DNA of 64,000 nucleotides from a virus. The DNA is taken from positions 22,131 to 86,130 of the IMG/VR virus record IMGVR_UViG_3300024581_002302. The stretch is one strand, 5' to 3'. The position numbers and the translations under genes are program-made. Positions within the stretch are counted from its first letter, which is position 1, and each line of letters opens with the position of its first letter. The notes under the pieces were generated by a model. The model did not search any database and was not told where the DNA came from. It saw only the letters and a program-made list of their open reading frames with translations. Of this stretch, positions 1 through 64,000 are shown in pieces.

Positions 1-1
1 G

Positions 2-1909
2 GTCACCGACCTGGGCGAGAAGGGTGGCGATCCTCACACCCGTCTGACTGGTGACCTCACGAACGCCTCGATGCGGATCGTCGTGGGCGACTCCCGCAAC
101 GGATGGGTCGACGCCTATCAATCCCTGATCGACCTGGCCATGGACCCTCAGGTGCGGCAGCGCCTGCTGAAGGCTGAGCGTGATGACCTGAAGGTGATCA
201 TCGACCTGTCTCAGGTTCGGCCTGCAGGCGAGAAGCTGAAGGGCTTCGGTGGCACCAGCAACCCCGTGAAGCTGGGCGAGATGTTCAAGAAGGTGGCCGC
301 CATCCTCAGCGGTGCACGTTCCCGTCGCTTGACTCCCGTCGAGTGCTGCTTGCTGATCGATGAAGCCGCGGCCTGCATCGTGGCCGGCAACATCCGCCGC
401 TCCGCAGGGATGCGCCAGTTCTCCTGGGACAACGAGGAAGCAGCCTCCGCGAAGGACAACCTGTACACGCAGGACAGCGAGGGCAACTGGAAGGTCGACA
501 CCGTCAAGGAGTCCCTGCGCATGGCCAACCACACCCGCTGTGCACACAAGCGCCCCAGCCTCGAAGAGGTGAAGGCTGCAGTCGTGAAGCAGTTCCACTC
601 AGGCGAGGGTGCGATCCAGTACGTGCCCGAAGCTGTGGCCCGCTCCTCCCGTGACCTCCTCACCACCGAGGACGACCACGAGGCATTCATCGACATGTAC
701 GAGCAGGGCTACGCCCGCGACTTCCTCTGCTCATTGATTGATGTCGATCGTCCTGACATGGACAAGGAGGAGAAGGAAGCGGAACTCGATCACCGCATGG
801 GTCGCTATGGCCTGAACCCCTGCGGCGAGATCCTGGGCGAGGACTTCCACTGCAACCTCGCCGAGGTGCACCTGTCCACCATCGACCCCCGCAACATCGA
901 CGCACAGATCGCTGCCTTCCAGGCCGCCGGTCTGCAGGTTGCAGCTCTGCTGCACCACGACTTCATCCATGACCGCTACGCCTACAGCCGGATGATGGAT
1001 CCCATCGTCGGCGTCTCCTTCACTGGCCTGTTCGACTTCTTCGTGCACGCCTTCGGTGAGGAGTGGCTCGCCTGGATGATGGCCGGACGTCCTGAGACCC
1101 AGGCCGGCTACGAGATGGCCGAGAAGGAGAAGGGCTACCTCTCCATCTGGCGCCGCACTGTCGAGGACGCAGTCAAGACCTACTGCGAACGCCACGACCT
1201 GAAGGTGCCCAACCGCACCACCACCGTGCAGCCTGCAGGTACCAAGTCCCTGCTCACTGGCGCCTCCTCTGGCTGGCATCCACCCAAGGCCCAGCGCTTC
1301 ATCCGTCGCATCACTGTGGGCGCATACGACCCCGTCGCCATGGCCGCCCTCGACTACGGCTACAGCGTCATCCCTGCACAGTCCGCACGTGATGACGAGG
1401 GCAACCTCCTGGACGACATCCACGACAAGCGCTCGACCGAGTGGTTGATCGAGATCCCCACCGAGGTCTCCTGGGCCAACATCCCCGGCATCGATCAGCA
1501 CGATCTCTCGAAGCTGTCAGCCGCTGCTCAGTTCGGCCTGTACATGCAGGTGCAGAACCACTACACCACCCACAACACCTCGGCCACGATCGAATTCCGC
1601 GAGGAAGAGATCGACGAGCTGTCCAGCCTCATCCATGACTCCATGGGCAAGGGCTACATCTCCGCCGCACTGCTCGCACGCTTCGATGCGAACGCCACCT
1701 TCCCTCGTCTGCCCTTCGAGCCCATCGACAAGGCCACCTACGACGAGATGATCGAGCGCGTCGCCATCCGTGGCGAAGACTGCCAGGACTTCCACCAGGC
1801 CCTGCGCAAGTACGACAGCGCCGACATCGAACTCGAATCCTCGAGCGCCTGCACCTCTGCAGCGTGCATCGCGAAGGCTGAGTCCGATGAACGCGAAGGC
1901 AAGGCCTGA
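2..1909 (+). CDS. nrdJ: Class II (adenosylcobalamin-dependent) ribonucleotide reductase, 5'-truncated
   Basis: Frame is open from base 2; motifs GNIRRSA, LNPCGEI..CNLAEV, TTVQPAGTKSLL and C-terminal ACTSAAC Cys pair. Confidence 0.95.
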   Translation, partial: VTDLGEKGGDPHTRLTGDLTNASMRIVVGDSRNGWVDAYQSLIDLAMDPQVRQRLLKAERDDLKVIIDLSQVRPAGEKLKGFGGTSNPVKLGEMFKKVAAILSGARSRRLTPVECCLLIDEAAACIVAGNIRRSAGMRQFSWDNEEAASAKDNLYTQDSEGNWKVDTVKESLRMANHTRCAHKRPSLEEVKAAVVKQFHSGEGAIQYVPEAVARSSRDLLTTEDDHEAFIDMYEQGYARDFLCSLIDVDRPDMDKEEKEAELDHRMGRYGLNPCGEILGEDFHCNLAEVHLSTIDPRNIDAQIAAFQAAGLQVAALLHHDFIHDRYAYSRMMDPIVGVSFTGLFDFFVHAFGEEWLAWMMAGRPETQAGYEMAEKEKGYLSIWRRTVEDAVKTYCERHDLKVPNRTTTVQPAGTKSLLTGASSGWHPPKAQRFIRRITVGAYDPVAMAALDYGYSVIPAQSARDDEGNLLDDIHDKRSTEWLIEIPTEVSWANIPGIDQHDLSKLSAAAQFGLYMQVQNHYTTHNTSATIEFREEEIDELSSLIHDSMGKGYISAALLARFDANATFPRLPFEPIDKATYDEMIERVAIRGEDCQDFHQALRKYDSADIELESSSACTSAACIAKAESDEREGKA

Positions 1910-1964
1910 GCCTGTGAGGGTTCGCACACGAACCCCGGTACACTTTGCTGCAGGTGAATGACTG

Positions 1965-1986
1965 AAGGGCCCTCGGGCCCTTTTTT
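1965..1986 (+). terminator. Intrinsic terminator
   Basis: AAGGGCCC-TC-GGGCCCTT hairpin followed by a T run. Confidence 0.8.
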
Positions 1987-2044
1987 CATAGGTGCCCGGT
2001 CCCTGCCTCGAACACAACCCCGGGATGCAATCAGCCTCACCTCC

Positions 2045-2701
2045 GTGCGACATCTTCGACTTCTGGCTGCTCTTGGCCTCGGTCTCGCGACTCCTTTCGC
2101 CATCGCGATCGAACCTCAGGCAGTCACCAGCCCAGCCCCTGATCCTCAGCCTGAACTCACCCCAGAGGAACAGCAGCTCGCCGCACTCACACCACTCTCT
2201 GATCTCATCGCCGAGGGCGAATCCGCCACCGTCGGCGACTACAACGCAGCCAACTCAGGCCGAGCCATGGACCTCGGCAAGAACGGCCTCCAGACCCTCT
2301 TCGGTCGTGACTGCTCTCAGGTCACCATCGGCGACATCATGGACGCTCAATACAGGGGCACCCTGCACGCTGCTGGGCGCTACCAGATCATCGGCCGCAC
2401 CATGTCATCTGCGGTCAAGTGGGCTCAACTGGGCCGCCATGACTACTTCACCCCAGAGAACCAGGACGCACTCTTCCTCGCTCTCCTGAAACACAAACGC
2501 CCTCTGGTCTGGGCGTACATCAACAGCTGGGGCTCAGCCACCACAGCAGCCGCAGCTGATGCCCTCTCGCGTGAGTGGTCCTCCATCCCCTACTGGGACA
2601 ACCGCTCGTACTACGGCCGGGGCGATCGCGCTCACGTGTCCCGCTCCCGCGTCCTGTCCACCCTTCGCGAGGTTCGCCATGCCTTCACCCTGTTCGCATA
2701 A
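2045..2701 (+). CDS. Lambda-R-like lysozyme/lytic transglycosylase with N-terminal signal peptide
   Basis: AEGES, AAGRYQI and FTPENQD motifs; GTG start at 2045 gives MRHLRLLAALGLGLATPFAIA (the track start at 1958 overlaps a terminator). Confidence 0.8.
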   Translation: MRHLRLLAALGLGLATPFAIAIEPQAVTSPAPDPQPELTPEEQQLAALTPLSDLIAEGESATVGDYNAANSGRAMDLGKNGLQTLFGRDCSQVTIGDIMDAQYRGTLHAAGRYQIIGRTMSSAVKWAQLGRHDYFTPENQDALFLALLKHKRPLVWAYINSWGSATTAAAADALSREWSSIPYWDNRSYYGRGDRAHVSRSRVLSTLREVRHAFTLFA

Positions 2702-2741
2702 GAACAAGGACTCGTACCTTGTGCCATCCCTCACTGCATCC

Positions 2742-2903
2742 ATGGACCCGATCCTCGATCGCACCCTCCAGAAGATCCAGCAGGGCCATCCCTTCTCCTC
2801 CCTCTCCCTGCGCGCTCTCTACATCCTCGAGCAGCACTACATGCAGGAACACCACCCCATGGAGAAGGCCGTCCACCGCGAGATCCTCTCGCGTCTCTCC
2901 TGA
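2742..2903 (+). CDS. Hypothetical protein (53 aa)
   Basis: ATG 21 nt after a CGTACCTT motif; phage-like codon usage. Confidence 0.6.
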   Translation: MDPILDRTLQKIQQGHPFSSLSLRALYILEQHYMQEHHPMEKAVHREILSRLS

Positions 2904-2908
2904 CTCCT

Positions 2909-3082
2909 ATGGAACTCGATGTCGAAGCGATGCCTCTCTGGGACATCCTCTGCATGACCAGAGACAAGATCGCCTTGTGCGGCGATTACGACCACCCAGC
3001 CGCTGCTGAGTGTGACCGACTCGAACTCCTGCTGCACCAGCTGGAGCACACCTACGAGGCCCCGTCCTACTCGCCGCAATGA
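2909..3082 (+). CDS. Hypothetical protein (57 aa)
   Basis: Hand-translated MELDVEAMPLWDILC...; fills the gap; below the ORF-track cutoff. Confidence 0.6.
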   Translation: MELDVEAMPLWDILCMTRDKIALCGDYDHPAAAECDRLELLLHQLEHTYEAPSYSPQ

Positions 3083-3127
3083 GTACCAACTGGGTCCGGA
3101 ACCATTCCCACGAATCACCTCTTCAAC

Positions 3128-3382
3128 ATGGCCGAATCTTTTGAACTCGATCGCGAGAAGCACATCGTCATCGATGGCAAGGTTTACCTGCGCGAGAAGC
3201 TCGAAGAAGAGCACATCCGCCTGATCTCCCTGGTCAATTACGCCGACCAGCAGATCGCCTCGAAGTCGACCGATCTCGACATCTACAAGGCAGGCCGCGA
3301 TGAACAGGTCAAGGCACTGATCGCTGCAGTGTCTGAACTGAAGCCTGTCGCTGAGGTCTCTGAAGAAGAGCCCGAAGCATGA
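3128..3382 (+). CDS. Small coiled-coil protein, DUF6447-like
   Basis: IVIDGKVY followed by an amphipathic helix; GGAACCAT 23 nt upstream. Confidence 0.55.
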   Translation: MAESFELDREKHIVIDGKVYLREKLEEEHIRLISLVNYADQQIASKSTDLDIYKAGRDEQVKALIAAVSELKPVAEVSEEEPEA

Positions 3383-3807
3383 ACGCATACCTCGTCGCAA
3401 CCTGGTGTCCTGATGCCTGGGCGCGTGAGTACACGAAGAAGTTCGAGTGCTTCGCGTTCTTCGCTATCGGGACCCTCGAGGAAGTGACGAGCATCGGCCA
3501 CGCGTTAGGTCTCAAGCCTCAGCCATGGATTCAGAACGGTCGCTGGTGCGTCTGTTTCGATCACGTGGCTGGCCAAGGCCTGGACGACGAGCGCGAGGTC
3601 AAGCAGTGGATCTACGAGATCGAGTACCACGGCATCGCCTGGACCTGGTCCCGTGATCTCATCCCCGGCGCACCGCCTGAGTCGATGGAAGAAGACAAGG
3701 CAGCGATGAACACGTTCGCCACGTACGACGAGTTCCTCCTGGCCCTCCACGAGCCGATCGACATGAAGGCCGGCTGGCGCCCTGACACTTTGCACCTCCC
3801 CGGATGA
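3379..3807 (+). CDS. Hypothetical protein
   Basis: ATGA overlap with the previous gene; codon bias. Confidence 0.75.
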   Translation: MNAYLVATWCPDAWAREYTKKFECFAFFAIGTLEEVTSIGHALGLKPQPWIQNGRWCVCFDHVAGQGLDDEREVKQWIYEIEYHGIAWTWSRDLIPGAPPESMEEDKAAMNTFATYDEFLLALHEPIDMKAGWRPDTLHLPG

Positions 3808-4046
3808 CTTCACCTGGCCTTCTCCTGTGCGGGTTCTTATTCGCACTCGTCCTCCTCTGGCCTGAGGAATCGAACGCAGTGGTCGAACGCTGTGTGCTCG
3901 AGATCCAGATCATGTGGCTCAACTTCCGCATGAAGCGGATGCAGAAGCGCCTGTACAAGCAGCTGTGCAAGGACGCCGAGACCCTTGGCCTCCCGCAGCC
4001 GCCCCCGTTCAAGTTCACCCCCATTCAAGAGCGAGGCAAGTTCTGA
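3804..4046 (+). CDS. Hypothetical membrane protein
   Basis: ATGA coupling; N-terminal hydrophobic helix. Confidence 0.65.
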   Translation: MTSPGLLLCGFLFALVLLWPEESNAVVERCVLEIQIMWLNFRMKRMQKRLYKQLCKDAETLGLPQPPPFKFTPIQERGKF

Positions 4047-4507
4047 TGTTTCTCCCCAACTTCAAGGAGATGGCATACGACCGCTGGCTGGAACGTTCAG
4101 TCGGTGGTCTGTGGGTCTCCGACCGTCGCTACCTGTACTACGGCAAGAACGGCGACAAGGTCGAGGCGAAGGCCATCAACCTGACCACGGAGTTCAGCGT
4201 CGAGCGCCACCAATACGGCACCTATGCGGTGACCTGGACTGGCCAGACCTCCGGGACGATGGTGTTGACCCTCGAGGACGACGTCCTGCATCGGGACATC
4301 GGGTACTTCTCGAAGGATCCCACCGATTCCCTGCTCGAGCGCATTGACCACGACACCGTGGTGTTCAGGACCACGTACGGCGGCCAGACCTTCCGCGAGG
4401 AGGTGCGCTACGTCGAGCCCGATCTGCGCCTACGTCAGACCGTGGGCTGGGATGAGACATCCGAGCGTCTGCTGCTGGCTGGCCAATACGTCGAGCGGAG
4501 GACCTGA
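4046..4507 (+). CDS. CpcS/CpeS-like (S/U/V-type) phycobiliprotein lyase
   Basis: W-x-S-x-R N-terminus, LHRDIGY and DTVVFRTTY..EEVRYVEPDLRLRQT resemble the CpcS beta-barrel pattern as recalled; TGATG coupling. Confidence 0.7.
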   Translation: MFLPNFKEMAYDRWLERSVGGLWVSDRRYLYYGKNGDKVEAKAINLTTEFSVERHQYGTYAVTWTGQTSGTMVLTLEDDVLHRDIGYFSKDPTDSLLERIDHDTVVFRTTYGGQTFREEVRYVEPDLRLRQTVGWDETSERLLLAGQYVERRT

Positions 4508-4893
4508 TGGGCATGTTCGACTCGGTCAACAGCTCGTACCCGATCTTCGGGAAGGGCGACCACGATCTGCAGACGAAGTCCCTGGACTGCGTGCTGGCTC
4601 AGTACTGGATCAGCCCCGACGGCCAGCTGTACCTGATCGACTACTCGTACACCCAGAACTGGGTCGAGGTGCCTGAGGGCGAGCGCAGGGGCTTCTTCGA
4701 TCGCTACCGCACCGAGCCGAATGGCAACAGGGGCCGCGTGTACGCGCTGCACTACTGGGGCCACATGCACCTGATCAACACGCACCACCAGGAGAAGACG
4801 GTGATCTTCGAGGACGGTGTTCTGGTTGACGTGGGCGATGACACCACGATCAGCCGCGGCCATTCGCCCCTGGTATCCTGGATCAGCAGATAA
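4507..4893 (+). CDS. Conserved cyanophage-type hypothetical protein
   Basis: MGMFD...LQTK.LD....YWISPDGQLY pattern; TGATG coupling. Confidence 0.75.
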   Translation: MGMFDSVNSSYPIFGKGDHDLQTKSLDCVLAQYWISPDGQLYLIDYSYTQNWVEVPEGERRGFFDRYRTEPNGNRGRVYALHYWGHMHLINTHHQEKTVIFEDGVLVDVGDDTTISRGHSPLVSWISR

Positions 4894-4970
4894 CAGAGGG
4901 GAGAGACCAGTCGGTCCAGGCCTGCCAACTGCGGGAGACCCCACCAGACACGGGGCAGTTGAAGAGAAGA

Positions 4971-4995
4971 GAGCGCCTTAAGGGGCGCTTTTTTC
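4971..4995 (+). terminator. Intrinsic terminator
   Basis: AGCGCC/GGCGCT stem followed by a T run. Confidence 0.75.
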
Positions 4996-5028
4996 ATGGG
5001 CTTCTCAGCGTGCACTCAGGTGATCGTG

Positions 5029-5057
5029 TTGACAACACGGCGAAATAGGGACATGCT
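5029..5057 (+). promoter_or_regulatory. Sigma70-type promoter
   Basis: TTGACA-17 nt-CATGCT. Confidence 0.6.
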
Positions 5058-5079
5058 GTTCGTATTCGCACAGAACGAC

Positions 5080-5277
5080 ATGGCCCGCACAAAAGCCCAC
5101 AAACAGATCGAAGCCATCGCTCAGGCCTACGGCTTCAAGCTGCACCGCCACACGCGGCACATGATCTTCCGCAACAACAAGGGCCAGCAGGTGGTCACCG
5201 CATCAACCACCAGCGACAACAAGCGCTGCCTGAAGAACTTCGAGGCACAGCTGCGCCGCTCGGCCGCATTGGCCTGA
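5080..5277 (+). CDS. HicA-like small basic protein
   Basis: 65 aa; AYGFKLHRHTRHMIFRN..GQQVVT fits the HicA/dsRBD-like pattern. Confidence 0.55.
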   Translation: MARTKAHKQIEAIAQAYGFKLHRHTRHMIFRNNKGQQVVTASTTSDNKRCLKNFEAQLRRSAALA

Positions 5278-5348
5278 ACCTGTCCGAATTAGAACCCATA
5301 CATCAACCTTTGGTAGCAGGGAACACTGAGGCCACACGGGAGAGAGCC

Positions 5349-5483
5349 ATGAAGCTCCACCTCTGGTCCAGCACACCCCACGGATCTGTGATCGGTGAGT
5401 ACAAGGGGCGCCAGATGCGCGCCCTGGCCTGCTACATCCACATGAAGCCCGTCTGGCCCTCAGTTGTTCATCCGCGCCAGTAA
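5349..5483 (+). CDS. Hypothetical peptide (44 aa)
   Basis: ATG 21 nt after GGAACACT. Confidence 0.45.
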   Translation: MKLHLWSSTPHGSVIGEYKGRQMRALACYIHMKPVWPSVVHPRQ

Positions 5484-6047
5484 GTCCATGGCGTTCATGT
5501 CCACGGCGTGGAGCATGAAGAAGGACTTCACGAGCGGCTCGTTCTCGATCTTGTTGGCTGACTTCTCGAAGAGCGGGTGATTCACCAGCTCGATCCGCTT
5601 CTCGACCGCCTCCTTCAGGATCTGCTCGTTGCTCGGGTACGGGGTGTCCTCGTAGTGGTGGTGGATGGCGACGGAGTTCAACATCGGGTAGGTGTCCTGG
5701 AACGCGACCCCCTTGTCCTCCATCTGCTCGACGAACTTCGTGTAGTGCGTGATGAACGCATCCTGTTCGACTGTCTCATCGACGTGCACGACCCGCGCTG
5801 TTCTCACTAGCGAATTTTGACAATGCCATCCCCAACCTTCGGTCAACGCGTACGCCCGGAGCGTGTCGGATTCGTATTCGTACAGGATGAAGTCACGAAC
5901 ATGATGTGCCGCTGGGTGCACGATCAACGGGGGCAGCATCTGGTGGATCAGGCACGCCTCGATCATGCGCTCTGACATGACGACGGCCAGAACCTCGAAC
6001 CCCTGCTCCTTCTCAAGCTCCAATTTTGCAAATGTGACACCCCGCAT
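5460..6047 (-). CDS. Hypothetical protein (start uncertain)
   Basis: Long ORF with coding-like composition; ATG 6047 chosen because the track start overlaps the portal gene. Confidence 0.65.
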   Translation of the reverse strand: MRGVTFAKLELEKEQGFEVLAVVMSERMIEACLIHQMLPPLIVHPAAHHVRDFILYEYESDTLRAYALTEGWGWHCQNSLVRTARVVHVDETVEQDAFITHYTKFVEQMEDKGVAFQDTYPMLNSVAIHHHYEDTPYPSNEQILKEAVEKRIELVNHPLFEKSANKIENEPLVKSFFMLHAVDMNAMDLLARMNN

Positions 6048-6165
6048 CGACAAAATAGACGCCCCAGATGGCCTATGCAACGTTTGACCGAATAGGCCCA
6101 CCTGAGGCTTGACAAGGGCACCGGAAGGCTGATACCGACGGGCGTGACGCCCCACACCATCAGCC

Positions 6166-7752
6166 GTGAGGGCTTCCATGTACGACGTACTCGTCAATCA
6201 TCCCACTGACGACCCGACCCTTGTGTCCTATGTGCGCCCCGAGCTGCGCGCGCTGTCCGAGGAGCTTGTCAGAGTCAACGACTGCTTCACGCTGATGCGT
6301 GGCGATGACTGCCGGGCCAAGTACTTGCACCAGGAACCAGGCGAGCCCGACGCCGCGTACATGAGCCGCATCAATAGGAGCACCTACACACCGGTGTTCA
6401 GGGATTCGATCCGCGCCTTCGCTGGCCTGCTGGGCAACTACCAGGAGAGCGAACTCCCCACCACCCTCGACGAGAACATCGAGAACGTCGACATGATGGG
6501 CTCGAGCCTGGCCAAGTTCCTGAACGATCTGGACCAGTTGGTCCTTCGTGATGGTGGTGCTGCTGTGTTGGTGGAGATGCCACCCGAACAGCTGGAGCTG
6601 GAGAGCGCACTCGAGGAGATGGAGGAGCAGCGTCGCCCCTACCTGGTCCACGTCGAGCGTCAGAACATCATCAACTGGAGGACCACCATGTCCGGTGGTC
6701 GTGAAGTGGTGCAGCAGTGCGTGATCCGCACCCTCGAGGAGCGTGAGAGCGAGGACGGCGTGTTCGGCACCCACCTGGAGCCTGTGTACGTCCACCTGTA
6801 TCCGGGCGGCTTCTGCAAGTACGAGCTGAAGCGTGGCGCAGGTGACTCGAAGTGGCAGATGATCAAGATCGCCGAGGGTGTGACCAGCCTCCCCATCGTT
6901 CCCCTGGTGTGGATGGGTGCCACTGGCTCGAAGTTCGGCGTCGGCTCTGTGCCCCTGGTGGGCCTGGCTGACCTGAGCATCCAGCACTACCAGCTACGGA
7001 GCGACCTGGCTGAACTGCTGCACAAGTGCGCCATGCCCGTGCCTGTGCGCAAGGGTGCACCAACAGATGCCCATGGCCGGCCTGCAGCGCTGACCATCGG
7101 ACCGAACACAGCCATCGACCTGCCAAACGAGGGGGACTTCTCCTTCGCTGAGCCCAGCGGCTCATCCCTGCAGCGTCACCAGGACGAGATCACGCACGTC
7201 GAGTCCCTGATGGACCGCAGCAGCCTGTCCTTCATGTATGGCCAAGGCGGCAACCGCACAGCCACAGAAGCAGCCCTGCAGGGTGCACAGATCCAGGCCC
7301 AGGTGAAGACCCTGATCGAGAACAAGGAGAGCGCGGTCGACATGATCGTCCGCCTGTGGGCGACGTACACGGCCGAGAAGATCAGCGGCGAGTCAGGCAT
7401 CGAGGTGTCCGATTCACTGATCCAGCGCCCACTGGAGGCCCAGGAGGTGCAGGCCCTGTTGAACCTGTACGCCGAGAACGCCATCAGCCACCAGACGCTG
7501 CTCGAAGAACTGCAGCGCGGCCATGCCCTCAGCTCTGAGATCGACATCGAGGAGGAGATCAAGCGGATCGACGAGGAGAAGAAGAAGGCCCAGGAGGCGC
7601 AGATGAAGATGATGGAGGAGATGGGTGGCCTCGCAGGTGGCCCTGAGGATGAGGCGCCAGCACCTGGCAAGTTCTCCGAGAGTGAGAAGGATCAGGACCC
7701 TGCCAAGGAGCAGGAAGCCAAGGCCAAGGGCACCGAAGCGGAGGCGAAGTGA
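6166..7752 (+). CDS. Portal protein (DUF4055-like)
   Basis: 528 aa; YLHQEPGE..AY..R..R..Y, PYLV......IINWR and RTATEA motifs; acidic tail. Confidence 0.85.
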   Translation: MRASMYDVLVNHPTDDPTLVSYVRPELRALSEELVRVNDCFTLMRGDDCRAKYLHQEPGEPDAAYMSRINRSTYTPVFRDSIRAFAGLLGNYQESELPTTLDENIENVDMMGSSLAKFLNDLDQLVLRDGGAAVLVEMPPEQLELESALEEMEEQRRPYLVHVERQNIINWRTTMSGGREVVQQCVIRTLEERESEDGVFGTHLEPVYVHLYPGGFCKYELKRGAGDSKWQMIKIAEGVTSLPIVPLVWMGATGSKFGVGSVPLVGLADLSIQHYQLRSDLAELLHKCAMPVPVRKGAPTDAHGRPAALTIGPNTAIDLPNEGDFSFAEPSGSSLQRHQDEITHVESLMDRSSLSFMYGQGGNRTATEAALQGAQIQAQVKTLIENKESAVDMIVRLWATYTAEKISGESGIEVSDSLIQRPLEAQEVQALLNLYAENAISHQTLLEELQRGHALSSEIDIEEEIKRIDEEKKKAQEAQMKMMEEMGGLAGGPEDEAPAPGKFSESEKDQDPAKEQEAKAKGTEAEAK

Positions 7753-7919
7753 TGGCTGCGCTTCACGAGGAGCGCTACGCCATGGAGATGATCGAGAACG
7801 CGGCGAAAATCCTGGACGGGAAGGTCGACGTGTTCTTGAACCTCGATGAGGACGGCTTCTGGGCCGAGGAGATCAAGATCACACTCAAGCGGCCGGGCCT
7901 GGAGCTGAAGAGCCTGTAA
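7752..7919 (+). CDS. Hypothetical protein (55 aa)
   Basis: TGATG coupling to the portal stop. Confidence 0.6.
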   Translation: MAALHEERYAMEMIENAAKILDGKVDVFLNLDEDGFWAEEIKITLKRPGLELKSL

Positions 7920-7965
7920 GGAGTCGAACAGGGCCTCGTACTTTGTGGCAGACGAGATTCTCTTC

Positions 7966-8256
7966 ATGTTCAAGGCCATCGCCGGCGTCGCAGCTGCCAC
8001 CACTTGCTGCTTGTTCAATCCTGCAGGCATCCAGGAGGCCAAGGCCGGCACCTGGTCCTACGACGGGCACATCCTCGGCTACCACGTCTCGAGCATTTAC
8101 GACAGCGGCTCCTATGGCGGCGTCGACGTGATCAACGTCTACGGCCCAGCAGGTCACGAGCGGATCTCCGTCCGCTGCAGCCCGTTCGACTGGGAGAGCT
8201 ATGGGGCCAACACTGCCGCCTTCTCCGCTGCCATCGCGAAGTCCTGGTGCTTCTGA
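7966..8256 (+). CDS. Small exported protein
   Basis: Signal-peptide-like N-terminus ending AKA; one Cys pair; CGTACTTT 21 nt upstream. Confidence 0.65.
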   Translation: MFKAIAGVAAATTCCLFNPAGIQEAKAGTWSYDGHILGYHVSSIYDSGSYGGVDVINVYGPAGHERISVRCSPFDWESYGANTAAFSAAIAKSWCF

Positions 8257-8283
8257 CCTGTTGTAGTTCTTACACGCACAAGA

Positions 8284-8309
8284 GAGGGGCCTCAGGGGCC
8301 CCTTTTTTT
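8284..8309. terminator. Intrinsic terminator, probably bidirectional
   Basis: GGGGCC/GGCCCC stem with a T run, between convergent genes. Confidence 0.75.
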
Positions 8310-8479
8310 CATGTGCAGGGCTGCATGATCCGCTCGATGCTGTGCACCAGAGGGAGGCTCAGATCGACGTGTTCGGTGACGTACCCATCGGACAGGATGT
8401 CGAGGGTGTACACGCCGGGACCCGTTTCAACCTTGCCGGCGATGCAGGCCAGGGCCAAGGGGATCGAGAAGAGCACCAT
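8309..8479 (-). CDS. Hypothetical protein (56 aa) coupled to hli
   Basis: TGATG overlap with the hli stop; MVLFSIPLALACIAGKVETGPG... Confidence 0.6.
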   Translation of the reverse strand: MVLFSIPLALACIAGKVETGPGVYTLDILSDGYVTEHVDLSLPLVHSIERIMQPCT

Positions 8480-8619
8480 CAGAAGATGCCCGGGATGATC
8501 TCGCCGGTGATGGCGTACGCGCCCAGGGCGGCGACGAGGCCGATCATGGCCAGGCGGCCGTTCAATTTTTCAGCGATTGCGGTGAAGCCATAGGTGGCTC
8601 CGTACTTGTGGTCGGACAT
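8479..8619 (-). CDS. hli: High-light-inducible protein
   Basis: AEKLNGRLAMIGLVAALGAYAITGEIIPGIF signature; 46 aa. Confidence 0.95.
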   Translation of the reverse strand: MSDHKYGATYGFTAIAEKLNGRLAMIGLVAALGAYAITGEIIPGIF

Positions 8620-8682
8620 GGGACTCAGGCAGGGACGGAGAAGCATTCCGGAACCCTGCGCGCGAACTTCGACTTCCATCCC

Positions 8683-8904
8683 ATGGAGACCCGTTCCTGC
8701 GGTAAGTGCGGCGCGACCTGGATCGACGGCCAGTTGTACTGGTCCACCGGCAAGGAGGCCGCAGAAGTGGATCTCGCTGGTCTGGTCTGCAACAAGTACG
8801 GCGACAGCCAGTGCATCAACCAGATGCGTGGTTCTGAGGCCGGCGTCACATGGGAGAAGCGCCTGAACGCAATCGACAAGCTCGACGACGAGCTGAAGGG
8901 GTGA
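8683..8904 (+). CDS. Small Cys-containing cyanophage-type protein
   Basis: CGKCGATWIDGQLYW...DLAGLVCN...CIN; ATG 25 nt after GGAACCCT. Confidence 0.7.
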   Translation: METRSCGKCGATWIDGQLYWSTGKEAAEVDLAGLVCNKYGDSQCINQMRGSEAGVTWEKRLNAIDKLDDELKG

Positions 8905-8936
8905 TCGGAAGCCTGCAGCCGTAGCGCGGGCAGACC

Positions 8937-11471
8937 ATGTCGACAGGGGCGAACCTCGAAAACACGTCTCTCAGTTGGCTCGACAAGGTCGACAGCCTGG
9001 GCAACGGCACGGTGAAGGCCCAGAACGCGATCCTGGCCACCAGCGTCGAGCAGATGCTGGGCGACCTGCGCGGCGTGTACCAGAAGATCGTCAAGAGCGA
9101 CGGCAAGTTCGGCAACTACGAAGCCAAGAACCTGCAGAACAGGGTCGAGAAGACGGTCGACCTGTTGCCACCTGCTGCTCGCAAGAAGCTGAGCGAGGTG
9201 TACGAGCGCGACCTGGCCGCGGCCCAGCAGATGGGCAGAGAGGCAGGGGTTGATCTCGACAAGTCACTGAACAACCGCAGCGAAGCGCAGAAGGCGAACG
9301 CTGCACCGAACGTCCCAGGGCAGAGAGCAGCAGGCCGTCGCCTGGCCCTGTTCTGGGACCAGGAGAACAGCAAGCTGACCGACCGGGTGCGTGCACTGAC
9401 GCAACAGGCAGCCCTGCAGGGCAAGTCCTGGCGATCCCTGTCCCTGCAGATCCGTGAGCTGCTGGTCCAGGAGCAGGCGCAGGGCACAGAGAGCGACCGC
9501 TCGAAGCGCGTCAACAAGCGCTACGGCATCAACGGCAGGGCCGAGCTGATCGCACGGACCGAGATGGCCAGCGCCTTCGTGCAGGGCAAGATCGACGAGA
9601 TGCGCCGTATGGGCTACACGTACGCGCGCTGGAGTGCTGCAGCTGAGCGCACCTGCGGGTACTGCATGTCCCGCGATGGCCTGGTGTATCCGATCGAGGA
9701 AGTGGAGGGGAGCATCCCTGCCCACCCACGCTGCCGCTGCTCGTTGATCCCTGTCGATGTCCCCAAGGACATGCAGAAGAAGGGGCCGAACGGTGAGAGC
9801 GCCGCAGCAGACCTCGACGACGCCTACTGGGCCAAGAGCCGCAACGACAAGCTGAACGAGTGGAAGCGCGAGCAGAACCTCGGCAAGAACGGCCAGCCGA
9901 AGCGGCCCGAGCTGTTGAAGAGCAACAGCGAACTCGACAAGGCGCTGCGGAACTACGCGCGCACACCAACGAACACGCAGAACTACCTGAGGCCGGGCCA
10001 ACCTGCTCCGCCGCCGTTCTGGGCGCCATCGGGGGAGATCATCCCGAACATGGGCGCCGCGGCCAAGAACGCCGAGGAGGCAGCCCGCAAGGACGAGGCC
10101 CTGGAGAAGGAGGCAGCCGATGCAATGAAGGCTGCAGAGAAGGAAGCCGAACGGGTCGCGCGTCAGAACAAGAAGGACGCGGAGATGGAGCAGAAGAGGG
10201 CGGACGAACTCGCCAAGAAGCAGCAGAAGAAGGCCGACGAGGCTCGCAAGCGCACAGAGAACGATCCCGACTTCAAGGCGGCGAAGCAGTGGGACCCGAA
10301 CATGACCCGGGAGCAGTTCGACGCACTGTCTCCAACGATGCGCGATGCCATCGTCAAGAAGGGCAGGGCACAGGACAAGGCTCCGAAGTGGGCCGTCGAT
10401 GGAGGTGTTGAGAACCTCTGGAAGCTGAGCACCCCAGCAGAGCGGGCTGTCCTGGAGCAGAGCGTCAAGCAGGCCGCAGCAGAGCGAGCTGAGCTGCAGA
10501 GGACGATCGCCAAGGCGAAGCAAGGTCAGGGGCTCACCACCAGCGACAAGTTCAAGATCCAGGAGCACTTCATCTCGAGCGGTGTCAGCCGGCTGAAGGC
10601 TCAGGACATGGCGGACGCGTTCGACATGCTCGGCAAGATCGGCGGCAAGGAGGCCGCGGCCAACTTCGCGAAGCTCGAGAAGTGGCTGAACAAGAACGGG
10701 ACGGTGATCCGTTTCGCGAACCCCGCCTACGACACCAAGGGCGTGCCCAGCAGGGCTACGCGCGAGAAGCTGATGAAGGAATGGGACGAGACCCGCAACG
10801 ACCCGAACTGGAAGCGGGCGATGGAGATGGGTCCGAACTCCTTCAACAAGTACGGCCAGGAACGCGACCGCAGATCAGCCGAGAAGGCGATCGAGGAGAC
10901 AGCGAAGGGCGACTACTTCGGCGCACGGTTCAACGGTGCGAACCGCAGGGCCCTGGGCTGGACGAAGCAGGGCTTCAACGCTGTGGTGATCTCAGACCAC
11001 AAGAACAGCAGGCCACTGAGCAGGCAGCGGGCCGAGGAGATGCTCGAGGTGCTCGAGCGCAACGCACGCTTCGCCATGGAGAACGGCCGGCCGAAGGAGT
11101 TCACCGGCATCTCGACTCACATCCACGAGTACAAGGGCAAGCACGGCAAGCAGGGCCAGACCGATGACACCTGGGTGTACACCGTGATGCACGAGCTGGG
11201 TCACAGCGTGCACTTCCACGGAGGCACCAGAGCCATCGATGGCACGAAGGCGGGAGCTGATGGCAGCAACGGAGGACGGCGTGTGCCGAACGATCAGAAG
11301 GGTGCAGGCAATCGCAGGGAGTTCGAGATCTCGCAATACGGGAACAGCGATCTGCAGGAGGCCTTCGCCGAGAACTTCGTTCTGTTCCTCACGAAGCCGC
11401 AGCTGTTGAAGCAGGCCAGCCCTGAGACGTACAAGTGGATCGACGACCACCTGAACCGCGGGCTCGAATAG
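8937..11471 (+). CDS. MuF (Mu gpF/SPP1 gp7-like) minor head protein with C-terminal zincin metallopeptidase
   Basis: RAELIARTE, RTCGYC, HPRCRC; C-terminal HELGH (11190) and SQYG..EAFAE. Confidence 0.85.
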   Translation: MSTGANLENTSLSWLDKVDSLGNGTVKAQNAILATSVEQMLGDLRGVYQKIVKSDGKFGNYEAKNLQNRVEKTVDLLPPAARKKLSEVYERDLAAAQQMGREAGVDLDKSLNNRSEAQKANAAPNVPGQRAAGRRLALFWDQENSKLTDRVRALTQQAALQGKSWRSLSLQIRELLVQEQAQGTESDRSKRVNKRYGINGRAELIARTEMASAFVQGKIDEMRRMGYTYARWSAAAERTCGYCMSRDGLVYPIEEVEGSIPAHPRCRCSLIPVDVPKDMQKKGPNGESAAADLDDAYWAKSRNDKLNEWKREQNLGKNGQPKRPELLKSNSELDKALRNYARTPTNTQNYLRPGQPAPPPFWAPSGEIIPNMGAAAKNAEEAARKDEALEKEAADAMKAAEKEAERVARQNKKDAEMEQKRADELAKKQQKKADEARKRTENDPDFKAAKQWDPNMTREQFDALSPTMRDAIVKKGRAQDKAPKWAVDGGVENLWKLSTPAERAVLEQSVKQAAAERAELQRTIAKAKQGQGLTTSDKFKIQEHFISSGVSRLKAQDMADAFDMLGKIGGKEAAANFAKLEKWLNKNGTVIRFANPAYDTKGVPSRATREKLMKEWDETRNDPNWKRAMEMGPNSFNKYGQERDRRSAEKAIEETAKGDYFGARFNGANRRALGWTKQGFNAVVISDHKNSRPLSRQRAEEMLEVLERNARFAMENGRPKEFTGISTHIHEYKGKHGKQGQTDDTWVYTVMHELGHSVHFHGGTRAIDGTKAGADGSNGGRRVPNDQKGAGNRREFEISQYGNSDLQEAFAENFVLFLTKPQLLKQASPETYKWIDDHLNRGLE

Positions 11472-11500
11472 GAAGCCTTGCGCAGCTCATACCCTGAAGC

Positions 11501-11671
11501 ATGAAGTCAACCGACCGCGCGCTGGAGATCATCGGCCTCGTCAGCGAGGGCCAGATGACTCCCGATGAGGCGTATGCGGAGCTGGACAAGCTGGTGGCCG
11601 CGGCCGAAGGGATGGAGAAGTTCGACATCTCGATGTCGTTCGAGGCTGTGCGCAAGTACGACGACCGCTGA
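11501..11671 (+). CDS. Small acidic protein (56 aa), candidate MuF immunity protein
   Basis: Directly downstream of MuF; GGAAGCCT 22 nt upstream. Confidence 0.6.
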   Translation: MKSTDRALEIIGLVSEGQMTPDEAYAELDKLVAAAEGMEKFDISMSFEAVRKYDDR

Positions 11672-11676
11672 GACAT

Positions 11677-11705
11677 AAAAAAGCGACCCCCGGATGAGAG
11701 TCGCC
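11677..11705 (-). terminator. Intrinsic terminator (minus strand)
   Basis: GGCGACTC..GGGGTCGC hairpin followed by TTTTTT on the minus strand. Confidence 0.75.
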
Positions 11706-11781
11706 TGAGTTTCCTTAAACCGTCACCTTCGGGTTGAACGTGTCCGAAGTGGACGGCAAAGGGTACGAGTCCCAGTGAGAC

Positions 11782-11964
11782 TCACTCGGAGAGATAAGCC
11801 TGGCCGCGGTAGGTCAGGACGACGGGATCCCGCTTAATGGGGAAGGACTTCGCGTACGCGTTCGCTACGCCGCGATAGGCCGTGGCCTGGAGATGGGCCA
11901 GCTGAGCAGCCTTGAGGGCTTGCTTGCGCTCGATGGAGCGCTTGATCAGAGCGAGAGGTGACAT
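11782..11964 (-). CDS. DUF4278-like small protein (GifB/IF17-related family)
   Basis: 60 aa with two motifs, TAYRGV..Y and LTYRGQAY. Confidence 0.8.
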   Translation of the reverse strand: MSPLALIKRSIERKQALKAAQLAHLQATAYRGVANAYAKSFPIKRDPVVLTYRGQAYLSE

Positions 11965-11982
11965 GGGGGTGTCTCCGCAGTG

Positions 11983-12040
11983 CCCGGGGCCCCGTTGCCT
12001 GCCCTGGGTCTGACTGCACCCGACAGTTGCCGGGTCAACG
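11983..12040 (-). ncRNA. Glutamine-II (Downstream-peptide) riboswitch
   Basis: CGUUG/CAACG P1, CCCGGC-AACU-GUCGGG P2, GUGCAG..ACCCAG..GGG..CCGGG pattern; ends 18 nt before the DUF4278 ATG. Confidence 0.75.
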
Positions 12041-12161
12041 TAACTCAGTGTACCGGGGCCTGTAGTGGTTGTTACAGGCTGAACAATATCCCTCGGGTGG
12101 GGGAGTTCGGAGTCGAACAGGTGCTCGTACCTTGTGCTGAAGTTGACACCACGACCACCTC

Positions 12162-12686
12162 ATGCGCATTCGATCCTTACTCGCTGCCGCCACCATCGCA
12201 GCTGCTTCTGTCCTCCCTGGTGCTGCCCTGGCCACCCCGAACAACAGCGCCTCCTCCGCAAGCCTTGGCCGAGCTGTGATCGATGCCGGCGTCACCTTCT
12301 ACACCTCGTGCCCTGAGAGCATCACCTTCGCCGGCGCCTACAGCGGACAGGAGCGAGCCTTCATCGTCTGCGCTGATGGTCGCCGCCCGTATCAGTACTC
12401 CCAGGAGGAGCAGGACACCCTGCGCCATGAAGCGATCCACCTGGCCCAGGACTGCATGGATGGCACTCTGGGCAATGGCCTGGAGACCACCCGCTACATC
12501 ACGACCGTGATGAAGCTGGTCGCCGAGTCTGGAATCAATGCCGCACAGATCGAGGAGCTGTACCGCCGCAATGGTGCAGACGATCACGTGATCCTGCTCG
12601 AGCTGGAGGCCTGGGCTGGTGCTGCGTTCTTCTCGAATGAGGAGGTCGAGGCCCTGCTCCGTAAGGCTTGCCGTCTGCCTGTATGA
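12162..12686 (+). CDS. Exported zincin-like (HExxH) protein
   Basis: Signal peptide; LRHEAIHLAQDC and a downstream ELEA. Confidence 0.7.
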   Translation: MRIRSLLAAATIAAASVLPGAALATPNNSASSASLGRAVIDAGVTFYTSCPESITFAGAYSGQERAFIVCADGRRPYQYSQEEQDTLRHEAIHLAQDCMDGTLGNGLETTRYITTVMKLVAESGINAAQIEELYRRNGADDHVILLELEAWAGAAFFSNEEVEALLRKACRLPV

Positions 12687-12706
12687 ATTAGAACAAGAAC
12701 AGCAGC

Positions 12707-12732
12707 AGGGGCCCTCCGGGGCCCTTTTTTTT
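12707..12732 (+). terminator. Intrinsic terminator
   Basis: GGGCCC-TCCG-GGGCCC followed by T8. Confidence 0.85.
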
Positions 12733-12770
12733 GTGCCCGCTGGAACCCTTGGGCGCACTACGGCAGACCG

Positions 12771-13025
12771 ATGACCAGAGAGAAAGCAGGACAGCTGGTC
12801 TCGTTATCTGATCACCTGGTGCTCAGAATTCGATTTAAGTCCGGAGCAGTCAGCGAGGAGCGTGGCTGCGACAAGCACATCGAGGAGCTGTTCGCACAGG
12901 ACGAGCAGGGCCTGATCGATTACGTGCTCGGCTACGACCCGGTGACCCAGGCCTTCGACATGTGGGTGGCCGATGGTGACCCGAACTGGACCGACGAGGA
13001 GATCGAGAGACTGTTCGGAGTGTGA
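12771..13025 (+). CDS. Hypothetical protein
   Basis: ATG 21 nt after GGAACCCT. Confidence 0.7.
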   Translation: MTREKAGQLVSLSDHLVLRIRFKSGAVSEERGCDKHIEELFAQDEQGLIDYVLGYDPVTQAFDMWVADGDPNWTDEEIERLFGV

Positions 13026-13061
13026 CAAGCACCGGTACCCTGTGCCACCTGCGATCGATCC

Positions 13062-13193
13062 ATGCTCGGTCTACTGCGCCTCCTGTTCACGAAGAAGGGC
13101 TTCACCTGCCGGGTGTTGACCCCGGGCTCCGTTTACGCCTCGAAGGTTGAGCGGCGCCAGGTCGTCGTGATCATCGACCTCGACGAGGCCTGA
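13062..13193 (+). CDS. Hypothetical peptide (43 aa)
   Basis: ATG 20 nt after GGTACCCT. Confidence 0.5.
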   Translation: MLGLLRLLFTKKGFTCRVLTPGSVYASKVERRQVVVIIDLDEA

Positions 13194-13197
13194 TCCG

Positions 13198-13539
13198 ATG
13201 CTCGAAAACGGACAGACCTTCCGCTCCCCCGGGGGCGGTTTCGTATATGAGGTGATCGGCCCGGTGTGCCGCCTGTACGACAGGGAGGAGCTGCCCTGGC
13301 CTTCGTGTTCTCTGGCATGGAAGGGCAAGCAGCCGAGCTGGAATCGCATCGGTCGCCGTTTCGTGGGCGACGTCTCCACCCTGCGCTGCCCTTCGTACAA
13401 CGTGATCGGCCGGGACCGCTACGGCGCCACCTGGGAGGCCGTGGTCACCGACTACCCGTACCGCCTCGACGCTGAGGAGCGTCGCTGGTGGAACTCGAAG
13501 ATCCCGCCCGCTGGCCACCCTTATCCGGAGCGCCCATGA
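13198..13539 (+). CDS. Hypothetical protein
   Basis: Track ORF with operon-like spacing. Confidence 0.7.
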   Translation: MLENGQTFRSPGGGFVYEVIGPVCRLYDREELPWPSCSLAWKGKQPSWNRIGRRFVGDVSTLRCPSYNVIGRDRYGATWEAVVTDYPYRLDAEERRWWNSKIPPAGHPYPERP

Positions 13540-13754
13540 TCACCTTCATGCGCAAGGCGTCCTTCTGGACGGCGATGGTCGGCTTCACGTTCTTCGTGTT
13601 CGGGGACACGTGCGCGGCCCTGGGCTTGCGGTTCATCACCGAAGCGTTGCGGCTGCCGTACTTCCACCAGGAGCGGATCAAGGACCAGGTGTACTTGTGC
13701 CTGTTCGTGATGGCTGGCTGCCTGTATGGCCTGTGGAGGTTCCGGGGGACTTGA
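13536..13754 (+). CDS. Small membrane protein
   Basis: ATGA overlap; two hydrophobic segments. Confidence 0.6.
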   Translation: MITFMRKASFWTAMVGFTFFVFGDTCAALGLRFITEALRLPYFHQERIKDQVYLCLFVMAGCLYGLWRFRGT

Positions 13755-13779
13755 CACCACGATCAGGAGGATGCACAAT
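13751..13779 (+). promoter_or_regulatory. Sigma70-type early promoter
   Basis: TTGACA-CCACGATCAGGAGGATG-CACAAT. Confidence 0.75.
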
Positions 13780-13800
13780 TAACTCAAGAGCAACAAGCAC

Positions 13801-14277
13801 ATGACCTTCACCCTCCCCGCCTCCATCCAGAACCACTTCGAGAACGCCATCCGCCAGGAGATGGTCATCACCGCCTTCAACACCTGCAACCACCTGAGCA
13901 AGACCTACGTCCGCCAGGACCTGCCCCGCCGCTTCCAGCTTCCCGTCTTCTGCTCCGGCACCTACAGCGCCGGCGCGAGCCCCGTGCTGGTGTCCATCAA
14001 CCTCCGCACCAACATCGTCGAGGAAGCCATCGAGGCCCAGCAGGCCAAGGCAGTCGCCACCCTGGAGAAGAAGATCAACCAGGGCCTCAAGGACGGAGAG
14101 ACCATCACCGACGTTGAGCTTCACGTTGACGACCAAAACATGATCGCTGGCACCGTTTCCGGCGAAGGCTTCACCCTCACGGTCAAGTCGATCTGGAACT
14201 ACCGCTACGGCGAGAACAGCGCCAACGGGATCCTCACCGTCTACGCCCAGACCCGTGTCAACCGTAAGGAGGCCTGA
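13801..14277 (+). CDS. Hypothetical early protein
   Basis: Strong C-ending codon bias; follows the promoter. Confidence 0.8.
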   Translation: MTFTLPASIQNHFENAIRQEMVITAFNTCNHLSKTYVRQDLPRRFQLPVFCSGTYSAGASPVLVSINLRTNIVEEAIEAQQAKAVATLEKKINQGLKDGETITDVELHVDDQNMIAGTVSGEGFTLTVKSIWNYRYGENSANGILTVYAQTRVNRKEA

Positions 14278-14280
14278 TCC

Positions 14281-14442
14281 ATGACCAAGCACCACCAGAC
14301 CCAGATGAAGCTCAACAGCGAGGAGGTGCTCTGCCTCCTCAATGCCCTCGAAGGGCTGCACACTGACCACCTGAGCGAGGACGAGCTGGCCACCCATGAC
14401 CGGCTGATCAAGCGCCTCGATCGTGCCTTCGGCCGCCTCTGA
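14281..14442 (+). CDS. Hypothetical protein (53 aa)
   Basis: AGGAGG-like upstream sequence (AAGGAGG); hand-translated. Confidence 0.65.
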   Translation: MTKHHQTQMKLNSEEVLCLLNALEGLHTDHLSEDELATHDRLIKRLDRAFGRL

Positions 14443-14456
14443 GCGGTCTTTTTTTT
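14431..14456 (+). terminator. Intrinsic terminator
   Basis: GGCCGC/GCGGTC stem followed by a T run. Confidence 0.65.
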
Positions 14457-14465
14457 GCCCAGGGG

Positions 14466-14494
14466 TTGACATCACGATCAGGAGGATGCACAAT
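14466..14494 (+). promoter_or_regulatory. Sigma70-type early promoter
   Basis: TTGACA-TCACGATCAGGAGGATG-CACAAT. Confidence 0.75.
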
Positions 14495-14518
14495 AGGTTC
14501 AAGACACAGGACAAGCAC

Positions 14519-14791
14519 ATGACCACCTCCTTCACCGGCATCGACTTCTTCGAGACCTTCTTCGCAGAGAAGAACCTCACCGAGGAGATCTACGAAGTCG
14601 AGAGCAAGAACGAGAGCATCTTCGGCACCACCCACCTGATCCCCACCAGCCGCGTGATCGAGCGGATCATGACCACCCGCGGCGACGAGGCCAAGCAGAT
14701 CGAAGGCATCCTTCGCCAGATCGACTTCCACAACGGAGACGTCCACCACTTCCTCCGCCACCTGGCCCAGGCGATGGCCGACCAGTTCTGA
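14519..14791 (+). CDS. Hypothetical early protein (90 aa)
   Basis: ATG after the promoter; codon bias. Confidence 0.75.
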   Translation: MTTSFTGIDFFETFFAEKNLTEEIYEVESKNESIFGTTHLIPTSRVIERIMTTRGDEAKQIEGILRQIDFHNGDVHHFLRHLAQAMADQF

Positions 14792-14797
14792 TTCACC

Positions 14798-14817
14798 GCC
14801 CCTCCGGGGGCTTTTTT
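14798..14817 (+). terminator. Intrinsic terminator
   Basis: GCCCC-TCCG-GGGGC followed by T6. Confidence 0.75.
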
Positions 14818-14821
14818 ATTG

Positions 14822-14911
14822 GCTACCCCTGCACTCTGAGAGTGCTACCCCTGCACTCTGGGAGTACGGGGGGTTGTACAGAGGGAGTGCTACCCCCCGG
14901 ACAGAGGGAGT
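14822..14911. repeat. Four 22-23 bp iteron-like units followed by an A-rich tract
   Basis: GCTACCCCTGCACTCTG at 14822 and 14844; ACAGAGGGAGT twice; all units end in GAGT. Confidence 0.7.
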
Positions 14912-15018
14912 CCATCAGTAAGAAGTTCTTTAAGAAGACTTTTAAGAAGAAGAAGAAGCCACACCATCTCTTCAAAACAACAACCGGAACAACAGAACGG
15001 CCTTCATCTGTTCTCCGC

Positions 15019-15360
15019 ATGTCCTCCGGTCTGACGGATCACCAGATCCGACTCCTGAAAGTCATCGACCACGTTCGCTGGGGTGAAGAAGAACATCTCG
15101 ACGCGTTCAAGTACCACCTGCTCCGCCGTGCGATCGGCCAGAAGGACGAGGTCCTCGAGTTCGAGCTGGAGCAAGCCGTCAACGCCTACACCGCCTACGC
15201 GACAGAGCGCGGGCTGAAGATCGGCGACCGTCTGGTGAATGCACCAGCGGAAGGCACCTCCGAGCGTTCGCCCTGGATGGGTAGCTGGGACATCACGCCC
15301 GAGCAGTACGACGCGGCAGGGACCATCGACGTGCCGATCATCGCGGGGATGAACGCATGA
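15019..15360 (+). CDS. Hypothetical protein (113 aa; frame is also open upstream through the repeats)
   Basis: Coding-like from ATG 15019. Confidence 0.65.
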   Translation: MSSGLTDHQIRLLKVIDHVRWGEEEHLDAFKYHLLRRAIGQKDEVLEFELEQAVNAYTAYATERGLKIGDRLVNAPAEGTSERSPWMGSWDITPEQYDAAGTIDVPIIAGMNA

Positions 15361-15521
15361 TCCTGTTCGCACTGATGCTGGCCGCGGCCGAACCTCAAGT
15401 TCGCACCGTCGACTGCCAGGAGATCCGCCAGGTGATGCTCGAGACCCGTGAGGTGGTCGGATTGCCGATGGACACCATCGACGCGATCTACGAACGATGC
15501 CTGCGTGATCGGCGCGGGTAG
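15357..15521 (+). CDS. Small exported protein (54 aa)
   Basis: ATGA overlap; hydrophobic N-terminus; Cys pair. Confidence 0.6.
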   Translation: MILFALMLAAAEPQVRTVDCQEIRQVMLETREVVGLPMDTIDAIYERCLRDRRG

Positions 15522-15547
15522 CCTGTAAGAGTTCGCACTGTTACACC

Positions 15548-15691
15548 ATGAACACCCGCACCGGACTCGATCGCTGCAAGCAGTTGAACAAGCAGCTCGA
15601 GATGTACCGAGCATTCAGGGATCTCGATGGCGCCCACGCAGTGCTCCGGGAGTTGCAGATCTGCTTCCCCAAGGGCTGCCCCACGACCTGA
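15548..15691 (+). CDS. Hypothetical peptide (47 aa)
   Basis: Hand-translated; ends before a terminator. Confidence 0.5.
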   Translation: MNTRTGLDRCKQLNKQLEMYRAFRDLDGAHAVLRELQICFPKGCPTT

Positions 15692-15710
15692 ACCAGATCC
15701 TCCCCTCCAC

Positions 15711-15734
15711 AAGGCCCCCAGCGGGGCCTTTTTT
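15711..15734 (+). terminator. Intrinsic terminator
   Basis: AAGGCCCC..GGGGCCTT followed by a T run. Confidence 0.75.
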
Positions 15735-15874
15735 CATGCTTGTGTGGATTCGTACTCGGACCAGGGGGAGAAGGCCTTGTAGGGGCACGCAGAGGCCTCT
15801 CCGTGGACGATAGGCCCCGATGTTCTGCTTCTGATCGCGATGGGTACCCTGTGCCATACCGTACAGGATGCGCC

Positions 15875-16009
15875 ATGCCTGAATTCAAGCCCGGCCCCTA
15901 CAAAGGCCCACAGCGCAAGCACGAAAAGCTGCGCCCTGCCTCAGAAATCAAGGCGGAGATCGAGAAGATGATCGCCGACTTCCGCAAGTCCTACAAGGGG
16001 GAGAAGTGA
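15875..16009 (+). CDS. Small basic protein (44 aa)
   Basis: ATG 24 nt after GGTACCCT. Confidence 0.6.
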   Translation: MPEFKPGPYKGPQRKHEKLRPASEIKAEIEKMIADFRKSYKGEK

Positions 16010-16146
16010 GTCGCTACGAGGCCCGGCTGCTTCAACTCCAGCTTGCAGCCGAGGAGTGCATGTCCGAGGAGGACCGCCACATGATCCTCGGAGAGGTGGC
16101 CGCCATGGAGGAAGCTCTCAGAGAACACTCAGACCGCGAGGGTTGA
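16006..16146 (+). CDS. Hypothetical peptide (46 aa)
   Basis: GTGA overlap. Confidence 0.5.
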   Translation: MSRYEARLLQLQLAAEECMSEEDRHMILGEVAAMEEALREHSDREG

Positions 16147-16171
16147 CATCACGCTCCCCTGAGGGCACACT
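16143..16171 (+). promoter_or_regulatory. Sigma70-type early promoter
   Basis: TTGACA-TCACGCTCCCCTGAGGG-CACACT. Confidence 0.65.
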
Positions 16172-16225
16172 GTGGAGAGATCGGTCGAGCGAACTGTACG
16201 GCTCCCGATCTCAAAGCTTTTCACC

Positions 16226-16549
16226 ATGACCCGCACCACTCACCCCATCGATCACGCCATCGTCGCCTTCCTGTTCCTCGTCGAGGGCGTCTGCTGGATC
16301 ATCAACGAACTCGCCGGCTTCCACGCCGAGCCTGAAGTCGAAGACCCGCGCGACACGATCGCCATCGAGGCACCTGTCCCCTTCGACGCCACCGACGACC
16401 TGCTCGACGTCACCTTCGACGGCCTGTCCCACGACTTCGAGGACTTCACCTCGTACACCGTCAAGGAGCTGCGCAAGGCCGCCAAGGGCCTCGCCAAGGG
16501 CGTGCACCTGATGCGCAAGGACGAACTGCTCACCCTGCTCGCCGTCTGA
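16226..16549 (+). CDS. Membrane-anchored protein with C-terminal Rho-N-like domain
   Basis: N-terminal hydrophobic helix; TVKELRKAAK...MRKDELL. Confidence 0.65.
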   Translation: MTRTTHPIDHAIVAFLFLVEGVCWIINELAGFHAEPEVEDPRDTIAIEAPVPFDATDDLLDVTFDGLSHDFEDFTSYTVKELRKAAKGLAKGVHLMRKDELLTLLAV

Positions 16550-16653
16550 TGGAACTCCTCCTCGTACCTGTCCTGCTCTTCGGTGGCGTGATGCTCGCCA
16601 TCGAGGGCTTCGGGAGCTGATCGGAACACTCGCGCAACCGACCTCCCCGTTCC

Positions 16654-16800
16654 ATGGAATTCGCAACCATCGCCGCCCTCGTGCTGCTCGTCGTCTCCGA
16701 GATCCTTCCCTACACACCGCTGAAGGGCAACGGCATCATCCAAGAGATCATCGAGGTGCTGCGCGGCGTCTTCCCCTACTCCTCCAAGCGCGAGGACTGA
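16654..16800 (+). CDS. Small membrane protein (48 aa)
   Basis: Hydrophobic; ATG 23 nt after GGAACACT. Confidence 0.65.
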   Translation: MEFATIAALVLLVVSEILPYTPLKGNGIIQEIIEVLRGVFPYSSKRED

Positions 16801-17189
16801 TGGATCTGGCGCCTGCCACCATCTGCAAGGCCCTGGTCGTGGAGCTGATTCGTCGGCTCTGGGATCGGGGTCTTCTCTCGAAGTTCAACAAGTGGGCCGT
16901 CGCCATTCACGACAACTGGCTGCCCGAGTGGATTGACTACAAGACCATGAAGACCATGGTCGACGTGGACCGTCAGGCCGAAGAGATCCGCGCGAACGCG
17001 GAGGCCGAGGACGCCAAGAAGTACGCCCCGGTGTACACGGAAACCCAGAAGGGAGAGACCGCGCTCGGAGGACCGATGCAGCTCTCACATCCGACCCTGG
17101 GACAATTCGATGCCATCACCGACCCCGATACCGCCGAAGCCGACACCGAAGCCAAGGACACCCGCGAAGCCGAAGGCCGCGGCCGTTAA
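16800..17189 (+). CDS. Hypothetical protein
   Basis: TGATG coupling. Confidence 0.7.
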   Translation: MDLAPATICKALVVELIRRLWDRGLLSKFNKWAVAIHDNWLPEWIDYKTMKTMVDVDRQAEEIRANAEAEDAKKYAPVYTETQKGETALGGPMQLSHPTLGQFDAITDPDTAEADTEAKDTREAEGRGR

Positions 17190-17406
17190 GGCGCCCGGCA
17201 AGTTCAACGGGCAGAAGTTGATGTACCGGACGCTCGCTGCGGTGTTCGCTGCTCAGATCGTCCTGTTCGGCGCTGCGACGGCGAACTGCCTGTCGAAGGA
17301 GAACAGCCTGGAGGCCTGCCCGGAGATCGGACGACGCTTCGAGACGACGTTCGCATCGATCACGGCGACGATCCTGGCCCTGCTGGCTCCTCAGCCGGAG
17401 ATGTGA
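17110..17406 (+). CDS. Two-TM membrane protein (start 17110 or 17221)
   Basis: Two hydrophobic helices around a C-x9-C loop. Confidence 0.6.
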   Translation: MPSPTPIPPKPTPKPRTPAKPKAAAVKAPGKFNGQKLMYRTLAAVFAAQIVLFGAATANCLSKENSLEACPEIGRRFETTFASITATILALLAPQPEM

Positions 17407-17437
17407 CTCGGAAGGCTGGCCCGGTTCAACGCACGCC

Positions 17438-17620
17438 ATGACACGCCTCGAAGCGCACCAGATCCTCTACAGGGGCCAGAGCAACGTCCAGCTGATGGCC
17501 CGGGAGCTGGGCTGCACCCTGGAGGACCTGCAGGCGTCGTTCCGCCAGTACGTGGCCGCCAACCCCCTCGACGAGAGCGTCTGGCAGGGGGACGTCGAGC
17601 TGGCCTGGCCCTGGGCCTGA
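17438..17620 (+). CDS. Small HTH-like protein
   Basis: NVQLMARELGCTLEDL helix-turn-helix-like segment; GGAAGGCT upstream. Confidence 0.55.
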   Translation: MTRLEAHQILYRGQSNVQLMARELGCTLEDLQASFRQYVAANPLDESVWQGDVELAWPWA

Positions 17621-17621
17621 T

Positions 17622-17786
17622 CTACGGGTAGACGATGCCGCTGGTGGGGCGATCTTCTCCGCCGCCGCCTCCGCCACGGAACGCTGGCGGGTTGATCACC
17701 ACCTGCCCGCCGACTTCAGTGAAGAGCAGCTTGTCGGCCAGCTTGACGATGTCAGCGTCGGTCAGTTCTTGCGTGGGTGCGGTCAT
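17622..17786 (-). CDS. Hypothetical protein (54 aa)
   Basis: ATGA coupling to the 275-aa gene. Confidence 0.55.
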   Translation of the reverse strand: MTAPTQELTDADIVKLADKLLFTEVGGQVVINPPAFRGGGGGGEDRPTSGIVYP

Positions 17787-18610
17787 GACAGCACGGGCTC
17801 CGTGGTGCCGGCCGGGAGCAGGAACTGGCCGGTGTTGAGGTAGTACTCCGAGTCGATCTTCACGACAGACACGGTGTCGAAGGCTTCGCGCACCTGCGCC
17901 TGCATCTTCCAGGTGCCGGTCAGGTCCTCCCAGACTATGTTCCCGGCACTGGTGGAGCTGCTAGTAACCGACAGGGCGCAGTAGTCGGTCCAGACGTTCG
18001 GCGTGCCGTTCACGCGCGGGATCATGCTGCTGTAGCCGCTTTCGTTGGTCTCATTCTCGAAAATCATCCCGTTTCCGTTGGTGGACGTGCCCATGGGCAA
18101 CACGCAGTAGTTCGGCCGGCTGCCTGATCCGAAGGCGCCGCCGCCGGAGTTCAGTCCGTCATTAACCCAGCCCCCGTCGGGGAACTGGATCCCCATCACT
18201 TTGTTCGTCTTCGTGAGGAACAGGCACGCGTCACTCGCGTCGTCGAACCAGACCGTCATCAGGCCGCCCTCTGTGCTGAAGAAAGGGGGGAACGAGGTGG
18301 ATCCGCTGAGCGGGTCAGGCACCCGTGCCTTCATATCGGCGATGGTCTCGGTCCCGTTCCATTGGTGCCAGACCCAATCGTTTGCGGTGTACTCAACCTC
18401 GAGCGTCAACTTGTACGGGTGGATCGTCCCGTCCTGGCAGGTGACGTTTCTCCGGATCTGAATCCAGATCTCGTTGTCTGCCTCGTAGTTCGTCGACGAG
18501 ATAGCGGTCCAGCCCCTCGCGATGAGCTTCCCGAGGAACCACTCAGCGAAGGCTTTCTGGCCGGCGGCGTCGGTGCCGTAGGCGTATGCCTCGTTCTTTA
18601 TGAAGGCCAT
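17783..18610 (-). CDS. Beta-rich hypothetical protein, possibly virion-associated
   Basis: 275 aa, rich in G/S/T/N/W; minus-strand GGAAGGCT at 18636-18643. Confidence 0.75.
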   Translation of the reverse strand: MAFIKNEAYAYGTDAAGQKAFAEWFLGKLIARGWTAISSTNYEADNEIWIQIRRNVTCQDGTIHPYKLTLEVEYTANDWVWHQWNGTETIADMKARVPDPLSGSTSFPPFFSTEGGLMTVWFDDASDACLFLTKTNKVMGIQFPDGGWVNDGLNSGGGAFGSGSRPNYCVLPMGTSTNGNGMIFENETNESGYSSMIPRVNGTPNVWTDYCALSVTSSSTSAGNIVWEDLTGTWKMQAQVREAFDTVSVVKIDSEYYLNTGQFLLPAGTTEPVLS

Positions 18611-18646
18611 CTCGAGGGGGATCTGCAGACGGCTCAGCCTTCCGAC

Positions 18647-18675
18647 TTGACACCACGATCATCTGCGTGCACAAT
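18647..18675 (+). promoter_or_regulatory. Sigma70-type early promoter
   Basis: TTGACA-CCACGATCATCTGCGTG-CACAAT. Confidence 0.75.
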
Positions 18676-18698
18676 TAACTCAAGCGACACACAAACCG

Positions 18699-18905
18699 AT
18701 GACCTACACCCTCCAGAACAACATCGACACCTGGGCCTTCCAGGCAGCAGGCACTTCGGTCTACGTGACCCAGACCCGCCGCAACTACACCACCCCGGGT
18801 GGTCGCACCATCCAGAACCAGGTGATGACGCAGTGCGACTACACGATCGAAGAAGCACGCCAGCTCTGGACTCTGCTCACCGGCGCAGGAGCTGTCGCCG
18901 CATGA
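18699..18905 (+). CDS. Hypothetical early protein
   Basis: Follows the promoter; codon bias. Confidence 0.75.
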   Translation: MTYTLQNNIDTWAFQAAGTSVYVTQTRRNYTTPGGRTIQNQVMTQCDYTIEEARQLWTLLTGAGAVAA

Positions 18906-19093
18906 AGTACCTCGGCTGGGCCATCGGCGGGCTGCTCACGCTCGCCTTGTGGCCGATTGTTGTCCCGATGCTTATCGCGACTTTTATCCTGCTCTGTATC
19001 AATCAACATCATGACTCTGCATCCACGCCCCGTTCATCAGTCCGCCCCTTCCGCCGTCAATCGTCCCGCCCCTCCTCGTCGGGTCGCCATTAA
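18902..19093 (+). CDS. Small membrane protein
   Basis: ATGA overlap; hydrophobic N-terminal half. Confidence 0.5.
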   Translation: MKYLGWAIGGLLTLALWPIVVPMLIATFILLCINQHHDSASTPRSSVRPFRRQSSRPSSSGRH

Positions 19094-19241
19094 GAGCTAC
19101 CGCGTGCACTACCGGTACAACGGGATGCGCGGCGCCTGGTCCCTCGGCGCCTGCGACAAGACCTCCGCCATCCTCTCGATGAAGGAGCTGCTGCCCGGCT
19201 GTGTTGTGACTGCTGTCCTCAACGACAACGACGACTGGTAA
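19011..19241 (+). CDS. Hypothetical protein (76 aa)
   Basis: ATG 19011 within the track ORF. Confidence 0.55.
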   Translation: MTLHPRPVHQSAPSAVNRPAPPRRVAIKSYRVHYRYNGMRGAWSLGACDKTSAILSMKELLPGCVVTAVLNDNDDW

Positions 19242-19356
19242 CCAGGGCCGAGATCACGATCACGATCCCAGCGAGCACGAACAGCTCGCCGTAACAGGGA
19301 ACAGGCCCGACGCACGGCGCCGGGCCGCACTCCACGACCTGCTTGGTGTTGCACAT
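19219..19356 (-). CDS. Cys/Pro-rich single-TM peptide (45 aa)
   Basis: MCNTKQVVECGPAPCVGPVPCYGELFVLAGIVIVISALVTSRRCR; minus-strand GGAATCCT 22 nt upstream. Confidence 0.55.
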   Translation of the reverse strand: MCNTKQVVECGPAPCVGPVPCYGELFVLAGIVIVISALVTSRRCR

Positions 19357-19407
19357 CTTCGGTTTGCGGGTTCGTCTGAGGATTCCCTGAGAGCGAACCC
19401 GGGCTAC

Positions 19408-19436
19408 TTGACATCACGATCATCTGGCTGCACACT
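19408..19436 (+). promoter_or_regulatory. Sigma70-type early promoter
   Basis: TTGACA-TCACGATCATCTGGCTG-CACACT. Confidence 0.75.
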
Positions 19437-19459
19437 GAAGGAAGTTCAGAAACAGACAG

Positions 19460-19690
19460 ATGATGCTCACCCCCCTCGCCTGCATCAACGCCGCAATCGC
19501 CAAGGGCCTCCCCACCGGCTGGGAGTACTCCGAGGCCGCCCACGGCCTGTTCAACGGCGACAAGTTCTGCCACGTCGAAGCAGAAGCCAAGGGCCGCGGC
19601 TGGGTCTGGACCGCCTACAACTCCGACCTCGACTGGAAGGAGTTCCCCAAGACCAAGCTCGGCCACGCCATGGCCTGGGCCGCCAGCTGA
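19460..19690 (+). CDS. Hypothetical early protein
   Basis: Strong codon bias; lies between promoter and terminator. Confidence 0.8.
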   Translation: MMLTPLACINAAIAKGLPTGWEYSEAAHGLFNGDKFCHVEAEAKGRGWVWTAYNSDLDWKEFPKTKLGHAMAWAAS

Positions 19691-19695
19691 ACACC

Positions 19696-19717
19696 AGGGC
19701 CTCCGGGCCCTTTTTTT
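19696..19717 (+). terminator. Intrinsic terminator
   Basis: AGGGCC-TCCG-GGCCCT followed by a T run. Confidence 0.8.
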
Positions 19718-19757
19718 ATGGCCACCGGTACCCTGCGCCATTGACACCGCGCCACCC

Positions 19758-19970
19758 GTGAGTCTCCCCTCCCTTGACGACGGACATCTCCTCCTCTGTT
19801 GCCTGGCTGTTGCTGTGAAGCGCAGGGACCCCGTCCTTGTGGGCCAGGTCGCACGCAAGGCAGACAAGACCCTCCTCGATTCTCAGATCAGCAGGGCCTT
19901 CGGTCGCCTGAAGGGCTACGGCATGACAGCCGAGGACATGGAGTGGCTCGCAGGGCTCGAGGGCAGCTGA
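19758..19970 (+). CDS. Hypothetical protein
   Basis: GTG 23 nt after GGTACCCT. Confidence 0.6.
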   Translation: MSLPSLDDGHLLLCCLAVAVKRRDPVLVGQVARKADKTLLDSQISRAFGRLKGYGMTAEDMEWLAGLEGS

Positions 19971-20005
19971 CGGAACCCTGACGAAGCGCACCACGTCGTC
20001 TCGTC

Positions 20006-20545
20006 ATGCCCGCACAACGCATCGGCCCCTTGTATGGCCCCTTACCTGATGTCGACCCGGCATGGGCCTACAGCGACGAGAACGGCCAGCAGCTGTACAG
20101 CGCCGACGACTTCCTCGAGCTGATCCTCGAGATGCAAGAGATCCGCACCGCCTACGACCAGATCTCGAAGGTGACGATCGCGATGAACTCGACAGCTGAT
20201 CTGTCGACCCGCGCAGTCAAGAGCATTCAGAAGGACGTCCTGAAGTGGGACGCCTTGAACGACGAGTACAACCTGAAGATCGAAGAAGCCCCAGCCCTGA
20301 GGCCTGGCGAGCTGCCGATCATCAAAGCCGACGTGATCGAGTACTCCGAGGAGCCGTTGAAGCATGGCAACAGCTACGCGGCGATCTACCTCCAGAACAT
20401 GTCCGAGCGGATCAATCGACTGGTGCTCGAGGTCTGCCGTCGTCTTGACCTCTGCAGCTTCGGCGTGGACGAGGCCATCTGCTGCAGCGGCCCTGGTGGC
20501 GTAGGGAACAACCTCGGCGGCGTCGTTCCTCTCTATCGGAGCTGA
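20006..20545 (+). CDS. Putative head-tail connector/adaptor
   Basis: First gene of the neck cluster; KADVIEY and C-terminal PLYRS as recalled for cyanosiphovirus neck proteins. Confidence 0.55.
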   Translation: MPAQRIGPLYGPLPDVDPAWAYSDENGQQLYSADDFLELILEMQEIRTAYDQISKVTIAMNSTADLSTRAVKSIQKDVLKWDALNDEYNLKIEEAPALRPGELPIIKADVIEYSEEPLKHGNSYAAIYLQNMSERINRLVLEVCRRLDLCSFGVDEAICCSGPGGVGNNLGGVVPLYRS

Positions 20546-20547
20546 AC

Positions 20548-21012
20548 ATGGCCACGCCCCTCCTGCAGTTCCAGAACGGACGCATCCTCTGGACGGCCCC
20601 AGGTGGCCGTGGTGGCCCTGAGACCGGCTACCAGGTGTTACCTGGCACGCAGTACGTGATCGGCACCTTCCTGAAGCAGGTCACCGAGAAGAAGCGCGCG
20701 AGATACCAGGACACCATCGACTTGAAAATCTCGACCGAGATCTTCGAGGGCTACATCGTCGACTGGGCTGAAGTCGAAGACGAGCAGGACTGGCGCACCA
20801 TCAACTACAAGGCGAACAGCGTGTACAGCCACACAGGCAAGCGCCCAGACGGCTTCGTCGGTGCTCCTGACATGCAGGTCTACATGTCCGGCCAGGAGTT
20901 CCCTGGGCGGCTCCTGGACTCCGCTGGCGTGTTCTTCGACGAGGGCATCGGCCAGATCGTGCGCGACGTGATCGGTGATCGGCTGATCGTGACCTTCGAG
21001 CGCTGGGGCTGA
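20548..21012 (+). CDS. Putative head closure/neck protein
   Basis: Size and synteny only. Confidence 0.45.
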   Translation: MATPLLQFQNGRILWTAPGGRGGPETGYQVLPGTQYVIGTFLKQVTEKKRARYQDTIDLKISTEIFEGYIVDWAEVEDEQDWRTINYKANSVYSHTGKRPDGFVGAPDMQVYMSGQEFPGRLLDSAGVFFDEGIGQIVRDVIGDRLIVTFERWG

Positions 21013-21542
21013 TGGCGAACGAATTCTTCAGGTTTGACATCGAGGTCGAACTCCCGAAGGGTGCAGCCCAGCAGCTGCGCAAGGCTGCAGAGCAGGCCCT
21101 GAAGCAGACAGCAGCAGAACTCGACGGACGACTGACCGACGCGATCAGTGGCAAGTACTGGACCTGGGACAACCGCTACGGCGGCCAATCGAAGCGAGGC
21201 CTCTCAGGCTCGACGGTGGGCGAACGCGCGAAGCAGTGGAAGTCCGCATCGTTCAACACTCCGAGACAGCGCTCGATCGTCGACAGCGGCGAGCTGAAGC
21301 AGTCCGGCACCTTCAGCGTCAACGGATTGAAGGCCAGCTGGAAGTGGACCGCCGACTACGCCGCGGCCGTGCATGACGGCGCAAGGATCCAGCCCTGGGG
21401 CAATCGCTCAGCCGGTGCTGTCACCCTCCCAGGTCGTCCCTGGACTGATGCAGTCCTGATCGGCGGCGTGGGCAACTACAGCGGGGACACCTACGACCTG
21501 CCGGAAGAACTGAAGAAGAGAATCACCAAGCTCCTGAACTGA
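21012..21542 (+). CDS. Putative tail completion protein (HK97 gp10-like)
   Basis: IVDSGELKQS, YAAAVHDG and RPW motifs. Confidence 0.65.
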   Translation: MANEFFRFDIEVELPKGAAQQLRKAAEQALKQTAAELDGRLTDAISGKYWTWDNRYGGQSKRGLSGSTVGERAKQWKSASFNTPRQRSIVDSGELKQSGTFSVNGLKASWKWTADYAAAVHDGARIQPWGNRSAGAVTLPGRPWTDAVLIGGVGNYSGDTYDLPEELKKRITKLLN

Positions 21543-21628
21543 TGGCACTCCCTCTAATCGTGGCCAAGGGCTACGGCGGCAAGAAAGGCGGCAAGAAGTC
21601 CCCGAAGAAGGGAACCGGCAAGCGCTAA
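21542..21628 (+). CDS. Lys/Gly-rich basic peptide (28 aa)
   Basis: TGATG coupling; MALPLIVAKGYGGKKGGKKSPKKGTGKR. Confidence 0.5.
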   Translation: MALPLIVAKGYGGKKGGKKSPKKGTGKR

Positions 21629-21668
21629 TTCGGACCAGTCGGAACACTCGCGCAGCTCCTGACATTTC

Positions 21669-22391
21669 ATGGCTGCCGATACTGCCGCGCACACCGCTCT
21701 CCCGTTCCTGACGACCCCCAAGGTCGACAAGATCATCGTCGGCGACGAGAGCACCGGGACGCTCGAGTTCCCCGTGTACAACGACCTGACGGTGGCCGAG
21801 TCGGCCTGGATGGCAGCCAATCAGGCGAAGGAGACCGCATTCGCGCACACCTCGAAGTGCGCACTGAAAATCGCAAGGGCGGAGAACGTGAAGCCGATCG
21901 AGGCGCATGGCTTCGTGGCGAAGGTATTGGCCGCGGCCATGGGTGCCTCCGAGCTGGAGTTCACCCCGATCGAGCTGGAGTGGCAGGTCAAGTATCTGAA
22001 GGACCTCGAGAGAACCGCCTTCGAGGTGCTCGAGATCTCCGTGGCGCAGCAGCAGATGCTCGTCACCTGCGTGATCCGTCACCGCCTGGAAGGCATGAGC
22101 GAGTGGTCCGCACACGACACCGCCAACATGCCCACACATCTCTGTGAGGCGATCTATGAGTTCGCCCTGAAGGAGCAGAGCCGAGGCAAGTCCGAAGACC
22201 CCTCCGCTGACACCGTGGAGGAGATCGAAGAGCTGCTGGGAAAGTCGAGGACGGAAAGTACGACGGCCCCGTCGAAGTCGACTGGGCGGAGGTCTTCCAC
22301 CAAGTCCGGGAACTCCACCCGGGCTCGCAAGAATTCACGGCCGAAAGCTTCGGAGGACTCAGATCCGGATACGTCCTCGAATGCCTCGTAG
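21669..22391 (+). CDS. Tail assembly chaperone (gpG-like)
   Basis: Contains in-frame G GGA AAG slippery site at 22238-22244. Confidence 0.75.
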   Translation: MAADTAAHTALPFLTTPKVDKIIVGDESTGTLEFPVYNDLTVAESAWMAANQAKETAFAHTSKCALKIARAENVKPIEAHGFVAKVLAAAMGASELEFTPIELEWQVKYLKDLERTAFEVLEISVAQQQMLVTCVIRHRLEGMSEWSAHDTANMPTHLCEAIYEFALKEQSRGKSEDPSADTVEEIEELLGKSRTESTTAPSKSTGRRSSTKSGNSTRARKNSRPKASEDSDPDTSSNAS

Positions 22392-22894
22392 AAGGCGTCC
22401 GACTGAGGCGTGAGCACTATCACGCCCTCGAGGTCCCTGTCGCCTCTCTGTCGGCCCTGCAGGCCAACATGAACCGCGACCCGAAGAAGCAGCGCAAGCC
22501 CTACACCACCGAGGACTTCTGCTTCTTCATCGACCACGAAGCGAACAGACCCGAAGCCAAGGCGGCCCAGGCCTACATGGCCCTCGTCAAGGCGAACAAG
22601 CTTCCAGCCTTCGCGCTGGGATTCTTCGGCGACTTCAAACATGGCGAGCCCACGAAGCGCGACTGGGATCAGCTCGCGATGGTGGGGAAGGACGTCGTCC
22701 TGCTCGCTCCTTCATCGATCGAGGGCGGCTTCGAGTGCACGATGCTGGCCGAGCATTCAGCCTCCGGTGAACGCCGGACCGTGTTCCACATGGGCCAGGA
22801 CTGGGTGATTGAAGTCCCCGTCTTCGAGGACTTCGTCTACGCGAAAAACCAGGTCGAGGTCGACGTGGTGATCAGGCCGCAGTCGCCAGGATGA
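22238..22894 (+). CDS. Tail assembly chaperone gpT part (-1 frameshift extension)
   Basis: The -1 frame is open from the slippery site through the track ORF 22469-22894. Confidence 0.75.
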   Translation, partial: GKVEDGKYDGPVEVDWAEVFHQVRELHPGSQEFTAESFGGLRSGYVLECLVEGVRLRREHYHALEVPVASLSALQANMNRDPKKQRKPYTTEDFCFFIDHEANRPEAKAAQAYMALVKANKLPAFALGFFGDFKHGEPTKRDWDQLAMVGKDVVLLAPSSIEGGFECTMLAEHSASGERRTVFHMGQDWVIEVPVFEDFVYAKNQVEVDVVIRPQSPG

Positions 22895-23333
22895 TGTCGG
22901 AGAAGGTGGCGGGCTGGGCCATCTCCTGCTCCCAGGGTTCGTCCTCGTAGCGGAACCCCTGGGCCATCCAGGCCTCGATCTCCTTCTCGCGCATCTCGTC
23001 GTAGAAGGACTGCGCTCTGAACCACTCCTTCCAGTTCTGCGACCCCTTGTCGGAGTTGCAGCTCTGGCAAGCGGGCACCAGGTTGGAGGTCAGGTCCTCA
23101 CCACCTGCTGAGCGTGGCTTGACGTGGTCAAGGGTGAGGGATTCGTCGACGATCGGGACGCCGTTACAGAACGCGCACTGGTGGTTCCAGCACGCCTTGA
23201 TCCCTTCGCGCCAGAGGCGTCGGGCTTCTTTGCGTGACATTGTTTCCAGTGAGTAGATGTAGTGCTTGTGAGTCGGGCGGGGAAGGAGTTCGGGAAAGAC
23301 CTTCCAGGCCGGAGAAGTACTGACACCAGTCAC
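22872..23333 (-). CDS. HNH endonuclease (start uncertain)
   Basis: CAFC..LTLDHVKPRSAGG..NLVPACQSCNSDK. Confidence 0.9.
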   Translation of the reverse strand: MTGVSTSPAWKVFPELLPRPTHKHYIYSLETMSRKEARRLWREGIKACWNHQCAFCNGVPIVDESLTLDHVKPRSAGGEDLTSNLVPACQSCNSDKGSQNWKEWFRAQSFYDEMREKEIEAWMAQGFRYEDEPWEQEMAQPATFSDIILATAA

Positions 23334-23511
23334 AGGGATTTTTGAGTGACGCCGGCAGAGGAGGAGAAAACGAGGAGCGCTTGCATGGGTCCGTTTCCTG
23401 GCTGCTTGGCCGGGTCGATCTGCAAAAGGTTTCCCGAGACACCAGACTGCGACTGGTTTCCCCACCCCTCAGATCTCCGGAACCCTGATCGACGACGTCA
23501 GGTACGGCCCA

Positions 23512-23943
23512 GTGATCGACAGCGCGAACGACATCCTGGCCAAGCTGAAAGCCGACCCGCAGTTCATGTCCTACGTCGGGCTGTACGACTTCGGATCAGG
23601 AATCACACAGGACGCACTGGTGGTCCTCTCCTCGAACCAGCAGGTGCCAGGCGTCAAGGAAGTCGTCGGCCTGGAGGTTGTGATCAACCGCATCCCCGAC
23701 ACATCAACGAAGGCCGTGATCTCCGGCTGCTTGATCCGCCAGAAGATCTGGACGATCTATCTGGTGCAGTACGAGAACAGCGAGCCCGACATCGCAGTGC
23801 AGGCAGCCGATCGGCTCACTGAACTCGCACCTGGCGCCAAGTACTCACAACTCGGGAACGGCTTCTCCGACATGTCGGGGATCGACCAGGTCGTCGTGAG
23901 AATTCCAGCATTCGCACAACTACTGGATCCGGCGGAACTCTAA
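23512..23943 (+). CDS. Putative tail terminator protein
   Basis: Size and synteny; motif 25 nt upstream. Confidence 0.5.
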   Translation: MIDSANDILAKLKADPQFMSYVGLYDFGSGITQDALVVLSSNQQVPGVKEVVGLEVVINRIPDTSTKAVISGCLIRQKIWTIYLVQYENSEPDIAVQAADRLTELAPGAKYSQLGNGFSDMSGIDQVVVRIPAFAQLLDPAEL

Positions 23944-23964
23944 AAAGTCCCACGCGCCACCACC

Positions 23965-24306
23965 ATGTCGAAGCCGGTGATGGTAGCGAGCGTCGGTCCG
24001 TACCACTACGTGTGGAAACCAGGCACAGACAAGGATGTCGACGGATTTCTGATCCACGACGTCTCCTTGAAGGCCTTCATGGACGCTGGCTATCTGGTGA
24101 ACGATCCAGCCGACGACTACGGCGAGATCGAGAACTCCAATCCCACGAAGTACTTCGTCGACATTTACGGCAACGTCCCTCCCGTTCCTGCCGACCTTCC
24201 GTCGTTCTTCGCAAGAAGAGCGGGCACCACGAACGACGACATGCCCGTCGAAGACCCTCGGGTCGAACCCTTCGCCGATGCAGGCGGACTCGGCCCCCTC
24301 GGCTGA
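23965..24306 (+). CDS. Hypothetical structural protein
   Basis: Motif upstream; tail context. Confidence 0.6.
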   Translation: MSKPVMVASVGPYHYVWKPGTDKDVDGFLIHDVSLKAFMDAGYLVNDPADDYGEIENSNPTKYFVDIYGNVPPVPADLPSFFARRAGTTNDDMPVEDPRVEPFADAGGLGPLG

Positions 24307-24335
24307 TTTTTCAAACCCACACCCTCTTCTTGATC

Positions 24336-26609
24336 ATGGCAAAGCAAGTTCAGTACAGAGGCGGCACTCAGTCCGCGTCTGAAATCTTCATCGGCGCTCC
24401 TCGCGAGATCACCGTCGACACCGACCTCAACACCCTGCGCGTTCACGACGGCTCGACCCCTGGTGGTCACCTGCTCGGGAAGTGGGACTTCGGGCCCCAG
24501 TACAAGGGCACCTGGAACGCAGACACCAACACCCCAGACCTGACCCAGCCCGGCGCTGTCGCTGGTGACTTCTACGTCGTCGCCGAACCTGGCCAGACAG
24601 AGATCAACGGATACGACAACTGGAACAACGGCGACCGGATCATCTGGTCGGGCAGCGCATGGGAGCAGATCCGCCCCCAGACCCTGGCCGACAGCACCAC
24701 GAACACCGTCGTCCTGAACACGAACACCGCAGTCTTCGCTGATGGTGACCCTGCCCAGTTCGCTCCCAGCGGGAAGTCCGGCTGGTTCTACGAGAACGAA
24801 CAAGGCAGGAAGATCAACTGGTACTTCTACGCGCTGAACCCGAACTTCAACTACACGATCGACGACTTCGAGGGGTTCTACTTCGTGTGGGAGAAGCTGA
24901 ACGACACCAGCTACTGCTTCATCAACATGTACACGATGCCCAAGCTCGGAGGCGGTAACGCTGCGAGCTGGTATCGCTCCCGTATCACCTTCGACAAGCG
25001 TGACGAGATGGAAGCGCTGCCCCCGGGCCGCTACCTCGTGCACATGGAAGGCGCCAACGTGGACGCCATCGAGCCCACCCTGACCCGCTTCGCTCTGCCG
25101 GTGAGTGCCTTCACCACCGTCGGTCCGCAGGATAGTGACGAGACCATCCAGACCATCTCGATCCAGACCTCCACCAACCACGACGCAGGCCACAACCGGT
25201 TCATCGTCAACAAGCTCGGCTACACCATCCGCGGCCAGCGTCAGGACTTCGATCTCGTCGCCCTGCCCCAGGCTCCGCCGAACTACTTCAACTACTACCG
25301 GGGCGCCTACGCCACCGCCGAGGACTATCCGGCATCTGCCGAGCTGGGTCAGTGGCTGATCAACAGCACAGACAACACCACGGTCGTCTGGGACGCTGAT
25401 GGTGGTCAGTGGGTGGCAACTGGTGCCGGCGCTTCTGCTGGTGCTCCTGCAGCGGCTTCTGTCGACTATCCCTTCCAGTACACGTACAGCAGCCTCGATG
25501 GCAGCGGCTACGGATACGCGAACGCCTACCCGACCGTCGAGTGGTCGAACTCCCCCGACGGCAAGATCCAGGCCAACACAGGCACCAACGGATCCGGAAG
25601 CGTGGCGAGCGACATCCTCGGCCGTCGCGTCAAGTTCGCAACCTTGAAGAACCCCGGCGACCAGGTGACCTTCCAGGCCACCGACAACGGCGGCGTCTAC
25701 AACCGCTACTGCATCATCGGCCTCGAGCCTGGCACTGATGCCAACGCCCTTTCCTGGAAGGTTGCAGGCCAGCCCGGCAGCGGCACCTCCTGGATGCTCA
25801 GCAACAGCGACGACTACTCGAAGGTGGTCCTCTACCACTCCTACATGGAGCCCTACTGGGGCGGCACCACCTACGGCCACAACCTGACATCCGCCAGGAA
25901 CTCCACTGGTCTGGCTGGCATCTCTGGCAATCAGGGCGAGCTTCCTATCACTTATCGCGTCGGCGACGACTATCGGATCGAGGTCTACATCGACGGGAAC
26001 TACTTCGTGAAGACGAACTCCGTCCCCTCCTCTGGTGTCGAGCTGTATCTGACGACCTACAGCAACACCGGCCGGACCTTCTATCAGCCCACAGGCAATG
26101 GTGCGAACTACATCAGCAACGGCTCAGCCGCTGCGACTGGCGCTCGCTTCTTCATGTCGAAGGTCGGCTTCCCTGCTGGCTCTCAGGAGATCTCCTCCGG
26201 CGGTGGCAGCTTCCTGTACAGCGCACAGAACCCAGGCGACGCAGCCGACGTCGAACTGGACTCTCAGGAGGCAAACGCTGCTCGCTTCTCCCGTGTGTTC
26301 GTCAACTACGGCGGAATGAGCGTGGCCGAGCGTGCCGAGTCCACTCTCCCCGTCGTCGAGTGTGACGAGAAGGTTCTGTCCCATGTCGAGTACCTGGCCC
26401 GGGGCTACTTCCACAGCCTCGACCTGACCGTCCCTGAGATCCAGGCCAAGATGGCCGAGTTCGCTGATGCTCTGGCCGCAGCTGTGGCCGGCTCAGTCGA
26501 GGTCACCCTGGCGATCCTTCAGGGAATGCTCGGCACCACCACCGAGCCCGACCTCTGCCAGGAGCTGATCGATGTGCTCACCGTTCACTTGTTGAAGTTC
26601 CCCCGCTGA
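24336..26609 (+). CDS. Tail fibre/receptor-binding protein with Mtd_N-like N-terminus
   Basis: QYRGGT..FIGAPREITVDTDLNTLRVHDGSTPGG; 757 aa from ATG 24336. Confidence 0.8.
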   Translation: MAKQVQYRGGTQSASEIFIGAPREITVDTDLNTLRVHDGSTPGGHLLGKWDFGPQYKGTWNADTNTPDLTQPGAVAGDFYVVAEPGQTEINGYDNWNNGDRIIWSGSAWEQIRPQTLADSTTNTVVLNTNTAVFADGDPAQFAPSGKSGWFYENEQGRKINWYFYALNPNFNYTIDDFEGFYFVWEKLNDTSYCFINMYTMPKLGGGNAASWYRSRITFDKRDEMEALPPGRYLVHMEGANVDAIEPTLTRFALPVSAFTTVGPQDSDETIQTISIQTSTNHDAGHNRFIVNKLGYTIRGQRQDFDLVALPQAPPNYFNYYRGAYATAEDYPASAELGQWLINSTDNTTVVWDADGGQWVATGAGASAGAPAAASVDYPFQYTYSSLDGSGYGYANAYPTVEWSNSPDGKIQANTGTNGSGSVASDILGRRVKFATLKNPGDQVTFQATDNGGVYNRYCIIGLEPGTDANALSWKVAGQPGSGTSWMLSNSDDYSKVVLYHSYMEPYWGGTTYGHNLTSARNSTGLAGISGNQGELPITYRVGDDYRIEVYIDGNYFVKTNSVPSSGVELYLTTYSNTGRTFYQPTGNGANYISNGSAAATGARFFMSKVGFPAGSQEISSGGGSFLYSAQNPGDAADVELDSQEANAARFSRVFVNYGGMSVAERAESTLPVVECDEKVLSHVEYLARGYFHSLDLTVPEIQAKMAEFADALAAAVAGSVEVTLAILQGMLGTTTEPDLCQELIDVLTVHLLKFPR

Positions 26610-26627
26610 TCACATCCACAAGACCAG

Positions 26628-26654
26628 GCCGCTCCTCCGGGGGCGGCTTTTTTT
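26628..26654 (+). terminator. Intrinsic terminator
   Basis: GCCGCTCC-TCCG-GGGGCGGC followed by T7. Confidence 0.8.
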
Positions 26655-26690
26655 GTGAATGGAAGCCTGTTCTGTCGCGAGTCTGGCCCG

Positions 26691-27950
26691 ATGAACCTGG
26701 AGCAGATCAAAAACCAGATCCAGGCGAATGCAATCCTCGGCGCACTTCTCAGCGACGGCTCGATCACCGTCGTGTACAAGCAACCGACAACAGACGAGGC
26801 CCTCCTGTTCCGCACCTGGGAAGTCGAGGTCCTGATCGTCGACGACGTGTACACCGACCAGGTCCGTCGCTCTCTTGATTCGCTCGGGTATCAGCTGGTG
26901 CAGCTGGGGAGCCGGATCAAGGCATCGAAGGACGTGGCGATCACGACAGAAGAACGTGCTCGCATCCAGGCAGCAGAAGACGCAGCGAAGGAAGCACAAC
27001 AGCAGGCCAAGGCCGCGGCCAAGGAGCAAGCAACAGCAGGAACGCTCGCCGAGCTACAGGCGCAGATCAACGAACTGCAGGAAGACGTCGACCTGATGGG
27101 TCTGATCCGTCCAGCCAGCGGATCACAAGGAGCCAGGGGCCCGCAGGGCGTGGCAGGGCGTGATGGTCGAGACCTCGACGCGACACGGGTCAGCCTGAGC
27201 GACCTGGCCGATGTCACTGATCAGGTCCCCGAGCAGGGGCAGATCATCATGTGGCAGGAGGGCACGCAGCAATGGGAGCTGCGCTACCCGCCTCAGTCCG
27301 CACAGATGATCGGCGGCGGGGGTGGTGGCAATAGTGGCGGCGGAGACACTGGTGGCGGTGGTGCTGGCATGGAGCACTGGCACGAATCAGAAAGCGGTGA
27401 CCTCATCCCGAACGATCACAACCAGAACCTCGGCACGCTCGAGCAACCTGTCGGTGAGTTGTACATCACCGGCCAGACGGTCTACGTCGACGGGATTCCC
27501 CTCAGCCTGAACGCGAACAGCAGGCTGCAATTCGACGGGAACCAGCTCGGCTATGGAGACGGCGAAGTCGAAGAGGCTCCGCTCGATGGCAAGTACTACG
27601 TGCGCTACATGGGCTCGTGGGTTGAAAGCACCAGCGGCGGGCCGGCGGATTTCGATCCGAACTCAACCATCGACGGCGGCAACCTCGACGACGGAACCGC
27701 ACAGAACGGCCCGGACGCATTCGATGGCGGTGACTTCGAGACAGGAATCTCGATCGGCTCTGGCAACAGCAGGGTCGACGGTGGCGACTTCACAGCCGAC
27801 CCGATGGTGGTCATGGCCCTGCAGCTGGAGGCCAAGGACGCACAGATCGCAGACCTGCAGCAGCAGATGGCAGATGTGCTCGCCAGGCTCACCGCACTCG
27901 AGAGCAGCGACAGCTCGGACGGCGGCAGCTGGGACGCCGGCGGCTTCTGA
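26691..27950 (+). CDS. Structural protein with coiled coil, short collagen stretch and DGGxF repeats
   Basis: GSQGARGPQGVAGRDG; IDGGNL, FDGGDF, VDGGDF, WDAGGF. Confidence 0.75.
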   Translation: MNLEQIKNQIQANAILGALLSDGSITVVYKQPTTDEALLFRTWEVEVLIVDDVYTDQVRRSLDSLGYQLVQLGSRIKASKDVAITTEERARIQAAEDAAKEAQQQAKAAAKEQATAGTLAELQAQINELQEDVDLMGLIRPASGSQGARGPQGVAGRDGRDLDATRVSLSDLADVTDQVPEQGQIIMWQEGTQQWELRYPPQSAQMIGGGGGGNSGGGDTGGGGAGMEHWHESESGDLIPNDHNQNLGTLEQPVGELYITGQTVYVDGIPLSLNANSRLQFDGNQLGYGDGEVEEAPLDGKYYVRYMGSWVESTSGGPADFDPNSTIDGGNLDDGTAQNGPDAFDGGDFETGISIGSGNSRVDGGDFTADPMVVMALQLEAKDAQIADLQQQMADVLARLTALESSDSSDGGSWDAGGF

Positions 27951-27985
27951 CTTCTGGAAGCCTGACCTGAAGCAAAGGTCGCGCC

Positions 27986-28864
27986 ATGACTGTCCCCTCG
28001 CCACGGAACAAACTTCTGCCAGCGCGCGGTGAGTACGCGACGCTCGAAGCAGCGAAGCAGAGCCTGTTCGAGGGTGAGTTCGTCTGGGCGAAGGACACGA
28101 ACAAGTACTACCAAGTCGTCGACGGTGAACTGGCACCCGTCACCGTCAACCCGAACGAACTGGCGCTCGTCAGCGGATCGATCGCCACCGTCGAGGCCAA
28201 GGCTGACCAGAACACATCAGACATCGCGCTGAACAGCCAGAGCATCGTCGACGAAGCGGGGCTGCGCTCGTTCAACGACATAGCACTGCAGACCCAGATC
28301 AACGCGAAGGCCGACCTGATCGACGGCAAGATCCCGACGTCTCAGGTCCCAGGGATCGCGATCTCCGAGTTCCTGGGCGAGGTGGCTGATGAGGCCGCGA
28401 TGCTCGCCCTCGTAGGAGAGAAGGGCGACTGGTGCATCCGCACCGACGTGAGTGACACCTACGTGATCACCGGAGACGATCCATCCGTTCTCTCGAGCTG
28501 GACAGAACTGGCCAGCCCTGGCGGTGCTGTCGCCAGCGTGAACAATCAGACCGGAGCCGTCGTTCTTGGCGCTGCTGATGTGGGCGCTGCAACAGCCGCC
28601 CAGGGCGCCATTGCCGATTCCGCCATTCAGCCAGGCGATGCGATCAGCCAGCTGATCAACGACAGCGGATACATCACCGCAGCAGATGTCCCGGCCGCTC
28701 CTGATGTTCCGACCAAGACCTCCGACCTGACAAACGACTCGGGATTCATCACAGCAGCAGAAGCACCGGTGCAGCCCGGCGACCTGTTCTCCGGCTCATA
28801 CAACGACTTGACCGACAAGCCGGACAACGCCCTGAACCTCGCCGCTCTGCCTGAACTGCCATGA
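27986..28864 (+). CDS. Tail fibre-like protein
   Basis: NDSG(Y/F)IT repeats, SVNNQTGAV, SGSYNDLTDKP. Confidence 0.75.
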   Translation: MTVPSPRNKLLPARGEYATLEAAKQSLFEGEFVWAKDTNKYYQVVDGELAPVTVNPNELALVSGSIATVEAKADQNTSDIALNSQSIVDEAGLRSFNDIALQTQINAKADLIDGKIPTSQVPGIAISEFLGEVADEAAMLALVGEKGDWCIRTDVSDTYVITGDDPSVLSSWTELASPGGAVASVNNQTGAVVLGAADVGAATAAQGAIADSAIQPGDAISQLINDSGYITAADVPAAPDVPTKTSDLTNDSGFITAAEAPVQPGDLFSGSYNDLTDKPDNALNLAALPELP

Positions 28865-30714
28865 GCACCCTGAACGACGCCGACCTCCTCCTGGTCGAAC
28901 GCAACGGCATCCAGTACCACGTCACATCCGCCGACATGAGCAACCTCAACGACACCGACCTCCTGCTCGTCGAGCGCGATGGGGTTCAGTACAAGATCGA
29001 AGCCCAGTATGTGAAGTCGCTGGCCAACAACCTGAACCCAGCGATCCCTCCCTTCGTCAGTCAGTCCGGCCCTGAGACTGTTGTCGGCAACAGCGACGGC
29101 AAGGTCCAGTTCTCGCTGGATGGCACCAACTGGCAAAGCTCGCTCACCATTCCGCCCGAGACCCTTTATTACAGCGACTGGACGAGCGACATCCTCTCGG
29201 CTGCCCACGGGAGCCAGTACACGACCTCGATCAACGTGGGCTACCCGAACGTGGGGGCCGCTCAGGACATCGAGCTGGGTCTGAGCATCGACAAGCTGCC
29301 TGATCCCTTCGCCCTTGACAACCTGACGGACGTCGTCGGCCTGCTGCAGTACACGTCGAACACCATCTCCCCGCTGAGCACTATCAACGCCCCGACTTCC
29401 ATCTGGGGCAGCAGTGACGCAACCGACCCCGAGATCGCAATCGCTGACGGCGACTGGGAGCCACTGCCCACGACACCCGACACTCGCTACGTGAACATGA
29501 ACGCGCGCGTCCGCGTTCGTCACACAGCAGGGGCCGCGGAGGACTATCCGTTCACCACAACACTGAACATCGGATACGGAACCGCCGCTGGCGAATACGA
29601 GACCAGCGACTTCGTGACCAGGACGGCAAACGTTGTTTACCTCACGCCGACCATCACGCCGGTCGACGGGGTCTTGATCAACAAGGACTCCGCAGTGTTC
29701 ACGATGTCCGATCCTGTCGGGGCGAACATCAACCACGTGGCCACCGACTGGGAGTTCGCTTCAGACTCGGGCTACACCAACATCTTCGCCTCATCGCTCA
29801 ACGATTCGAGCAACCTGTTGAGCTACACACTCACCGGGCTGAGTGAAGGCCAGACGGTCTACGCCCGGGCCAGGTTCATCGACGCTTCGACGGTGGTCTC
29901 GCCTTACGCTACGAGCCCAGCCCTTACGGCCCGAGAGTACTTCTTCTGGCGCTTCCAGATCCGCATTCAGGGCGGCCAAGGCGGTGGCGATGCCTTTGGC
30001 AAGCAGGCAGGTGGCTCCGGTGGCAGCGGCTACGTCGTACTCGAATCGACCGAAGCTTCGGTGGCGCCTACGGGCTCCATCGAGCGCTACGACGGCACCA
30101 ACGGCTACCACTACGACAACCAGGGCGGCACTGCAGACGGAGCCTTCGGCTTCGACGGCGGTTCGTACAGCCACAAATACGGCGGCGGTGGCGGCGGTGC
30201 AGGTGCATTCAAGCTGAACGGCACTCTGATCGCTGGTGTTGGCGGTGGCGGCGGTGCAGCTGCCGGCGGTAGCGCTGACCACGAGCGCAACAACAACCGT
30301 GGTGGCAATGGCGCAGGCCTGCCCTCTGCAGCTGGTGAGCGCGGCTACACGGTCGGCTGGAAGACCTACTTCGAGAACGGTGGCACGTCTAGCAGCACGG
30401 GCTCCTCAGGTGAGAACGGCGGAGGCAGCAGCGGAAGCGCATCTGGCGCGGGTGGCGGCGGCTTCGGCGGTGGCGGCGGCGGCCAGGTCCACGACGACCG
30501 CAACAGCCAAGGCGGCGGTGGTGGTGGTTCCTGGAACCAGTCCATCGGCTACTTGCAAGACGGTTATCAGATAACCCAAGCCCAGGACACCAGCTTCACA
30601 GGCAGCACCAACCAGGTCGCCAAGTACAAGGCGCCAATCAGCAGCCCCACGAGTTGGACCCTCGTCGGACAAAACGACAGCAGCGGCGTCATTGATCTGA
30701 ACAGCGGAGTTTGA
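28861..30714 (+). CDS. Tail fibre-like protein with Gly-rich C-terminal domain
   Basis: Duplicated LND.DLLLVER.G.QY N-terminus; GGGG-rich C-terminus. Confidence 0.75.
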   Translation: MSTLNDADLLLVERNGIQYHVTSADMSNLNDTDLLLVERDGVQYKIEAQYVKSLANNLNPAIPPFVSQSGPETVVGNSDGKVQFSLDGTNWQSSLTIPPETLYYSDWTSDILSAAHGSQYTTSINVGYPNVGAAQDIELGLSIDKLPDPFALDNLTDVVGLLQYTSNTISPLSTINAPTSIWGSSDATDPEIAIADGDWEPLPTTPDTRYVNMNARVRVRHTAGAAEDYPFTTTLNIGYGTAAGEYETSDFVTRTANVVYLTPTITPVDGVLINKDSAVFTMSDPVGANINHVATDWEFASDSGYTNIFASSLNDSSNLLSYTLTGLSEGQTVYARARFIDASTVVSPYATSPALTAREYFFWRFQIRIQGGQGGGDAFGKQAGGSGGSGYVVLESTEASVAPTGSIERYDGTNGYHYDNQGGTADGAFGFDGGSYSHKYGGGGGGAGAFKLNGTLIAGVGGGGGAAAGGSADHERNNNRGGNGAGLPSAAGERGYTVGWKTYFENGGTSSSTGSSGENGGGSSGSASGAGGGGFGGGGGGQVHDDRNSQGGGGGGSWNQSIGYLQDGYQITQAQDTSFTGSTNQVAKYKAPISSPTSWTLVGQNDSSGVIDLNSGV

Positions 30715-30800
30715 GATAAACCGGCTCCGGAAGCCTTGGAACAGAAGGGGCAGGTCCATCCGTCGCCCCGACCTGTCCACCTACACGGAGACCCCCTTCC

Positions 30801-31430
30801 ATGGCTTCCTGTTCCCAGTACTCTGCAGCCTTCGGCTATCAGGTCTACATCGTGCCCGTCGATGGCTGCGGTGTTGACCTGACTTCCGTCACCGGCGGCG
30901 TGAAGGCTGGCGGATTCATCGATCCGACCACCATCGCCGACCAGACCGCCAAGGTCGAAGAAGGCGCAACCCCTAACCAGATCCTTCTCGAAGACGCGAA
31001 CATCGTCTACGACAACGACGTGATCACCACCCAGACCGTCTTGCGTCTGTATGGCCTCACCAACGCCGCGCTCGAGACCGACACCTCCAGCGAGACCGTC
31101 CAGACCTACGACACCGAGTCCAAAGGTTTCGACCAGTCCATCGCTACCTCCAAGAGCTGGAGCATCTCCCTCGAGGGCGTGTCCCAGTTCGGCGACGCCG
31201 GCTACAAGACCCTGCGTCTGCTCGAGCAGAACGCCGTGGCTGGTGCACTGAAGTGCAAGATCGGCCGCGTCGGCCCTACCGGCACCACTGAGGCTGTCTA
31301 CGGCTACGTGACCCTGACCGGCTTCTCTGAGTCCATCGAGGCTGGCTCCATCGTGTCCTGGAGCGTTACGGCTACCGGATACGGCGGTTATGCCCTGGAT
31401 CTCGACAACGGCACCGACGCCCCTGAGTAG
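30801..31430 (+). CDS. Major tail (tube) protein
   Basis: 209 aa; very strong codon bias; SKSWSISLEG and FSESIEAGSIVSWS; position before the tape measure gene. Confidence 0.8.
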   Translation: MASCSQYSAAFGYQVYIVPVDGCGVDLTSVTGGVKAGGFIDPTTIADQTAKVEEGATPNQILLEDANIVYDNDVITTQTVLRLYGLTNAALETDTSSETVQTYDTESKGFDQSIATSKSWSISLEGVSQFGDAGYKTLRLLEQNAVAGALKCKIGRVGPTGTTEAVYGYVTLTGFSESIEAGSIVSWSVTATGYGGYALDLDNGTDAPE

Positions 31431-32006
31431 CTGACAGGAGGGGTCGCCTCCTTGACAGTTACTGATGCCGGAACCGGCATCGTCGACGACACCTACGCCG
31501 CTCAAGGTCTCACCACCACGAGCGGCTCTGGGGCTAACGCCACCGCAGACATCGAAGTCTCTGGTGGCTCAGTCGTCTCCATCAGCCCAGTGGCCGCAGG
31601 TACCGGGTACAAGGTCGGAGACACCATCTCCGCATCTCTCCCCAGCGAGCCTGTCGTCACTCCTGGAACCGGTGAAGCTCTCACCGCCTCCTTCGCTGGA
31701 GGAACAGGCCTCGACGCTTCTGATGGAACCGTCAGCATCACCGCCTCCGAAGGTGTCTTATCTGCAGGCATCGGAGCCGACGCTGAGTTCGACGTCACCA
31801 TCACAAGCGGAGAAGTCACAGCCGTCGCCATCACAGCAGGCGGCACCGGTTACGAGGCAGGCGACGAGATCACCTTCGATCCCACCGTCGTCCTCGGATC
31901 TACAACCGGAACCGACTTGGTCGTCACCATCGACACCGTCGACGAAGACACCACATCCGCTGGTCCCAGCGTCACCATCACCGCAGAAATCGCAACCATC
32001 AGCTGA
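31431..32006 (+). CDS. In-frame extension of the major tail protein (read-through) or a separate TTG-started decoration protein
   Basis: Same frame, open directly after TAG 31428-31430; two GA.A...V.GG.V......GTGY..GD repeats. Confidence 0.7.
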   Translation: MTGGVASLTVTDAGTGIVDDTYAAQGLTTTSGSGANATADIEVSGGSVVSISPVAAGTGYKVGDTISASLPSEPVVTPGTGEALTASFAGGTGLDASDGTVSITASEGVLSAGIGADAEFDVTITSGEVTAVAITAGGTGYEAGDEITFDPTVVLGSTTGTDLVVTIDTVDEDTTSAGPSVTITAEIATIS

Positions 32007-32064
32007 TCGTTTCCCCACCTACCTCTCCGCGACCCAGAGGCAAGGACAAGAACGATCGGAAGAC

Positions 32065-32087
32065 AAGGGCCTTCGGGCCCTTTTTTT
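32065..32087 (+). terminator. Intrinsic terminator
   Basis: AAGGGCC-TTCG-GGCCCTT followed by a T run. Confidence 0.9.
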
Positions 32088-32264
32088 ATGCACGTTCCCC
32101 AGCCCATCTACGAGCAGCGCATGGCGGTGTGCGGAGACTGCACACGCTTCGAGCGAACACGCGGGCAGTGCCAGGCCTGCGGCTGCTTTATGACCGTGAA
32201 AGCACGAGGAGCCCATACCACTTGCCCCATGGGGCTCTGGGAACCATGGAGGCCGGAAGCCTGA
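32088..32264 (+). CDS. Small Cys-cluster protein, DUF6171-like (58 aa)
   Basis: RMAVCGDC...CQACGCF..KA.....CP..LW; missing from the ORF track. Confidence 0.7.
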   Translation: MHVPQPIYEQRMAVCGDCTRFERTRGQCQACGCFMTVKARGAHTTCPMGLWEPWRPEA

Positions 32265-32287
32265 TCTGAATGTTCGGACAGTGAGCT

Positions 32288-35200
32288 GTGGCAGGCCTCG
32301 GTGAAGTCAAAATTGACGTAGGCCTAAATACAGCGCCTGCCGAGGCGCAGCTGACGTCGTTCTTCGGGAAGATCGGCAACCAGCAGGTGAAGGACCCTCT
32401 GAAGGGTCTGGACAAGTCATTCGGCAAGACAGCAGAGCAAGCGAAGAAGCTCGGCTTCGAGTGGGATTCCACCACCAAGAAATTCAAGAGCGACCAGGGG
32501 TTCACCCAGACGGTCGACCAGATGAACAAGACCCTCAAGAACCTTGGGGGCACAACAAAGAAGAGCGCGCAGGACTTCGACAACCTGGCGAAACGGGTCA
32601 AGGGATCCGCCGACCAGTGGAAGTTCCTCACCGGAGGAGCACAGCAGCTTCAGCAACAGCTCAGCGGTGTCTCCAGCAGCGCACAGAAGACCTCGAAGGA
32701 TCTCCAGGGTCTGGGCAAGGGTGACAGCCTGAAGACGGTCAGCGGCTCCTCGAAGACTGCAGCGACGAACATCAAGCTGCTCGGGACGTCTGTCCAGACA
32801 ACGAACAACCAGCTGAAGGGACTCGGCGGCGGCGCGAAGCAGGGCCTCGATGGAATCGGTGCGTCAGCCAAGACCGCAGGGACCAGCATCAACGGCCTGT
32901 CGAAGGGTGCACAGACCCTCGGCTCTGCCTTCGTCAGCCTGGGCAAGCAGAAGCCCCTCGTCCCGATTGCGACCAGCCTGAAGACCCTCTCGACGCAGGT
33001 CCCAGGTGTTGCTCAGAAATTCACCACCCTCGGACAGTCCGTCGCGAAGGCAGGCCAGGGAACCCAGTTCCGCACACTCGGCCAGCAGCTGAACTCCCTC
33101 GTCGCTCCGGCGCAGAACGCAGCCAAGGGTGTCGACGGACTCGAGAAGGAATTCAAGGAAGCCGGCCAGCAGGGCCAGACCTTCTCCGGTCAGATCCAGC
33201 AGGGCTTCCAGCAGATCCTCCAGGGCATCCCGACAGGCATCGGAATCGCCATCGGTCAGCAGCTGCTCGCACCACTGCAGCAGGTGACGCAGATCATCCC
33301 GGCAGCTGTCGCTGAATTCAGGGCGCTCGAGGAATCGATCTCCCTGACGGTGGCCATCATCAACGGATCAGCGGCTGAGTTCAGCGCACTCTCTGAGTCG
33401 ATCCTGAAGGTCTCCTCGAACTCCGCAGCAACGGCCCAGGAGGTCGGCGGTGTGGCTCAGTCCCTTGCACGTGCGGGCTTCTCCCTCCAGGAGATCGACG
33501 CGGCTCTGGCTGGCGTGGTCAACGGCGCAGAAGCAACCGGCACCAGCTACGAGGCGATGGGTCAGATCGTGGTGAACGCTCTGGGCGCCTATGGCCTGGC
33601 AGCAGAAGAAGCGGGCACGGTCTCCGACTCCCTGACCGTTGCGGCCAACAACTCGAACCAGTCCGTCACCGACCTGGGCGAGGCCCTGAAGTACGTCGGC
33701 CCGATCGCCGCGGCAACTGGCCAGGACTTGAACGACACAGCCCTCGCGCTGCAGCTGCTCGCAGACTCAGGCATCAGAGGCTCACAGGCTGGAACCAGCT
33801 TCCGGACAATCCTCACGAACCTGCAGATCGCCGCCTCCGGTGCGGGTGAGGAATTCATGGGTCTGTCCCGTGGATCAGCTCGTCTCGAGAAGGCTCTGAA
33901 GCTGATCGGCGCCAACATGACCGACGCGAACGGTGAGCTGCTCACCGGTGCGGATCTGATCAAGGAGCTGCAGCGCTCGATGGAAGGCCTCTCTAACGGC
34001 GAGAAGGCTCTGGTCTCGAAGGCCCTGGCCGGCTCTGAAGGTCTGCCTGCACTGAACACCCTGATCTCCGCCAGTGGCGAAAAGGTCGACGAACTGGCAG
34101 ACAAGCTGGAGAACAGCGCAGGCGCTGCAGCTGATGCAACCGCCAAGGCCCTGTCCGGACTGTCTGGTTCGTTCAAGCTGCTGCAGTCGAACATCTCCGC
34201 GTTCCTGGTTCAGATCGGCGGTGTGATCGCGACCGTCCTGAAGCCCCTGGTGGACCTCGTCACCGCGGTGATCTCAGGGTTCAACAACCTGCCCGGACCG
34301 ATCAAGAACGTGATCACCGTCCTCGCACTGCTAGCGGCAGGCATTGCCGCCGTGAACGTGGCGATGGTGGCCCTGCAGGCTGCAACCACGAGCGCATTCG
34401 GTCAGAAGGTGACCGCAGCGGTGGCGCAGTTCGCGACCACGATCACCCAGGCCAACATCTCCGGAGCGATCTCTGGCTGGATCGGATCGATCGGGACGCT
34501 GGCCAGCACCTTGAACAAGAACATGATCAAGGGCCTCGGCCTTGCAACTGAGGCGATCCTGAAGTTCAGGAAGCAGCTGGTCGATGTCGCCTCGAAGGGC
34601 TTCTCGACATTCATGTCCGCGATCCAAGGAATCTCCTTCAAGGACTTCACCTCCGGGGTGAAGCAGGCCGCGATCGCAATCAAGACGAAGATGGTCGCCG
34701 CCATGGCCACAGGCAAGGGTGCAGCCGCTGGTCTTGCTGCTGCGTTCGGCCCGCTCGTCGCTTCGATCGGCGCGTTCCTTGTTGCCGCCGCACCATTCAT
34801 CGCGATCGCTGGAGCTATCGCCGGAGCGATCATCCTGATCAAGCGGAACGTCGACTCCTACAACGCCGTCGCGAAACCTCTGAAGAAGTCGACCGAAACG
34901 CTCACGAAGTCCATGAAGGACACCGCCGAAGGTGCCAAGGACGCCGGCGAAGGCTTTAAGAGCTGGGGCGATCGGATCTTCGGGATTCTTGGCCCCTTCG
35001 ACAAGTTCTTCTCGATGCTGATCCCCGGCTACAAGCTGGTGAAGGACTTCCTGAACATCCTCGGCAACGTCGAGAACTGGGCCAGGAACCAGAGCGCGAT
35101 CCTGGCTGCCAACAACGCCCAGGCCGAGTTCCAGCGCGAACTCGACAAGTCGAACGCGAAGATCGAGGCGAACCGTCAGGCCTTGGCCAGCGGGACGCTG

Positions 35201-38182
35201 TCACAGGCAGAAGCGAACCGAGCCCTCGCAGAGAACGGGAAGTTGATCCGCGCCCAGCAGGAAGCGATGGATCAGCGCATCGGTGCCCTCGACCAGCAGA
35301 TCAAGAAGCTGAAAGAAGACGAGGCCGCCAACAAGGACACCATCCAGACCCTCGAGCGACTGAAGGGCGAGTACATCGCACAGAAGGCTGTCATCGATGC
35401 GAACGCTGCTGCTCTGAAGGAGGAGCGCATCGCGTACGACGAACAGAACCAAACGATCTCGGACTACATCGGCCGCCTGAATGACGCCAAGGAAGCCCGG
35501 GGTCAGATCGAAGCACAGAACGTCGCGAACTCATACCAGAACGAACTGGACGCCCTGAAGGCTGTCACCGATGGATTGATCACAAAGGAGGAAGCCCAGG
35601 CACGGGTCGCCACCGTCACGAAGGAGAGCATCGACAAGCAGATCGAAGCCGAGCAGGACTTGATGGAGGCGAACGAGGCCGCCTACTCCCGGATGCTGAT
35701 CACCCAGGAGGAGTACGACAAGGTGAAGGCCCAGAGCACCGAGAAGATCAAGGAGCTGCTGCGCGAGCAGGCTGTCGCCGAGAACGAGCTGAGCGAAGCA
35801 ACCACCGCTGCGATCAACCGTCGACTCTCCGACATGGAGAAGGAGATCACCCAGATCGAAGCGAACGCCGGCAGAGCCTCGTCTGCTCTCCAGGGGATCT
35901 TCACCATTCAGGGTTCAGCCATCGGTGCGTTCAAGAACCTCGCCCAGCAGGTCACCACCCTCGAGATCACCCGGGCCGACAACGTGCAGCAGAAGCGCCT
36001 CGAAAACATCGACAAGGAGGAGAAGGCACGCCTGAAGATGATCGAGAAGTCATCCCTCTCAGACGAGCAGAAGGACCGAGCCAAGGAACGAGCCCAGCAG
36101 GACTTCCAGAAGCAGCGGGACTCGGCCGAGCGTGAGTTCGAGGCGAAGCGGAAGGCCGCACTGTCTGAACAGATCGCCCTCGAGGCGCAGATGAACGCGG
36201 CGAACTACGTCGCCAAGAACGCGGAGCTGCAGCTCTGGTACACCCAGCAACAGATCCAGCTGCAGATCCAGGCCACCCAGGCCGAGATCAACAAGCAGAG
36301 AGCCATCGCCGAGGGTGACGACAAGGCTGTCGCCGCATACAACAAGCAGCTCGAGCTGATCAACCTCCAGCAGCAACAGCTGCCCAAGGTGCTGCAGATG
36401 AAGCAAGAGATCCTGCGAGCAGAAGAGGATGCAGAAGGCGCTGCTCTGGCGAACAAGGCCGCGGCGGAAGGACTGAGCGAATCTCTGGCCCGCTACGCCG
36501 TCCCGACGCTGGACGAGGTGAAGAGCCGCTTCGCGTCCATCTCAGCAATCGGCGACGACCTGGCCGGTGCGTGGGATGGATTCCAGACATCGGCCGAGGA
36601 GATCCCGAGCGATGTCGAGGGTGTCGTCCAGAAGGTGAAGACCAACATCGACAGCATCAACGACGCCAGCTTCGATCGCTTGCGCCAGGCCTTCATCGAC
36701 CGCGGTTTGAATCCGGGAGTGGCCGAAGAAATGGCCCGCGGTGTTGTGGCCACCTACGAGGCAGCAGGCGCCGAAGCAGGGGACAAGGCAGCGAAGAACA
36801 TCTACGACCGGTTCGGTGAATCGGTTCCGAAGCAGCTGATCAAGGACCAACTGCTCGAGGCATTCCAGCAGGGCTCGCAGCTCTCGGCTGAGGCGGCGAA
36901 GAAGAAGTTCAACGAACTGCCTGACCTGGTGCCGAAGGAGCAAGTCGCCAAGGCAATCGGCGCAGGCTTCGGAGAAGGTGCGCAGAAGGGGATCGATGTC
37001 CTGAAGAACACACCACTGCCCGATGGAATGCTGGCCGCAATCCAGGCCGAAGAGGAATGGGAGCAAGTCGCCGAGGCCTACGTCGACTACCTGGGCGAGC
37101 CGAGCCTGCTCGACAAGGCAGGACAGGCGATCGCTGACTGGTGGAACGGAGCCGAGAAGAGTGGCGACATCCAGAAGGCGGGCGAGAGCGGCGCCAAGGA
37201 GTACGCCAGCGGAATCGAGGACAACACCGACGTGAAGGAAAGCGTCGGAACTCAGTTCGAGGAAGGCACGAAGGAGGGCGTCAGCGCAGCCCGGACCATC
37301 GTCAAGCAAGAAGCCCCGGAGATCGGGAAGGACTTCGCCGACGGCGTCTCTGGAGCCCTCAGGGACAACGCCGAAGCGATGGCCGCTGCCATCACCACCG
37401 AGGTCGAGAAGGCGAAGGGCGCGTTCCAGGAACTTGCCAACGCAGTCGACACCTCGAAGCTCGAGACAGCCATGAACAAGGCCGTCGTCGAGCCCGTCAA
37501 CAAAGCGAAGCAAGCTCTCGAGGGTCTCTCTGGTGGCGAGCAAGCGTCCCAGAGCTTCAGGGACATGGCCAGCGCAGCGCAGACCATCGCGCAGCAGAAC
37601 CTGAACCAGATCTACAGCTCCGTGTCTCGTGACTCCCGCAGTGCATCCACTGCCAGCCGGTCTCTGGCGTCTGCAATGCGCAGCGCTTCGTCTTCTGCTC
37701 GTTCGTACGCCTCCTCGATGGAGAGGGCAGCCAGAGCTGCAGCAGCTGCCGCCCGGTCGAAGTGGACAGGTGGCCCGGTCCAGAGCGGCCAGACCTACAC
37801 GGTCAACGAGCTGGGCAAAGAGATGTTCATGTCCAGCAGCGGCAAGCTCTCCGAGATCAATGCTCCGGCGTTCGGCTCCTGGCGCGCACCATCCAGCGGA
37901 ACCGTCATCCCTGCAGGCATGGCCCAACAGATCCGCAACCAGCGCGACGCGATCGCTGCCTCGACCTCTGCGGCTTCGATGGCTGGCGGTGGTTCTGCGA
38001 TGGCTGCGATGTCCGAGGGCCCGAGCCTGAGCGGTGCAATCGCCCGCGGTTTCAAGGGAATCGGCCCGATGGGCAACAACCAGGTCGTGAACAACGTCAA
38101 CGTCTCCAGCGATCGCCCGGTCAACGATGCCTCCCGCATCCTCACCGATCTCGCCCGGATCCGTGCCCAGCGCAGGCGCTGA
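32288..38182 (+). CDS. Tape measure protein
   Basis: 1964 aa, helical and Ala/Gly-rich; TP901-like core (AQSLARAGFS, AANNSN..V.DLGEALKYVGP). Confidence 0.95.
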   Translation: MAGLGEVKIDVGLNTAPAEAQLTSFFGKIGNQQVKDPLKGLDKSFGKTAEQAKKLGFEWDSTTKKFKSDQGFTQTVDQMNKTLKNLGGTTKKSAQDFDNLAKRVKGSADQWKFLTGGAQQLQQQLSGVSSSAQKTSKDLQGLGKGDSLKTVSGSSKTAATNIKLLGTSVQTTNNQLKGLGGGAKQGLDGIGASAKTAGTSINGLSKGAQTLGSAFVSLGKQKPLVPIATSLKTLSTQVPGVAQKFTTLGQSVAKAGQGTQFRTLGQQLNSLVAPAQNAAKGVDGLEKEFKEAGQQGQTFSGQIQQGFQQILQGIPTGIGIAIGQQLLAPLQQVTQIIPAAVAEFRALEESISLTVAIINGSAAEFSALSESILKVSSNSAATAQEVGGVAQSLARAGFSLQEIDAALAGVVNGAEATGTSYEAMGQIVVNALGAYGLAAEEAGTVSDSLTVAANNSNQSVTDLGEALKYVGPIAAATGQDLNDTALALQLLADSGIRGSQAGTSFRTILTNLQIAASGAGEEFMGLSRGSARLEKALKLIGANMTDANGELLTGADLIKELQRSMEGLSNGEKALVSKALAGSEGLPALNTLISASGEKVDELADKLENSAGAAADATAKALSGLSGSFKLLQSNISAFLVQIGGVIATVLKPLVDLVTAVISGFNNLPGPIKNVITVLALLAAGIAAVNVAMVALQAATTSAFGQKVTAAVAQFATTITQANISGAISGWIGSIGTLASTLNKNMIKGLGLATEAILKFRKQLVDVASKGFSTFMSAIQGISFKDFTSGVKQAAIAIKTKMVAAMATGKGAAAGLAAAFGPLVASIGAFLVAAAPFIAIAGAIAGAIILIKRNVDSYNAVAKPLKKSTETLTKSMKDTAEGAKDAGEGFKSWGDRIFGILGPFDKFFSMLIPGYKLVKDFLNILGNVENWARNQSAILAANNAQAEFQRELDKSNAKIEANRQALASGTLSQAEANRALAENGKLIRAQQEAMDQRIGALDQQIKKLKEDEAANKDTIQTLERLKGEYIAQKAVIDANAAALKEERIAYDEQNQTISDYIGRLNDAKEARGQIEAQNVANSYQNELDALKAVTDGLITKEEAQARVATVTKESIDKQIEAEQDLMEANEAAYSRMLITQEEYDKVKAQSTEKIKELLREQAVAENELSEATTAAINRRLSDMEKEITQIEANAGRASSALQGIFTIQGSAIGAFKNLAQQVTTLEITRADNVQQKRLENIDKEEKARLKMIEKSSLSDEQKDRAKERAQQDFQKQRDSAEREFEAKRKAALSEQIALEAQMNAANYVAKNAELQLWYTQQQIQLQIQATQAEINKQRAIAEGDDKAVAAYNKQLELINLQQQQLPKVLQMKQEILRAEEDAEGAALANKAAAEGLSESLARYAVPTLDEVKSRFASISAIGDDLAGAWDGFQTSAEEIPSDVEGVVQKVKTNIDSINDASFDRLRQAFIDRGLNPGVAEEMARGVVATYEAAGAEAGDKAAKNIYDRFGESVPKQLIKDQLLEAFQQGSQLSAEAAKKKFNELPDLVPKEQVAKAIGAGFGEGAQKGIDVLKNTPLPDGMLAAIQAEEEWEQVAEAYVDYLGEPSLLDKAGQAIADWWNGAEKSGDIQKAGESGAKEYASGIEDNTDVKESVGTQFEEGTKEGVSAARTIVKQEAPEIGKDFADGVSGALRDNAEAMAAAITTEVEKAKGAFQELANAVDTSKLETAMNKAVVEPVNKAKQALEGLSGGEQASQSFRDMASAAQTIAQQNLNQIYSSVSRDSRSASTASRSLASAMRSASSSARSYASSMERAARAAAAAARSKWTGGPVQSGQTYTVNELGKEMFMSSSGKLSEINAPAFGSWRAPSSGTVIPAGMAQQIRNQRDAIAASTSAASMAGGGSAMAAMSEGPSLSGAIARGFKGIGPMGNNQVVNNVNVSSDRPVNDASRILTDLARIRAQRRR

Positions 38183-38216
38183 TCCGGAACCCTGACTCGA
38201 CGCTATCGAGAAGGGT

Positions 38217-38636
38217 GTGGCCAGTTGCACGACAAATTCGGCGATCCGGATCACCTTCACGGATGGCTCGGACTACTTCGAGGCGACGTTCGACCAGTTC
38301 ACGAGCCCCCCTCGCTCCTATATCGAAGCCGGGTCCCTGACCTTCTCCACCGCTGGTTCAAGCATTCAGTCGGGGAACAGTAGGGCGGCTCGTCAGACGT
38401 GGGCGATCGCCACGTATGGAACGCGCGAGGAAGCGTTCACGATCAACGAGATGTACAGGGCCTGGGATACAGCAAGAGCAGACGGCAAGGTCGCGATCCT
38501 CGGAGTGGTCGATCAGACCTTCGTCAGAGATCCAGCCAGTCCGGTCACAGCGAACGCCGTCTTCACAGCGGCCCCGAACTTTGAGCAACGCGCCGGGAAC
38601 CTGTGGGTGATCTCCTTCGGAATGACGGAGGTCTGA
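38217..38636 (+). CDS. Putative distal tail (Dit-like) protein
   Basis: Directly after the tape measure gene; size. Confidence 0.55.
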   Translation: MASCTTNSAIRITFTDGSDYFEATFDQFTSPPRSYIEAGSLTFSTAGSSIQSGNSRAARQTWAIATYGTREEAFTINEMYRAWDTARADGKVAILGVVDQTFVRDPASPVTANAVFTAAPNFEQRAGNLWVISFGMTEV

Positions 38637-38637
38637 C

Positions 38638-40686
38638 ATGTCCTGGCTGAACAACACCCAGGCGAATCTGATCGTCACCGCCATCGACAAGGACGGCAAC
38701 GAGACGGACTACACGAACGAGTTCGTCGACGGACAGATCACCGATGGCTCAGCAATCAACACCGGCGCCGTCCTGACTGGCGGCACGCTGCAGTTCGGCG
38801 AGCTGCCCGGCCAGCAGCGGATCGAGGACTACGAGAAGACGAAGTTCGGTCGCGGGACGATCATCTTGATCGACGTCGAGATCGCCGGCGAGGTGAAGCG
38901 TCACCCGCGCGGGTACCTGTACGTGATCGACTCCACGTACAACATGGAGAACCGTTCCCTCCAGCTCGAGGTCGGCTGCATCCTGACGATGCACAACATC
39001 ACCGACGACATCGGTGACCTCGGCGTGTGGACGATCTTCCCCCTGCCTGGCGACGAGGAAGACGATCCAGAGACTGCGACCTTCAGCGACCTGCTGCAGG
39101 CCATCGCATCCGAGGGGAAGTTCATCTGGCAGACGAACGACGGCACGATCGAGAAGCACGGCTTCTTCGAGGGCGACGGCCTGGGATCCAACAAGGCCGA
39201 GGCGAAGTGGGTCAGCGTTCGCGACTACACCGCCCTGGCTGCTCAGCCCCTCTCGAACGGTTCCCCCGTACCCGACACGATCAAGGTCTCCTATAGCTGG
39301 GAGGTCAAGAGCGGCGACGGTGACGGCGAGACGGATCCGATCACAGGCAAGCCCCAGGAGACCGACTACACGGAATCGTCCTACTTCCTCGAGCACCCGG
39401 CCAACATCAAGAAGCTGCAGAAGATCTGCACCACTGACCCCCAGGGCAACAGGACCTGCAAGGAGGTGGCACTGAACGCCGCGAAGAAGCAGTTCAGCGT
39501 CAACAAGCTGCAGGAATCGCTTCGGATCTATGCGGGCCCAGGCGGCTCTGTGAGTACCGAGAAGAACCTCACGAAGGGGCCAGCAGTCGAGATGGCTGGC
39601 GGCTATTACAGCGAGCTGTACGCGTACGAGCTGGCCCGTGCAGATGGCGATGGCTCGAAGGTCACCCTCAAGGGATTGAACGAGATCCTGCAGACAAGCT
39701 CCGAGCGCACGTACGAGTACGGCACCGGCGGCGAAGTCCTGAAGATGGTCGAGCGCCAGTACAAGAACATCATCGGGGTGATGAGCCCGAACGACTGGAG
39801 AGCCGGCAGCAAGGAGGGAACAGTCTTCGAGCCAGAGGCACCACCGACAGATGCGACCCGTGGATTCCTGACGACTCCACCGATGGATCAGATGTACCTG
39901 GACGTGCAGACGACCACGACGTACGAGTACTTCGACGACCGCACGATCGAGTACACCGAGACCCTCACCTGCTCGGCTGCTTGTAACGGTGTCGGGATCT
40001 ATCCGCCAACAGGCGAGCGAATCCTGCAAAACATCAACGCCGATCAGAACGGTGTGAAGACCACCGTCAAGCGGACCTCGATGGGTGGCCTGCTGAACCC
40101 TGACCAGCCAGGGCGGAACCCAGGCGGTGCTGTCGTCTCGACGAAGTCGAACGTGTACATCGACGAGTCCGCCAAGTACCTCCCCACCTCCGCCGGATCG
40201 ATCACCCTCACGACGACCGTCCCGTACGTCGTGCCCGCGATGAGTGAGCAGGACAGCCGCACACTGGCCGCCGACTACGCCAAGATCCTCCGCGCTCAGC
40301 TGGAGGGAGACGCCTCTGGTGTTCGGATCGCTGAGTCGATGCGCCCGGAGATCTTCGACTACGTGCCCGGGATGCCCTTCACGTATTACGACCGCACCTA
40401 TGAGACCGTCCTGAAGCTGCGGATGAACAGCACCGGCTGGGCCATGGCGCCAGGTCAGTCTGTGTTCTCGACCGAGGGGTGCTTCATCGGTCGCTCGAAC
40501 GGCAAGGTGAACATCCCCGAGAACGCGGACGCCGTACAGCTGGGCGAGATCTTCAAGGAGGTCGACGAGCAGCAGAAGGTGGTGAACGATCTCACCGTCG
40601 AACTGGATGCGATCTCCCAGGACTGCAACGCGAAGCAGGACCTGATGGATGCCATCAATGCGGAGCTGGCTGGGCGGAACCCTTAA
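38638..40686 (+). CDS. Putative baseplate hub/tail tip protein
   Basis: Synteny TMP-Dit-hub; 682 aa, beta-rich. Confidence 0.55.
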   Translation: MSWLNNTQANLIVTAIDKDGNETDYTNEFVDGQITDGSAINTGAVLTGGTLQFGELPGQQRIEDYEKTKFGRGTIILIDVEIAGEVKRHPRGYLYVIDSTYNMENRSLQLEVGCILTMHNITDDIGDLGVWTIFPLPGDEEDDPETATFSDLLQAIASEGKFIWQTNDGTIEKHGFFEGDGLGSNKAEAKWVSVRDYTALAAQPLSNGSPVPDTIKVSYSWEVKSGDGDGETDPITGKPQETDYTESSYFLEHPANIKKLQKICTTDPQGNRTCKEVALNAAKKQFSVNKLQESLRIYAGPGGSVSTEKNLTKGPAVEMAGGYYSELYAYELARADGDGSKVTLKGLNEILQTSSERTYEYGTGGEVLKMVERQYKNIIGVMSPNDWRAGSKEGTVFEPEAPPTDATRGFLTTPPMDQMYLDVQTTTTYEYFDDRTIEYTETLTCSAACNGVGIYPPTGERILQNINADQNGVKTTVKRTSMGGLLNPDQPGRNPGGAVVSTKSNVYIDESAKYLPTSAGSITLTTTVPYVVPAMSEQDSRTLAADYAKILRAQLEGDASGVRIAESMRPEIFDYVPGMPFTYYDRTYETVLKLRMNSTGWAMAPGQSVFSTEGCFIGRSNGKVNIPENADAVQLGEIFKEVDEQQKVVNDLTVELDAISQDCNAKQDLMDAINAELAGRNP

Positions 40687-40705
40687 AGCGATCTGATCCC
40701 ACGAG

Positions 40706-43222
40706 ATGGCAGCACCCGACGCGAATCAGATCTATGCAGTGACAGTCGGAGCGGATACTCCCGACCGGATCTACGTGGTCGAGACACGCGTCGCAGGCAT
40801 CAACCTGAACGACCTCACCGACGAAGAACTCAACGAACTCAAGGGTGACGTCCAGGATCTGATCAACACCTGCACGATTGAAGTCACCGACAAGACGGAC
40901 GAACTCGCAGACGAACAGCAAGACCTCGACGACAAGAAGGACGCATACGACAACGCAGCGACAGCAGGCGAGAAGCCCCCGAAAGTAGAAGACGAGACCC
41001 TGGTCGATGCAGGTGGAGATGGCCCAGACGTGGTCGAGTTCATCAGCGTCGAGATCAGCCTGAACTTCGTGGGCCGTACTGGTAACGGTGACGACGGCAT
41101 CGGCGTGATCCAGGACTGGTCGGTCCCGATCGAGACACGCTTCAACCAGAACACGCTGGTGTACGTGTCAGGCGAGAAGGTCGCCGGCGCTGCACCGCTG
41201 CTCGAGACCGACTTCATCGGATCGATCCCGTCCTTCGGTGACAGCCTGCTGGTGAACGACCAGGGCGTGATCATCCCGGACCTGTTCGACCCATCACTCG
41301 GACGCAACCCCGACCAGACCTTCTACGTGGGCGTGGCTGCACCAGAGGCTGGGACGCTCTGGCGCGTGGTGGTTGGCCCTGAAGTACCGACCCAGATCTT
41401 CGAGGTGACCAGCAGCGCACGTCCTGCGGATCAGACCTTCGAGGTGACTGCGATCAAGACGTACGACGTCCAGGCCGCGAACCTGCCCTTCGTTGTGGAG
41501 GTTGGCCCCGAGCCACCGTTCCAGATCTTCAATGTCCGGACGATGGCCGTCCCTGCGGACAAGACCTTCGTCGTCACCCGTGGACCGAGCAACCCCAGCC
41601 AGACCTTCGAGGTCCTGGCCGGAACGACCTTCCAGGTCAGCACCTCCTGGGGCATCCCCAGCAAGATCTTCTATGTGGGCACCGGCCCAGCACCTGCACC
41701 GATCCCCGACGTCATCTATGGCGTCTCCGTGGGCGGCAACGATGCGCCACCGATTCCCATCCCCGACTTCATCTTCGAGGTCGAGACGTCCTTCGCCGTC
41801 CCGAACCGGATCTTCTCCGTCCAAGCGATCGACACCTTCGCCGTCGATGTGGCCACACCCTTCGTGGTGGAAGTGGGCCCAGAAGTACCCGACCAGATCT
41901 TCAACGTCACCAGCTCCGCGCTGCCATACGACACACAGTTCTCCGTGGCTGTCGGCCCAGAGGTCCCCGATCAGGTCTTCGAGACGCTCATCATCAACGA
42001 ACTCGAGGTCGACGCATACGATCCGCCGAAGCAGTACACCATCCAGGAAGCGCAGCCGAGCCCTGGCACCTACACGTACATCGTCACCGGTGAAGGCCTG
42101 ACCTTCGCAGTTCAGCCCACCATCAACGGCACCGTCGGCCAGCAGTTCCGCTTCAGCCTGGACGTCCCAGCGAACACGATCTGGATCAAGAAGGACCAGG
42201 AAGACGGTCCCGGCGAGCTGGACCCCTACTGGGCAACCCTCAGCGGCCAAGGCACACGGCAAGGCCAGCTGCTGTTCCGCCCCTGGGAGGCTGGCCGCTA
42301 TTACTACCAGTCCGAGTTCAACGCGGACACCTACGGGATCATCGACATCGCCGGCACCTCTGCACCGGCACCCGATCAGATCTTCGAGGTCAGCGTGGGC
42401 GCTTCCAGCAACTACGACGAGATCTTCGAGGTCGTGGTCGGTCCTGAGTTCCCCGACGAGACCTTCGCCGTCACCGTTGAAGGTGGCGCACCTCCGGCTT
42501 CGCAGATCTTCGAGATCGAAGTCGGCCCTGAATCATTCACTCAGGTGTTCGAGGCTCGCGTGGCTGAGTTCCCGATGTCCTACGCCGTGATCAACTCCGG
42601 CGCCAGCTCCTATCGCTTCACCGGCGAGGGCCTGTCGGGCATCAACAACCCAGACCTGACGATCCAGGTCGGTCAGATGCTCGAGTTCAACTTGAACGCT
42701 GCAGGTCATCCCTTGTACATCAGCAACGCCGCAGAAACCGGCACCGCTCCCGACCTGTTCACCTTCACCGATCTCCTGGTCGGCCAGGGCCGGCAGGTGG
42801 GCATCGTTCGGGCGATCTTCAATACCCCGGGCACCTATTACTACAACTGCGAATTCCACGACGCGATGCGTGGGCAGATCACCGTCGTCGGTGATGCAGA
42901 CGCCCCGACCGGCTACTCCGTCGTCGCCTCTGGTGGCGAGTACGTGGTCAGCGGCAACGGCCTGGTGAACGAGACCGACGCCACGATCAACGCCACGGTC
43001 GGCGAGACCATCGACTTCAACCTGGCAGCATCCGGCCATCCCTTCTGGATCTCGAAGGACGCATCGATCGGCATCCCCTCGGGCGACACGCTCTGGGCGA
43101 ATGAGCTGATCAACAACGGCGCAGAGAGCGGTCTGGTGCGCGTCCGCTTCAACACGCCGGGCGAGTACTTCTTCAACTGCCAGTACCACGACTCGATGAG
43201 GGGTCGGATCATCGTCAGCTGA
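40706..43222 (+). CDS. Tail-associated protein with PDQxFxV repeats and three C-terminal cupredoxin-like domains
   Basis: GHP..NCEFHDAM and GHP..NCQYHDSM. Confidence 0.8.
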   Translation: MAAPDANQIYAVTVGADTPDRIYVVETRVAGINLNDLTDEELNELKGDVQDLINTCTIEVTDKTDELADEQQDLDDKKDAYDNAATAGEKPPKVEDETLVDAGGDGPDVVEFISVEISLNFVGRTGNGDDGIGVIQDWSVPIETRFNQNTLVYVSGEKVAGAAPLLETDFIGSIPSFGDSLLVNDQGVIIPDLFDPSLGRNPDQTFYVGVAAPEAGTLWRVVVGPEVPTQIFEVTSSARPADQTFEVTAIKTYDVQAANLPFVVEVGPEPPFQIFNVRTMAVPADKTFVVTRGPSNPSQTFEVLAGTTFQVSTSWGIPSKIFYVGTGPAPAPIPDVIYGVSVGGNDAPPIPIPDFIFEVETSFAVPNRIFSVQAIDTFAVDVATPFVVEVGPEVPDQIFNVTSSALPYDTQFSVAVGPEVPDQVFETLIINELEVDAYDPPKQYTIQEAQPSPGTYTYIVTGEGLTFAVQPTINGTVGQQFRFSLDVPANTIWIKKDQEDGPGELDPYWATLSGQGTRQGQLLFRPWEAGRYYYQSEFNADTYGIIDIAGTSAPAPDQIFEVSVGASSNYDEIFEVVVGPEFPDETFAVTVEGGAPPASQIFEIEVGPESFTQVFEARVAEFPMSYAVINSGASSYRFTGEGLSGINNPDLTIQVGQMLEFNLNAAGHPLYISNAAETGTAPDLFTFTDLLVGQGRQVGIVRAIFNTPGTYYYNCEFHDAMRGQITVVGDADAPTGYSVVASGGEYVVSGNGLVNETDATINATVGETIDFNLAASGHPFWISKDASIGIPSGDTLWANELINNGAESGLVRVRFNTPGEYFFNCQYHDSMRGRIIVS

Positions 43223-43265
43223 TCGATCGGAACCCTACCGGCGACACGACGATCCCCTGCCTCTC

Positions 43266-43604
43266 ATGGCTGTTTTTTACATCGACTCGGTCGCCCAGGA
43301 CACCCTGACGATGGTCAAGGGACAGATCTATCGGTTCGACCAGAACAACGGCTCCAACGCCGCTGCGCCCCTCTCCCTCTCTGAGACTGACGACGGCGAG
43401 AACAACGCCGGCAGCCCCTACACCGTGGGCGTCAGCTACTGGTTGAACAACCTGGAAGTGAACCGGGCCACCTACCTGTCCGGCTTCTCTGCAGCCACCA
43501 GCCGCTTCATCCAGATTCAGGTGGATGCTGGAGCCCCTGCGACTCTCTATTACTACGCCGTCGGCACGGCGGGAATGGGTGGCGCGATCACAGTCACCGC
43601 GTAA
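43266..43604 (+). CDS. Single cupredoxin-like domain lacking Cu ligands
   Basis: G.IYRFDQ..SN.AAPL...APATLYYYAVGTAGMGG. Confidence 0.65.
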   Translation: MAVFYIDSVAQDTLTMVKGQIYRFDQNNGSNAAAPLSLSETDDGENNAGSPYTVGVSYWLNNLEVNRATYLSGFSAATSRFIQIQVDAGAPATLYYYAVGTAGMGGAITVTA

Positions 43605-43614
43605 GGAGTAACAG

Positions 43615-44052
43615 ATGCCAGTTCCCTCCCAGGTATCAGCCGTCGAGCTGGCCCGGATCGCGAACAGCAGCTACGTGAACCAGGCGTTCCGCGTAGCTCT
43701 GGTCGATGCTCCCGGCTCAGACTTCGAGGCCGACGACGACATGTCGACCATCCTCGCCAACGAGGTGACAGCGGGACTCGGCGGCTATGCGCGCCAGCAG
43801 ATCGGCTTCTTGACGGCCGACATCGGTTCGTACCAAGACGGGAAGACAGAACTCGCACGTAAGGCGGCCACCTTCACCCATAACGGCAACGTGAACGAGA
43901 CCATCAGGTTCTCTCACGTGGTGGTCATCAACCCATCAGAGACCGGCCTGGTGTCGACGACAAAGCTCGCAGCGCGGGCTTCACTGTCTGACAGTCAGAG
44001 CGCGGTCTTCTACTTCGACTTCACCCTCTACGGCGTGTTCGTGGTGGAGTGA
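43615..44052 (+). CDS. Hypothetical tail protein
   Basis: Context; codon bias. Confidence 0.65.
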   Translation: MPVPSQVSAVELARIANSSYVNQAFRVALVDAPGSDFEADDDMSTILANEVTAGLGGYARQQIGFLTADIGSYQDGKTELARKAATFTHNGNVNETIRFSHVVVINPSETGLVSTTKLAARASLSDSQSAVFYFDFTLYGVFVVE

Positions 44053-44330
44053 TGGCGAGCTTCGAGGGTCCGATCGAGGAGGCGCTGATGCAGTTTCAGT
44101 CGCTTGTACGGACTGAACAGATCGAGAACGCACGAGAGGCACAGAGAGCAAGGGAGAAGCGGGTCGACGTCACTGGCGTCTGGCTCGGCTTCTCAGTGAA
44201 GGGACTCGGCCTTGTGGAGTACGACGGCAAGGTCTACGAGTGCGAGGTCCTGGGCTCCACCTGCAAGCAGAAGTACGCGAAGGTCAACCTGCGCCGTACC
44301 GACACGAAAAACTTCGCGAGCTGGAATTGA
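44052..44330 (+). CDS. Hypothetical tail protein
   Basis: TGATG coupling. Confidence 0.65.
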   Translation: MASFEGPIEEALMQFQSLVRTEQIENAREAQRAREKRVDVTGVWLGFSVKGLGLVEYDGKVYECEVLGSTCKQKYAKVNLRRTDTKNFASWN

Positions 44331-44369
44331 TCCCGGAACACTGGCCCGAGACATCAGTCAGGGCAGCCA

Positions 44370-44588
44370 GTGGCAGTCAATCGGCCAGACATCAAGAACA
44401 CCGTCGGCCATCGGTTCGCTACTGATACCGCTATCGAATTCCAGGGCAAGGATCCGCGCCTCGCTACTCCACCGAACAACGTCCCGACGTTTCCTGGCCA
44501 GCTGATCGCAGTCCGCACGAGCGCTGGTGAGTGCCAGCTGTTTGTCGGTTCTGACGACCTCACCCGCTGGTTGAAGGTGGTGAGCTGA
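44370..44588 (+). CDS. Small hypothetical tail protein
   Basis: GTG 27 nt after GGAACACT. Confidence 0.65.
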   Translation: MAVNRPDIKNTVGHRFATDTAIEFQGKDPRLATPPNNVPTFPGQLIAVRTSAGECQLFVGSDDLTRWLKVVS

Positions 44589-44589
44589 G

Positions 44590-47500
44590 ATGGCTGACCG
44601 GAGCGAACGCGACATTCTCTCGGCGCTGCTCAGGGTGCAGGCGGAGATCCGCGAGATCGAGAAGGACGAACTCGCCTATGAGTTCGAGCAGCAGAACAGA
44701 ACACAACACGCGAAGATCACGACGTCGACCTACAGGGACACCGAGTCCGACGCCGTCACCCCGACCTCTGGTGCATCCGTTGCGCCTGGCACTGACCTGG
44801 TCCTGACCCCGACAAACAACGCGCAGGACGTCGCGTGGGCTGACTTCTTCAAGAACGCAGAGACGCCTGAGTTCGACGAGCCGACCTGCGTCAATGGCAC
44901 GAACTGCCTCGGCGACAACACCTGCTTCTCCTGGTGGGATTGCGATCCCTGTGACTGGTGCGAGAACGGACAGTGCGTCGAGCGTGATCCGAACCGCACC
45001 TGCCAGGACAGCTCCGAGTGCCCCTGCCCACCGAACGACGACCAGTACTACATCTGCGAGGAGGGCCGCTGCGCCCTGACCTGCAGGCTGAACGAGGACT
45101 GCCCCGAGACCGAGGTCTGCAACCCCGAGACCTTCACCTGCCAGCCAGGCTGCGAGAGCGACGAGGAGTGCGTCCCTGGCCACCCGAACGAGGCACCAGA
45201 CGCACAGCCCGGCACCTTCTGCGTCAACTACACCTGCATCACGCCCTGCGTCCCTCCGACGTACTGCAAGGGCCCAGACGACAAGACCACCTGCGGCGAG
45301 GGTGAGTACTGCGCAGAGAAGGTCGTTCGCGCGACCACTGAGTCCTCCTACGAGGACACGCCGATCATCTACGAATGCGTCAGCGGCTGCGCCTTCACTG
45401 AACAGTGCGAGGTCGAAGTCACCGAGATCGAGAACGGCGACGGGACGATCACCAAGTACGAGCGCCAGCCCGTCTGCATCGAGAACAACTGCACGAACGC
45501 CTGCCGCAACGATGGCGACTGCATCGGTGACCTGAACGAGGTCTGCGTCTCCGGCGCGTGCCAGAGGCAGGGCGACCCATGTGTCAGCAGCGCCGACTGC
45601 GGCGATGGTGAGTACTGCACGAACGGACGCTGCGAGAGCGGCTGCGAGACGACCAGCGACTGCCTGAGGGACTGCGACAAGGTCAAGGCGTGCGTCGACC
45701 TCTGTCCTCCCGAGCCGACCTGCAGCTGCACCGACTTCTTCACCCAGGAGGAGTGCGGAACCAGTCTGACCGAACAGTGGCAGGAGTTCTGCAACCCAGA
45801 CCCCGCCTGTGTTGCTGCCTGTCCTGACGACCCGGAATGCGTCGCAGAGAACGCCCGGGGAGAGACCTGTGTGGACAACACCTGCAAGCTGCTGTGCCCC
45901 TGCCCGAACGACAACTACGCCTGCATCGATGGCGAGTGCGTCGCCAAGACGAGCGACCCCGACACGATCTGCACCACTGAGGAGATCTGCGAGGAGCTGG
46001 ACAACGGGGACATCGAGTGCGTCATCAAGGAGACCTGCGTCGATGTTCCTCCGAGCGATGACCGCTTCCAGGGCTGCGACTGCTCCCTGACCTGCAGCGG
46101 CGCTGGGCAGTGTGTCCCGTCTGTGTGCCGCTTCGACAGCGACTGCGAGGCCTGCTCCTACTGCGCCGACGGGATCTGCGTTCCTGGCTGTGACGACGAG
46201 AACCCCTGCGGCCCTGGTCAGTGCTGCCAGACCGACGGACAGTGCCATGACACCTGCAAGGTCGACGACGACTGCCCCGAGCTGGAGACCTGCCTCGAGG
46301 GCTGCTGTGGTTCACCCTGCGATCCGATCATCGACTGCGTCTCGAGCCAGAGCTGCCCCGACGGGTACTTCTGCGGCGTCGAGAACATCTGCGAGGAGGG
46401 CTGCGCCCGCGATGAGGACTGCAGCGGCTACGACAAGATCTGCGTCGACGACGGCGACGAGGTCAAGACCTGCGTCCAGCGTTGCGACACGACCGAAGAC
46501 TGCGACGACGGGTTCTACTGCTGGGAGAGCACCTTCTGCCGCCTGGATGTCCTGGCGTGCGACAGCGACAACGACTGCCCGCCGCTGATCACCGACTACG
46601 GCGACGTGTTCCAGCAGATCTGCACGAACGGATCCTGCGAGACCGGCTGCCGCAAGGACAGCGACTGCGGCACCTCGATGATCTGCTACGAGAACAGCTG
46701 CGAGTACGTCTGCTCGAACGATCTGGAGTGCGACTCCCTCGGATACGGGGACCGCTGCCAGAGCAACCCACGGGCCAAGGAGGCCGCGGCGGAGTACTGG
46801 AACCGCATTCAGTTCGTGAGCGGTGGCACTGCTGCAGAGTTCGACCGCTGGGAGTTCCTCAGCCGCAGTCAGGACACCGGCTTCTGCGTTGACGTCGATC
46901 TCGACGAGAACGGGAACGTCGTCAGAGAGCAGCGCGCCTGTGAGGGATACGAGCAGTGCGCCCTGAACGGTGAGTGCGAGCGCCTCCCCTGCATCAACGA
47001 CATCGACTGCCCGACCGGTAACTGCCTCTCCGATGGATTGTGCGGCCTGTGCACCCAGGACTCGGACTGCCTCGACGGGATGGTCTGCGACTTCGACGTG
47101 GAGTGCGACAAGAACGGCAACAACTGCGTGACCCAGAAGGAGGGCACCTGCGCCTACCCCTGCATCCCCGACGAGGACTGCGTCGTCGACAGCGACTGCC
47201 CGAAGGGTTCTTACTGCGCCGAGGACAACTATGGAGACCGCGGCAAAGCACCCCGCAAGTTCTGCGCCCAGGGCTGCCGCGAGATCGTGTACTGCGACAG
47301 CGACAACGACTGCCCCCGGGTTGAAGGACTGAACGGTGGCGAAGCCAGTGGCCGCGCCTGTGGACCATCCCTCTGCCCTGAGGGTGAGGTCTGCATCGAT
47401 GGCACCTGCCAGTTCCCGATCAACGAATGCCAGAACGGCCGCTGCTTGTACAACGGCGGCGAGTGCCTGCCTGGTACTGACTGCCGCGACGGCGCCTGCC

Positions 47501-50500
47501 TGAAGACCTGCGAGTCTTCGTCTGACTGCCCCCTCGAATCAGAGGAGTGCATGGGCGGCGTGTGCGTCCAGGTGGGCCTGGCTTGCAGCTCCGACTCTGA
47601 CTGCCCCGAGGAAGTGGGCGAGTGCTATCGCGGCCGCTGCATCGAGGACTTGCGCTGCAGCAAGAACGCCGACTGCGGTGACGATGGTCTGTGCAAGGAC
47701 GGCGTCTGCCAGGAGGGTGACTTCTGCCTGTCGAACGCTGACTGCCAGGCCAAGTGCGAGACAGCTGACGACTGCGACCGGAGGGATTCAACCGAGGACC
47801 CCTGCGTCTCGAGTGCCGACTGCAGCCAGAGCGGCGAGTTCTGCGAGGACGGCAAGTGCATGGCCGCGTACCCGACCTGCCAGGGCGGCTTCTGCTTCGG
47901 CGACAGGGACCCAGTCCGATGCAAGAGCAACCAGTGCGTCGAGGGTGAGCCCTGCAACAGCCAGGCCGACTGCGAGTTCCCGAACATCTGCTACGACGGC
48001 GCCTGCCAGTTCCTCGAGACCTGCGGACCCGGTAACGACTGCACCGACCCGCTGTACTACTGCAACAACGGCGCCTGCGTTCCTGATCTGCGCTGCTCCA
48101 CGAACGGCGACTGCCTCGAGGGCTTCTTCTGCAATCGCTCCGGCACCTGCCAAGAGAACAGCGACCAGCCACGGACCCCGAGCGCTCTCGGCTGCCCTGA
48201 TGACTGCATCCAGTCCTGCAGCTCTGAGACCTTCCGCTGCGAGCCCATCGTCTGCATCGTCGACGACGACTGCCCCTGCGGACCTTGCGGTGGCGACGGT
48301 CTCTGCACCGTTGGCTGTGAGGACGACACCGACTGCCCAGCCGGTCAGGTTTGCGGTGCCGACGGCCGCTGCGAACAGTGCAAGGCCTGCGAAGCCGACA
48401 GCGACTGCGCAGCTGATGTCCCTTGTGTTGAGGGCTGCTGTGATGGCCTGCCTTCCTGCCGCAACGACAGCGACTGCGACATCGGTGTCTGCGTGAAGGG
48501 CAAGTGCCAGGAGTGCCGCCAGGACCGCGACTGCGAGGCCAACTACGGCACCGACGACCTGGTCTGCATCGAGAACAGATGCGAGACCCCCTGCTACACC
48601 GGCCTGTCCGACGGCAGCTGCTTCGACGGCCTGAAGGCTGGCGACCTCTGCGAGAACTGCCCGGAGCAGTGCCCCGAGGGCTACGTCTGCGGAGAGAACG
48701 GCTACGTCTGCGGCACCTATGAAGTCCTGAACACGGTCACGAACCAGGCCGAGACCCGCTCGATTCCTTGCCAGGCCTGCATCCGCCCCTGCAGCTCCGA
48801 CAACATGTGCCGCCAGCGTTGCGACATTGCCGCGGACTGCATCCAGCAGGAAGCCAGCGGCAACAGCTGCACCCCCGGAGAAGAGGACAGCCCCTGCGAA
48901 GTGGGCGAGATCTGCGTCCTCGAAGGCACGAAGGGCACCTGCCAGTGGCCTGCAGCCACCTGCCCCGATGGTGTCTGCCTCGGCCCTCGCCTCGTTCAGG
49001 AGGCTCTCTGCGGACCCGTTGTTCCAGGCACCACGAACCGCTTCTGCGAGTACTTCGACGGCCGCTGCGATAGCGACATCGACTGCGATCGGGTCAGTTC
49101 TCTCGATGGTGTGCCCCGCACCTGTAAGGACAGCCAGTGCATCGAGTCGAACTACTGCGTCGGCAACAGTGACTGCGACCCCGGTCAGGTCTGCGTCGAC
49201 GGCAAGTGCCGCGAGGGCGACTGCACCAGCGACATCGACTGCGGTGTCGGTTACGTGTGCAGCGACCAGAACGCCTGCGTGTACGAGTGCGGCCCGACTG
49301 CTGAGGCCTACACCTGCGCAGCGCCCGATGGCCCCTTCGATGCCGGCAAGCCCTGCCCGCCCGGGTACAACTGCAACACCTCGACGAACCTCTGCCAGCG
49401 TCCCGGCTACGAAGGCGTCGGTCAGTTCATGCCCCGCTGCGGTCAGGGTGAGACCTGCATCGATGGCGGCTGCGCTGCCTGCTCAGGTAACGCGACCCCA
49501 GACGGTGAGGAGTTCGACGACAAGTACGACTTCGAGTGCCGCTCCGACGTCTGCTGCGCTGACAAGGACCCCTGCGACCCGCGTGGTGTGACCACGTTCA
49601 CCTGCAGCAAGGGCAAGTGCGTGGAGATCTTCCGGGCTGGCTACGCCGAGCGCTACCCCGGCGAAGTCCCCAAGCGTTGCGACGAGAAGGACCCAAGCGA
49701 TCAGACACCTGCAGATCAGCCGAGCGAGGAAGTCCAGGACATGTGCGAGAAGAAGGGCGAGTGCTGCGGCCCGACCGGCTTCTGCGTTCCTTGTGCTTGT
49801 GACGAGGAGAACCCCTGCCCAGACAAGGAAGTGATCCTGGCCAACGGCACGAGGGGCACGGTGCCCCAGTGCTGCGACCCGACCACGGGTCAGTGCATGA
49901 CCATCGACCAGCATCCGATGACGAAGTACGGCGCACCGAACAAGTGCTCCTTCGGTCCGGTCTTCTGCGAGGTCCTGGGCCCCGAGGGTGATGACGGCGA
50001 GCGCTCAGTCATCGACGTGACCTCGTACCAGAACGAGCTGTACACCGGCTGCGAGAGCTACCAGGACGCCGACGGCAACATGCAGCGCCGCTGCTACCCC
50101 GGCGGCCCGATCTCACCGAGCCAGATCGCCACGATCCTCGGCCAAGAATGCAACCCACCCGAGGAGAAGGACTGCGAGTGCTCCGTCGAGATCCCTGACT
50201 CCGACGAGTGCTTCCAGGACCTGGACTGCGAAGGCGAGCAGCGTTGCAAGTCGAAGACCTTCAAGGGCGACGCCTGCTGCCCGATCGCTGACGAGAACGG
50301 GAACGACTTCATCGTCCGCAACGTCTGCGAAGGCCAGCGCTCCGACGGAACCTGCCAGAGCGATGACGACTGCACCGACTGCGAGTACTGCGACGGATAC
50401 ATCCCCGGCACTCCGAACCGCGAAGGTCGCCCCGGCACCTGCAAGCAGGACTGCTTGAACCGCTGCCCCGACGGTGGCGAGCTGTCCCAGGCTGGCCAGC

Positions 50501-53500
50501 GCTGCAAGACCTGCGAGGAGTACTACGGCCCGTGTGTTGAGGGAATCACCCTCGAGGAGACCCCGGCCTTCATCGATCCAGAGACCGGCGAGGTGGTGGA
50601 CGCTGTCACCTCAACGACCTGTCGCATCAAGACCGAGACGAACTGCTGCGAAGGCATCACCACGCTCGAGCAAGCACGGAGACAGCGTGACGGCTGCCTG
50701 TTCAAGCGGATCGAGGTCAACAGCCAGATCGTGATCGACCAGGTCGACTACTGCGTCGACTTCGAGAAGGACATCTGCGCCGAGTGCACCGAGGACAGCC
50801 ACTGCCTGGGATCGAACTCGAAGTGCAAGAAGAACATCTGCATCACCGAGTGCGGCGACGAAGACTCCGAGGGCTACGACTACGTCGGCGACTGCACCTG
50901 CTGCACCGGCGAGGGTGAGTGCAAGGAAGCATTCGAGAGCTGGTCCGAGACCCGTGAAGGCAAGCCCGGCCCCGATGGGGTTCAGAGCTACCAGACCCGC
51001 CCCTGCGCCTGCACGAAGACCGGCATCGATTGCGGCCCATGGACTGAGCAGAACAGCTGCTACAAGTGGTTCAAGGTCTCCGACGGCTCTGGCGACGAGG
51101 CCAAGGCCGAGCGGAACCGGATCGAGGAGGAGTACAACAAGGCGCTCGACGCACAGGAGGACCTCGACGAAGCGGCCTCCGAGGGGAACCTCGAGCTGTC
51201 GACTGCTGCTGCAACCCTCACCCAGGCGAAGAAAGACCAGGAGATCATCTGCGGCACCACCGACGCCTGCGATGCGATGGTCGAGGAGTACAACCTCTCG
51301 GACCAGACGCTGAGCGACTGGGCGCTGCGCAAGCAGAACCTGAACGCCGAGCTGGTGGACATGCAGAACCGCCTCGCTGTGGCGAAGAACGCCGTGGCCC
51401 TGACCTCTGCGAAGGTCGACACCTACTGTCCAGACAGTGACCTCTGCCCGTCACTGACCCAGCAGCTGGCCAACGAGCAGGAAGTGGTTCGCCTCCTGGA
51501 AGAAGAGGAGATTCCGGCCAAGGAGGGCGAAATCGAGCAGGCCCAGATCGAGTACGACATGGCCTACGACGAGCGCGAGTACTGGGCCGACCAGGTCGAG
51601 GAGCAGTGCGGCTACAGGCCGTCCTATGGCCAGATCGAAGAAGGCATCGAATCAGAGAACCCCCTCTGCACGCAGGCCGTCGCATACGTCGAGGAGATGC
51701 AGGCCGCATACGACGCCGCATTCCAGAACGCGCAGAAGGCAGCGCTCGAAGCTGACAAGAATCTCGAACTGGTGCTCGAGCTGGAGCGTCAGCTGAACCA
51801 GACCATCTACAAGAAGCCGGAGTGGATTCAACAGCGCACCTGTGACTGCTGCGTCGACGGTGAGTGCCGCGACGACGCCGAGTGCGCTTACGGCACCTGC
51901 TACCTCTGCCAGACCGATCCCGATCCCGAGCGGGAGAAGATCTACCACGTGAAGCTGTACACGAAGGTGCAGCCCGAGCCTGTGTGCACAGGTTGCACAG
52001 ACCTGCAGGGCAACGCAGCCGACAACGCTCCGTACTGCCCCGACGACGCAACAGGCCCGAACCGGGTGAAGTTCGTCGAGGCGAATGAGTGCGTGAAGTA
52101 TCGCTGCGAGGACGGCATCGCCACGATGCAGGAACCTTGCGACGTGTACCAGAACCGCTGGTGGGATAGCTGCAAGGGCTCGATCGTCGGCTGCGTCATC
52201 CAGGGCGGCGGCGGAGTTGGAGGTGGCAACGAGCAGGTGCAGGGCAACGTCGAGACCGCCAAGTACTGGAACGGATACGCGTTCGAGTTCGACTGCCCGA
52301 ACGGCGGCGTCTGGGCGTACAACAACAGCAGCGACTCAGACGAAGCTGGTCGCGGTGGTGACTGGGTGCAGCTGACGAAGGCCGAGGAGGAGTTGACCTT
52401 CAGCAAGTGCGCCTACCCCAACCCCCTCGGACCTCTGGGCGGGAACTGGATCCCGACCTTCGTCGACCTGGTGAAGATCCACCCCTGCTGTGCCAAGGCC
52501 GAGGCGATCTATGAGTGCGACCCCGAGACCCCGAACTGCCAGACCACCTTCGAGGTCTTCTACGAGAGGGGCGACAGCAGCGACCTCCTGGATCGCCTGA
52601 AGCTGCAGGTCAAGGCCCTCGAGAACTTCCTCGAGCAGATCGTGGCAGTGCTGGAAGAACTCGAGCGCATCCGACTGTTGAAGCGTGGAGAGATCTCGGA
52701 CTACGAGGAAGCTCTGACGGAACTCCTGGACGACAGGACCCCCGAAGAGATTCAGGAAGTGATCGACCAGTACGAGGTGCTGATCGAACAGGCCGAGGCT
52801 GATGTCGTCAGGCTCGAGGGTGAGATCGAAGAAGCACAGGAGGACCTCGACGAAGCACAGGAACGCCTCGACGAGATTCTCGACGAGCAGCAGGAGCTGA
52901 TCGACGAGCGCGACGCAATCGTGGAAGAGCGCGACGCGATGCAGTTCGAGTACGACACCCTGATCATCAACGGCGACAACGCGAAGGCCGCATACGAACA
53001 GAAGAGCGGAGAGCTGACCAGGAAGGAGAAAGCCATCACCAATCAGGAGAACCTGATGGTCGAGCAGGGCTGCTCCTGCCCCTGGGTGGACGGCAGAGAC
53101 GAGGAGACGGGCAAGCTGACCGGCCAGCGCGAGCAGGACTGCCCACTGGACGGCGAAGGCAACGAGATTCCGCCCGAGTTCGGCGACACCGTGTACTGCT
53201 TCGACCAGTACACCATCCTCGAGACACTCACCAACGAGAAGGAGATTCTCAAGGGCGAGGCCGAAGAGCTGGAGCAGACCTACCAGGACTACTACAAGCA
53301 GGCCGACGACCTGAAGGGCGGCTACAGGGACGAGGAGGGGAACTACGTCGACGGCATCGATGACCTGAACGAGGACATCGATCGGATCCAGGGCAACATC
53401 AACGGCAAGAACAACACGATCTCGGTCCGCCGCAAGGCTGTGGACGACGCTCAGGCCGAGGTGGATGATCTGCGCCAGCAGCAGGTCACCGCCCAGAACG

Positions 53501-53859
53501 ACATCATCCGGTACACCGAAGAGATCAAGCGCCTCGAAGAGAAGCTCGAACTCGCCGACGAAGACAAGACCGAGCAGATCGAAGCCCTGGAGGATGCGAT
53601 CGAGAAGGCCGACGACGTTGTGGCTCAGATCGACGAACTGATCGGCCTGGTTGAAGAAGACCAGGACGCTGTCGAGCAGGCGATCCTCGAGAAGGAACTC
53701 AAGATCGAGGAACTGGAGCGCGACCTGGGAGTCCCCTCGAAGCCCGAAGCATCGAGCCGTCCTGCCGATGGCAAGACCATCGAACAGATCCAGGAGGAGA
53801 TGGCCGAGGTGGTGAAGGAAGACGAGAAGCGCGCAGGGGACACCTGGTTCCCCGAGTGA
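44590..53859 (+). CDS. Giant cysteine-rich repeat / coiled-coil protein (3089 aa)
   Basis: Dozens of C-x2-D-x-D-C-x3-5-C-x2-G-x-C units; two long heptad regions. Confidence 0.9.
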   Translation: MADRSERDILSALLRVQAEIREIEKDELAYEFEQQNRTQHAKITTSTYRDTESDAVTPTSGASVAPGTDLVLTPTNNAQDVAWADFFKNAETPEFDEPTCVNGTNCLGDNTCFSWWDCDPCDWCENGQCVERDPNRTCQDSSECPCPPNDDQYYICEEGRCALTCRLNEDCPETEVCNPETFTCQPGCESDEECVPGHPNEAPDAQPGTFCVNYTCITPCVPPTYCKGPDDKTTCGEGEYCAEKVVRATTESSYEDTPIIYECVSGCAFTEQCEVEVTEIENGDGTITKYERQPVCIENNCTNACRNDGDCIGDLNEVCVSGACQRQGDPCVSSADCGDGEYCTNGRCESGCETTSDCLRDCDKVKACVDLCPPEPTCSCTDFFTQEECGTSLTEQWQEFCNPDPACVAACPDDPECVAENARGETCVDNTCKLLCPCPNDNYACIDGECVAKTSDPDTICTTEEICEELDNGDIECVIKETCVDVPPSDDRFQGCDCSLTCSGAGQCVPSVCRFDSDCEACSYCADGICVPGCDDENPCGPGQCCQTDGQCHDTCKVDDDCPELETCLEGCCGSPCDPIIDCVSSQSCPDGYFCGVENICEEGCARDEDCSGYDKICVDDGDEVKTCVQRCDTTEDCDDGFYCWESTFCRLDVLACDSDNDCPPLITDYGDVFQQICTNGSCETGCRKDSDCGTSMICYENSCEYVCSNDLECDSLGYGDRCQSNPRAKEAAAEYWNRIQFVSGGTAAEFDRWEFLSRSQDTGFCVDVDLDENGNVVREQRACEGYEQCALNGECERLPCINDIDCPTGNCLSDGLCGLCTQDSDCLDGMVCDFDVECDKNGNNCVTQKEGTCAYPCIPDEDCVVDSDCPKGSYCAEDNYGDRGKAPRKFCAQGCREIVYCDSDNDCPRVEGLNGGEASGRACGPSLCPEGEVCIDGTCQFPINECQNGRCLYNGGECLPGTDCRDGACLKTCESSSDCPLESEECMGGVCVQVGLACSSDSDCPEEVGECYRGRCIEDLRCSKNADCGDDGLCKDGVCQEGDFCLSNADCQAKCETADDCDRRDSTEDPCVSSADCSQSGEFCEDGKCMAAYPTCQGGFCFGDRDPVRCKSNQCVEGEPCNSQADCEFPNICYDGACQFLETCGPGNDCTDPLYYCNNGACVPDLRCSTNGDCLEGFFCNRSGTCQENSDQPRTPSALGCPDDCIQSCSSETFRCEPIVCIVDDDCPCGPCGGDGLCTVGCEDDTDCPAGQVCGADGRCEQCKACEADSDCAADVPCVEGCCDGLPSCRNDSDCDIGVCVKGKCQECRQDRDCEANYGTDDLVCIENRCETPCYTGLSDGSCFDGLKAGDLCENCPEQCPEGYVCGENGYVCGTYEVLNTVTNQAETRSIPCQACIRPCSSDNMCRQRCDIAADCIQQEASGNSCTPGEEDSPCEVGEICVLEGTKGTCQWPAATCPDGVCLGPRLVQEALCGPVVPGTTNRFCEYFDGRCDSDIDCDRVSSLDGVPRTCKDSQCIESNYCVGNSDCDPGQVCVDGKCREGDCTSDIDCGVGYVCSDQNACVYECGPTAEAYTCAAPDGPFDAGKPCPPGYNCNTSTNLCQRPGYEGVGQFMPRCGQGETCIDGGCAACSGNATPDGEEFDDKYDFECRSDVCCADKDPCDPRGVTTFTCSKGKCVEIFRAGYAERYPGEVPKRCDEKDPSDQTPADQPSEEVQDMCEKKGECCGPTGFCVPCACDEENPCPDKEVILANGTRGTVPQCCDPTTGQCMTIDQHPMTKYGAPNKCSFGPVFCEVLGPEGDDGERSVIDVTSYQNELYTGCESYQDADGNMQRRCYPGGPISPSQIATILGQECNPPEEKDCECSVEIPDSDECFQDLDCEGEQRCKSKTFKGDACCPIADENGNDFIVRNVCEGQRSDGTCQSDDDCTDCEYCDGYIPGTPNREGRPGTCKQDCLNRCPDGGELSQAGQRCKTCEEYYGPCVEGITLEETPAFIDPETGEVVDAVTSTTCRIKTETNCCEGITTLEQARRQRDGCLFKRIEVNSQIVIDQVDYCVDFEKDICAECTEDSHCLGSNSKCKKNICITECGDEDSEGYDYVGDCTCCTGEGECKEAFESWSETREGKPGPDGVQSYQTRPCACTKTGIDCGPWTEQNSCYKWFKVSDGSGDEAKAERNRIEEEYNKALDAQEDLDEAASEGNLELSTAAATLTQAKKDQEIICGTTDACDAMVEEYNLSDQTLSDWALRKQNLNAELVDMQNRLAVAKNAVALTSAKVDTYCPDSDLCPSLTQQLANEQEVVRLLEEEEIPAKEGEIEQAQIEYDMAYDEREYWADQVEEQCGYRPSYGQIEEGIESENPLCTQAVAYVEEMQAAYDAAFQNAQKAALEADKNLELVLELERQLNQTIYKKPEWIQQRTCDCCVDGECRDDAECAYGTCYLCQTDPDPEREKIYHVKLYTKVQPEPVCTGCTDLQGNAADNAPYCPDDATGPNRVKFVEANECVKYRCEDGIATMQEPCDVYQNRWWDSCKGSIVGCVIQGGGGVGGGNEQVQGNVETAKYWNGYAFEFDCPNGGVWAYNNSSDSDEAGRGGDWVQLTKAEEELTFSKCAYPNPLGPLGGNWIPTFVDLVKIHPCCAKAEAIYECDPETPNCQTTFEVFYERGDSSDLLDRLKLQVKALENFLEQIVAVLEELERIRLLKRGEISDYEEALTELLDDRTPEEIQEVIDQYEVLIEQAEADVVRLEGEIEEAQEDLDEAQERLDEILDEQQELIDERDAIVEERDAMQFEYDTLIINGDNAKAAYEQKSGELTRKEKAITNQENLMVEQGCSCPWVDGRDEETGKLTGQREQDCPLDGEGNEIPPEFGDTVYCFDQYTILETLTNEKEILKGEAEELEQTYQDYYKQADDLKGGYRDEEGNYVDGIDDLNEDIDRIQGNINGKNNTISVRRKAVDDAQAEVDDLRQQQVTAQNDIIRYTEEIKRLEEKLELADEDKTEQIEALEDAIEKADDVVAQIDELIGLVEEDQDAVEQAILEKELKIEELERDLGVPSKPEASSRPADGKTIEQIQEEMAEVVKEDEKRAGDTWFPE

Positions 53860-53908
53860 TGACCTATTGGGACCAGTCGGAACACTCAGGCGCCTCTGCC
53901 CCGTTTCG

Positions 53909-54463
53909 ATGCAGACCCCTGACTGGACACACTTCCGCTCTGATGGCACAGACCCCAGCGGTCCCTGTTGCCTTCTCCCGAGCGCGTTCCCTGTGGACGA
54001 GCTTCCCCGGAACTACATCTGGACGATCGGCTACATCGGCACCTGGAAGGGCAAAGAGGACGCCGAGATCTCCGCTCAGGTTCGTTCCTACTCGAGGGAC
54101 TTCCTCGTCGAGCGTGCTCACACGTTGAAAGCGAAGAAGGAAGAAGAAAGAAAGCGGATCCAGCAGCTGGAAGTGCTGCAGGCACGCCGCAAGGAACAGA
54201 TGGACCGCCTCACCGCTGACACCATGAAGGATCAGGAAGCAATCAAACGCAAGATCGAAGCGAGCCCGCTGGCGATGGCGAAGAACCTCGTCAAGTCAGC
54301 GGCAGACCTGGCCACCGGCGGCGTCACGGACCCGAAGGAGCGGATGGACATCTGCAACTCCTGCCCGTTCAAAGGCGACGACAATCGCTGCGGCAAGTGC
54401 GGCTGCTTCTTGCCTGCGAAGACAAGGGTCAAGAAGTCGAGCTGCCCGATCAGCCGCTGGTAG
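53909..54463 (+). CDS. Protein with coiled coil and C-terminal DUF6171-like Cys cluster
   Basis: RMDICNSC...CGKCGCF..KT.....CP..RW; ATG 22 nt after GGAACACT. Confidence 0.75.
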   Translation: MQTPDWTHFRSDGTDPSGPCCLLPSAFPVDELPRNYIWTIGYIGTWKGKEDAEISAQVRSYSRDFLVERAHTLKAKKEEERKRIQQLEVLQARRKEQMDRLTADTMKDQEAIKRKIEASPLAMAKNLVKSAADLATGGVTDPKERMDICNSCPFKGDDNRCGKCGCFLPAKTRVKKSSCPISRW

Positions 54464-54499
54464 TCGCCGGAAGGCTAGTCCGACCTAAAGGGCCGGCAA

Positions 54500-57400
54500 G
54501 TGGCGAAGCTCGACGCGATCATCCTGAAGACGAGCGACTACTCGCAGACGGATCTGATCGCTTCGATGAAGGGACTCAAGACCACCGGCGGTGGTTTCGA
54601 GCGAGCTGAGCAGGGCGAGATCTATCTCCGCTACACCGGCCAAGGGAAACAAGACACCGAGACTGGGGAACTCATCGACGAGTCCCCGAACCAGGTCGAG
54701 CTGTGGACACTGAACGAAGACGGGACGCCCGTCCAGGTGTCGTTCGACCTATCGGCCGTTGTGCCGCCATACGACCTCGACGCGAACCTGTCGAGCCGGT
54801 CGATCAATCAGCTGGCTGACGTTGAGATCAGCGACCCCGCAGCATCCCAGGTCCTGACATGGGACGGATTGAAGTGGGTCAACCGTGACCTCCCAGAGTT
54901 CGGCGGAGAGGGATCAATCATCCCGACGCTGAACGAAGTCGGCGACGTGAACTACGGGTTCTACGCGGTCGACAACAAGTTCGGACCCGAGCAGGGCGAT
55001 GTCCTGTTCTACAACTACAACTACCAGGAGCAGAAGTACCAGTGGTCGCCCTCGAGGCTTGACATCGATCTGATCGCCGGCATCGAGAGCAGGGGCCGGT
55101 CGTTCGTTGTTGACAACGTCGACTTCGACAACATCGTGATCGGGAACACGGTCGTGTTCTCGAAGGGGCAGGTCGAGTTCGGCAAGTCAGCCGGCGCGGT
55201 CTACATCGCCGCGTATGTGGACGACGACTCGGAGAACGGCAACGGGTGGCTGAGGAATACCCTCTCGATCGGAGACAACGCCCGGTTCAATCTGACCGGG
55301 GACATCATTCTCCAGAACAACAGCAGCAACCCAGACCGAAGGATTAACGGCGTCAAGTACTCGGACGAGTCACAGATTCCTGCAACGCTTCCCGACGAGA
55401 CCTATCTCACCGCAGCTCGTCACGTTCGCCAGCTAATCGAAGCGACTCCCATCGGGAACCTGGCCAACGTCAACGACACCAACATCCTGCAGGGCCAGGT
55501 GCTCGGCTGGGACGCCCTGGCCGGCGAGTACCGCCCGGTGTCTGGTGTGACACCCGACCTGAACTTCTCCTCGATCGAGGACCTCTCAGACGTCTCTGGC
55601 GTGGACAAGGGCCGCGGCAAGCCCCTGGCCTGGGACGACGCAGCCGGCGAGTACAGATCGGCGCGGATCAAGTCCTACGACATCGACTGGAGCTACGCGG
55701 AGATGGGCTTCCGTGGTGCCAACAATCCAGAGACCGGACTCCCGAACGAGTTCGACGAGGAGTACTGCCCCGCATGTGACGAGGACAACCTCGGACGGAT
55801 CGCTGTCGTCAAGAACCTGCCCTACGTGTGCCTGAGGGTTAGGGGTGCTCTGTCGGACTCGAACGCAACCGGAACCGGCAACACGACCTACGGATACACC
55901 CGCCTGCTGATGGACGGGTTCAACAAGGACGCGGGCGGCAACTACGGACCAGACCAGAACCGCCAGGAGTACGAGTTCTTGGGCCGCAAGGACCCGCTGC
56001 AGGTCGTGGCCTACGAGGGCAGCCTGGGCGCACTGACAAATGTCAGCACCGCGGACGTGTTCCCCGGTTCGTCGCTGATCTTCGACCCATCGATCCAAAG
56101 CTTCCGCCAGGGCTATCCGGCCCTGTTCCTTCCCGACTATTCGATCGGCGAGCTGGGAGATGTCGACACCTCAGGCGCTGGCCGCGGCTATGGCCTCCTG
56201 TGGAACGGCAGCCAGTGGGAAGCCAGCACTCTCGACCAGAAGATCAGGCTCGACGATCTGCAGGACGTGCAGTTCGGCTCCCTTGGCGTCACGAACACGA
56301 AGCTCGTCGGCGCGTGGATGCTGACCGCCTCGAACGTCCTCGGTCCGACCTACACGTACAACCAGGACGTCTCGACCACCCTGGCCGTCTCCACTCCGAA
56401 GGCTGACTTCGGCCCAGGTACAACCCTGTCGGGCACCTGGAACGAGGGCCAGTTCGCAGACGGCGCACCCACGCAGGGCGGCACAGCCTTCTTCAACTGG
56501 CGGCAGAGCCCGCCGATGTCGGTCGCTGAGATCCTCGACCTGTACCTGCGCTGGGCTCCTGATGAGTCCTGGCAGACGATCGAGGGCGACGGCTGCATCG
56601 AGCTGTACTTCTACCCGACACAGCTCCTCGATGAGCGGACGATCTTCCGCAAGACCAACAACACACCATCGGGTGGTACCTACATCCTGCAGCTGACCCA
56701 GGCAGGCGGCCTTCGCTTCGCTGTGACTGGTGCGCAGGGCGGCTCCGGTTTCAGTATCACGACACCGATCAACACCGTCTCGCTGAACAACTGGCACCAC
56801 GTCGCCTGTACCAAGGAGCGGAACATGAACCGCTTGTACCTGGACGGCTTCCTGGTCGGTGAGTTCGAGACCGACGCAACCTGGACAGGCGACGGTCAGT
56901 TCGTCCTGGGACGCAACGACCTGAACGACAACAACACGCTGAGCATCCATCCGTTCCGCGGATACATGTCAGATCTGCGTGTGACTCGTGGCCGCGCGAA
57001 ATACACCGGCGCGACCTACACGCCACCAGCATCGATCGAGCAGGAGATCGTCGACACCACCCCAGAGCCGGGCGACTTCCTCAGCTACGACGGCACGAAG
57101 TGGACGAACGTCAGCGGAGTTGAGGGCGACATCAGCAACAAGTCGATCAACGAACTGAACGACGTCGACACCGCATCGGAGAACCCGGAGACCGGCGACG
57201 CCCTGGTCTGGACCGGCAACCAGTGGGAGCCAGGCATCCCTGGCATCGGTGCGACCTGGTCCCTCGACGACATGACCGACGTCGAGACCTTCTACCAGGC
57301 GCAGACTCCCGCGATCAAGTGGAGCCAGGCGGAGCAGTTGATCTGGTCGGACGCCTTCTACGCGAACACAGACGACGGTGGCGCCTTCTATATGAGCCGC

Positions 57401-60160
57401 CCCTTCGGCGGTCAGTACGCCGACGGGCAGGTCCTGAGCTGGTTCGACTGTTCCTACACCTGCGACCCGGAGAGCCCCTGCGGTTCCGATGGCCCGTACT
57501 CCGGAGGCCGGTCGAGCTACATCAAGGTGAGCGACAAGGGCCAGATGACCCTCGGCGCTCAGAAAATCACGATCCCGAACGGTTACGTCGACTGCTCGAT
57601 CGTCGGGTACAAGTACAACGAGGACGTCCTGTACTACACGGCGTGCCCTGACCGATACGAGCCAGGCGAGCAGCCAAACCCCACCGGGGACATCCCGGGC
57701 GATGTGCCTGACACCTACGTCCCGTGCTGGGGTGTGATCGAGGACCACATCGACGAGGCCCTCGCGTACGGAAACCTCGGCGACCTCAAGAACGTTTCAG
57801 GCACCACCCCGACACTGGGCCAGGCCCTCTCCTGGAATGGCACGCAGTGGGCCCCCTCGAGCGAGGTGGCGGCAGACATCAGCCAGAACTCGATCAACGA
57901 CCTCGCCGACGTAAACGTCAGCGGTGTGTATGAGAACGCGACCCTGACCTGGAACGGAGCGGAGTGGGTTCCTGGTGATCAGATGGCATCGATCACCGAC
58001 ATCGGTGACATCACGACCAAGGAGATTAACGACGGCTTCCCGGTCCCCGTTGGCGCGCTGTACGACGCACCCGACAGCAACACCGATACCGGGCGGAATG
58101 AGCTTCTCGATCTCGGCACCGACTCCGGCTTCCGTGGCATCGCTGTGGCTGGCGTCAACCTGTACTCGACCCCAGAGTCCGAGCTGAGCAATGGCCATAA
58201 CGGGATCACCGTCCTGACTTCGCCGACCTCTAATACTGCCGGGTCAGAGAGCTGGCTCGAACTGTCACGGACGCACGCCAGACTCGCGACAAGCAACCAG
58301 AGCAGCAACAACGCCTTCTACGGGCTGAGGCTCGGGAAGCGGATGAAGGTCCTCTATGAGGACGAGACGCTCACCTTCGAGAACTTCGGCGAGTGGGAGA
58401 TCGCACCGAAGGGTCTGCTGAAGACCTACATCGACACCGGCCTGGCGAACCTTGACCTGTCTCCGAACATCCTGGAGAACCTGGGCAACGTTGACACCAC
58501 CGGCAAGGGCAACGGGTACGCCCTGGTGTGGAACGCAGACGCGGGGCAGTGGCAGGCCGAGTCCTCCATCGCTGCAGACATCAGCCTCTCCTCGATCGGC
58601 GAGCTGGTGGACGTCACCAAGGTCGACAACACAGACCTGAACACGAACGACGGGTCTCTGTCCTTTGATGTCGGCAAGTTCCTGACCACTCGGCCGACCC
58701 ATACGAACGGCGGCATCGAGCTGATCAACTCAGACGGGAACGCCCGCATCGGCTGGAGTGCGACACAAGGCGGCGGCATCGTCCTGGAGAACGTGGCCGC
58801 GACCTTCTCCGGTGGCATTGCATCACGGATCGAGGTCGACCCGCAGACGGTGTTCGTGCAAGCGGTCAACGGCCTGCGCTATTCGTCAGCACCTCCGCTG
58901 GTGGATGACGTGATCCCCACCTTCGGCCAGGTCAGGCAGCAGATCGTCAGAGAGCAGACGGACTTCACCGCCCTGTTCTTCCTTGACGGCAACACCCTGT
59001 ACGAGCGGAACTACGGCTGGCCGATCGAGGTCCAGATCACCACGACCCCGAACCCGGTCTACTTCTCACAGTTCGGCGACCAGTCCTCGCTTCACTTCAA
59101 CAAGACGAACCAGGACAAGATCGTCTGGCGTACGAATGAAGGCTGCCCGCAGTTCTGGAGCAGCGAGACGCTGTACGCGTTCGAGATGTGGTTCTACGTC
59201 GACAGCAGCAGCGCTGGCGACAACGACGCCGAGATCCTCTTCGCACCTGCAGGCCTTAACAGCAGCCAACCGTCAGGCCTCTCGATGGGTCTGTGCGGTG
59301 ACAAGCGGAACGAGTTGTGGTTCAGCTACAGCGGGATCACCTTCGGCTCTGGCGCTGACCAGCGTCCGAACGCCAGCACCTCGATCTTCCACGAGTTCCA
59401 GTACGACCAGTGGGTCCACACCGTCATGCAGATGGAGGGCCAGGGCCGCTTCCGTCTTTACGTCGACGGCCTGTTCGTGGGCGAAGTTCAGACCAACCAA
59501 GCACGAGAACTGGAGGGAGGCCTCTCCATTGGTGGTCGTCAGCGCCCGAGCGCAACCGACGAGACGAGCTACCTGACCGCATTCATCGACGACTTCCGCA
59601 TCACCCGCGGCTGGCTGCCCTATCCGGTCGGCCAGAACTCGATCGGTCGTCCTGTCGAACCCTTGCCGCCTGGCGACTACAGGTCCACCTACGGGACCCT
59701 GAACTCCCTGGAGGACGTGCGCTCGATCAGTCCGACGAACGGTCAGGTGTTGATGTACAACGCCGTCGAGGAGATCTGGGAGCCAGGTCCGGCTGACGCG
59801 ATCGCGTACGACATCAGCGGGAACCTGATCAGCGACCTGGGGAACGTCAACGATCAGAACCAGAGCGCAGCAGAGGACGATGTCCTCAGGTGGAACTCTG
59901 TCACCGATACCTGGGAGCGCTCCCGCGTCGATGGGAACGGTGGAGTGCGTCCGATCAACGCGCGCTCGGCCACCCCCGGAGCTGTACCTCAAGCGGGGAC
60001 GCTATTCGCTGGGGAGATCTTCATCAACATGGCGGACAAGCGCGCCTACAGCCTCGACAGCAACGGCCAGCCGTTCACCTTCGCGCTGGCAGCAGACATC
60101 GACGGAATCATTGACCAGATCGACACAACCTTCGACCGCGTAGTCGCGGGGACCTTCTGA
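54500..60160 (+). CDS. Large tail fibre with two LamG/ConA-like domains
   Basis: Repeated L.DV......G..L.W.G..W; WHHVAC..LYLDG..GYMSDLRVT and WVHTV..LYVDG..AFIDDFRIT. Confidence 0.85.
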   Translation: MAKLDAIILKTSDYSQTDLIASMKGLKTTGGGFERAEQGEIYLRYTGQGKQDTETGELIDESPNQVELWTLNEDGTPVQVSFDLSAVVPPYDLDANLSSRSINQLADVEISDPAASQVLTWDGLKWVNRDLPEFGGEGSIIPTLNEVGDVNYGFYAVDNKFGPEQGDVLFYNYNYQEQKYQWSPSRLDIDLIAGIESRGRSFVVDNVDFDNIVIGNTVVFSKGQVEFGKSAGAVYIAAYVDDDSENGNGWLRNTLSIGDNARFNLTGDIILQNNSSNPDRRINGVKYSDESQIPATLPDETYLTAARHVRQLIEATPIGNLANVNDTNILQGQVLGWDALAGEYRPVSGVTPDLNFSSIEDLSDVSGVDKGRGKPLAWDDAAGEYRSARIKSYDIDWSYAEMGFRGANNPETGLPNEFDEEYCPACDEDNLGRIAVVKNLPYVCLRVRGALSDSNATGTGNTTYGYTRLLMDGFNKDAGGNYGPDQNRQEYEFLGRKDPLQVVAYEGSLGALTNVSTADVFPGSSLIFDPSIQSFRQGYPALFLPDYSIGELGDVDTSGAGRGYGLLWNGSQWEASTLDQKIRLDDLQDVQFGSLGVTNTKLVGAWMLTASNVLGPTYTYNQDVSTTLAVSTPKADFGPGTTLSGTWNEGQFADGAPTQGGTAFFNWRQSPPMSVAEILDLYLRWAPDESWQTIEGDGCIELYFYPTQLLDERTIFRKTNNTPSGGTYILQLTQAGGLRFAVTGAQGGSGFSITTPINTVSLNNWHHVACTKERNMNRLYLDGFLVGEFETDATWTGDGQFVLGRNDLNDNNTLSIHPFRGYMSDLRVTRGRAKYTGATYTPPASIEQEIVDTTPEPGDFLSYDGTKWTNVSGVEGDISNKSINELNDVDTASENPETGDALVWTGNQWEPGIPGIGATWSLDDMTDVETFYQAQTPAIKWSQAEQLIWSDAFYANTDDGGAFYMSRPFGGQYADGQVLSWFDCSYTCDPESPCGSDGPYSGGRSSYIKVSDKGQMTLGAQKITIPNGYVDCSIVGYKYNEDVLYYTACPDRYEPGEQPNPTGDIPGDVPDTYVPCWGVIEDHIDEALAYGNLGDLKNVSGTTPTLGQALSWNGTQWAPSSEVAADISQNSINDLADVNVSGVYENATLTWNGAEWVPGDQMASITDIGDITTKEINDGFPVPVGALYDAPDSNTDTGRNELLDLGTDSGFRGIAVAGVNLYSTPESELSNGHNGITVLTSPTSNTAGSESWLELSRTHARLATSNQSSNNAFYGLRLGKRMKVLYEDETLTFENFGEWEIAPKGLLKTYIDTGLANLDLSPNILENLGNVDTTGKGNGYALVWNADAGQWQAESSIAADISLSSIGELVDVTKVDNTDLNTNDGSLSFDVGKFLTTRPTHTNGGIELINSDGNARIGWSATQGGGIVLENVAATFSGGIASRIEVDPQTVFVQAVNGLRYSSAPPLVDDVIPTFGQVRQQIVREQTDFTALFFLDGNTLYERNYGWPIEVQITTTPNPVYFSQFGDQSSLHFNKTNQDKIVWRTNEGCPQFWSSETLYAFEMWFYVDSSSAGDNDAEILFAPAGLNSSQPSGLSMGLCGDKRNELWFSYSGITFGSGADQRPNASTSIFHEFQYDQWVHTVMQMEGQGRFRLYVDGLFVGEVQTNQARELEGGLSIGGRQRPSATDETSYLTAFIDDFRITRGWLPYPVGQNSIGRPVEPLPPGDYRSTYGTLNSLEDVRSISPTNGQVLMYNAVEEIWEPGPADAIAYDISGNLISDLGNVNDQNQSAAEDDVLRWNSVTDTWERSRVDGNGGVRPINARSATPGAVPQAGTLFAGEIFINMADKRAYSLDSNGQPFTFALAADIDGIIDQIDTTFDRVVAGTF

Positions 60161-62046
60161 TGAGTGACCTAAACGCCAAGATCATCCCCCTTCATTCGGA
60201 GGTTGAGGGCCGGGTCCCCACAGACGTGCAGCTCGACGTGGGCGAGCTGGCCTACAACATCACAGACCGCAAGATCTATACGAAGAACGCCGCGGGCGAA
60301 GTGGTCATCCTTGGCCGTGGTGCTGACGAGCAGGGCGACGTGGACGGCCTCCCTGGTGGTGGCTTCAAGCCAATTCAGACACCAGAAATCGGGGCCACCT
60401 ACAGCCACCTCGATGACGCAAGCGGCGCCAGCGATGAAGGCTATGCGCGCTACGCGACGAACTTCAGCACCCCGAAGCCGTTCCTGATCAACGAGGTCGA
60501 CTCGAACGGGAACAGCCTTCGCACCCAGCTCCAGGGACTGCAGGCTGGTGACTCCTTCTGGTGGTCCTTCGATGGTGGCTTCACGACCACCGAGTTCGTG
60601 ATCGACACGATCGACGAAGGATCGAACGGACGCTGGGACCTGACACCAGTCGACACTCCGCCGAACCCTCCGATCGAAGGCGGCGACACCTGGAGCAGCA
60701 GCTACGACACCCCGCAGGAATTCGGCGTCGACTGGCAGTTGTTCCTGAGTGAACCAGGCGGCCCCGTTGATGTTCCCCTGGCTGATGGGGACATGCTCCG
60801 CTACGACGGCGAGTTCTGGCGGCCGCAGCAGAACACCCTCGAGAACCTGGACAACGTCGAAGGCACCGCAGCAGGTGGCAACGTCCTGCAGTACGACGGC
60901 GTCGACTGGCAGATCCGGTCGCTGGACTTCAGCATCGAGGACGCGAACGACTTCGACCTGCGCATTGACACAGGCAGCGGGAACCCGATCGCCAAGGCTA
61001 CAGGCGACGCCCTGGTCTGGGATGGATCGAACTGGGTCCCGGCCAACGTGGCGCAGTTCCTGTCGATCTCAGATCTCACTGACGTGAACACCGTCACCGT
61101 CCCTCCGACTGACGGGCAGGTGCTGGCATGGGATCAGACGCAGGGCTACTGGAAGCCAGCAAACGGCGGAACAGGCGGCGGTGGCAGTGACCTACAAGGC
61201 ACGACCGAGAGCGGCAACACCACCGACCAGGGGATCTTCATCACCAAGGCCGACAGCAGCGCAGCGATCGACCTGACGAACACCGGGGCCTCCACCTTCC
61301 GGGGCCTGATGTCACTCAACACCACGAGCAGAGGAGAGAAGCTCCGCCTGTTCCAGGGTGCAGGTGGCACGGTGAACATCGCCGTCGAGGGAAGCTCCAG
61401 TTCTGACGTCCTGGAGTACAACGTCGAGGACAGCAACGGCAAGCACTCGTTCAAGGTTGACGGCGCCGAGCTGCTGGCACTGAAGGCGCTCACCCTCGAG
61501 GCGAAGCAGAAGGTGACCTCCCCGGTGACCGTGGCTGAGGACCCGGGCAACACGCTGACGACGAAGCGATACGTCGAGGACCTGATCGAGACAGCCACCG
61601 GCGGCGGCCTCTCTGGTGCTGGTGCATTGACCGAGCGCGCAGATGTGACCGTCTCGAACTCGTACCTCGTGGGGCAGACCCGGGACGAGGTCTTCATCGG
61701 ACTCGGCGAGGCTGGCACCTTCGTGCAGGTCACCGTGTCTCGCCCTGCCTGGGTTCGGTTCTACGCCACAGCAGCAGACCGCACCAGCGACTCCGGTCGA
61801 GACTTCGATGTCGATCCACAGCCCGGCTCTGGCGTTCTGCTGGAAGTGAAGACCACCCAGAACGACCAGGTCGTCAAGATCACCCCGGCGGCGATTTACT
61901 ACAACAACGACACGCTCCCGGATCAGGCGCTGTACGCCAAGATCACAAACGACGGGGACGCAGACACGACGATCGCGGTCTCGGTTCGCGCCTACACCCA
62001 GACAAACACGGACACCATCGACGGCGGCTCGTTCGGTTCAGGCTGA
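60160..62046 (+). CDS. Tail fibre protein
   Basis: N-terminal VP....GELAYNITDRKIY; fibre repeats; ends IDGGSFGSG. Confidence 0.8.
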   Translation: MSDLNAKIIPLHSEVEGRVPTDVQLDVGELAYNITDRKIYTKNAAGEVVILGRGADEQGDVDGLPGGGFKPIQTPEIGATYSHLDDASGASDEGYARYATNFSTPKPFLINEVDSNGNSLRTQLQGLQAGDSFWWSFDGGFTTTEFVIDTIDEGSNGRWDLTPVDTPPNPPIEGGDTWSSSYDTPQEFGVDWQLFLSEPGGPVDVPLADGDMLRYDGEFWRPQQNTLENLDNVEGTAAGGNVLQYDGVDWQIRSLDFSIEDANDFDLRIDTGSGNPIAKATGDALVWDGSNWVPANVAQFLSISDLTDVNTVTVPPTDGQVLAWDQTQGYWKPANGGTGGGGSDLQGTTESGNTTDQGIFITKADSSAAIDLTNTGASTFRGLMSLNTTSRGEKLRLFQGAGGTVNIAVEGSSSSDVLEYNVEDSNGKHSFKVDGAELLALKALTLEAKQKVTSPVTVAEDPGNTLTTKRYVEDLIETATGGGLSGAGALTERADVTVSNSYLVGQTRDEVFIGLGEAGTFVQVTVSRPAWVRFYATAADRTSDSGRDFDVDPQPGSGVLLEVKTTQNDQVVKITPAAIYYNNDTLPDQALYAKITNDGDADTTIAVSVRAYTQTNTDTIDGGSFGSG

Positions 62047-62079
62047 TCGGAAACCTGGGCCGTCTTAAAGCTGGGCCCC

Positions 62080-64000
62080 GTGGCGGATTTCAACGCACGA
62101 ATCAAACCGAAGCGCTCGACAGTCTCTGGTGAAGTACCAACTGGAGCAGACCTCGAGGTCGGCGAGATCGCGCTGTCGACCGCTGACGCGAAGCTGTTCA
62201 CCAAGCACATCGACGGAACGATCAAGGAGATCTCCGGCACCGGTGGTGGAGGTGGTGGGTCAGTTGATGAGATCGAAGACATCGGCAACGTCGACGGACG
62301 CCAGCAGGTCCGCTCCGACATCCTGAGCTGGGACACCCGAGGAGCGGTAGATCCGACAGCGCAGGGTGGCTGGTACTACGACGCAACGAACCAAGTCATC
62401 AACCTGTACAAGGCGGCAGGCGACGGGACCGACATCAAGTCCTTCGTCGAATCAATGCCGACCACCGGGGTCCTGTACTTCTCCTCGGACAATGCCGCAT
62501 ACAGCGACATCGCATACACGAGCCGAGTGATCAACGGGGACGTGATCCGCTTCGGGCTGGTCCTCCCTGGTGGTGAGCCTGATGTTTCAGTCACTCAGGT
62601 CTGGATCACCTTCACTAATCCGTACGAGGCGGCAGAGAGCCTCGACGGGGACATCCTTCTGTATGACGCCGCAGAGGGCGCCTGGAAGCCGACAGAGAAC
62701 ACCCTGGACAAGTTGACCGACGTCGAGCCAGGGACGCCCACAGACGGGCAGGTGCTCACCTACGAGACCGACAAGTGGGTGGCGAAGAACCAGTCCTCCC
62801 GGATTCAGGACGCGCCCGACTTCAAGCTGAACAACAGCAGCTTCCAAGGCGTGATCCTGGACACGCGGCGGACAAGTGGCTTCTGCGCTGCGGACGGCGA
62901 GTTCTCAGCCATTGAAAGCAACAACCCCGCCGTCGGGGACTACTTCACCTACTACGGCGGCGGCAGCGACTGGACGCAGTTCCAGAAGCTCGAAGCCGGC
63001 GACCCGCTGATCTTCAGGTTTGACGACAACTCGACCCATGCCACGACATTCGTCAACACAGCTCTGAACGGTGGCACCGAGTGGTACATGTCGGTCGCTG
63101 ACGACTGGCCGGCTATCGCTGCAACCACGACGACGCTCACGGTCAGCAGCAACAAGTTCGACACCGTCGAAAGCGAGACGAATGACATTCCTCTGGCCGA
63201 GGGCGACATCCTGCAGTGGGACGTGAGCGAGCAGGCGTTCCGCCCGCTTGCGAGTGACGAGATCCCCCACTCGATCCAGACCTCGAGCGACTTCGCGCTG
63301 GCGGTAGACGGAGAGGCCCTGCCAGGACTGGGGACGGTGGAAGCCACCGGGACGTGGTCGACGTTCATGGACGCCCATAGCGACACGCCGGGCTACGAGT
63401 TCCCGAGCGTGGCCGGGCACTGGCGCCTGTACTACGACCCGAACGACGACGAGATCAGCGGCCAGTTCGCCACGACTGACGACACCGGGACGGTCAACGT
63501 GTCGGACTGGGAGAACTTCAGCGTCGTCGGCCTGAGGGTCCTGTTCAAGGCAGGGGGAAACACCTTCGGACCATTCGATGTCAAGGCTCCCGACGGGTTC
63601 ACGACCCGGGGCTACGGAACCAGTTTCGCGATCGACGGCGATGACTGGCCCGAGTTCCTGACCGAGTTCCCCCTGGCCTACAGCCTGGGCAACCCGCAGA
63701 GAGCGCCTGACGACGTTCCCTACGAGCTGGAGATCTACATCGGCTACGGCAGCGGCGACGGCGGGAACGACGAGGCCGGAGTCCCACTGGCCGATGGTGA
63801 CATCCTGCAGTGGAACAACCTTCGCCAGAAGTTCGTCCCTGCTCAGCTCTCCAACCAGGGCGGCGGCGGCGCTGTGGACAGCGTGAACGAACAGACCGGG
63901 GCCGTGTCTCTGGGCATCCCGGACATGAACGACGTCGACGCCGCGTTCGTGGAAGACGAGCAGGTCCTGGCATGGAACGAGGCCACGCAGACCTGGGTCC
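62080..64000 (+). CDS. Tail fibre protein, 3'-truncated (not in the ORF track)
   Basis: GTG 23 nt after GGAAACCT; MADFNARIKPKRSTVSGEVPTGADLEVGEIALSTAD; frame appears open to the window end. Confidence 0.85.
   Translation, partial: MADFNARIKPKRSTVSGEVPTGADLEVGEIALSTADAKLFTKHIDGTIKEISGTGGGGGGSVDEIEDIGNVDGRQQVRSDILSWDTRGAVDPTAQGGWYYDATNQVINLYKAAGDGTDIKSFVESMPTTGVLYFSSDNAAYSDIAYTSRVINGDVIRFGLVLPGGEPDVSVTQVWITFTNPYEAAESLDGDILLYDAAEGAWKPTENTLDKLTDVEPGTPTDGQVLTYETDKWVAKNQSSRIQDAPDFKLNNSSFQGVILDTRRTSGFCAADGEFSAIESNNPAVGDYFTYYGGGSDWTQFQKLEAGDPLIFRFDDNSTHATTFVNTALNGGTEWYMSVADDWPAIAATTTTLTVSSNKFDTVESETNDIPLAEGDILQWDVSEQAFRPLASDEIPHSIQTSSDFALAVDGEALPGLGTVEATGTWSTFMDAHSDTPGYEFPSVAGHWRLYYDPNDDEISGQFATTDDTGTVNVSDWENFSVVGLRVLFKAGGNTFGPFDVKAPDGFTTRGYGTSFAIDGDDWPEFLTEFPLAYSLGNPQRAPDDVPYELEIYIGYGSGDGGNDEAGVPLADGDILQWNNLRQKFVPAQLSNQGGGGAVDSVNEQTGAVSLGIPDMNDVDAAFVEDEQVLAWNEATQTWV

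Follow-up and report, generated by a model that had tools for sequence, protein, structure and literature searches.

In marine Synechococcus and Prochlorococcus, each genome has several type 2 glutamine riboswitches with their DUF4278 peptides. The kind of element closest to the locus reported here is this riboswitch (Glutamine-II, formerly Downstream-peptide), described by Weinberg 2010 (PMC2864571) and Klähn 2018 (PMC6212724), with a structure by Huang 2019 (PMC6698751). Expression of the MED4 type 2 riboswitch rose after ammonium addition, and the IF17-like gene of MED4 has a perfect NtcA site at its start site (PMC6212724); the gif genes are repressed via NtcA sites at -30.5, -28.5, and -7.5 (PMC6316151). 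DUF4278 corresponds to the N-terminal part of the 17-kDa IF17, encoded by gifB in Synechocystis sp. PCC 6803. This part is dispensable for glutamine synthetase (GS) inactivation, and the C-terminal residues that interact with GS are missing from the short forms of picocyanobacteria (PMC6316151, PMC6212724). Among IF17 and the short DUF4278 peptides, GS inhibition has been proven only for IF17. A host DUF4278 gene was transiently induced early in podovirus infection of Synechococcus (PMC7885011), and glutamine riboswitches were reported in T4-like cyanomyoviruses and in pelagiphage and OM43 phages (PMC9964418, PMC9602691, PMC9004378).

The window, i.e., the whole 64-kb stretch of DNA analysed, is part of a 99.5-kb record of an uncultured cyanosiphovirus of the P-SS2/S-CBS2 type. 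Its phage origin, as originally predicted, was borne out by portal, MuF, tail, and RNR family genes and two sigma-70-family genes (two are also found in P-SS2), and its portal was 59% identical to that of P-SS2 and 50% identical to those of S-CBS2 and S-CRES1-3; the record has structural genes in common with the cultured members of this group. No GS gene was present in the phage record. No tyrosine integrase was found, and a prophage 'moron' role was therefore left without support. The sequence of this marine cyanophage contains all parts of a host-style nitrogen-sensing unit, namely a repressor site, a glutamine-sensing RNA, a gene for a 60-residue peptide, and a terminator (Table 1); they form a single small opposite-strand unit among flanking head-module genes on the plus strand. 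The kind of cassette is already known, but it proved to be common to a whole group of such viruses.

Table 1. Positions of the cassette elements in the window
Feature	Position	Strand	Remarks
NtcA box 1 (predicted), cTGTAACAACCACTACAg (GTA-N8-TAC)	12062..12075	-	overlaps -35; centre at about -28 from predicted start
Promoter -10 element (predicted), GG-TACACT, GGTACACT	12047..12054	-	TAnnnT common to class-B cassettes
NtcA box 2 (predicted), GTACACTGAGTTAC	12040..12053	-	overlaps -10, predicted start, and first aptamer base; centre at about -6
Glutamine-II aptamer	11983..12043	-	RF01704 score, covariation, ligand-contact bases mapped from PMC6698751
Pseudoknot 5′ strand, CGUUG	12040-12036	-	part of aptamer
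P1	12034-12030 with 12023-12019	-	part of aptamer
Linking strand, GCAGU	12017-12013	-	part of aptamer
P2	12008-12001 with 11990-11983	-	part of aptamer
Pseudoknot 3′ strand, CAACG	11997-11993	-	part of aptamer
Long-range pair	C12016:G11992	-	part of aptamer
Linker, CACUGC	11977..11982	-	directly 3′ of P2; complementary to GCAGU; candidate switching sequence
Shine-Dalgarno (putative), GGAG	11973..11976	-	8 nt before AUG; read from sequence; conserved in alignment
Peptide gene (P0001), 60 aa, class-B DUF4278-like	11782..11964	-	ORF call, phrog_545, dN/dS; two YRG motifs
Structured 3′ UTR	11707..11781	-	short hairpin just 3′ of stop, then long hairpin with loop ACACGUUCAAC
Intrinsic terminator	11681..11706	-	11-bp stem then U-run; closes cassette

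Like PMM1846/yfr6 of MED4, the cassette has an aptamer of this fold with the same ligand-contact bases, placed in the leader of an ORF that is short and has the YRG motif, together with a promoter NtcA box and a terminator. It differs from PMM1846/yfr6 in that C5:G36 is swapped to G:C, a CACUG-GGAG linker is conserved, the peptide is extended N-terminally by roughly 28 residues ahead of its first YRG, the NtcA box is placed over -35 (about -28 to -31) rather than between -10 and the aptamer as in the MED4 type, and the replicon is a virus. With gifB it shares DUF4278 similarity and the predicted logic of an NtcA-repressed promoter (in gifB and gifA with sites near -30 and -7) combined with a glutamine-activated riboswitch; the gifB aptamer, however, is of type 1 (glnA RNA, three-way junction), and IF17, compared here by its description in the literature, has an IF7-like C-terminal GS-binding half that the short DUF4278 peptides lack. 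The glutamine RNAs of T4-like phages, pelagiphages, and OM43 phages are likewise phage-borne and glutamine-sensing by prediction, but the copies in Melnitz and S-CREM1 are glnA-type (type 1) elements of myoviruses; the Melnitz RNA is linked to a tmRNA gene, the other two papers name no downstream gene, and no NtcA operator is described in those papers.

Cassettes with a homologous aptamer, linker, peptide type, and terminator were found upstream of P-SS2 gp038, S-CBS2 gp099, and an uncalled ORF of S-CRES1, all in the same virus lineage as the window. Like the cassette of the window, they lie downstream of the portal gene; they are co-directional with the structural genes, whereas that of the window is inverted. 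The aptamers scored 66 bits in S-CBS2, which keeps the canonical GUUC/GAAC, 47 bits in S-CRES1, and 30.8 bits, below the Rfam cut-off, in P-SS2, which is also without a perfect NtcA box.

Aptamer and leader

By cmscan with Rfam 15, RF01704 was matched over model positions 1-60 of 60 with 43.6 bits against a gathering score of 33 (E-value 2.6e-07 for the whole window and 4.1e-09 for 1 kb), as the sole Rfam match above the gathering score in the window. The Glutamine-II riboswitch of the original prediction was thereby recovered, and so was its layout of the leader, including the 18 nt between the aptamer and the ATG at 11964 and the 60-aa ORF (TGA at 11784-11782). The single A-C mismatch (A12005/C11986), which had been placed in the pseudoknot, sits in P2 instead, and the CGUUG/CAACG pseudoknot helix is fully complementary.

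In an alignment of 14 related cassettes, 97.7% of the cells were paired and all of the tested pairs of P1 and P2 (10/10) had changed on both sides; the covariation score was reached by none of 500 column shuffles, and slid controls were only 29-48% paired. The long-range C:G pair (C19:G41) was invariant in the 14 sequences. When the window RNA was mapped on the crystal structure (PMC6698751), all of the ligand-contact bases (C1, G2, G18, C19, C39, G40, G41, and A33:G42) were present, as were U3, G35, and A38, which with them make up the set of ligand-contact and >97%-conserved nucleotides; the sole change was at C5:G36. These sequence comparisons confirmed that the 5′ leader of the small ORF holds a true Glutamine-II aptamer.

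The change at C5:G36 gives GUUG/CAAC in place of GUUC/GAAC; it is compensatory, as had been recognized earlier, and falls on one of the only two pairs of the pseudoknot that lack both ligand contact and >97% conservation (PMC6698751). G5:C36 was found in 13 of the 14 related sequences and C:G in one, S-CBS2 (a compensatory swap), with the pseudoknot otherwise invariant. GUUG/CAAC, judged from the alignment, is the marker of a subclass (termed class B) and not a defect. Class B was also found in picocyanobacterial genomes, and the subclass is thus common to host and phage. Its further traits are the CACUG linker, a 55-60-aa peptide of the form MxxLxLI...AQ...AKAYRGV...YRGxxY, and, covering the -35 region, a perfect box for NtcA (GTA-N8-TAC). 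RF01704 cassettes can accordingly be split, as a working scheme, into two classes differing in operator geometry and expression platform; L-glutamine binding and ligand-dependent gene control have been shown only for class-A representatives (PMC6212724, PMC6698751).

The linker CUG was invariant in all 14 class-B cassettes despite its position outside the Rfam model, and 95.7% of the linker cells can pair with GCAG(U). A linker/linking-strand helix appeared in the unconstrained minimum-energy fold of 9/14 sequences and in the 102-nt fold of the window leader; no covariation of the GCAGU:ACUGY helix was detected among the 14 cassettes. In ViennaRNA modelling, the Shine-Dalgarno sequence was not consistently opened when the pseudoknot bases were withheld, and it tended to pair with codons 3-4 in both modelled states. 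Since the thermodynamic modelling gave no consistent Shine-Dalgarno switch, the expression platform is one that we infer.

Promoter and predicted NtcA boxes

Only four matches to GTA-N8-TAC occur in the 64 kb, and two of them are at this cassette. A perfect box was present in 11/14 class-B promoter regions and absent from P-SS2 and two viral contigs (L016 and L046); 2000 shuffles gave on average 0.21 regions with a box and never more than 3. With positions counted from the predicted -10, the window and 7 of the 13 other class-B promoter regions have a box in a cluster at -28.5 to -31.5, with a copy carrying one mismatch in contig L006; among the cellular class-B copies, 8 of 10 have a box there. 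In the manner of the gifA and gifB promoters, the predicted NtcA boxes overlap the core promoter and are conserved among orthologous promoters. Box 2 is perfect in the window and in contig L002, with boxes at the same position in S-CBS2 and L069. As evidence it counts for less than box 1 and could be partly coincidental, since the GTA of box 2 forms part of the -10 motif and the C of the box is also aptamer base C1.

A TAnnnT hexamer (TAGAAT, TATAAT, TACAAT, TATAGT, and others) stands 6-9 nt before CGUU in 14/14 class-B cassettes. GG precedes the -10 in 10/11 phage copies versus 0/10 cellular copies; it may thus be a phage sigma factor that reads the phage copies, and this could change the action of NtcA. 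An NtcA-activated promoter, with box 1 at -41.5 and TACGTT as the -10, was rejected on two grounds: transcription from it would begin within the pseudoknot strand, which is conserved, and TAnnnT stands 6-9 nt before CGUU in all relatives. Neither the NtcA operators, nor the conservation in the P-SS2/S-CBS2 lineage, nor the role of the pseudoknot variant as a host/phage subclass marker had been noticed in the original prediction.

Peptide and its distribution

P0001 matched phrog_545 at an E-value of 5.5e-10. Its assignment to DUF4278 (PF14105), which had been claimed from the start, held for the family, 13/14 members of which matched the profile at E <= 1 (best E 4.7e-06), and not for P0001 by itself, which scored 18.1 bits (E 0.0035; 16.5 bits on the genome) and remained below the cut-off of 25.3, with residues 26-57 aligned to profile positions 23-57. 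Membership of the peptide in a DUF4278-related family is thus supported at the level of profile similarity. The peptide is basic and arginine-rich and carries a repeated (L/V)xYRGxxY motif, in which Y30-R31-G32 and Y52-R53-G54 were invariant in 22 sequences, and it ends five residues past the second YRG motif. Its dN/dS of 0.2-0.4 versus relatives indicates purifying selection. P0001 had no NCBIfam match at E <= 1, and the peptide family as a whole matched just one entry, weakly, an antitoxin family to which it is unrelated. A profile search of the PDB yielded no solved relative, and the ESM Atlas model was of low confidence (pLDDT 0.52).

Relatives were reached by a search of 5.8 billion proteins, through the encoding contigs, by Rfam scans of whole phage records, and with a DNA pattern. 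Besides the cultured P-SS2, S-CBS2, and S-CRES1, the RNA-plus-peptide cassette was found in at least seven metagenomic or viral contigs: it is present in L002-L007 with a gene neighbourhood as in the window, and also in viral contigs L016, L046, L069, and L070, the portals of L046 and L069 being 49-60% identical to that of the window. Every relative examined carried it, over a range of 45-62% GC and portal identities down to about 50%; within the clade of the window its orientation is inverted relative to other siphoviruses. P0001 gave no match in a tblastn search of cultured phages or in a scan of viral contigs by back-translation. The loose DNA pattern CGTTGA..GCAGT..GCAACGG matched >119 viral stretches, mostly by chance, and only 4 of them passed the pairing filters and had the peptide. 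No RNA feature is annotated at the cassette positions in the records of P-SS2 (RefSeq), S-CBS2 (RefSeq), and S-CRES1 (GenBank), to which the present work adds this annotation.

Proposed mechanism and alternatives

The locus is probably a self-contained nitrogen-status cassette of host origin in a cyanosiphovirus of the P-SS2/S-CBS2 type, working as follows, with the transcription start, NtcA repression, ON polarity, CACUG mechanism, and peptide target as we infer them. Two NtcA operators, one near -28 and one near -6, would overlap a sigma-70-type promoter (-10 TACACT), and in a nitrogen-starved infected cell (high 2-oxoglutarate, NtcA bound) transcription would be blocked, as at gifA and gifB. 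The transcript would start almost at the first aptamer base. Binding of glutamine would stabilize the CGUUG/CAACG pseudoknot and draw the GCAGU linking strand into its groove, whereby the conserved CACUG segment beside the Shine-Dalgarno sequence would be freed and translation turned on (ON switch). The output would be the 60-aa DUF4278-like peptide, which would act on a host target, because the phage is without a GS gene. By analogy with gifB, the peptide is likely made only at low 2-oxoglutarate and high glutamine, and the phage copy probably keeps a host feedback peptide supplied during infection. The analysis itself established the aptamer, its covariation, the purifying selection on the peptide, the conserved NtcA boxes, and the conservation throughout the lineage.

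With the same regulation, the peptide might be a true GS inactivating factor, a functional analogue of IF17/IF7 by which the phage could shut host ammonium assimilation at high glutamine. Dual control by NtcA operators and a glutamine riboswitch as in gifB (PMC6316151), the DUF4278 similarity, the basic, arginine-rich composition with two invariant YRG motifs, and the suggestion in reviews of a possible co-evolved GS interaction of the short forms (PMC6316151) speak for this. The original prediction of a GifB-like peptide tuning GS was nevertheless not supported as stated, since DUF4278 is the dispensable N-terminus of IF17 and the picocyanobacterial short forms are without the C-terminal residues needed for GS binding; moreover, earlier work argued against IF-type GS control in picocyanobacteria (PMC6316151, PMC6212724), and P0001 falls below the Pfam cut-off with neither an NCBIfam match at E <= 1 nor a solved relative found. 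We regard a GS inactivating factor as possible and rather doubtful. It is highly improbable that the riboswitch and ORF mainly gate an RNA output, with a very stable 3′ UTR hairpin released as a small RNA in the window/L002 clade, by processing of the nitrogen-regulated mRNA or from a GTACCCT promoter-like motif of its own, and the peptide secondary. The region 11790-11672 (terminator included) does fold with z = -5.1 versus shuffles, and the window and L002 have it in common; CGTACCCT at 11767-11760 is similar to the phage GGTACnCT motif, and the 11-nt hairpin loop contains ACGUUCA, like the canonical pseudoknot 5′ strand. This structure, however, is conserved only in that clade and absent from L005, L006, and all other relatives, in which the terminator directly follows the ORF; it had no Rfam match, the 5-nt loop match is expected by chance, and the peptide itself is kept, under purifying selection, throughout the lineage. 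A second riboswitch was considered for the CGUUCAACCCGAAGG stretch 3′ of the ORF, glnA-like by eye, and rejected, the stretch being clade-specific and without an Rfam match even at E <= 10. The cassettes of relatives likewise end in a GC hairpin with a U-run.

That the cassette is a recently captured host fragment, a passenger that plays no part in infection and is yet to decay, is already disfavoured and can hardly be credited. Hosts do carry class-B cassettes that match in operator, linker, and peptide type, and the inverted orientation in this clade would fit a capture, but the presence in every relative examined, the RNA pairs kept by compensatory changes, and the dN/dS of the peptide speak against it, and the GG-TAnnnT -10, common to phage copies and unseen in cellular ones, suggests adaptation to the phage. 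A whole siphovirus lineage keeps one subclass with an NtcA operator, compensatory RNA pairs, and a peptide under purifying selection, which argues that the peptide matters during infection. Beyond the nitrogen-status cassette proposed above, we consider only tentatively, as an unlikely extension, that it is a lineage-wide auxiliary regulator of P-SS2-type cyanosiphoviruses, reading 2-oxoglutarate through NtcA and glutamine through the class-B riboswitch, whose peptide directly modulates nitrogen assimilation of the infected host (GS or another target in the PII/NtcA network). If true, it would be the first phage-encoded post-translational controller of host nitrogen metabolism and would give a handle on DUF4278 peptide function in the ocean's most abundant phototrophs. 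Cultured test systems are available in S-CBS2 and S-CRES1 on Synechococcus and in P-SS2 on Prochlorococcus MIT9313.

The aptamer, its virus and its relatives

The minus-strand sequence at 12054-11782 was read back and was as given in the original prediction of a Glutamine-II riboswitch, and the riboswitch itself was recovered with cmscan as RF01704 at 43.6 bits (gathering cut-off, 33) with the full model covered. It was the sole match above the gathering score in the 64-kb window (4227 Rfam families), and the 99.5-kb record contained no other RF01704 copy. The CGUUG/CAACG pseudoknot helix is complementary at every position; the A-C mismatch that had been placed there lies in stem P2, between A12005 and C11986. 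The assignment to a phage was borne out by structural genes and a P-SS2-like portal. The IMG/VR record (93% complete, CheckV estimate) encodes a DUF4055 portal, a MuF-type minor head protein, tail proteins and ribonucleotide reductase, and portal identity was 59% to Prochlorococcus siphovirus P-SS2 and approximately 50% to Synechococcus siphoviruses S-CBS2 and S-CRES1-3. Two sigma-70-family proteins are encoded in the record outside the window (G000:C1:8343-8567 and 16909-17109). Searches for a tyrosine integrase in the phage and for a glutamine synthetase gene in its record found none. Because the GC content of the window is 60-65%, the host is most likely a high-GC marine or estuarine Synechococcus.

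Close homologues of the peptide (67-90% identity) were found on marine metagenome contigs, all with an RF01704 match (41.6-53.4 bits) and, wherever flanks were long enough, with the same gene order: MuF gene, 46-56-aa ORF, peptide on the opposite strand, and 171-174-aa gene. Complete phage records of cultured relatives were scanned for RF01704, and matches ahead of small ORFs were located in S-CBS2, S-CRES1 and P-SS2, whose records carry no RNA feature annotation at these sites (see the table). A DNA pattern scan added four more viral contigs with the cassette, two of which (L046 and L069) encode portal, ribonucleotide reductase and other proteins homologous to those of the window. The cassette-bearing lineage has a GC content of 45-62%; compared with the structural genes, it runs in the opposite direction in the window clade and in the same direction in other members.

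Coordinates of cassette features in the window and in cultured siphoviruses
Feature	Sequence	Position	Strand	Score	Remarks
RF01704 aptamer	window	12043-11983	-		
60-aa ORF (P0001)	window	ATG 11964; TGA 11784-11782	-		start 18 nt past aptamer
NtcA box 1	window	12075-12062	-		GTA-N8-TAC; over -35 region, centre ~ -28 from predicted start
NtcA box 2	window	12053-12040	-		GTA-N8-TAC; over -10 and predicted start, centre ~ -6
Aptamer; cassette	S-CBS2 (NC_015463.1, RefSeq)	70798-70856; 70798-71050		66 bits	before gp099 (58 aa)
Aptamer; cassette	S-CRES1 (OQ587939.1, GenBank)	25365-25426; 25365-25610		47 bits	before uncalled 55-aa ORF
Aptamer; cassette	P-SS2 (NC_013021.1, RefSeq)	25481-25537; 25481-25730		30.8 bits, just under cut-off	before gp038 (57 aa)

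Aptamer conservation and the two classes

In an RNA alignment of 14 cassettes (11 viral or metagenomic and 3 cellular), standard pairs occupied 97.7% of pair cells, and each of the tested pairs (four in P1, six in P2) was changed on both sides. The observed covariation score was reached by none of 500 shuffles, and pairing fell to 29-48% when the 3' partners were slid as a control. The pseudoknot was constant except for its last pair (G:C in 13 of the 14, C:G in S-CBS2). According to the crystal structure, the glutamine ligand touches C1:G40, the G18>G2:C39 triple and the C19:G41 pair, and U4:A37 and C5:G36 are the sole pseudoknot pairs without >97% conservation (PMC6698751). When the window was mapped on this structure, every ligand-contact base was kept and C5:G36 was the sole change, so that by structural analogy the GUUG/CAAC variant would be expected to be ligand-competent.

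Of 41 genomes sampled from the picocyanobacterial family, 25 had RF01704 matches, and approximately 70 of these sites were read and divided into two classes. Class A has a GUUC/GAAC pseudoknot, an NtcA box GTAGCAACnGCTAC that lies downstream of the -10 and ahead of the aptamer, and a peptide of 33 or ~55 aa that starts M(S/T)LTYRG. The class-B pseudoknot, GUUG/CAAC, was found in all 10 cellular copies read, 8 of which have a perfect NtcA box centred -28.5 to -31.5 from C1, the first aptamer base. In typical cellular class-B loci (e.g. L139, L160, L161 and L174), GGAG follows the linker CACUG and the peptide is ~57-60 aa long (MNxLxLI...AQ...MAKAYRGV...YRGxxY); the remaining ones are divergent in linker (CACCG, CAUUA and CGCUG, among others) and in ORF length (32-68 aa). 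Judged from these sequence features the window is class B, and the GUUG/CAAC variant marks a subclass common to hosts and phages. S-CBS2 combines a class-B peptide with the C:G pair, and in two cellular loci, L168 and L170 (G038, G003), a 68-aa peptide whose N-terminus is class-B-like (MNALQLLKERELR...) is combined with a pseudoknot (C:G), linker and NtcA box position (-10.5) of class A. Because of these intermediates, the classes are not fully discrete and the split is to be taken as a working description rather than as a strict rule.

Promoter and expression platform

GTA-N8-TAC occurs at only four sites in the window (shuffle mean, 1.06), two of which are NtcA boxes 1 and 2 of the cassette (see the table). 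A TAnnnT hexamer lies 6-9 nt before CGUU in 14 of 14 cassettes (TACACT in the window; TAGAAT, TATAAT, TACAAT or TATAGT elsewhere), which places the predicted transcription start at the first aptamer base or just before it. At least one perfect box was present in 11 of 14 class-B promoter regions, compared with an average of 0.21, and never more than 3, over 2000 shuffling trials. Repressive NtcA sites are centred at -30.5 and -7.5 in Synechocystis gifA and gifB and at -28.5 in Anabaena gifA (PMC6316151), and a perfect site lies where transcription of the MED4 IF17-like gene starts (PMC6212724). Box 2 taken alone is weaker evidence, because its GTA is part of the -10 motif and its C is C1. GG precedes the -10 in 10 of 11 phage copies versus 0 of 10 cellular class-B copies (CC or CT there); the window holds three CCGGTACnCT motifs besides the cassette promoter, and GGAAnnCT is far commoner, ~30 nt before gene starts. 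These features suggest that the cassette promoter may be tuned by the phage to its own transcription programme, which could alter the putative repression by NtcA.

The form cGGAAnnCT, likely a phage-specific promoter class, has 29 plus-strand copies in the window versus ~14 expected, most of them 28-37 nt upstream of ORF starts (e.g. 6123, 8907, 11471, 12742, 19972, 21641, 27956, 38186, 40676, 53879 and 62049). Upstream of the 174-aa gene at 12162, a conserved plus-strand block ACAGGTGCTCGTACCTTGTGC (12117-12137) includes CGTACCTT, ~36 nt before the ATG and similar to GGTACnCT copies at 13034 and 19727. As this gene's probable divergent promoter, it would give the 197-nt spacer a back-to-back promoter pair that flanks NtcA box 1.

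No terminator was found between aptamer and ORF in the window cassette, so control should be at the level of translation. CUG directly 3' of P2, though outside the Rfam model, is constant in 14 of 14 class-B sequences and can pair, with its neighbours, with the linking strand GCAGU; this helix was part of the unconstrained minimum-energy fold in 9 of the 14 and of the 102-nt fold of the window leader. Since glutamine binding needs G18 and C19 of the linking strand, their recruitment should set free CACUG, which adjoins the Shine-Dalgarno GGAG. This mechanism is given moderate weight because the helix showed no covariation among the 14 class-B sequences and modelled Shine-Dalgarno accessibility did not rise consistently; the Shine-Dalgarno tended to be paired to codons 3-4 (CCUC) whichever of the two states was modelled. 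The putative ON polarity is taken over from the MED4 experiment (PMC6212724).

Published work already covers the riboswitch class, its association with DUF4278 peptides, the regulation of such genes by NtcA and the occurrence of glutamine riboswitches in phages. The searchable literature yielded no report of a cassette shared by the whole P-SS2/S-CBS2 siphovirus lineage, of a class-B subclass that has an operator geometry and linker of its own, or of the phage-specific GG-TAnnnT promoter form; the added insight over known systems is modest.

The peptide and the 3' region

P0001 matched phrog_545 (E 5.5e-10) and scored 18.1 bits against Pfam DUF4278, under the cut-off of 25.3. An exhaustive phmmer search for relatives gave 12 representatives; DUF4278 was matched by 13 of 14 family members, two YRG motifs were constant across 22 sequences, and dN/dS was 0.2-0.4 for pairs with unsaturated dS. 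A PDB search found no relative, and the Atlas model was of low confidence. DUF4278 corresponds to the IF17 N-terminus, which stabilises IF17 and is dispensable for GS inactivation, and the C-terminal residues that interact with GS are missing from the short picocyanobacterial forms (PMC6316151, PMC6212724); the description of the peptide as GifB-like therefore holds for regulation and partial homology and is not established for function. Expression of a Synechococcus WH7803 DUF4278 gene rises early and then falls in podovirus infection (PMC7885011), a pattern that fits, without proving, a requirement of the phage for a continued supply of the peptide.

The minus-strand stretch 11707-11781, which separates the stop codon of the peptide gene from the terminator, forms a very stable structure (fold of 11790-11672, z = -5.1) confined to the window/L002 clade. 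Its long hairpin has an 11-nt loop ACACGUUCAAC similar to the canonical (GUUC) pseudoknot 5' strand and is preceded by CGTACCCT, similar to the phage GGTACnCT motif; the stretch could be a small RNA, whether derived from the 3' UTR or independent. Right after the terminator begins a 95-aa minus-strand ORF (11389-11676), overlapping a 56-aa plus-strand ORF (11501-11671) preferred by metagenome gene callers, and in the related contig L006 a co-directional 86-aa ORF is called after the peptide gene.

What the first reader, a model, noticed from the sequence alone, without database searches (positions are those of the whole stretch)
30801..32006. Probable amber read-through giving an extended major tail protein
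The gene ends CCT GAG TAG and continues in frame, CTG ACA GGA GGG GTC..., for 191 codons of a two-repeat beta domain. Five nt after the stop, AGGAGG-GGTCG-CCTCCT forms a hairpin that hides the only Shine-Dalgarno for the TTG at 31452. Either UAG-C read-through gives a ~401-aa decorated subunit, or the hairpin sets coupled low-level initiation. Tail-tube extensions are known mainly through frameshifts (SPP1 gp17.1*), so read-through would be a less usual route.
Basis: partly seen in the sequence, partly recalled or inferred. Interest (0 to 1): 0.7.

Follow-up and report, generated by a model that had tools for sequence, protein, structure and literature searches.

The report
Leaky amber stop extends cyanophage tail tube
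In this marine cyanobacterial virus and dozens of relatives, the tail-tube gene ends in the same TAG stop and short conserved signal, followed in frame by a folded add-on domain that mostly has no start codon, so some ribosomes probably read through the stop and decorate a fraction of the tail subunits.

Summary
The major tail protein gene (30801-31430) ends in TAG. The frame stays open for 191 more codons, to TGA at 32004-32006, and the hairpin is real and larger than described.

Relatives settle most of the interpretation:
- **Shared junction.** 45 distinct junctions end in TAG followed by YTG-AYT-GGR-GG, always in frame with 81-191 codons of a protein-like domain.
- **No extension without TAG.** 99 tail genes ending in TGA or TAA have no such domain downstream.
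- **No conserved start.** The window's TTG (31452) is a start codon in only 8 of 45 junctions. Eight extensions have no ATG, GTG or TTG at all.
- **Other architectures.** Close relatives fuse the same domain to the tail protein with a sense codon. Others carry a long fused gene and a short tail gene in tandem.
- **TAG is otherwise a normal stop.** The genome has no tRNA genes.

Best reading: programmed amber readthrough gives a minority 401-aa decorated tail subunit (about 0.75). Restart at the adjacent CUG is the main rival. The hairpin is specific to this lineage, not the shared signal. No protein data exist.

This scan noted the same device earlier in an S-CBS2-like phage (e1-5795110). I found no published description.

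The parts
30801..31427 (+). Major tail (tube) protein coding sequence, 209 codons
   Evidence: PF06199 Phage_tail_2 at E 4.1e-7, 30.5 bits against a cut-off of 23.8. phrog_38654 tail protein at E 8e-79. About 50% identity to the tail proteins of S-CBS2, S-CRES3 and P-SS2.
31428..31441 (+). Proposed recoding signal, TAG CTG ACA GGA GG. Family consensus is U-UAG-YUG-AYU-GGR-GG. The window differs at -1 (G, not T) and at the third base of the AYU codon (A, not T).
   Evidence: Across 44 distinct junctions: TAG 44/44, +4 C 40 and T 4, TG 44/44, A 43/44, T 41/44, GGR 43/44. Third codon positions here carry 1.1-2.0 bits, against 0.07-0.27 further on. These codons are minority choices in the pooled codon usage. 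The motif occurs once in the 99.5-kb genome.
31431..32003 (+). In-frame extension of 191 codons: a short linker, then two beta-barrel domains at roughly 31431-31706 and 31707-32003. The stop is TGA at 32004-32006.
   Evidence: AlphaFold2 mean pLDDT 92.8, all-beta, two domains. Homologues P0002-P0009. The same domain is fused to tail proteins in P0011-P0014 and P0017. Purifying selection: 66% of differences fall at third positions.
31426..31463 (+). 15-pair RNA hairpin enclosing the stop codon, the AGGAGG block and the TTG. It is specific to this lineage.
   Evidence: -21.1 kcal/mol, z -2.6. z -4.4 against synonymous resampling. Not conserved: the family mean z of -1.34 matches control sites inside the tail gene. 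Pairing of GGRGG is no higher than in resampled sequences.
31452..31454 (+).
   Evidence: This codon (the eighth after TAG) is ATG, GTG or TTG in only 8 of 45 junctions. It is GCT in the closest relative L094. P0002 has Phe here. In the full-length model the first strand of the domain starts three residues upstream of it.
32065..32087 (+). Rho-independent terminator closing the tail-protein unit (GGGCCTTCGGGCCC plus a T run)
   Evidence: In relatives without an extension, an equivalent terminator directly follows the tail protein's TGA.

Best explanation
The major tail protein gene of this P-SS2-like cyanosiphovirus ends in a programmed leaky amber codon. Most ribosomes stop at UAG (31428) and make the 209-aa tube subunit. 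A minority insert an amino acid, probably from a near-cognate host tRNA, since the phage has no tRNA genes. Those ribosomes continue in frame through a roughly 12-residue flexible linker into two small beta-barrel domains. The result is a 401-aa subunit that co-assembles into the tube and displays the domains on the tail surface.

The signal is a short linear sequence around the stop (U-UAG-YUG-AYU-GGR-GG), not the hairpin.

**Shown:** conservation of the stop, the motif, the frame and the coding character; absence of a conserved start codon; existence of natural fusions.

**Inferred:** that readthrough happens, its rate, the residue inserted, and the function of the domain (surface decoration, perhaps weak binding to the host cell).
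For: 1. Among about 165 related loci, all 63 with an in-frame extension (45 distinct junctions) end in TAG followed by YTG AYT GGR GG. Tail genes without an extension end in TGA (a few in TAA) followed by a terminator.
2. An HMM of the extension domain hits 62 of 62 times directly after TAG in the same frame. It hits 0 of 99 times downstream of TGA or TAA tail genes, in any frame.
3. No conserved start exists. Eight of 45 extensions have no ATG, GTG or TTG anywhere, and many others have the first one beyond codon 50 of about 85. The window's TTG position is a start in only 8 of 45. The closest relative, L094, has GCT there and its first start is at codon 53.
4. The constraint is at the nucleotide level. 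Third codon positions at -1, +6, +9 and +12 are nearly invariant, although CTG is only 42% of Leu codons, ACT/ATT about 30% of Thr/Ile codons, and GGA+GGG 19% of Gly codons. Four-fold sites of the tail gene meanwhile have a median identity of 0.49, against 0.33 at saturation.
5. The extension evolves as protein: 223 synonymous against 100 nonsynonymous codon changes.
6. Natural fusions exist: P0011-P0014 and P0017. L014 and L095, whose tail proteins are the most similar to the window's (up to 79% identity), are single fused genes. L014 reads CCC GTG ACT GGA GGC ATC where TAG forms read TAG CTG ACT GGA GGC ATC. L015-L018 and L096/097 carry a long fused gene and a short tail gene in tandem.
7. 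TAG is an ordinary stop in this genome (12 of about 97 crude genes). The motif is unique there and no tRNA gene is present.
8. The junction lies in a low-confidence linker between two well-folded parts.
9. The S-CBS2 counterpart, gp020, is annotated 'structural protein'.
Against: - There is no protein-level evidence: no junction peptide and no size data.
- I could find no known bacterial mechanism by which such a 3' motif raises UAG readthrough.
- The codon after the stop is always CUG or UUG. That also fits a restart next to the stop, and such a restart would keep the frame automatically.
- Four of 44 junctions have U at +4, which in E. coli is a strong termination context (from memory, not tested here).
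- No conserved stimulatory RNA structure was found.
- The window deviates from the consensus at two motif positions.
Confidence: 0.75

Rival explanations
1. Termination followed by reinitiation. The ribosome stops at UAG and restarts at the adjacent CUG (UUG in 4 of 44 junctions). This would make a separate low-abundance 191-aa protein that then binds the tail.
For: The codon after TAG is always YTG. In fused forms this residue is not Leu (it is V or P), so the constraint lies in the signal and not in the protein. A restart at the adjacent codon explains frame conservation automatically. A gene caller started P0002 at that codon.
Against: - CUG is a very poor bacterial start codon (my own knowledge). 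ATG and GTG, each one mutation away, never occur in 44 junctions.
- No Shine-Dalgarno-like sequence is conserved upstream of the stop.
- This model does not explain why TAG is never TAA or TGA despite near-saturated synonymous sites.
- It does not explain the conserved -1 T.
- A free single 85-aa domain has no evident anchor to the tail, whereas relatives attach the domain covalently.
Confidence: 0.12
2. In this phage the extension is a separate gene that starts at TTG 31452 using the AGGAGG 10 nt upstream. The hairpin limits or couples its translation.
For: AGGAGG and TTG have good spacing. S-CBS2 has GTG at the same codon and is annotated that way. The hairpin is significantly stable in this window.
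Against: - The start at this codon is present in only 8 of 45 junctions. It is GCT in the closest relative and Phe in P0002.
- The position is simply a hydrophobic V/L site in the first strand of the domain.
- GGAGG encodes a conserved Gly-Gly and varies at third positions. It is missing in L167, L123 and L033.
- The seven 'spacer' codons align with coding sequence in the fused proteins.
- The hairpin is not conserved.
Confidence: 0.06
3. TAG is decoded as a sense codon throughout, by code reassignment or a suppressor tRNA, so the gene is simply one 401-aa ORF.
For: Some phages do reassign TAG (my own knowledge). The frame is open across the TAG.
Against: No tRNA gene exists in the 99.5-kb genome. 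TAG closes 12 of about 97 crude gene calls with unrelated contexts, and long genes such as the 1964-aa tape measure contain no in-frame TAG. The relatives that carry short and long tail genes in tandem suggest that both forms are wanted.
Confidence: 0.03
4. The extension is a decaying remnant of a former fusion, cut off by a nonsense mutation and not expressed.
For: The window's nearest tail-protein relatives are intact fusions.
Against: 45 distinct junctions keep the same stop, an open frame of 81-191 codons and a purifying-selection signature. The extension model is confidently folded.
Confidence: 0.02

Closest known systems
Q-beta coat protein and A1 readthrough protein (ssRNA coliphage)
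   Same: A virion structural gene ends in a leaky stop. A minority of subunits gains an in-frame C-terminal domain through host near-cognate decoding, and no phage tRNA is involved.
   Different: Q-beta uses UGA in an RNA phage capsid. Here the stop is UAG in the tail tube gene of a dsDNA siphovirus, with a conserved motif of about 15 nt. The comparison rests on my own knowledge of Q-beta.
SPP1 gp17.1/gp17.1* and Listeria phages A118, A500 and PSA (extended major tail proteins made by frameshifting)
   Same: There are two forms of the major tail protein. The longer form carries a surface-exposed C-terminal domain, made by recoding at the end of the gene. In SPP1 the ratio is 3:1 and the domain is dispensable (PMC8718954, PMC5009743).
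   Different: Those phages shift frame (+1 or -1) at slippery sites and add Ig-like or FN3 domains. Here the extension is in frame zero, the other frames close quickly, and the domain is a small beta-barrel with no clear Ig-like match.
MuLV gag-pol and plant-virus UAG readthrough (3' context with or without a downstream structure)
   Same: UAG with a conserved sequence directly 3' of the stop, starting with C at +4.
   Different: Those are eukaryotic ribosomes, and MuLV needs a pseudoknot. Here no conserved structure was detected, and the host is a bacterium with RF1.
Synechococcus phage S-CBS2 gp019/gp020 (NC_015463)
   Same: The arrangement is the same: a tail protein ending AAT TAG CTG ACT GGA GGT, an in-frame 85-codon extension, and then a terminator. 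gp020 is annotated as a structural protein.
   Different: S-CBS2 has one domain and this phage has two. S-CBS2 is annotated as two separate genes with a GTG start, and readthrough is not annotated.

Membership tests
Programmed stop-codon readthrough (recoding) | Open in-frame continuation after the stop that encodes a conserved protein under purifying selection | tested here: met
   191 codons in the window and 81-191 in 45 relatives. 223 synonymous against 100 nonsynonymous codon changes. Confident fold.
Programmed stop-codon readthrough (recoding) | Stop codon identity and flanking context conserved beyond coding needs | tested here: met
   TAG 44/44. The -1 T and the YTG AYT GGR third positions carry 1.1-2.0 bits, against about 0.2 elsewhere. 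These are minority codons. Relatives without an extension use TGA or TAA.
Programmed stop-codon readthrough (recoding) | Downstream region lacks its own initiation signal | tested here: met
   Eight of 45 junctions have no canonical start at all, and codon 8 is a start in only 8 of 45. The adjacent CUG or UUG remains a formal possibility.
Programmed stop-codon readthrough (recoding) | Extended protein detected, with an amino acid at the stop position | not testable with these tools
   No proteomic data were accessible. The S-CBS2 paper is not held.
Structure-stimulated readthrough (MuLV or alphavirus type) | Conserved 3' RNA structure with covariation | tested here: not met
   The window's hairpin is significant, but the family mean z of -1.34 equals that of control sites. 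GGRGG pairing is 0.64 native against 0.74 resampled.
Frameshift-extended major tail proteins (SPP1 gp17.1*, A118 or PSA Tsh) | Extension encoded in the +1 or -1 frame and reached at a slippery site | tested here: not met
   The extension is in frame zero. The +1 frame hits TGA at once (TAG CTG A), and in the window the -1 frame closes after 12 codons (read).
Phage_tail_2 (PF06199) tail tube proteins | Pfam score above the gathering threshold | tested here: met
   30.5 bits against 23.8. phrog_38654 at E 8e-79.
Gp18_dom_I (PF22639), the T4 sheath domain I-like beta-barrel, for the extension domain | Pfam score above the gathering threshold, or a clear structural match | tested here: inconclusive
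   17.7 bits against a cut-off of 27. VIA-align to 3foa_A gives Z 4.3, rmsd 2.9 over 75 residues, among many rows of similar Z. BFVD hits are to cyanophage fibre and structural proteins, E down to 6e-9.
Genome-wide TAG reassignment with a suppressor tRNA | Suppressor tRNA gene and in-frame TAG in many genes | tested here: not met
   No tRNA gene. TAG ends 12 of about 97 gene calls, and the motif is unique in the genome.
Translational coupling by termination-reinitiation | Canonical start codon overlapping or adjacent to the stop, usually with an upstream Shine-Dalgarno sequence | tested here: inconclusive
   The adjacent codon is CUG in 40 of 44 and UUG in 4 of 44, never AUG or GUG. No upstream Shine-Dalgarno sequence is conserved.

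The most novel reading that the evidence does not exclude
U-UAG-YUG-AYU-GGR-GG is a dedicated, compact, structure-independent signal that makes bacterial (cyanobacterial) ribosomes read through an amber codon at a set rate. It would be the first defined readthrough cassette of a tailed dsDNA phage. In this family evolution swaps it with gene fusion and with duplication of the tail gene to tune how many tube subunits carry surface domains.
Probability: 0.55. Interest if true: 0.8.

Novelty: new variant of a known kind. Interest (0 to 1): 0.72.

Why it matters
Extended tail and capsid proteins of tailed phages are known to arise by frameshifting. Stop-codon readthrough is textbook for RNA viruses, but I found no description of it for a tail gene of a dsDNA phage.

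- **A natural amber readthrough signal.** A conserved linear signal in more than 100 environmental cyanophage loci would give a bacterial amber readthrough context that can be tested directly with reporters.
- **Annotation.** It would correct the annotation of S-CBS2-like and P-SS2-like phages and of a Synechococcus prophage. There the extension is called as a separate or truncated 'hypothetical' gene.
- **Function.** The family solves the same problem in three ways: leaky stop, fusion, and tandem long and short genes. That makes it a good system for asking why only some tube subunits should be decorated.

Tried and rejected
- **tblastn of the extension against GenBank phages.** No hit, even though S-CBS2 has a distant homologue.
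- **Genome-contig scan with the extension alignment.** Nothing found.
- **Conserved RNA structure.** Three tests were run: MFE against shuffles, MFE against synonymous resampling with control sites, and pairing probability of GGRGG. There is no family-wide signal, so the hairpin was rejected as the core element.
- **Fold of the extension.** Foldseek against the PDB gave no match with E <= 0.001. VIA-align wide gave only Z <= 5. The fold is therefore not assigned to a solved family.
- **Same motif at other genes.** Of 118 exact IMG/VR matches, 58 end a tail-protein homologue. The other 60 are unrelated sequences in which the TAG closes no ORF.
- **Frameshift and stop-hopping.** The other frames close quickly, and take-off and landing codons do not match in general (read).
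- **16S rRNA complementarity.** A partial match of CUGAYUGG to the 16S 530-loop sequence occurred to me from memory. I dropped it as untestable here and likely chance.
- **S-CBS2 proteomics paper.** Not held.

Full report
**Observation.** The window belongs to a 99.5-kb, 62% GC phage genome with no tRNA genes. The ORF at 30801-31430 (209 aa) is a tail tube protein: PF06199 at 30.5 bits against a cut-off of 23.8, and phrog_38654 at E 8e-79. It ends GAG TAG. The frame continues CTG ACA GGA GGG GTC GCC TCC TTG... for 191 codons to TGA at 32004-32006. It has 15 pairs over 31426-31463 and encloses the stop, the AGGAGG block and the TTG, at -21 kcal/mol. A rho-independent terminator follows at 32065-32087. 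After it come a small DUF6171 ORF and the 1964-aa tape measure gene.

**Relatives.** DNA similarity places the phage among the marine cyanosiphoviruses S-CBS2, S-CRES1-3 and P-SS2. S-CBS2 has the same layout: AAT TAG CTG ACT GGA GGT ATC..., an in-frame extension annotated from a GTG at codon 8 as gp020 'structural protein', and then a terminator. In S-CRES3, P-SS2 and L004 the tail gene ends in TGA and the terminator follows directly.

**Fused forms.** An exhaustive phmmer search with the read-through translation found single proteins that span both halves: P0011 (322 aa), P0012 (676), P0013 (493), P0014 (484) and P0017 (339). In the alignment, the window's seven 'spacer' codons (LTGGVAS) align with coding sequence of these fusions. 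P0002 begins MTGGVASF, so it has Phe where the window has TTG.

**The comparative test.** Scans of metagenome and viral contigs with a tail-protein alignment gave 160 loci.
- In about 165 loci with a tail-protein match, all 63 with a long in-frame continuation end in TAG followed by YTG AYT GGR GG. These make 45 distinct junctions with 81-191 codons of extension.
- All loci without an extension end in TGA (a few in TAA) followed by a terminator.
- An HMM of the extension domain hits 62 of 62 times in the segment that starts right after TAG, in the same frame. It hits 0 of 99 times downstream of tail genes ending in TGA or TAA, in any frame.
- A further 58 IMG/VR loci carry the exact motif at the end of a tail-protein homologue. 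The other 60 exact matches are unrelated sequences in which the TAG closes no ORF.

**No conserved start.**
- Eight of 45 extensions contain no in-frame ATG, GTG or TTG at all, and many have the first one beyond codon 50 of about 85.
- The window's TTG position (codon 8) is a start codon in only 8 of 45. Otherwise it is GTC, ACT, GCT, CTC and so on, a hydrophobic strand position.
- The closest relative, L094 (69% identity over residues 1-397 of the 401-aa read-through product), has GCT there, and its first start is at codon 53.
- The L094 extension's last 136 residues match, on my reading of the two sequences, a protein annotated in Synechococcus sp. SYN20, so annotators had to start that gene at an internal GTG.
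- GGAGG is not a conserved Shine-Dalgarno sequence. It encodes Gly-Gly, varies at third positions, and is missing in L167, L123 and L033.

**Nucleotide-level signal.** Information content peaks from -1 to +13:
- T at -1 in 43 of 44;
- TAG in 44 of 44;
- C at +4 in 40 and T in 4;
- TG in 44 of 44;
- the next codon is ACT or ATT in 40 of 44;
- GGA or GGG in 43 of 44.

These are minority codons in the pooled usage: CTG is 42% of Leu, ACT 32% of Thr, ATT 30% of Ile, and GGA+GGG 19% of Gly. Four-fold sites of the tail gene have a median pairwise identity of 0.49, against 0.33 at saturation. A neutral TAG would therefore often have drifted to TAA. In fused relatives the residue after the junction is not Leu, so YTG is constrained as a signal and not as protein.

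**Coding character and structure.**
- In extension pairs 80-98% identical, 66% of differences fall at third positions, with 223 synonymous against 100 nonsynonymous codon changes.
- AlphaFold2 folds the extension into two all-beta domains at pLDDT 92.8.
- In the 401-aa model, the stop position sits in a low-confidence linker (residues about 201-214) between the last tube strand and the first domain strand. That strand begins three residues before the TTG.
- Foldseek finds no PDB match. VIA-align gives only Z <= 5, to small beta-barrels that include T4 sheath domain I and baseplate wedge insertion domains. This agrees with a sub-threshold PF22639 hit.
- BFVD matches are to cyanophage fibre and structural proteins, as are the PHROG hits.

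**Evolution.** On a tail-protein tree the TAG-extension state occurs in two deep clades, P-SS2-like and S-CBS2-like. It needs at least 7-10 changes of state.
- In the window's clade, L014 and L095 are single fused genes. L095 has the highest identity to the window's tail protein (79%).
- L014 reads CCC GTG ACT GGA GGC ATC where TAG forms read TAG CTG ACT GGA GGC ATC.
- L015-L018 and L096/097 carry a long fused gene followed by a short plain tail gene.

These tandem long and short genes suggest that a mixture of plain and decorated subunits is wanted. A leaky stop would supply that mixture from one gene.

**Alternatives.**
- *Global TAG reassignment* is excluded. There are no tRNA genes, TAG closes 12 of about 97 crude gene calls, and the motif is unique in the genome.
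- *Frameshifting* is excluded, because the domain is in frame zero.
- *The hairpin* is significant in this window (z -4.4) but not family-wide. The mean z of -1.34 equals that of control sites in the tail gene, and GGRGG pairing is no higher than in synonymous resamples.
- *Restart at the adjacent CUG or UUG* remains the main rival. It would also keep the frame. It does not explain the exclusive use of TAG, the -1 T, the absence of AUG or GUG, the lack of an upstream Shine-Dalgarno sequence, or how a lone domain would attach to the tail.

**Literature.** Reviews of recoding and of major tail proteins describe frameshift-derived extensions (SPP1, A118, A500, PSA, T7/T3) but no readthrough in tail genes. 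Searches for cyanophage or tail-tube readthrough found nothing. My analysis reaches the same reading on independent data and extends it to the P-SS2-like clade, with a two-domain extension.

**Verdict.** Programmed amber readthrough is the best-supported mechanism (about 0.75). It is unproven at the protein level.

Noticed in passing
L094 (IMGVR_UViG_2910013374_000001, 106 kb), extension at 3631-4194: The closest relative appears to be a P-SS2-like prophage or viral region of Synechococcus sp. SYN20. The last 136 residues of its extension match, on my reading of the two sequences, P0006 'hypothetical protein SynSYN20_01655', which lies on a 2.73-Mb contig. The annotated gene starts at an internal GTG because no nearer start exists.
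   Followed up: partly
window 32088-32264 (+); L003 about 6369-6556: A 58-aa cysteine-rich ORF (PF19668 DUF6171, E 9.8e-9; phrog_13558) sits between the terminator and the tape measure gene. The same ORF is present but unannotated in P-SS2.
   Followed up: partly
L015, L016, L017, L018, L096, L097: These relatives carry two tandem tail-tube paralogues: a long one fused to 2-3 extension domains (487-493 aa) and a short plain one (210 aa). The tape measure gene follows.
   Followed up: yes
window 30801-38182 and relatives L001-L004: No pair of tail assembly chaperone genes with the usual -1 frameshift lies between the major tail protein and the tape measure gene in this family.
   Followed up: no
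window 28861-30714 (+): A 617-aa ORF directly upstream of the tail tube gene has no Pfam or PHROG match.
   Followed up: no
window 31464-31481: A second short hairpin (GAUGCCGG-AACC-GGCAUC region) directly follows the large hairpin. Its conservation was not examined.
   Followed up: no

Follow-up and report, generated by a model that had tools for sequence, protein, structure and literature searches.

A conserved tail-tip gene block in a P-SS2-like marine cyanosiphovirus, with a giant cysteine-rich protein and putative copper sites

The gene block and its counterpart in phage P-SS2

The window analyzed here is a stretch of 64,000 nucleotides (positions 22,131 to 86,130 of IMG/VR record IMGVR_UViG_3300024581_002302), issued from the 99.5-kb genome of a cyanosiphovirus related to Prochlorococcus phage P-SS2. 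Between positions 40,706 and 54,463 of the window lie seven consecutive genes, all confirmed as open reading frames on the plus strand at the coordinates given below. They encode, in order, an 838-aa stalk protein (p838), four small proteins (p112, p145, p93, and p72), a 3089-aa giant, and a 184-aa basic protein (p184). An earlier note on this DNA had described them as a copper-site stalk protein, a ligand-less cupredoxin, three small adaptors, a giant cysteine protein, and a Cys-cluster protein, and had proposed that together they form a virion appendage in which copper sites mature or trigger a disulfide-rich fibre.

BLASTP comparison with gp077-gp087 of P-SS2 relates the seven block genes one to one to gp079-gp085, with identities of 31-77%, and each gene pairs with its counterpart in the P-SS2 tail module (ORFs 078-086), every gene being homologous and the order identical. 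The tape-measure gene is found immediately upstream of the block, with that of the major tail protein also just upstream, and homology together with the same order downstream of the tape measure identifies a P-SS2-type tail-tip module. The sizes are similar as well: P-SS2 gp080 counts 112 aa, gp085 counts 185 aa, and gp084, the homologue of the giant, counts 2612 aa with 282 Cys. The main difference lies in gp079, a single 1000-aa protein devoid of all three C-terminal cupredoxin domains described below, in a genome without any copper-ligand domain. In a set of 13 related loci, which includes the complete P-SS2 genome and loci L011, L013, L014, L015, L017, and L019, the gene order 112-145-93-72-giant-185 is invariant.

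In P-SS2 virions, proteomics recovered peptides of the products of ORFs 078-084 and of 086-091, whereas 085 was not represented (PMC2784084, Table 2); homologues of six of the seven block proteins were, thus, detected in virions. In that work, these ORFs are only called 'unknown structural protein' (Sullivan et al. 2009, PMC2784084), and neither the word cysteine nor the word plastocyanin appears in its text. Megablast found no match to the region among 50,697 phage records; Rfam, a tandem-repeat finder, and a sigma-70 promoter scan returned nothing within the region, and neither a signal peptide nor a transmembrane segment was found in any of the seven proteins.

These sequence comparisons identify the seven genes as the tail-tip block, conserved among relatives, of a marine cyanobacterial virus of the P-SS2 type; it is a real and little-studied structural module. 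That it constitutes a distal-tail assembly block (tail tip and fibre), with the roles proposed below for its parts, is the reading we consider likely. The joint virion appendage of the earlier note stands to this extent, given the common order in 13 loci and the virion presence of six of the seven homologues; its functional link between copper and thiols finds no support.

The stalk protein and its cupredoxin-like domains

The stalk protein p838 (40706..43222, plus strand) consists of about 15 repeats of 13 residues, of the P-D-Q-I-F-x-V type, followed by three cupredoxin-like domains, two of which carry the complete H/C-x2-H-x2-M set; the copper-site stalk protein of the earlier note is, thus, confirmed. 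Homology to P-SS2 gp079 links the N-terminal part of p838 with the C-terminal half of that protein. Taken together, p682 and p838 are the counterpart of gp079, and they would probably form the hub and a stalk of beta-strands. Neither p838 nor the p682 profile found a match among the sequences of the PDB.

In the first domain, D1 (residues 440-550; 42023..42355, plus strand), the ligands are missing (YYYQSEFNADTYG) in all relatives examined. The second, D2 (residues 620-729; 42563..42892, plus strand), carries the full type-1 set (GHP ... C715-x2-H-x2-M), as does the third, D3 (residues 731-838; 42896..43219, plus strand), with C825-x2-H-x2-M. All four His and two of the three Cys of p838 fall in these two GHP...C-x2-H-x2-M motifs, and its close homologue P0008 likewise has two C-x2-H-x2-M motifs. 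Among the tabulated loci, the D3 ligands are kept in the source phage only.

Assignment to the type-1 cupredoxins can be based on a curated sequence threshold and on the four ligands. Residues 649-727 match Pfam Copper-bind (PF00127) with 36.3 bits (cut-off, 21.2), and the match to Cupredoxin_1 (PF13473) reaches 34 bits (cut-off, 27). The four ligands are present in D2 and D3, and absent from D1 and from the 112-aa protein. A search of the PDB with the domain profile retrieved auracyanin B (6.8e-5), amicyanin (4.1e-4), and also plastocyanin, with the ligand loops aligned. Across 23 domains, about 40% identical to one another, H49, C96, H99, and M102 are invariant; as these domains were chosen by their C-x2-H-x2-M motif, only the invariance of H49 constitutes independent evidence. 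A single-sequence AlphaFold model of residues 435-838 reached a mean pLDDT of 44.7, too low to be used. Judging from the sequence, D2 and D3 probably bind copper in an amicyanin-type site (His, Cys-x2-His-x2-Met).

Among the closest known systems are the small blue copper proteins (amicyanin, plastocyanin, auracyanin, pseudoazurin; PF00127), since D2 exceeds the gathering threshold and the His plus Cys-x2-His-x2-Met set has the loop spacing of amicyanin. Those proteins are soluble electron carriers, whereas here the putative copper domains form a tandem attached to the stalk of a phage tail. No redox partner can be recognized, and the sister domains D1 and p112 are ligand-less. Cyanomyoviruses and metagenomic phages carry the same domain family on their structural proteins, where it shows the motif GTYYYxC-x2-H-x2-M-xG-x-I and belongs to PHROG families 677, 9158, and 27200; the copper module was found on tail proteins of 31 phage records outside the P-SS2 group. 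Compared with this tail-fibre or baseplate module of marine phages, the source phage presents a siphovirus stalk, a triplicate domain, and graded ligand loss. No paper describing the copper-site cupredoxin module of phage tails was found, and a literature search on cyanophage virion proteins rich in Cys and on phage-tail domains of the cupredoxin or plastocyanin type brought up only one relevant paper, on Pam3 (discussed below). Putative blue-copper-type sites on the tail of an ocean virus are, thus, not described in the literature searched.

Across relatives, the stalk has a variable slot, occupied by a cupredoxin, by Laminin_G_3 (laminin-G/ConA-like), or by no extra domain. The stalk may, thus, bear swappable peripheral domains, and the copper site would be a feature that a domain serving decoration or adhesion can have or lack.

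The small proteins

The protein p112 (43266..43604, plus strand) is the homologue of P-SS2 gp080 and consists of a single cupredoxin-like domain. Its relationship to the copper-domain family is supported by hhalign (probability 92.5%, E 4.8e-7), it matches PHROG families 708, 677, and 27200, and it contains 0 Cys and 0 His, in agreement with the ligand-less cupredoxin announced by the earlier note. With 71-90% identity across loci, it is the best-conserved protein of the block.

It is followed by three genes for small proteins: p145 (43615..44052), p93 (44049..44330), and p72 (44370..44588), all on the plus strand and homologous to the virion proteins gp081, gp082, and gp083, respectively. They are present in every related locus that covers them. 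The N-terminal 105 residues of p145 also match gp025 of phage S-CBS2, annotated as a structural protein; a search of the PDB with the p145 profile returned nothing. A p139 profile matched only WD40 structures in the PDB, and this match was judged spurious. The four proteins p112, p145, p93, and p72 may be small structural components of the tail tip.

The giant cysteine protein

The giant (44590..53859, plus strand), homologous to gp084, is an acidic protein (pI ~4) of 3089 aa with 328 Cys (10.6%), as the earlier note had indicated. A Cys-free N-terminal stretch of about 95 residues precedes some 2,150 residues of 4-Cys mini-modules; the C-terminal part alternates coiled-coil and Cys segments and ends in a Cys-free acidic coiled-coil tail. 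The repeat has the form C-x5-C-x5/6-C-x4-C with G-x-C ends, spacings of 5, 4, 3, and 6 residues dominate, C-x2-C pairs are a minority, and there are only 7 His. At 262 of the 328 Cys positions, at least 80% of 17 homologues also have Cys. No tandem repeats were found in the giant at the DNA level. The family is rare, with only 14 clusters (90% identity) among 5.8 billion proteins.

A sequence search of the PDB with the giant gave no match. NCBIfam matches were limited to coiled-coil (SMC-like) families and taken as noise. Below family thresholds, the Cys modules resemble disulfide modules (DUF7107, E 0.0077; Dumpy DPY, E 0.0022; atlas score 0.83). The giant shares with modular disulfide-rich extracellular rods (the EGF/DPY modules of Drosophila Dumpy; the DUF7107 and Dickkopf_N-like repeats of Myxococcota) its many short modules of 4-6 Cys and its nature as a giant acidic protein, although these matches are weak and the phage protein differs in having no signal peptide, a coiled-coil end, and repeats that are positionally conserved rather than recently duplicated. 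A second comparison is offered by the cyanomyophage Pam3, another cyanophage whose virion has a disulfide-dependent, reductant-responsive tail-tip architecture, fibre attachment depending on disulfides (PMC9942802). There, however, a handful of inter-subunit disulfides are found in small wedge and fibre proteins, with neither a giant Cys-module protein nor a copper domain (PMC9942802).

The sequence suggests a long, acidic, modular rod or fibre, in which the ~285 cysteines conserved in position are most likely paired in disulfides within each module. A tail protein of about 3,000 residues with this many conserved cysteines is not described in the literature searched. How and at what stage the giant folds is a question in itself, made as it is in a reducing cytoplasm, with neither an export signal nor an oxidase. 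Export by the Sec system was rejected, the N-terminus not being hydrophobic. As the giant has no signal peptide and the phage no detectable thiol oxidase, the disulfides would form after lysis, in oxic seawater.

The same facts, cytoplasmic synthesis without a signal peptide and the lack of an encoded oxidase, together with the very strong conservation of the Cys positions, would also fit cysteines acting as metal ligands (Zn, Fe, or Cu(I) thiolate), which would allow folding in the reducing cytoplasm. This reading is unlikely, as the spacings and the repeat are what one typically sees in small disulfide modules, and not in zinc knuckles, the sole (sub-threshold) family hints are extracellular disulfide modules, and virions exist in oxic seawater. 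Disulfides are, thus, the preferred reading.

The position of the protein in the virion can also be debated. In the P-SS2 virion data, 43 peptides mark gp084 as abundant (PMC2784084). This abundance, the extreme acidity, the long coiled coils, and a gene placed straight after those of the hub are compatible with a protein located within the tail, or ejected from it, and unfolded by reduction as it enters the host. The lumen of a siphovirus tail is already filled by the tape measure, and the 3089 aa of the giant would come on top of a 1964-aa tape measure. Furthermore, the modular Cys-knot architecture is like that of extracellular rods, and further fibre-like genes are found downstream of the giant (one encoding an 1886-aa protein that bears LamG, and others with N-termini of the phage fibre type). 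An internal location is, thus, very unlikely, and an external fibre is retained.

Copper sites and the cysteine framework across relatives

The earlier note's central proposal was that the seven genes form one adsorption machine, in which type-1 sites oxidize, mature, or trigger the giant. Adjacency and fixed order speak for it, as do the ligand-bearing D2 found in 9 of the 13 giant-carrying loci, the fact that a domain either has its full ligand set or has lost most of it at once, as a working site would lead one to expect, and the control of fibre attachment by redox-sensitive disulfides in Pam3 (PMC9942802).

The comparison of related loci nevertheless argues against it. The D2 copper site is intact in nine of the 13 loci and degraded, by the changes H>Y, C>S, and H>K, in one sister pair, L014 and L015, which is nested inside a copper-positive clade. 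These two loci, considered within ~10 kb on either side of the giant, have lost three of the four D2 ligands and kept 98% of the giant's Cys framework, which shows no relaxation. In the complete genome of P-SS2, whose virions contain the giant homologue, no ligand-bearing cupredoxin was found, the sole profile match being the ligand-less gp080; its Cys framework, at 88%, equals that of the copper-positive neighbors L011 and L019. Overall, a Cys content of ~10-11% and 88-98% of the framework are kept alike in copper-intact, decayed, and absent loci. Reciprocally, the copper module is common on myovirus tail proteins, and tblastn with the giant gave no match in any of the 31 copper-module records mentioned above. 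With copper sites lost while the Cys protein is unchanged, a joint copper/thiol machine is not supported; across relatives, the copper sites vary independently of the giant. The chemically relevant parts of the block, therefore, assort independently, an outcome that the earlier note had itself named as refuting.

The search for a partner leads to the same conclusion. Type-1 cupredoxin sites are buried one-electron carriers and not thiol oxidases. The genome contains no match to DsbA, glutaredoxin, or VKOR genes (with positive controls), nor to multicopper oxidase (PF07732), so that Cu-oxidase domains for a trinuclear centre are missing, and D1-D3 and p112 are its only cupredoxin-like domains. 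The Erv search also gave no match, but its controls were silent too. The genome-wide search proposed in the earlier note revealed no thiol oxidase; the sole thioredoxin-like ORF (17.4 bits, below the cut-off) adjoins the RNR gene, as in P-SS2. Moreover, the Cys-cluster protein belongs to a generic phage family, and its P-SS2 homologue was not detected in virions. Taken together, a maturation or triggering of the fibre by copper sites is highly improbable. If it existed, such a system would represent a novel type of virion chemistry; the comparison of relatives speaks against it and spares the bench effort.

As nine of the 13 members of the lineage keep the copper site beside the giant, a facultative interaction can still be considered. 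Where kept, type-1 copper centres at the tail tip would act as redox centres and might, for instance, take electrons from thiols of the giant or of the host surface, locking or releasing the fibre, and relatives without copper sites would depend on uncatalysed oxidation. There is only a very slight chance of this; if true, phage adsorption with an optional redox step aided by copper would be without precedent. The copper-plus (L013/L017) and copper-minus (L014/L015) sister phages offer a natural comparison for the role of the copper site.

The Cys-cluster protein

The last gene, a gp085 homologue, opens at a TTG at 53867. Nevertheless, to judge from where the upstream motif lies and from an alignment to gp085 of P-SS2, translation probably begins at the ATG at 53909, giving a basic protein of 184 aa (53909..54463, plus strand). 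It combines a lineage-specific N-terminal part with a widespread, DUF6171-like C-terminal domain ending in the six-Cys cluster C-x2-C-x9-C-x2-C-G-C-x12-C-P, the feature for which the earlier note had rightly singled it out. Matches to DUF6171 (PF19668) reach 24.9-25.2 bits, with a cut-off of 27, and phrog_13558 is matched with E 1.3e-14. Among phage records, 69 contain the Cys-cluster domain, and at E<=1e-3 it matches 1,442 clusters (50% identity); the six Cys and the CP..W signature are kept in the best 150 relatives of p184. The annotation of p184 homologues in P-SS2 and S-CBS2 as 'DNA-directed RNAP' or 'RNA polymerase-like' was rejected as unsupported, since only the Cys-cluster mini-domain is common to them. 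We infer that p184, a member of a very widespread phage family, is probably a non-virion helper that would bind metal through its six Cys.

The upstream motif

The promoter motif held to be common to the block genes, CGGAA[ACG][ACG]CT, precedes four of the seven (p838, p112, p72, and p184). It is also found upstream of ~20 other genes, 25 of its 27 genome copies being on the plus strand, and is, thus, a real, genome-wide late-gene motif that is not specific to the block. The tighter pattern CGGAAMSCT occurs 9 times in the window, against 2.3 expected by chance. One copy, CGGAACCCT (43228..43236, plus strand), is located 29 nt upstream of the p112 start; further copies, within the region or next to it, begin at 40675, 44334, 53878, and 54468.

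Genomic setting of the appendage block

The source record in IMG/VR is 99.5 kb long, with an estimated completeness of 93%; its bases 22131-86130 form the window, which has a G+C content of about 62%. PHROG scans detect a class II ribonucleotide reductase (RNR), a portal, a MuF-like head protein, a tape measure of 1964 aa, and a major tail protein, the last sharing 48-52% identity with its counterparts in the cyanosiphoviruses P-SS2, S-CBS2, and S-CRES1-3. The seven genes studied (40706-54463, + strand) encode p838, p112, p145, p93, p72 (named by length in aa), a giant protein of 3089 residues, and p184. They lie directly downstream of the tape measure and, therefore, belong to the distal-tail block. 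All seven ORFs are confirmed, as are the features that the earlier note had described: the copper-site stalk protein, the ligand-less cupredoxin, the giant Cys protein, and the Cys-cluster protein.

By BLASTP, the block and its neighbours can be mapped one-to-one onto P-SS2: the upstream p139 corresponds to gp078, p112 to gp080 (77% identity), p145 to gp081, p93 to gp082, p72 to gp083, the giant to gp084 (2612 aa, 282 Cys), p184 to gp085 (61% identity), and the downstream p1886 to gp086, while gp079, a single 1000-aa protein, covers the hub protein p682 together with the N-terminal ~600 residues of p838. Virion peptides were reported for P-SS2 ORFs 078-084 and 086-091, with 43 for ORF 084 and zero for ORF 085 (Table 2 in PMC2784084). 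The label used there for these ORFs is 'unknown structural protein', and the paper's text mentions neither cysteine nor plastocyanin (PMC2784084). The gene map and the peptides together indicate that the block is a real virion appendage module, from which p184 probably stands apart as a non-structural helper.

Gene order was compared in nine loci around metagenomic giant homologues, P-SS2, a 106-kb provirus record, and three IMG/VR fragments. It is the same in every locus covering it: tape measure, ~140 aa, a variable position, 112, 145, ~93, ~72, giant, ~185, and ~1900 aa. This fixed order, together with the P-SS2 virion peptides (ORF 085 excepted), supports the appendage reading of the earlier note. 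The 105 N-terminal residues of p145 also match S-CBS2 gp025 (2026-2754 of its locus, L022) and S-CRES proteins, annotated as structural; p145 is thus part of a cyanosiphovirus tail core that extends more widely than the giant.

The provirus record, IMGVR_UViG_2910013374_000001 (106,484 bp, 99% complete; L003/L010), represents an entire P-SS2-like element, in which the stalk protein bears the NCBI name of a protein from Synechococcus sp. SYN20 (2.73-Mb contig). This name points to a P-SS2-type prophage, apparently intact, residing in the chromosome of a marine Synechococcus.

The stalk protein and its copper-type domains

The stalk protein p838 (40706-43222) consists of about 15 repeats of the P-D-Q-I-F-x-V type, followed by three cupredoxin-like domains (D1-D3). 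It scores above the curated Pfam cut-offs for both Copper-bind and Cupredoxin_1, and matches the NCBIfam plastocyanin and amicyanin models below threshold. Two GHP...C-x2-H-x2-M motifs, which have the amicyanin ligand spacing, account for every one of the four His in p838 and for two of its three Cys. A profile of 23 copper-motif domains retrieves auracyanin B, amicyanin, plastocyanin, pseudoazurin, and rusticyanin from the PDB, with the ligand loops aligned. The p112 protein contains no Cys and no His, yet hhalign places it in the family of these domains (probability 92.5%, E 4.8e-7), as do genome-wide profile matches. Wherever the four ligands are all retained, a genuine copper site is probable, though dispensable.

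The sole variable position across loci is the hub/stalk slot. Four arrangements occur there: a split pair of 700 and 800-935 aa bearing cupredoxin domains; a 622-aa and a 462-aa protein with a single such domain; a fusion of ~1520 aa, after which comes a Laminin_G_3 protein; and a 1000-aa fusion lacking any additional domain. Here, hub (38638-40686) and stalk are separate genes in different frames, with a copy of the upstream motif over the stop codon; they are fused as one 1000-aa gene in P-SS2 and as one ~1520-aa gene in loci L013, L015, and L017, in which the third cupredoxin-like domain is relocated to the N-terminus of the separate Laminin_G_3 protein.

The state of D2 was scored in 13 loci with an HMM made from copper domains. 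Full ligands are present in nine (the window, SYN20, L011, L012, L013, L016, L017, L018, and L019). L014 and L015, covered over ~30 kb each, keep the scaffold of a decayed domain (GHP His to Tyr, Cys to Ser, His to Lys), and the domain is absent from P-SS2 and L004, as well as from the short fragment L005, which ends before the giant gene. Across the entire P-SS2 genome, a search with the domain profile picked up no copper-ligand domain, its sole match being the ligand-less gp080. In the giant-protein tree, L014 and L015 are sisters nested within a copper-positive clade, and P-SS2 clusters with L011 and L019, both copper-positive; this implies at least two losses or absences of the site.

The giant cysteine protein and the Cys-cluster protein

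Dominant Cys spacings in the giant (328 Cys in 3089 residues) are 5, 4, 3, and 6 residues, and a C-x5-C-x5/6-C-x4-C unit recurs, often accompanied by D-x-D-C and G-x-C. Of the 328 Cys, 262 are conserved across at least 80% of 17 homologues, versus an overall column identity of ~42%. The protein resembles DUF7107 and Dumpy DPY modules, both sub-threshold, and no DNA-level repetition was found in its gene. Owing to these three features, the giant is best read, from its sequence, as a disulfide-knotted modular rod. The family is rare, with 14 clusters among 5.8 billion proteins and P-SS2 as the sole carrier among 50,697 phage records.

The giant does not respond to the state of the copper site. 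In the 12 loci with a complete giant gene, Cys makes up 9.7-11.4% of the protein; of the 285 columns in the Cys framework, 98% survive in L014 and L015 and 88% in P-SS2, equal to its copper-positive neighbours.

The last ORF of the block, p184 (53909-54463, the ATG at 53909 probably being its true start), ends in a six-Cys cluster with the signature R-x3-C-x2-C-x9-C-x2-C-G-C-x4-K-x7-C-P-x3-W. Among phage records, 69 contain this Cys cluster, with Stenotrophomonas, Rhizobium, and Xanthomonas phages among them. It is also shared by at least 1,442 protein clusters (50% identity), whose members are mostly 50-150 aa long and largely viral (DUF6171-like). In S-CBS2, a phage without the giant, it sits among tail-fibre genes. 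The public-record label 'RNA polymerase-like' for such proteins is misleading.

Thirty-one non-P-SS2 phage records, T4-like cyanomyoviruses for the most part, carry the copper module, and the giant has no match in any of them. A further 60 metagenomic proteins (sampled length range) have the module in other architectures, namely subtilases, gp53-like baseplate proteins, and fusions with CHRD, collagen, and fn3, with GTYYYxC-x2-H-x2-M nearly invariant. Copper module and Cys cluster thus exist in phages without the giant, and the giant without copper: the three kinds of part (copper, thiol, Cys cluster) assort independently of one another, the outcome that the earlier note had named as refuting its hypothesis. 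The proposal that they form one copper/thiol adsorption apparatus is, therefore, not supported, since P-SS2 and the covered stretches of L014 and L015 lack an intact copper site, yet retain 88-98% of the Cys framework.

Redox helpers and proposed mechanism

Genome searches for DsbA, glutaredoxin, VKOR, and multicopper oxidase gave no match, with positive controls; the Erv search carries no weight, its own controls being silent too. Thioredoxin, another of the genes that the earlier note proposed to look for, is represented by a single weak ORF (17.4 bits, below the cut-off) at 21107-21340 of the record, just upstream of the window. It lies directly 5' of the class II RNR, as in P-SS2 ORFs 010 and 011, and would most simply serve that enzyme. 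No signal peptide or transmembrane segment was found in any of the seven proteins.

In the proposed mechanism, the hub/stalk protein would display exchangeable peripheral domains; the alternation of cupredoxin with lectin-like LamG at this position suggests a surface-contact or stabilising role. The giant would be built as a rod from small acidic modules, knotted by disulfides and possibly able to bind calcium, with a coiled-coil end, and its cysteines may be oxidised after lysis, in oxic seawater. A tail tip can depend on disulfides, as in cyanophage Pam3 (PMC9942802). The basic, six-Cys p184 would act as a helper, probably metal-binding, that is left out of virions.

The p1886 protein (54500-60160), which follows p184 in all loci, contains a lectin domain of the Laminin_G_3/ConA-like type (E 2.6e-26). 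Host binding is more likely to fall to this protein than to the copper domains.

The upstream motif

Of the 27 genomic copies of the motif CGGAA[ACG][ACG]CT, 25 are on the + strand; the usual position is 22-35 nt 5' of a start codon and straight after the preceding stop. The tighter pattern CGGAAMSCT has nine copies in the window, versus 2.3 expected by chance. No sigma-70-type promoter was found in the block. CGGAA-NN-CT starts on the + strand of the window at 8649, 8906, 16622, 19971, 21640, 23478, 30728, 32254, 38185, 40675, 43228, 44334, 53878, 54468, and 62048. Copies precede four of the seven block genes; head, neck, and further tail genes have them too, and the motif is no evidence for a special seven-gene unit. 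P-SS2 and six more relatives keep it in matching intergenic positions, invariably on the coding strand, and it occurs in the related loci L002, L010, L012-L014, L016, and L019. This breadth and conservation point to a lineage-wide late-gene signal, probably a lineage-specific late promoter or RNA signal. The P-SS2-like phages sharing the motif positions range from 50% to 62% G+C.
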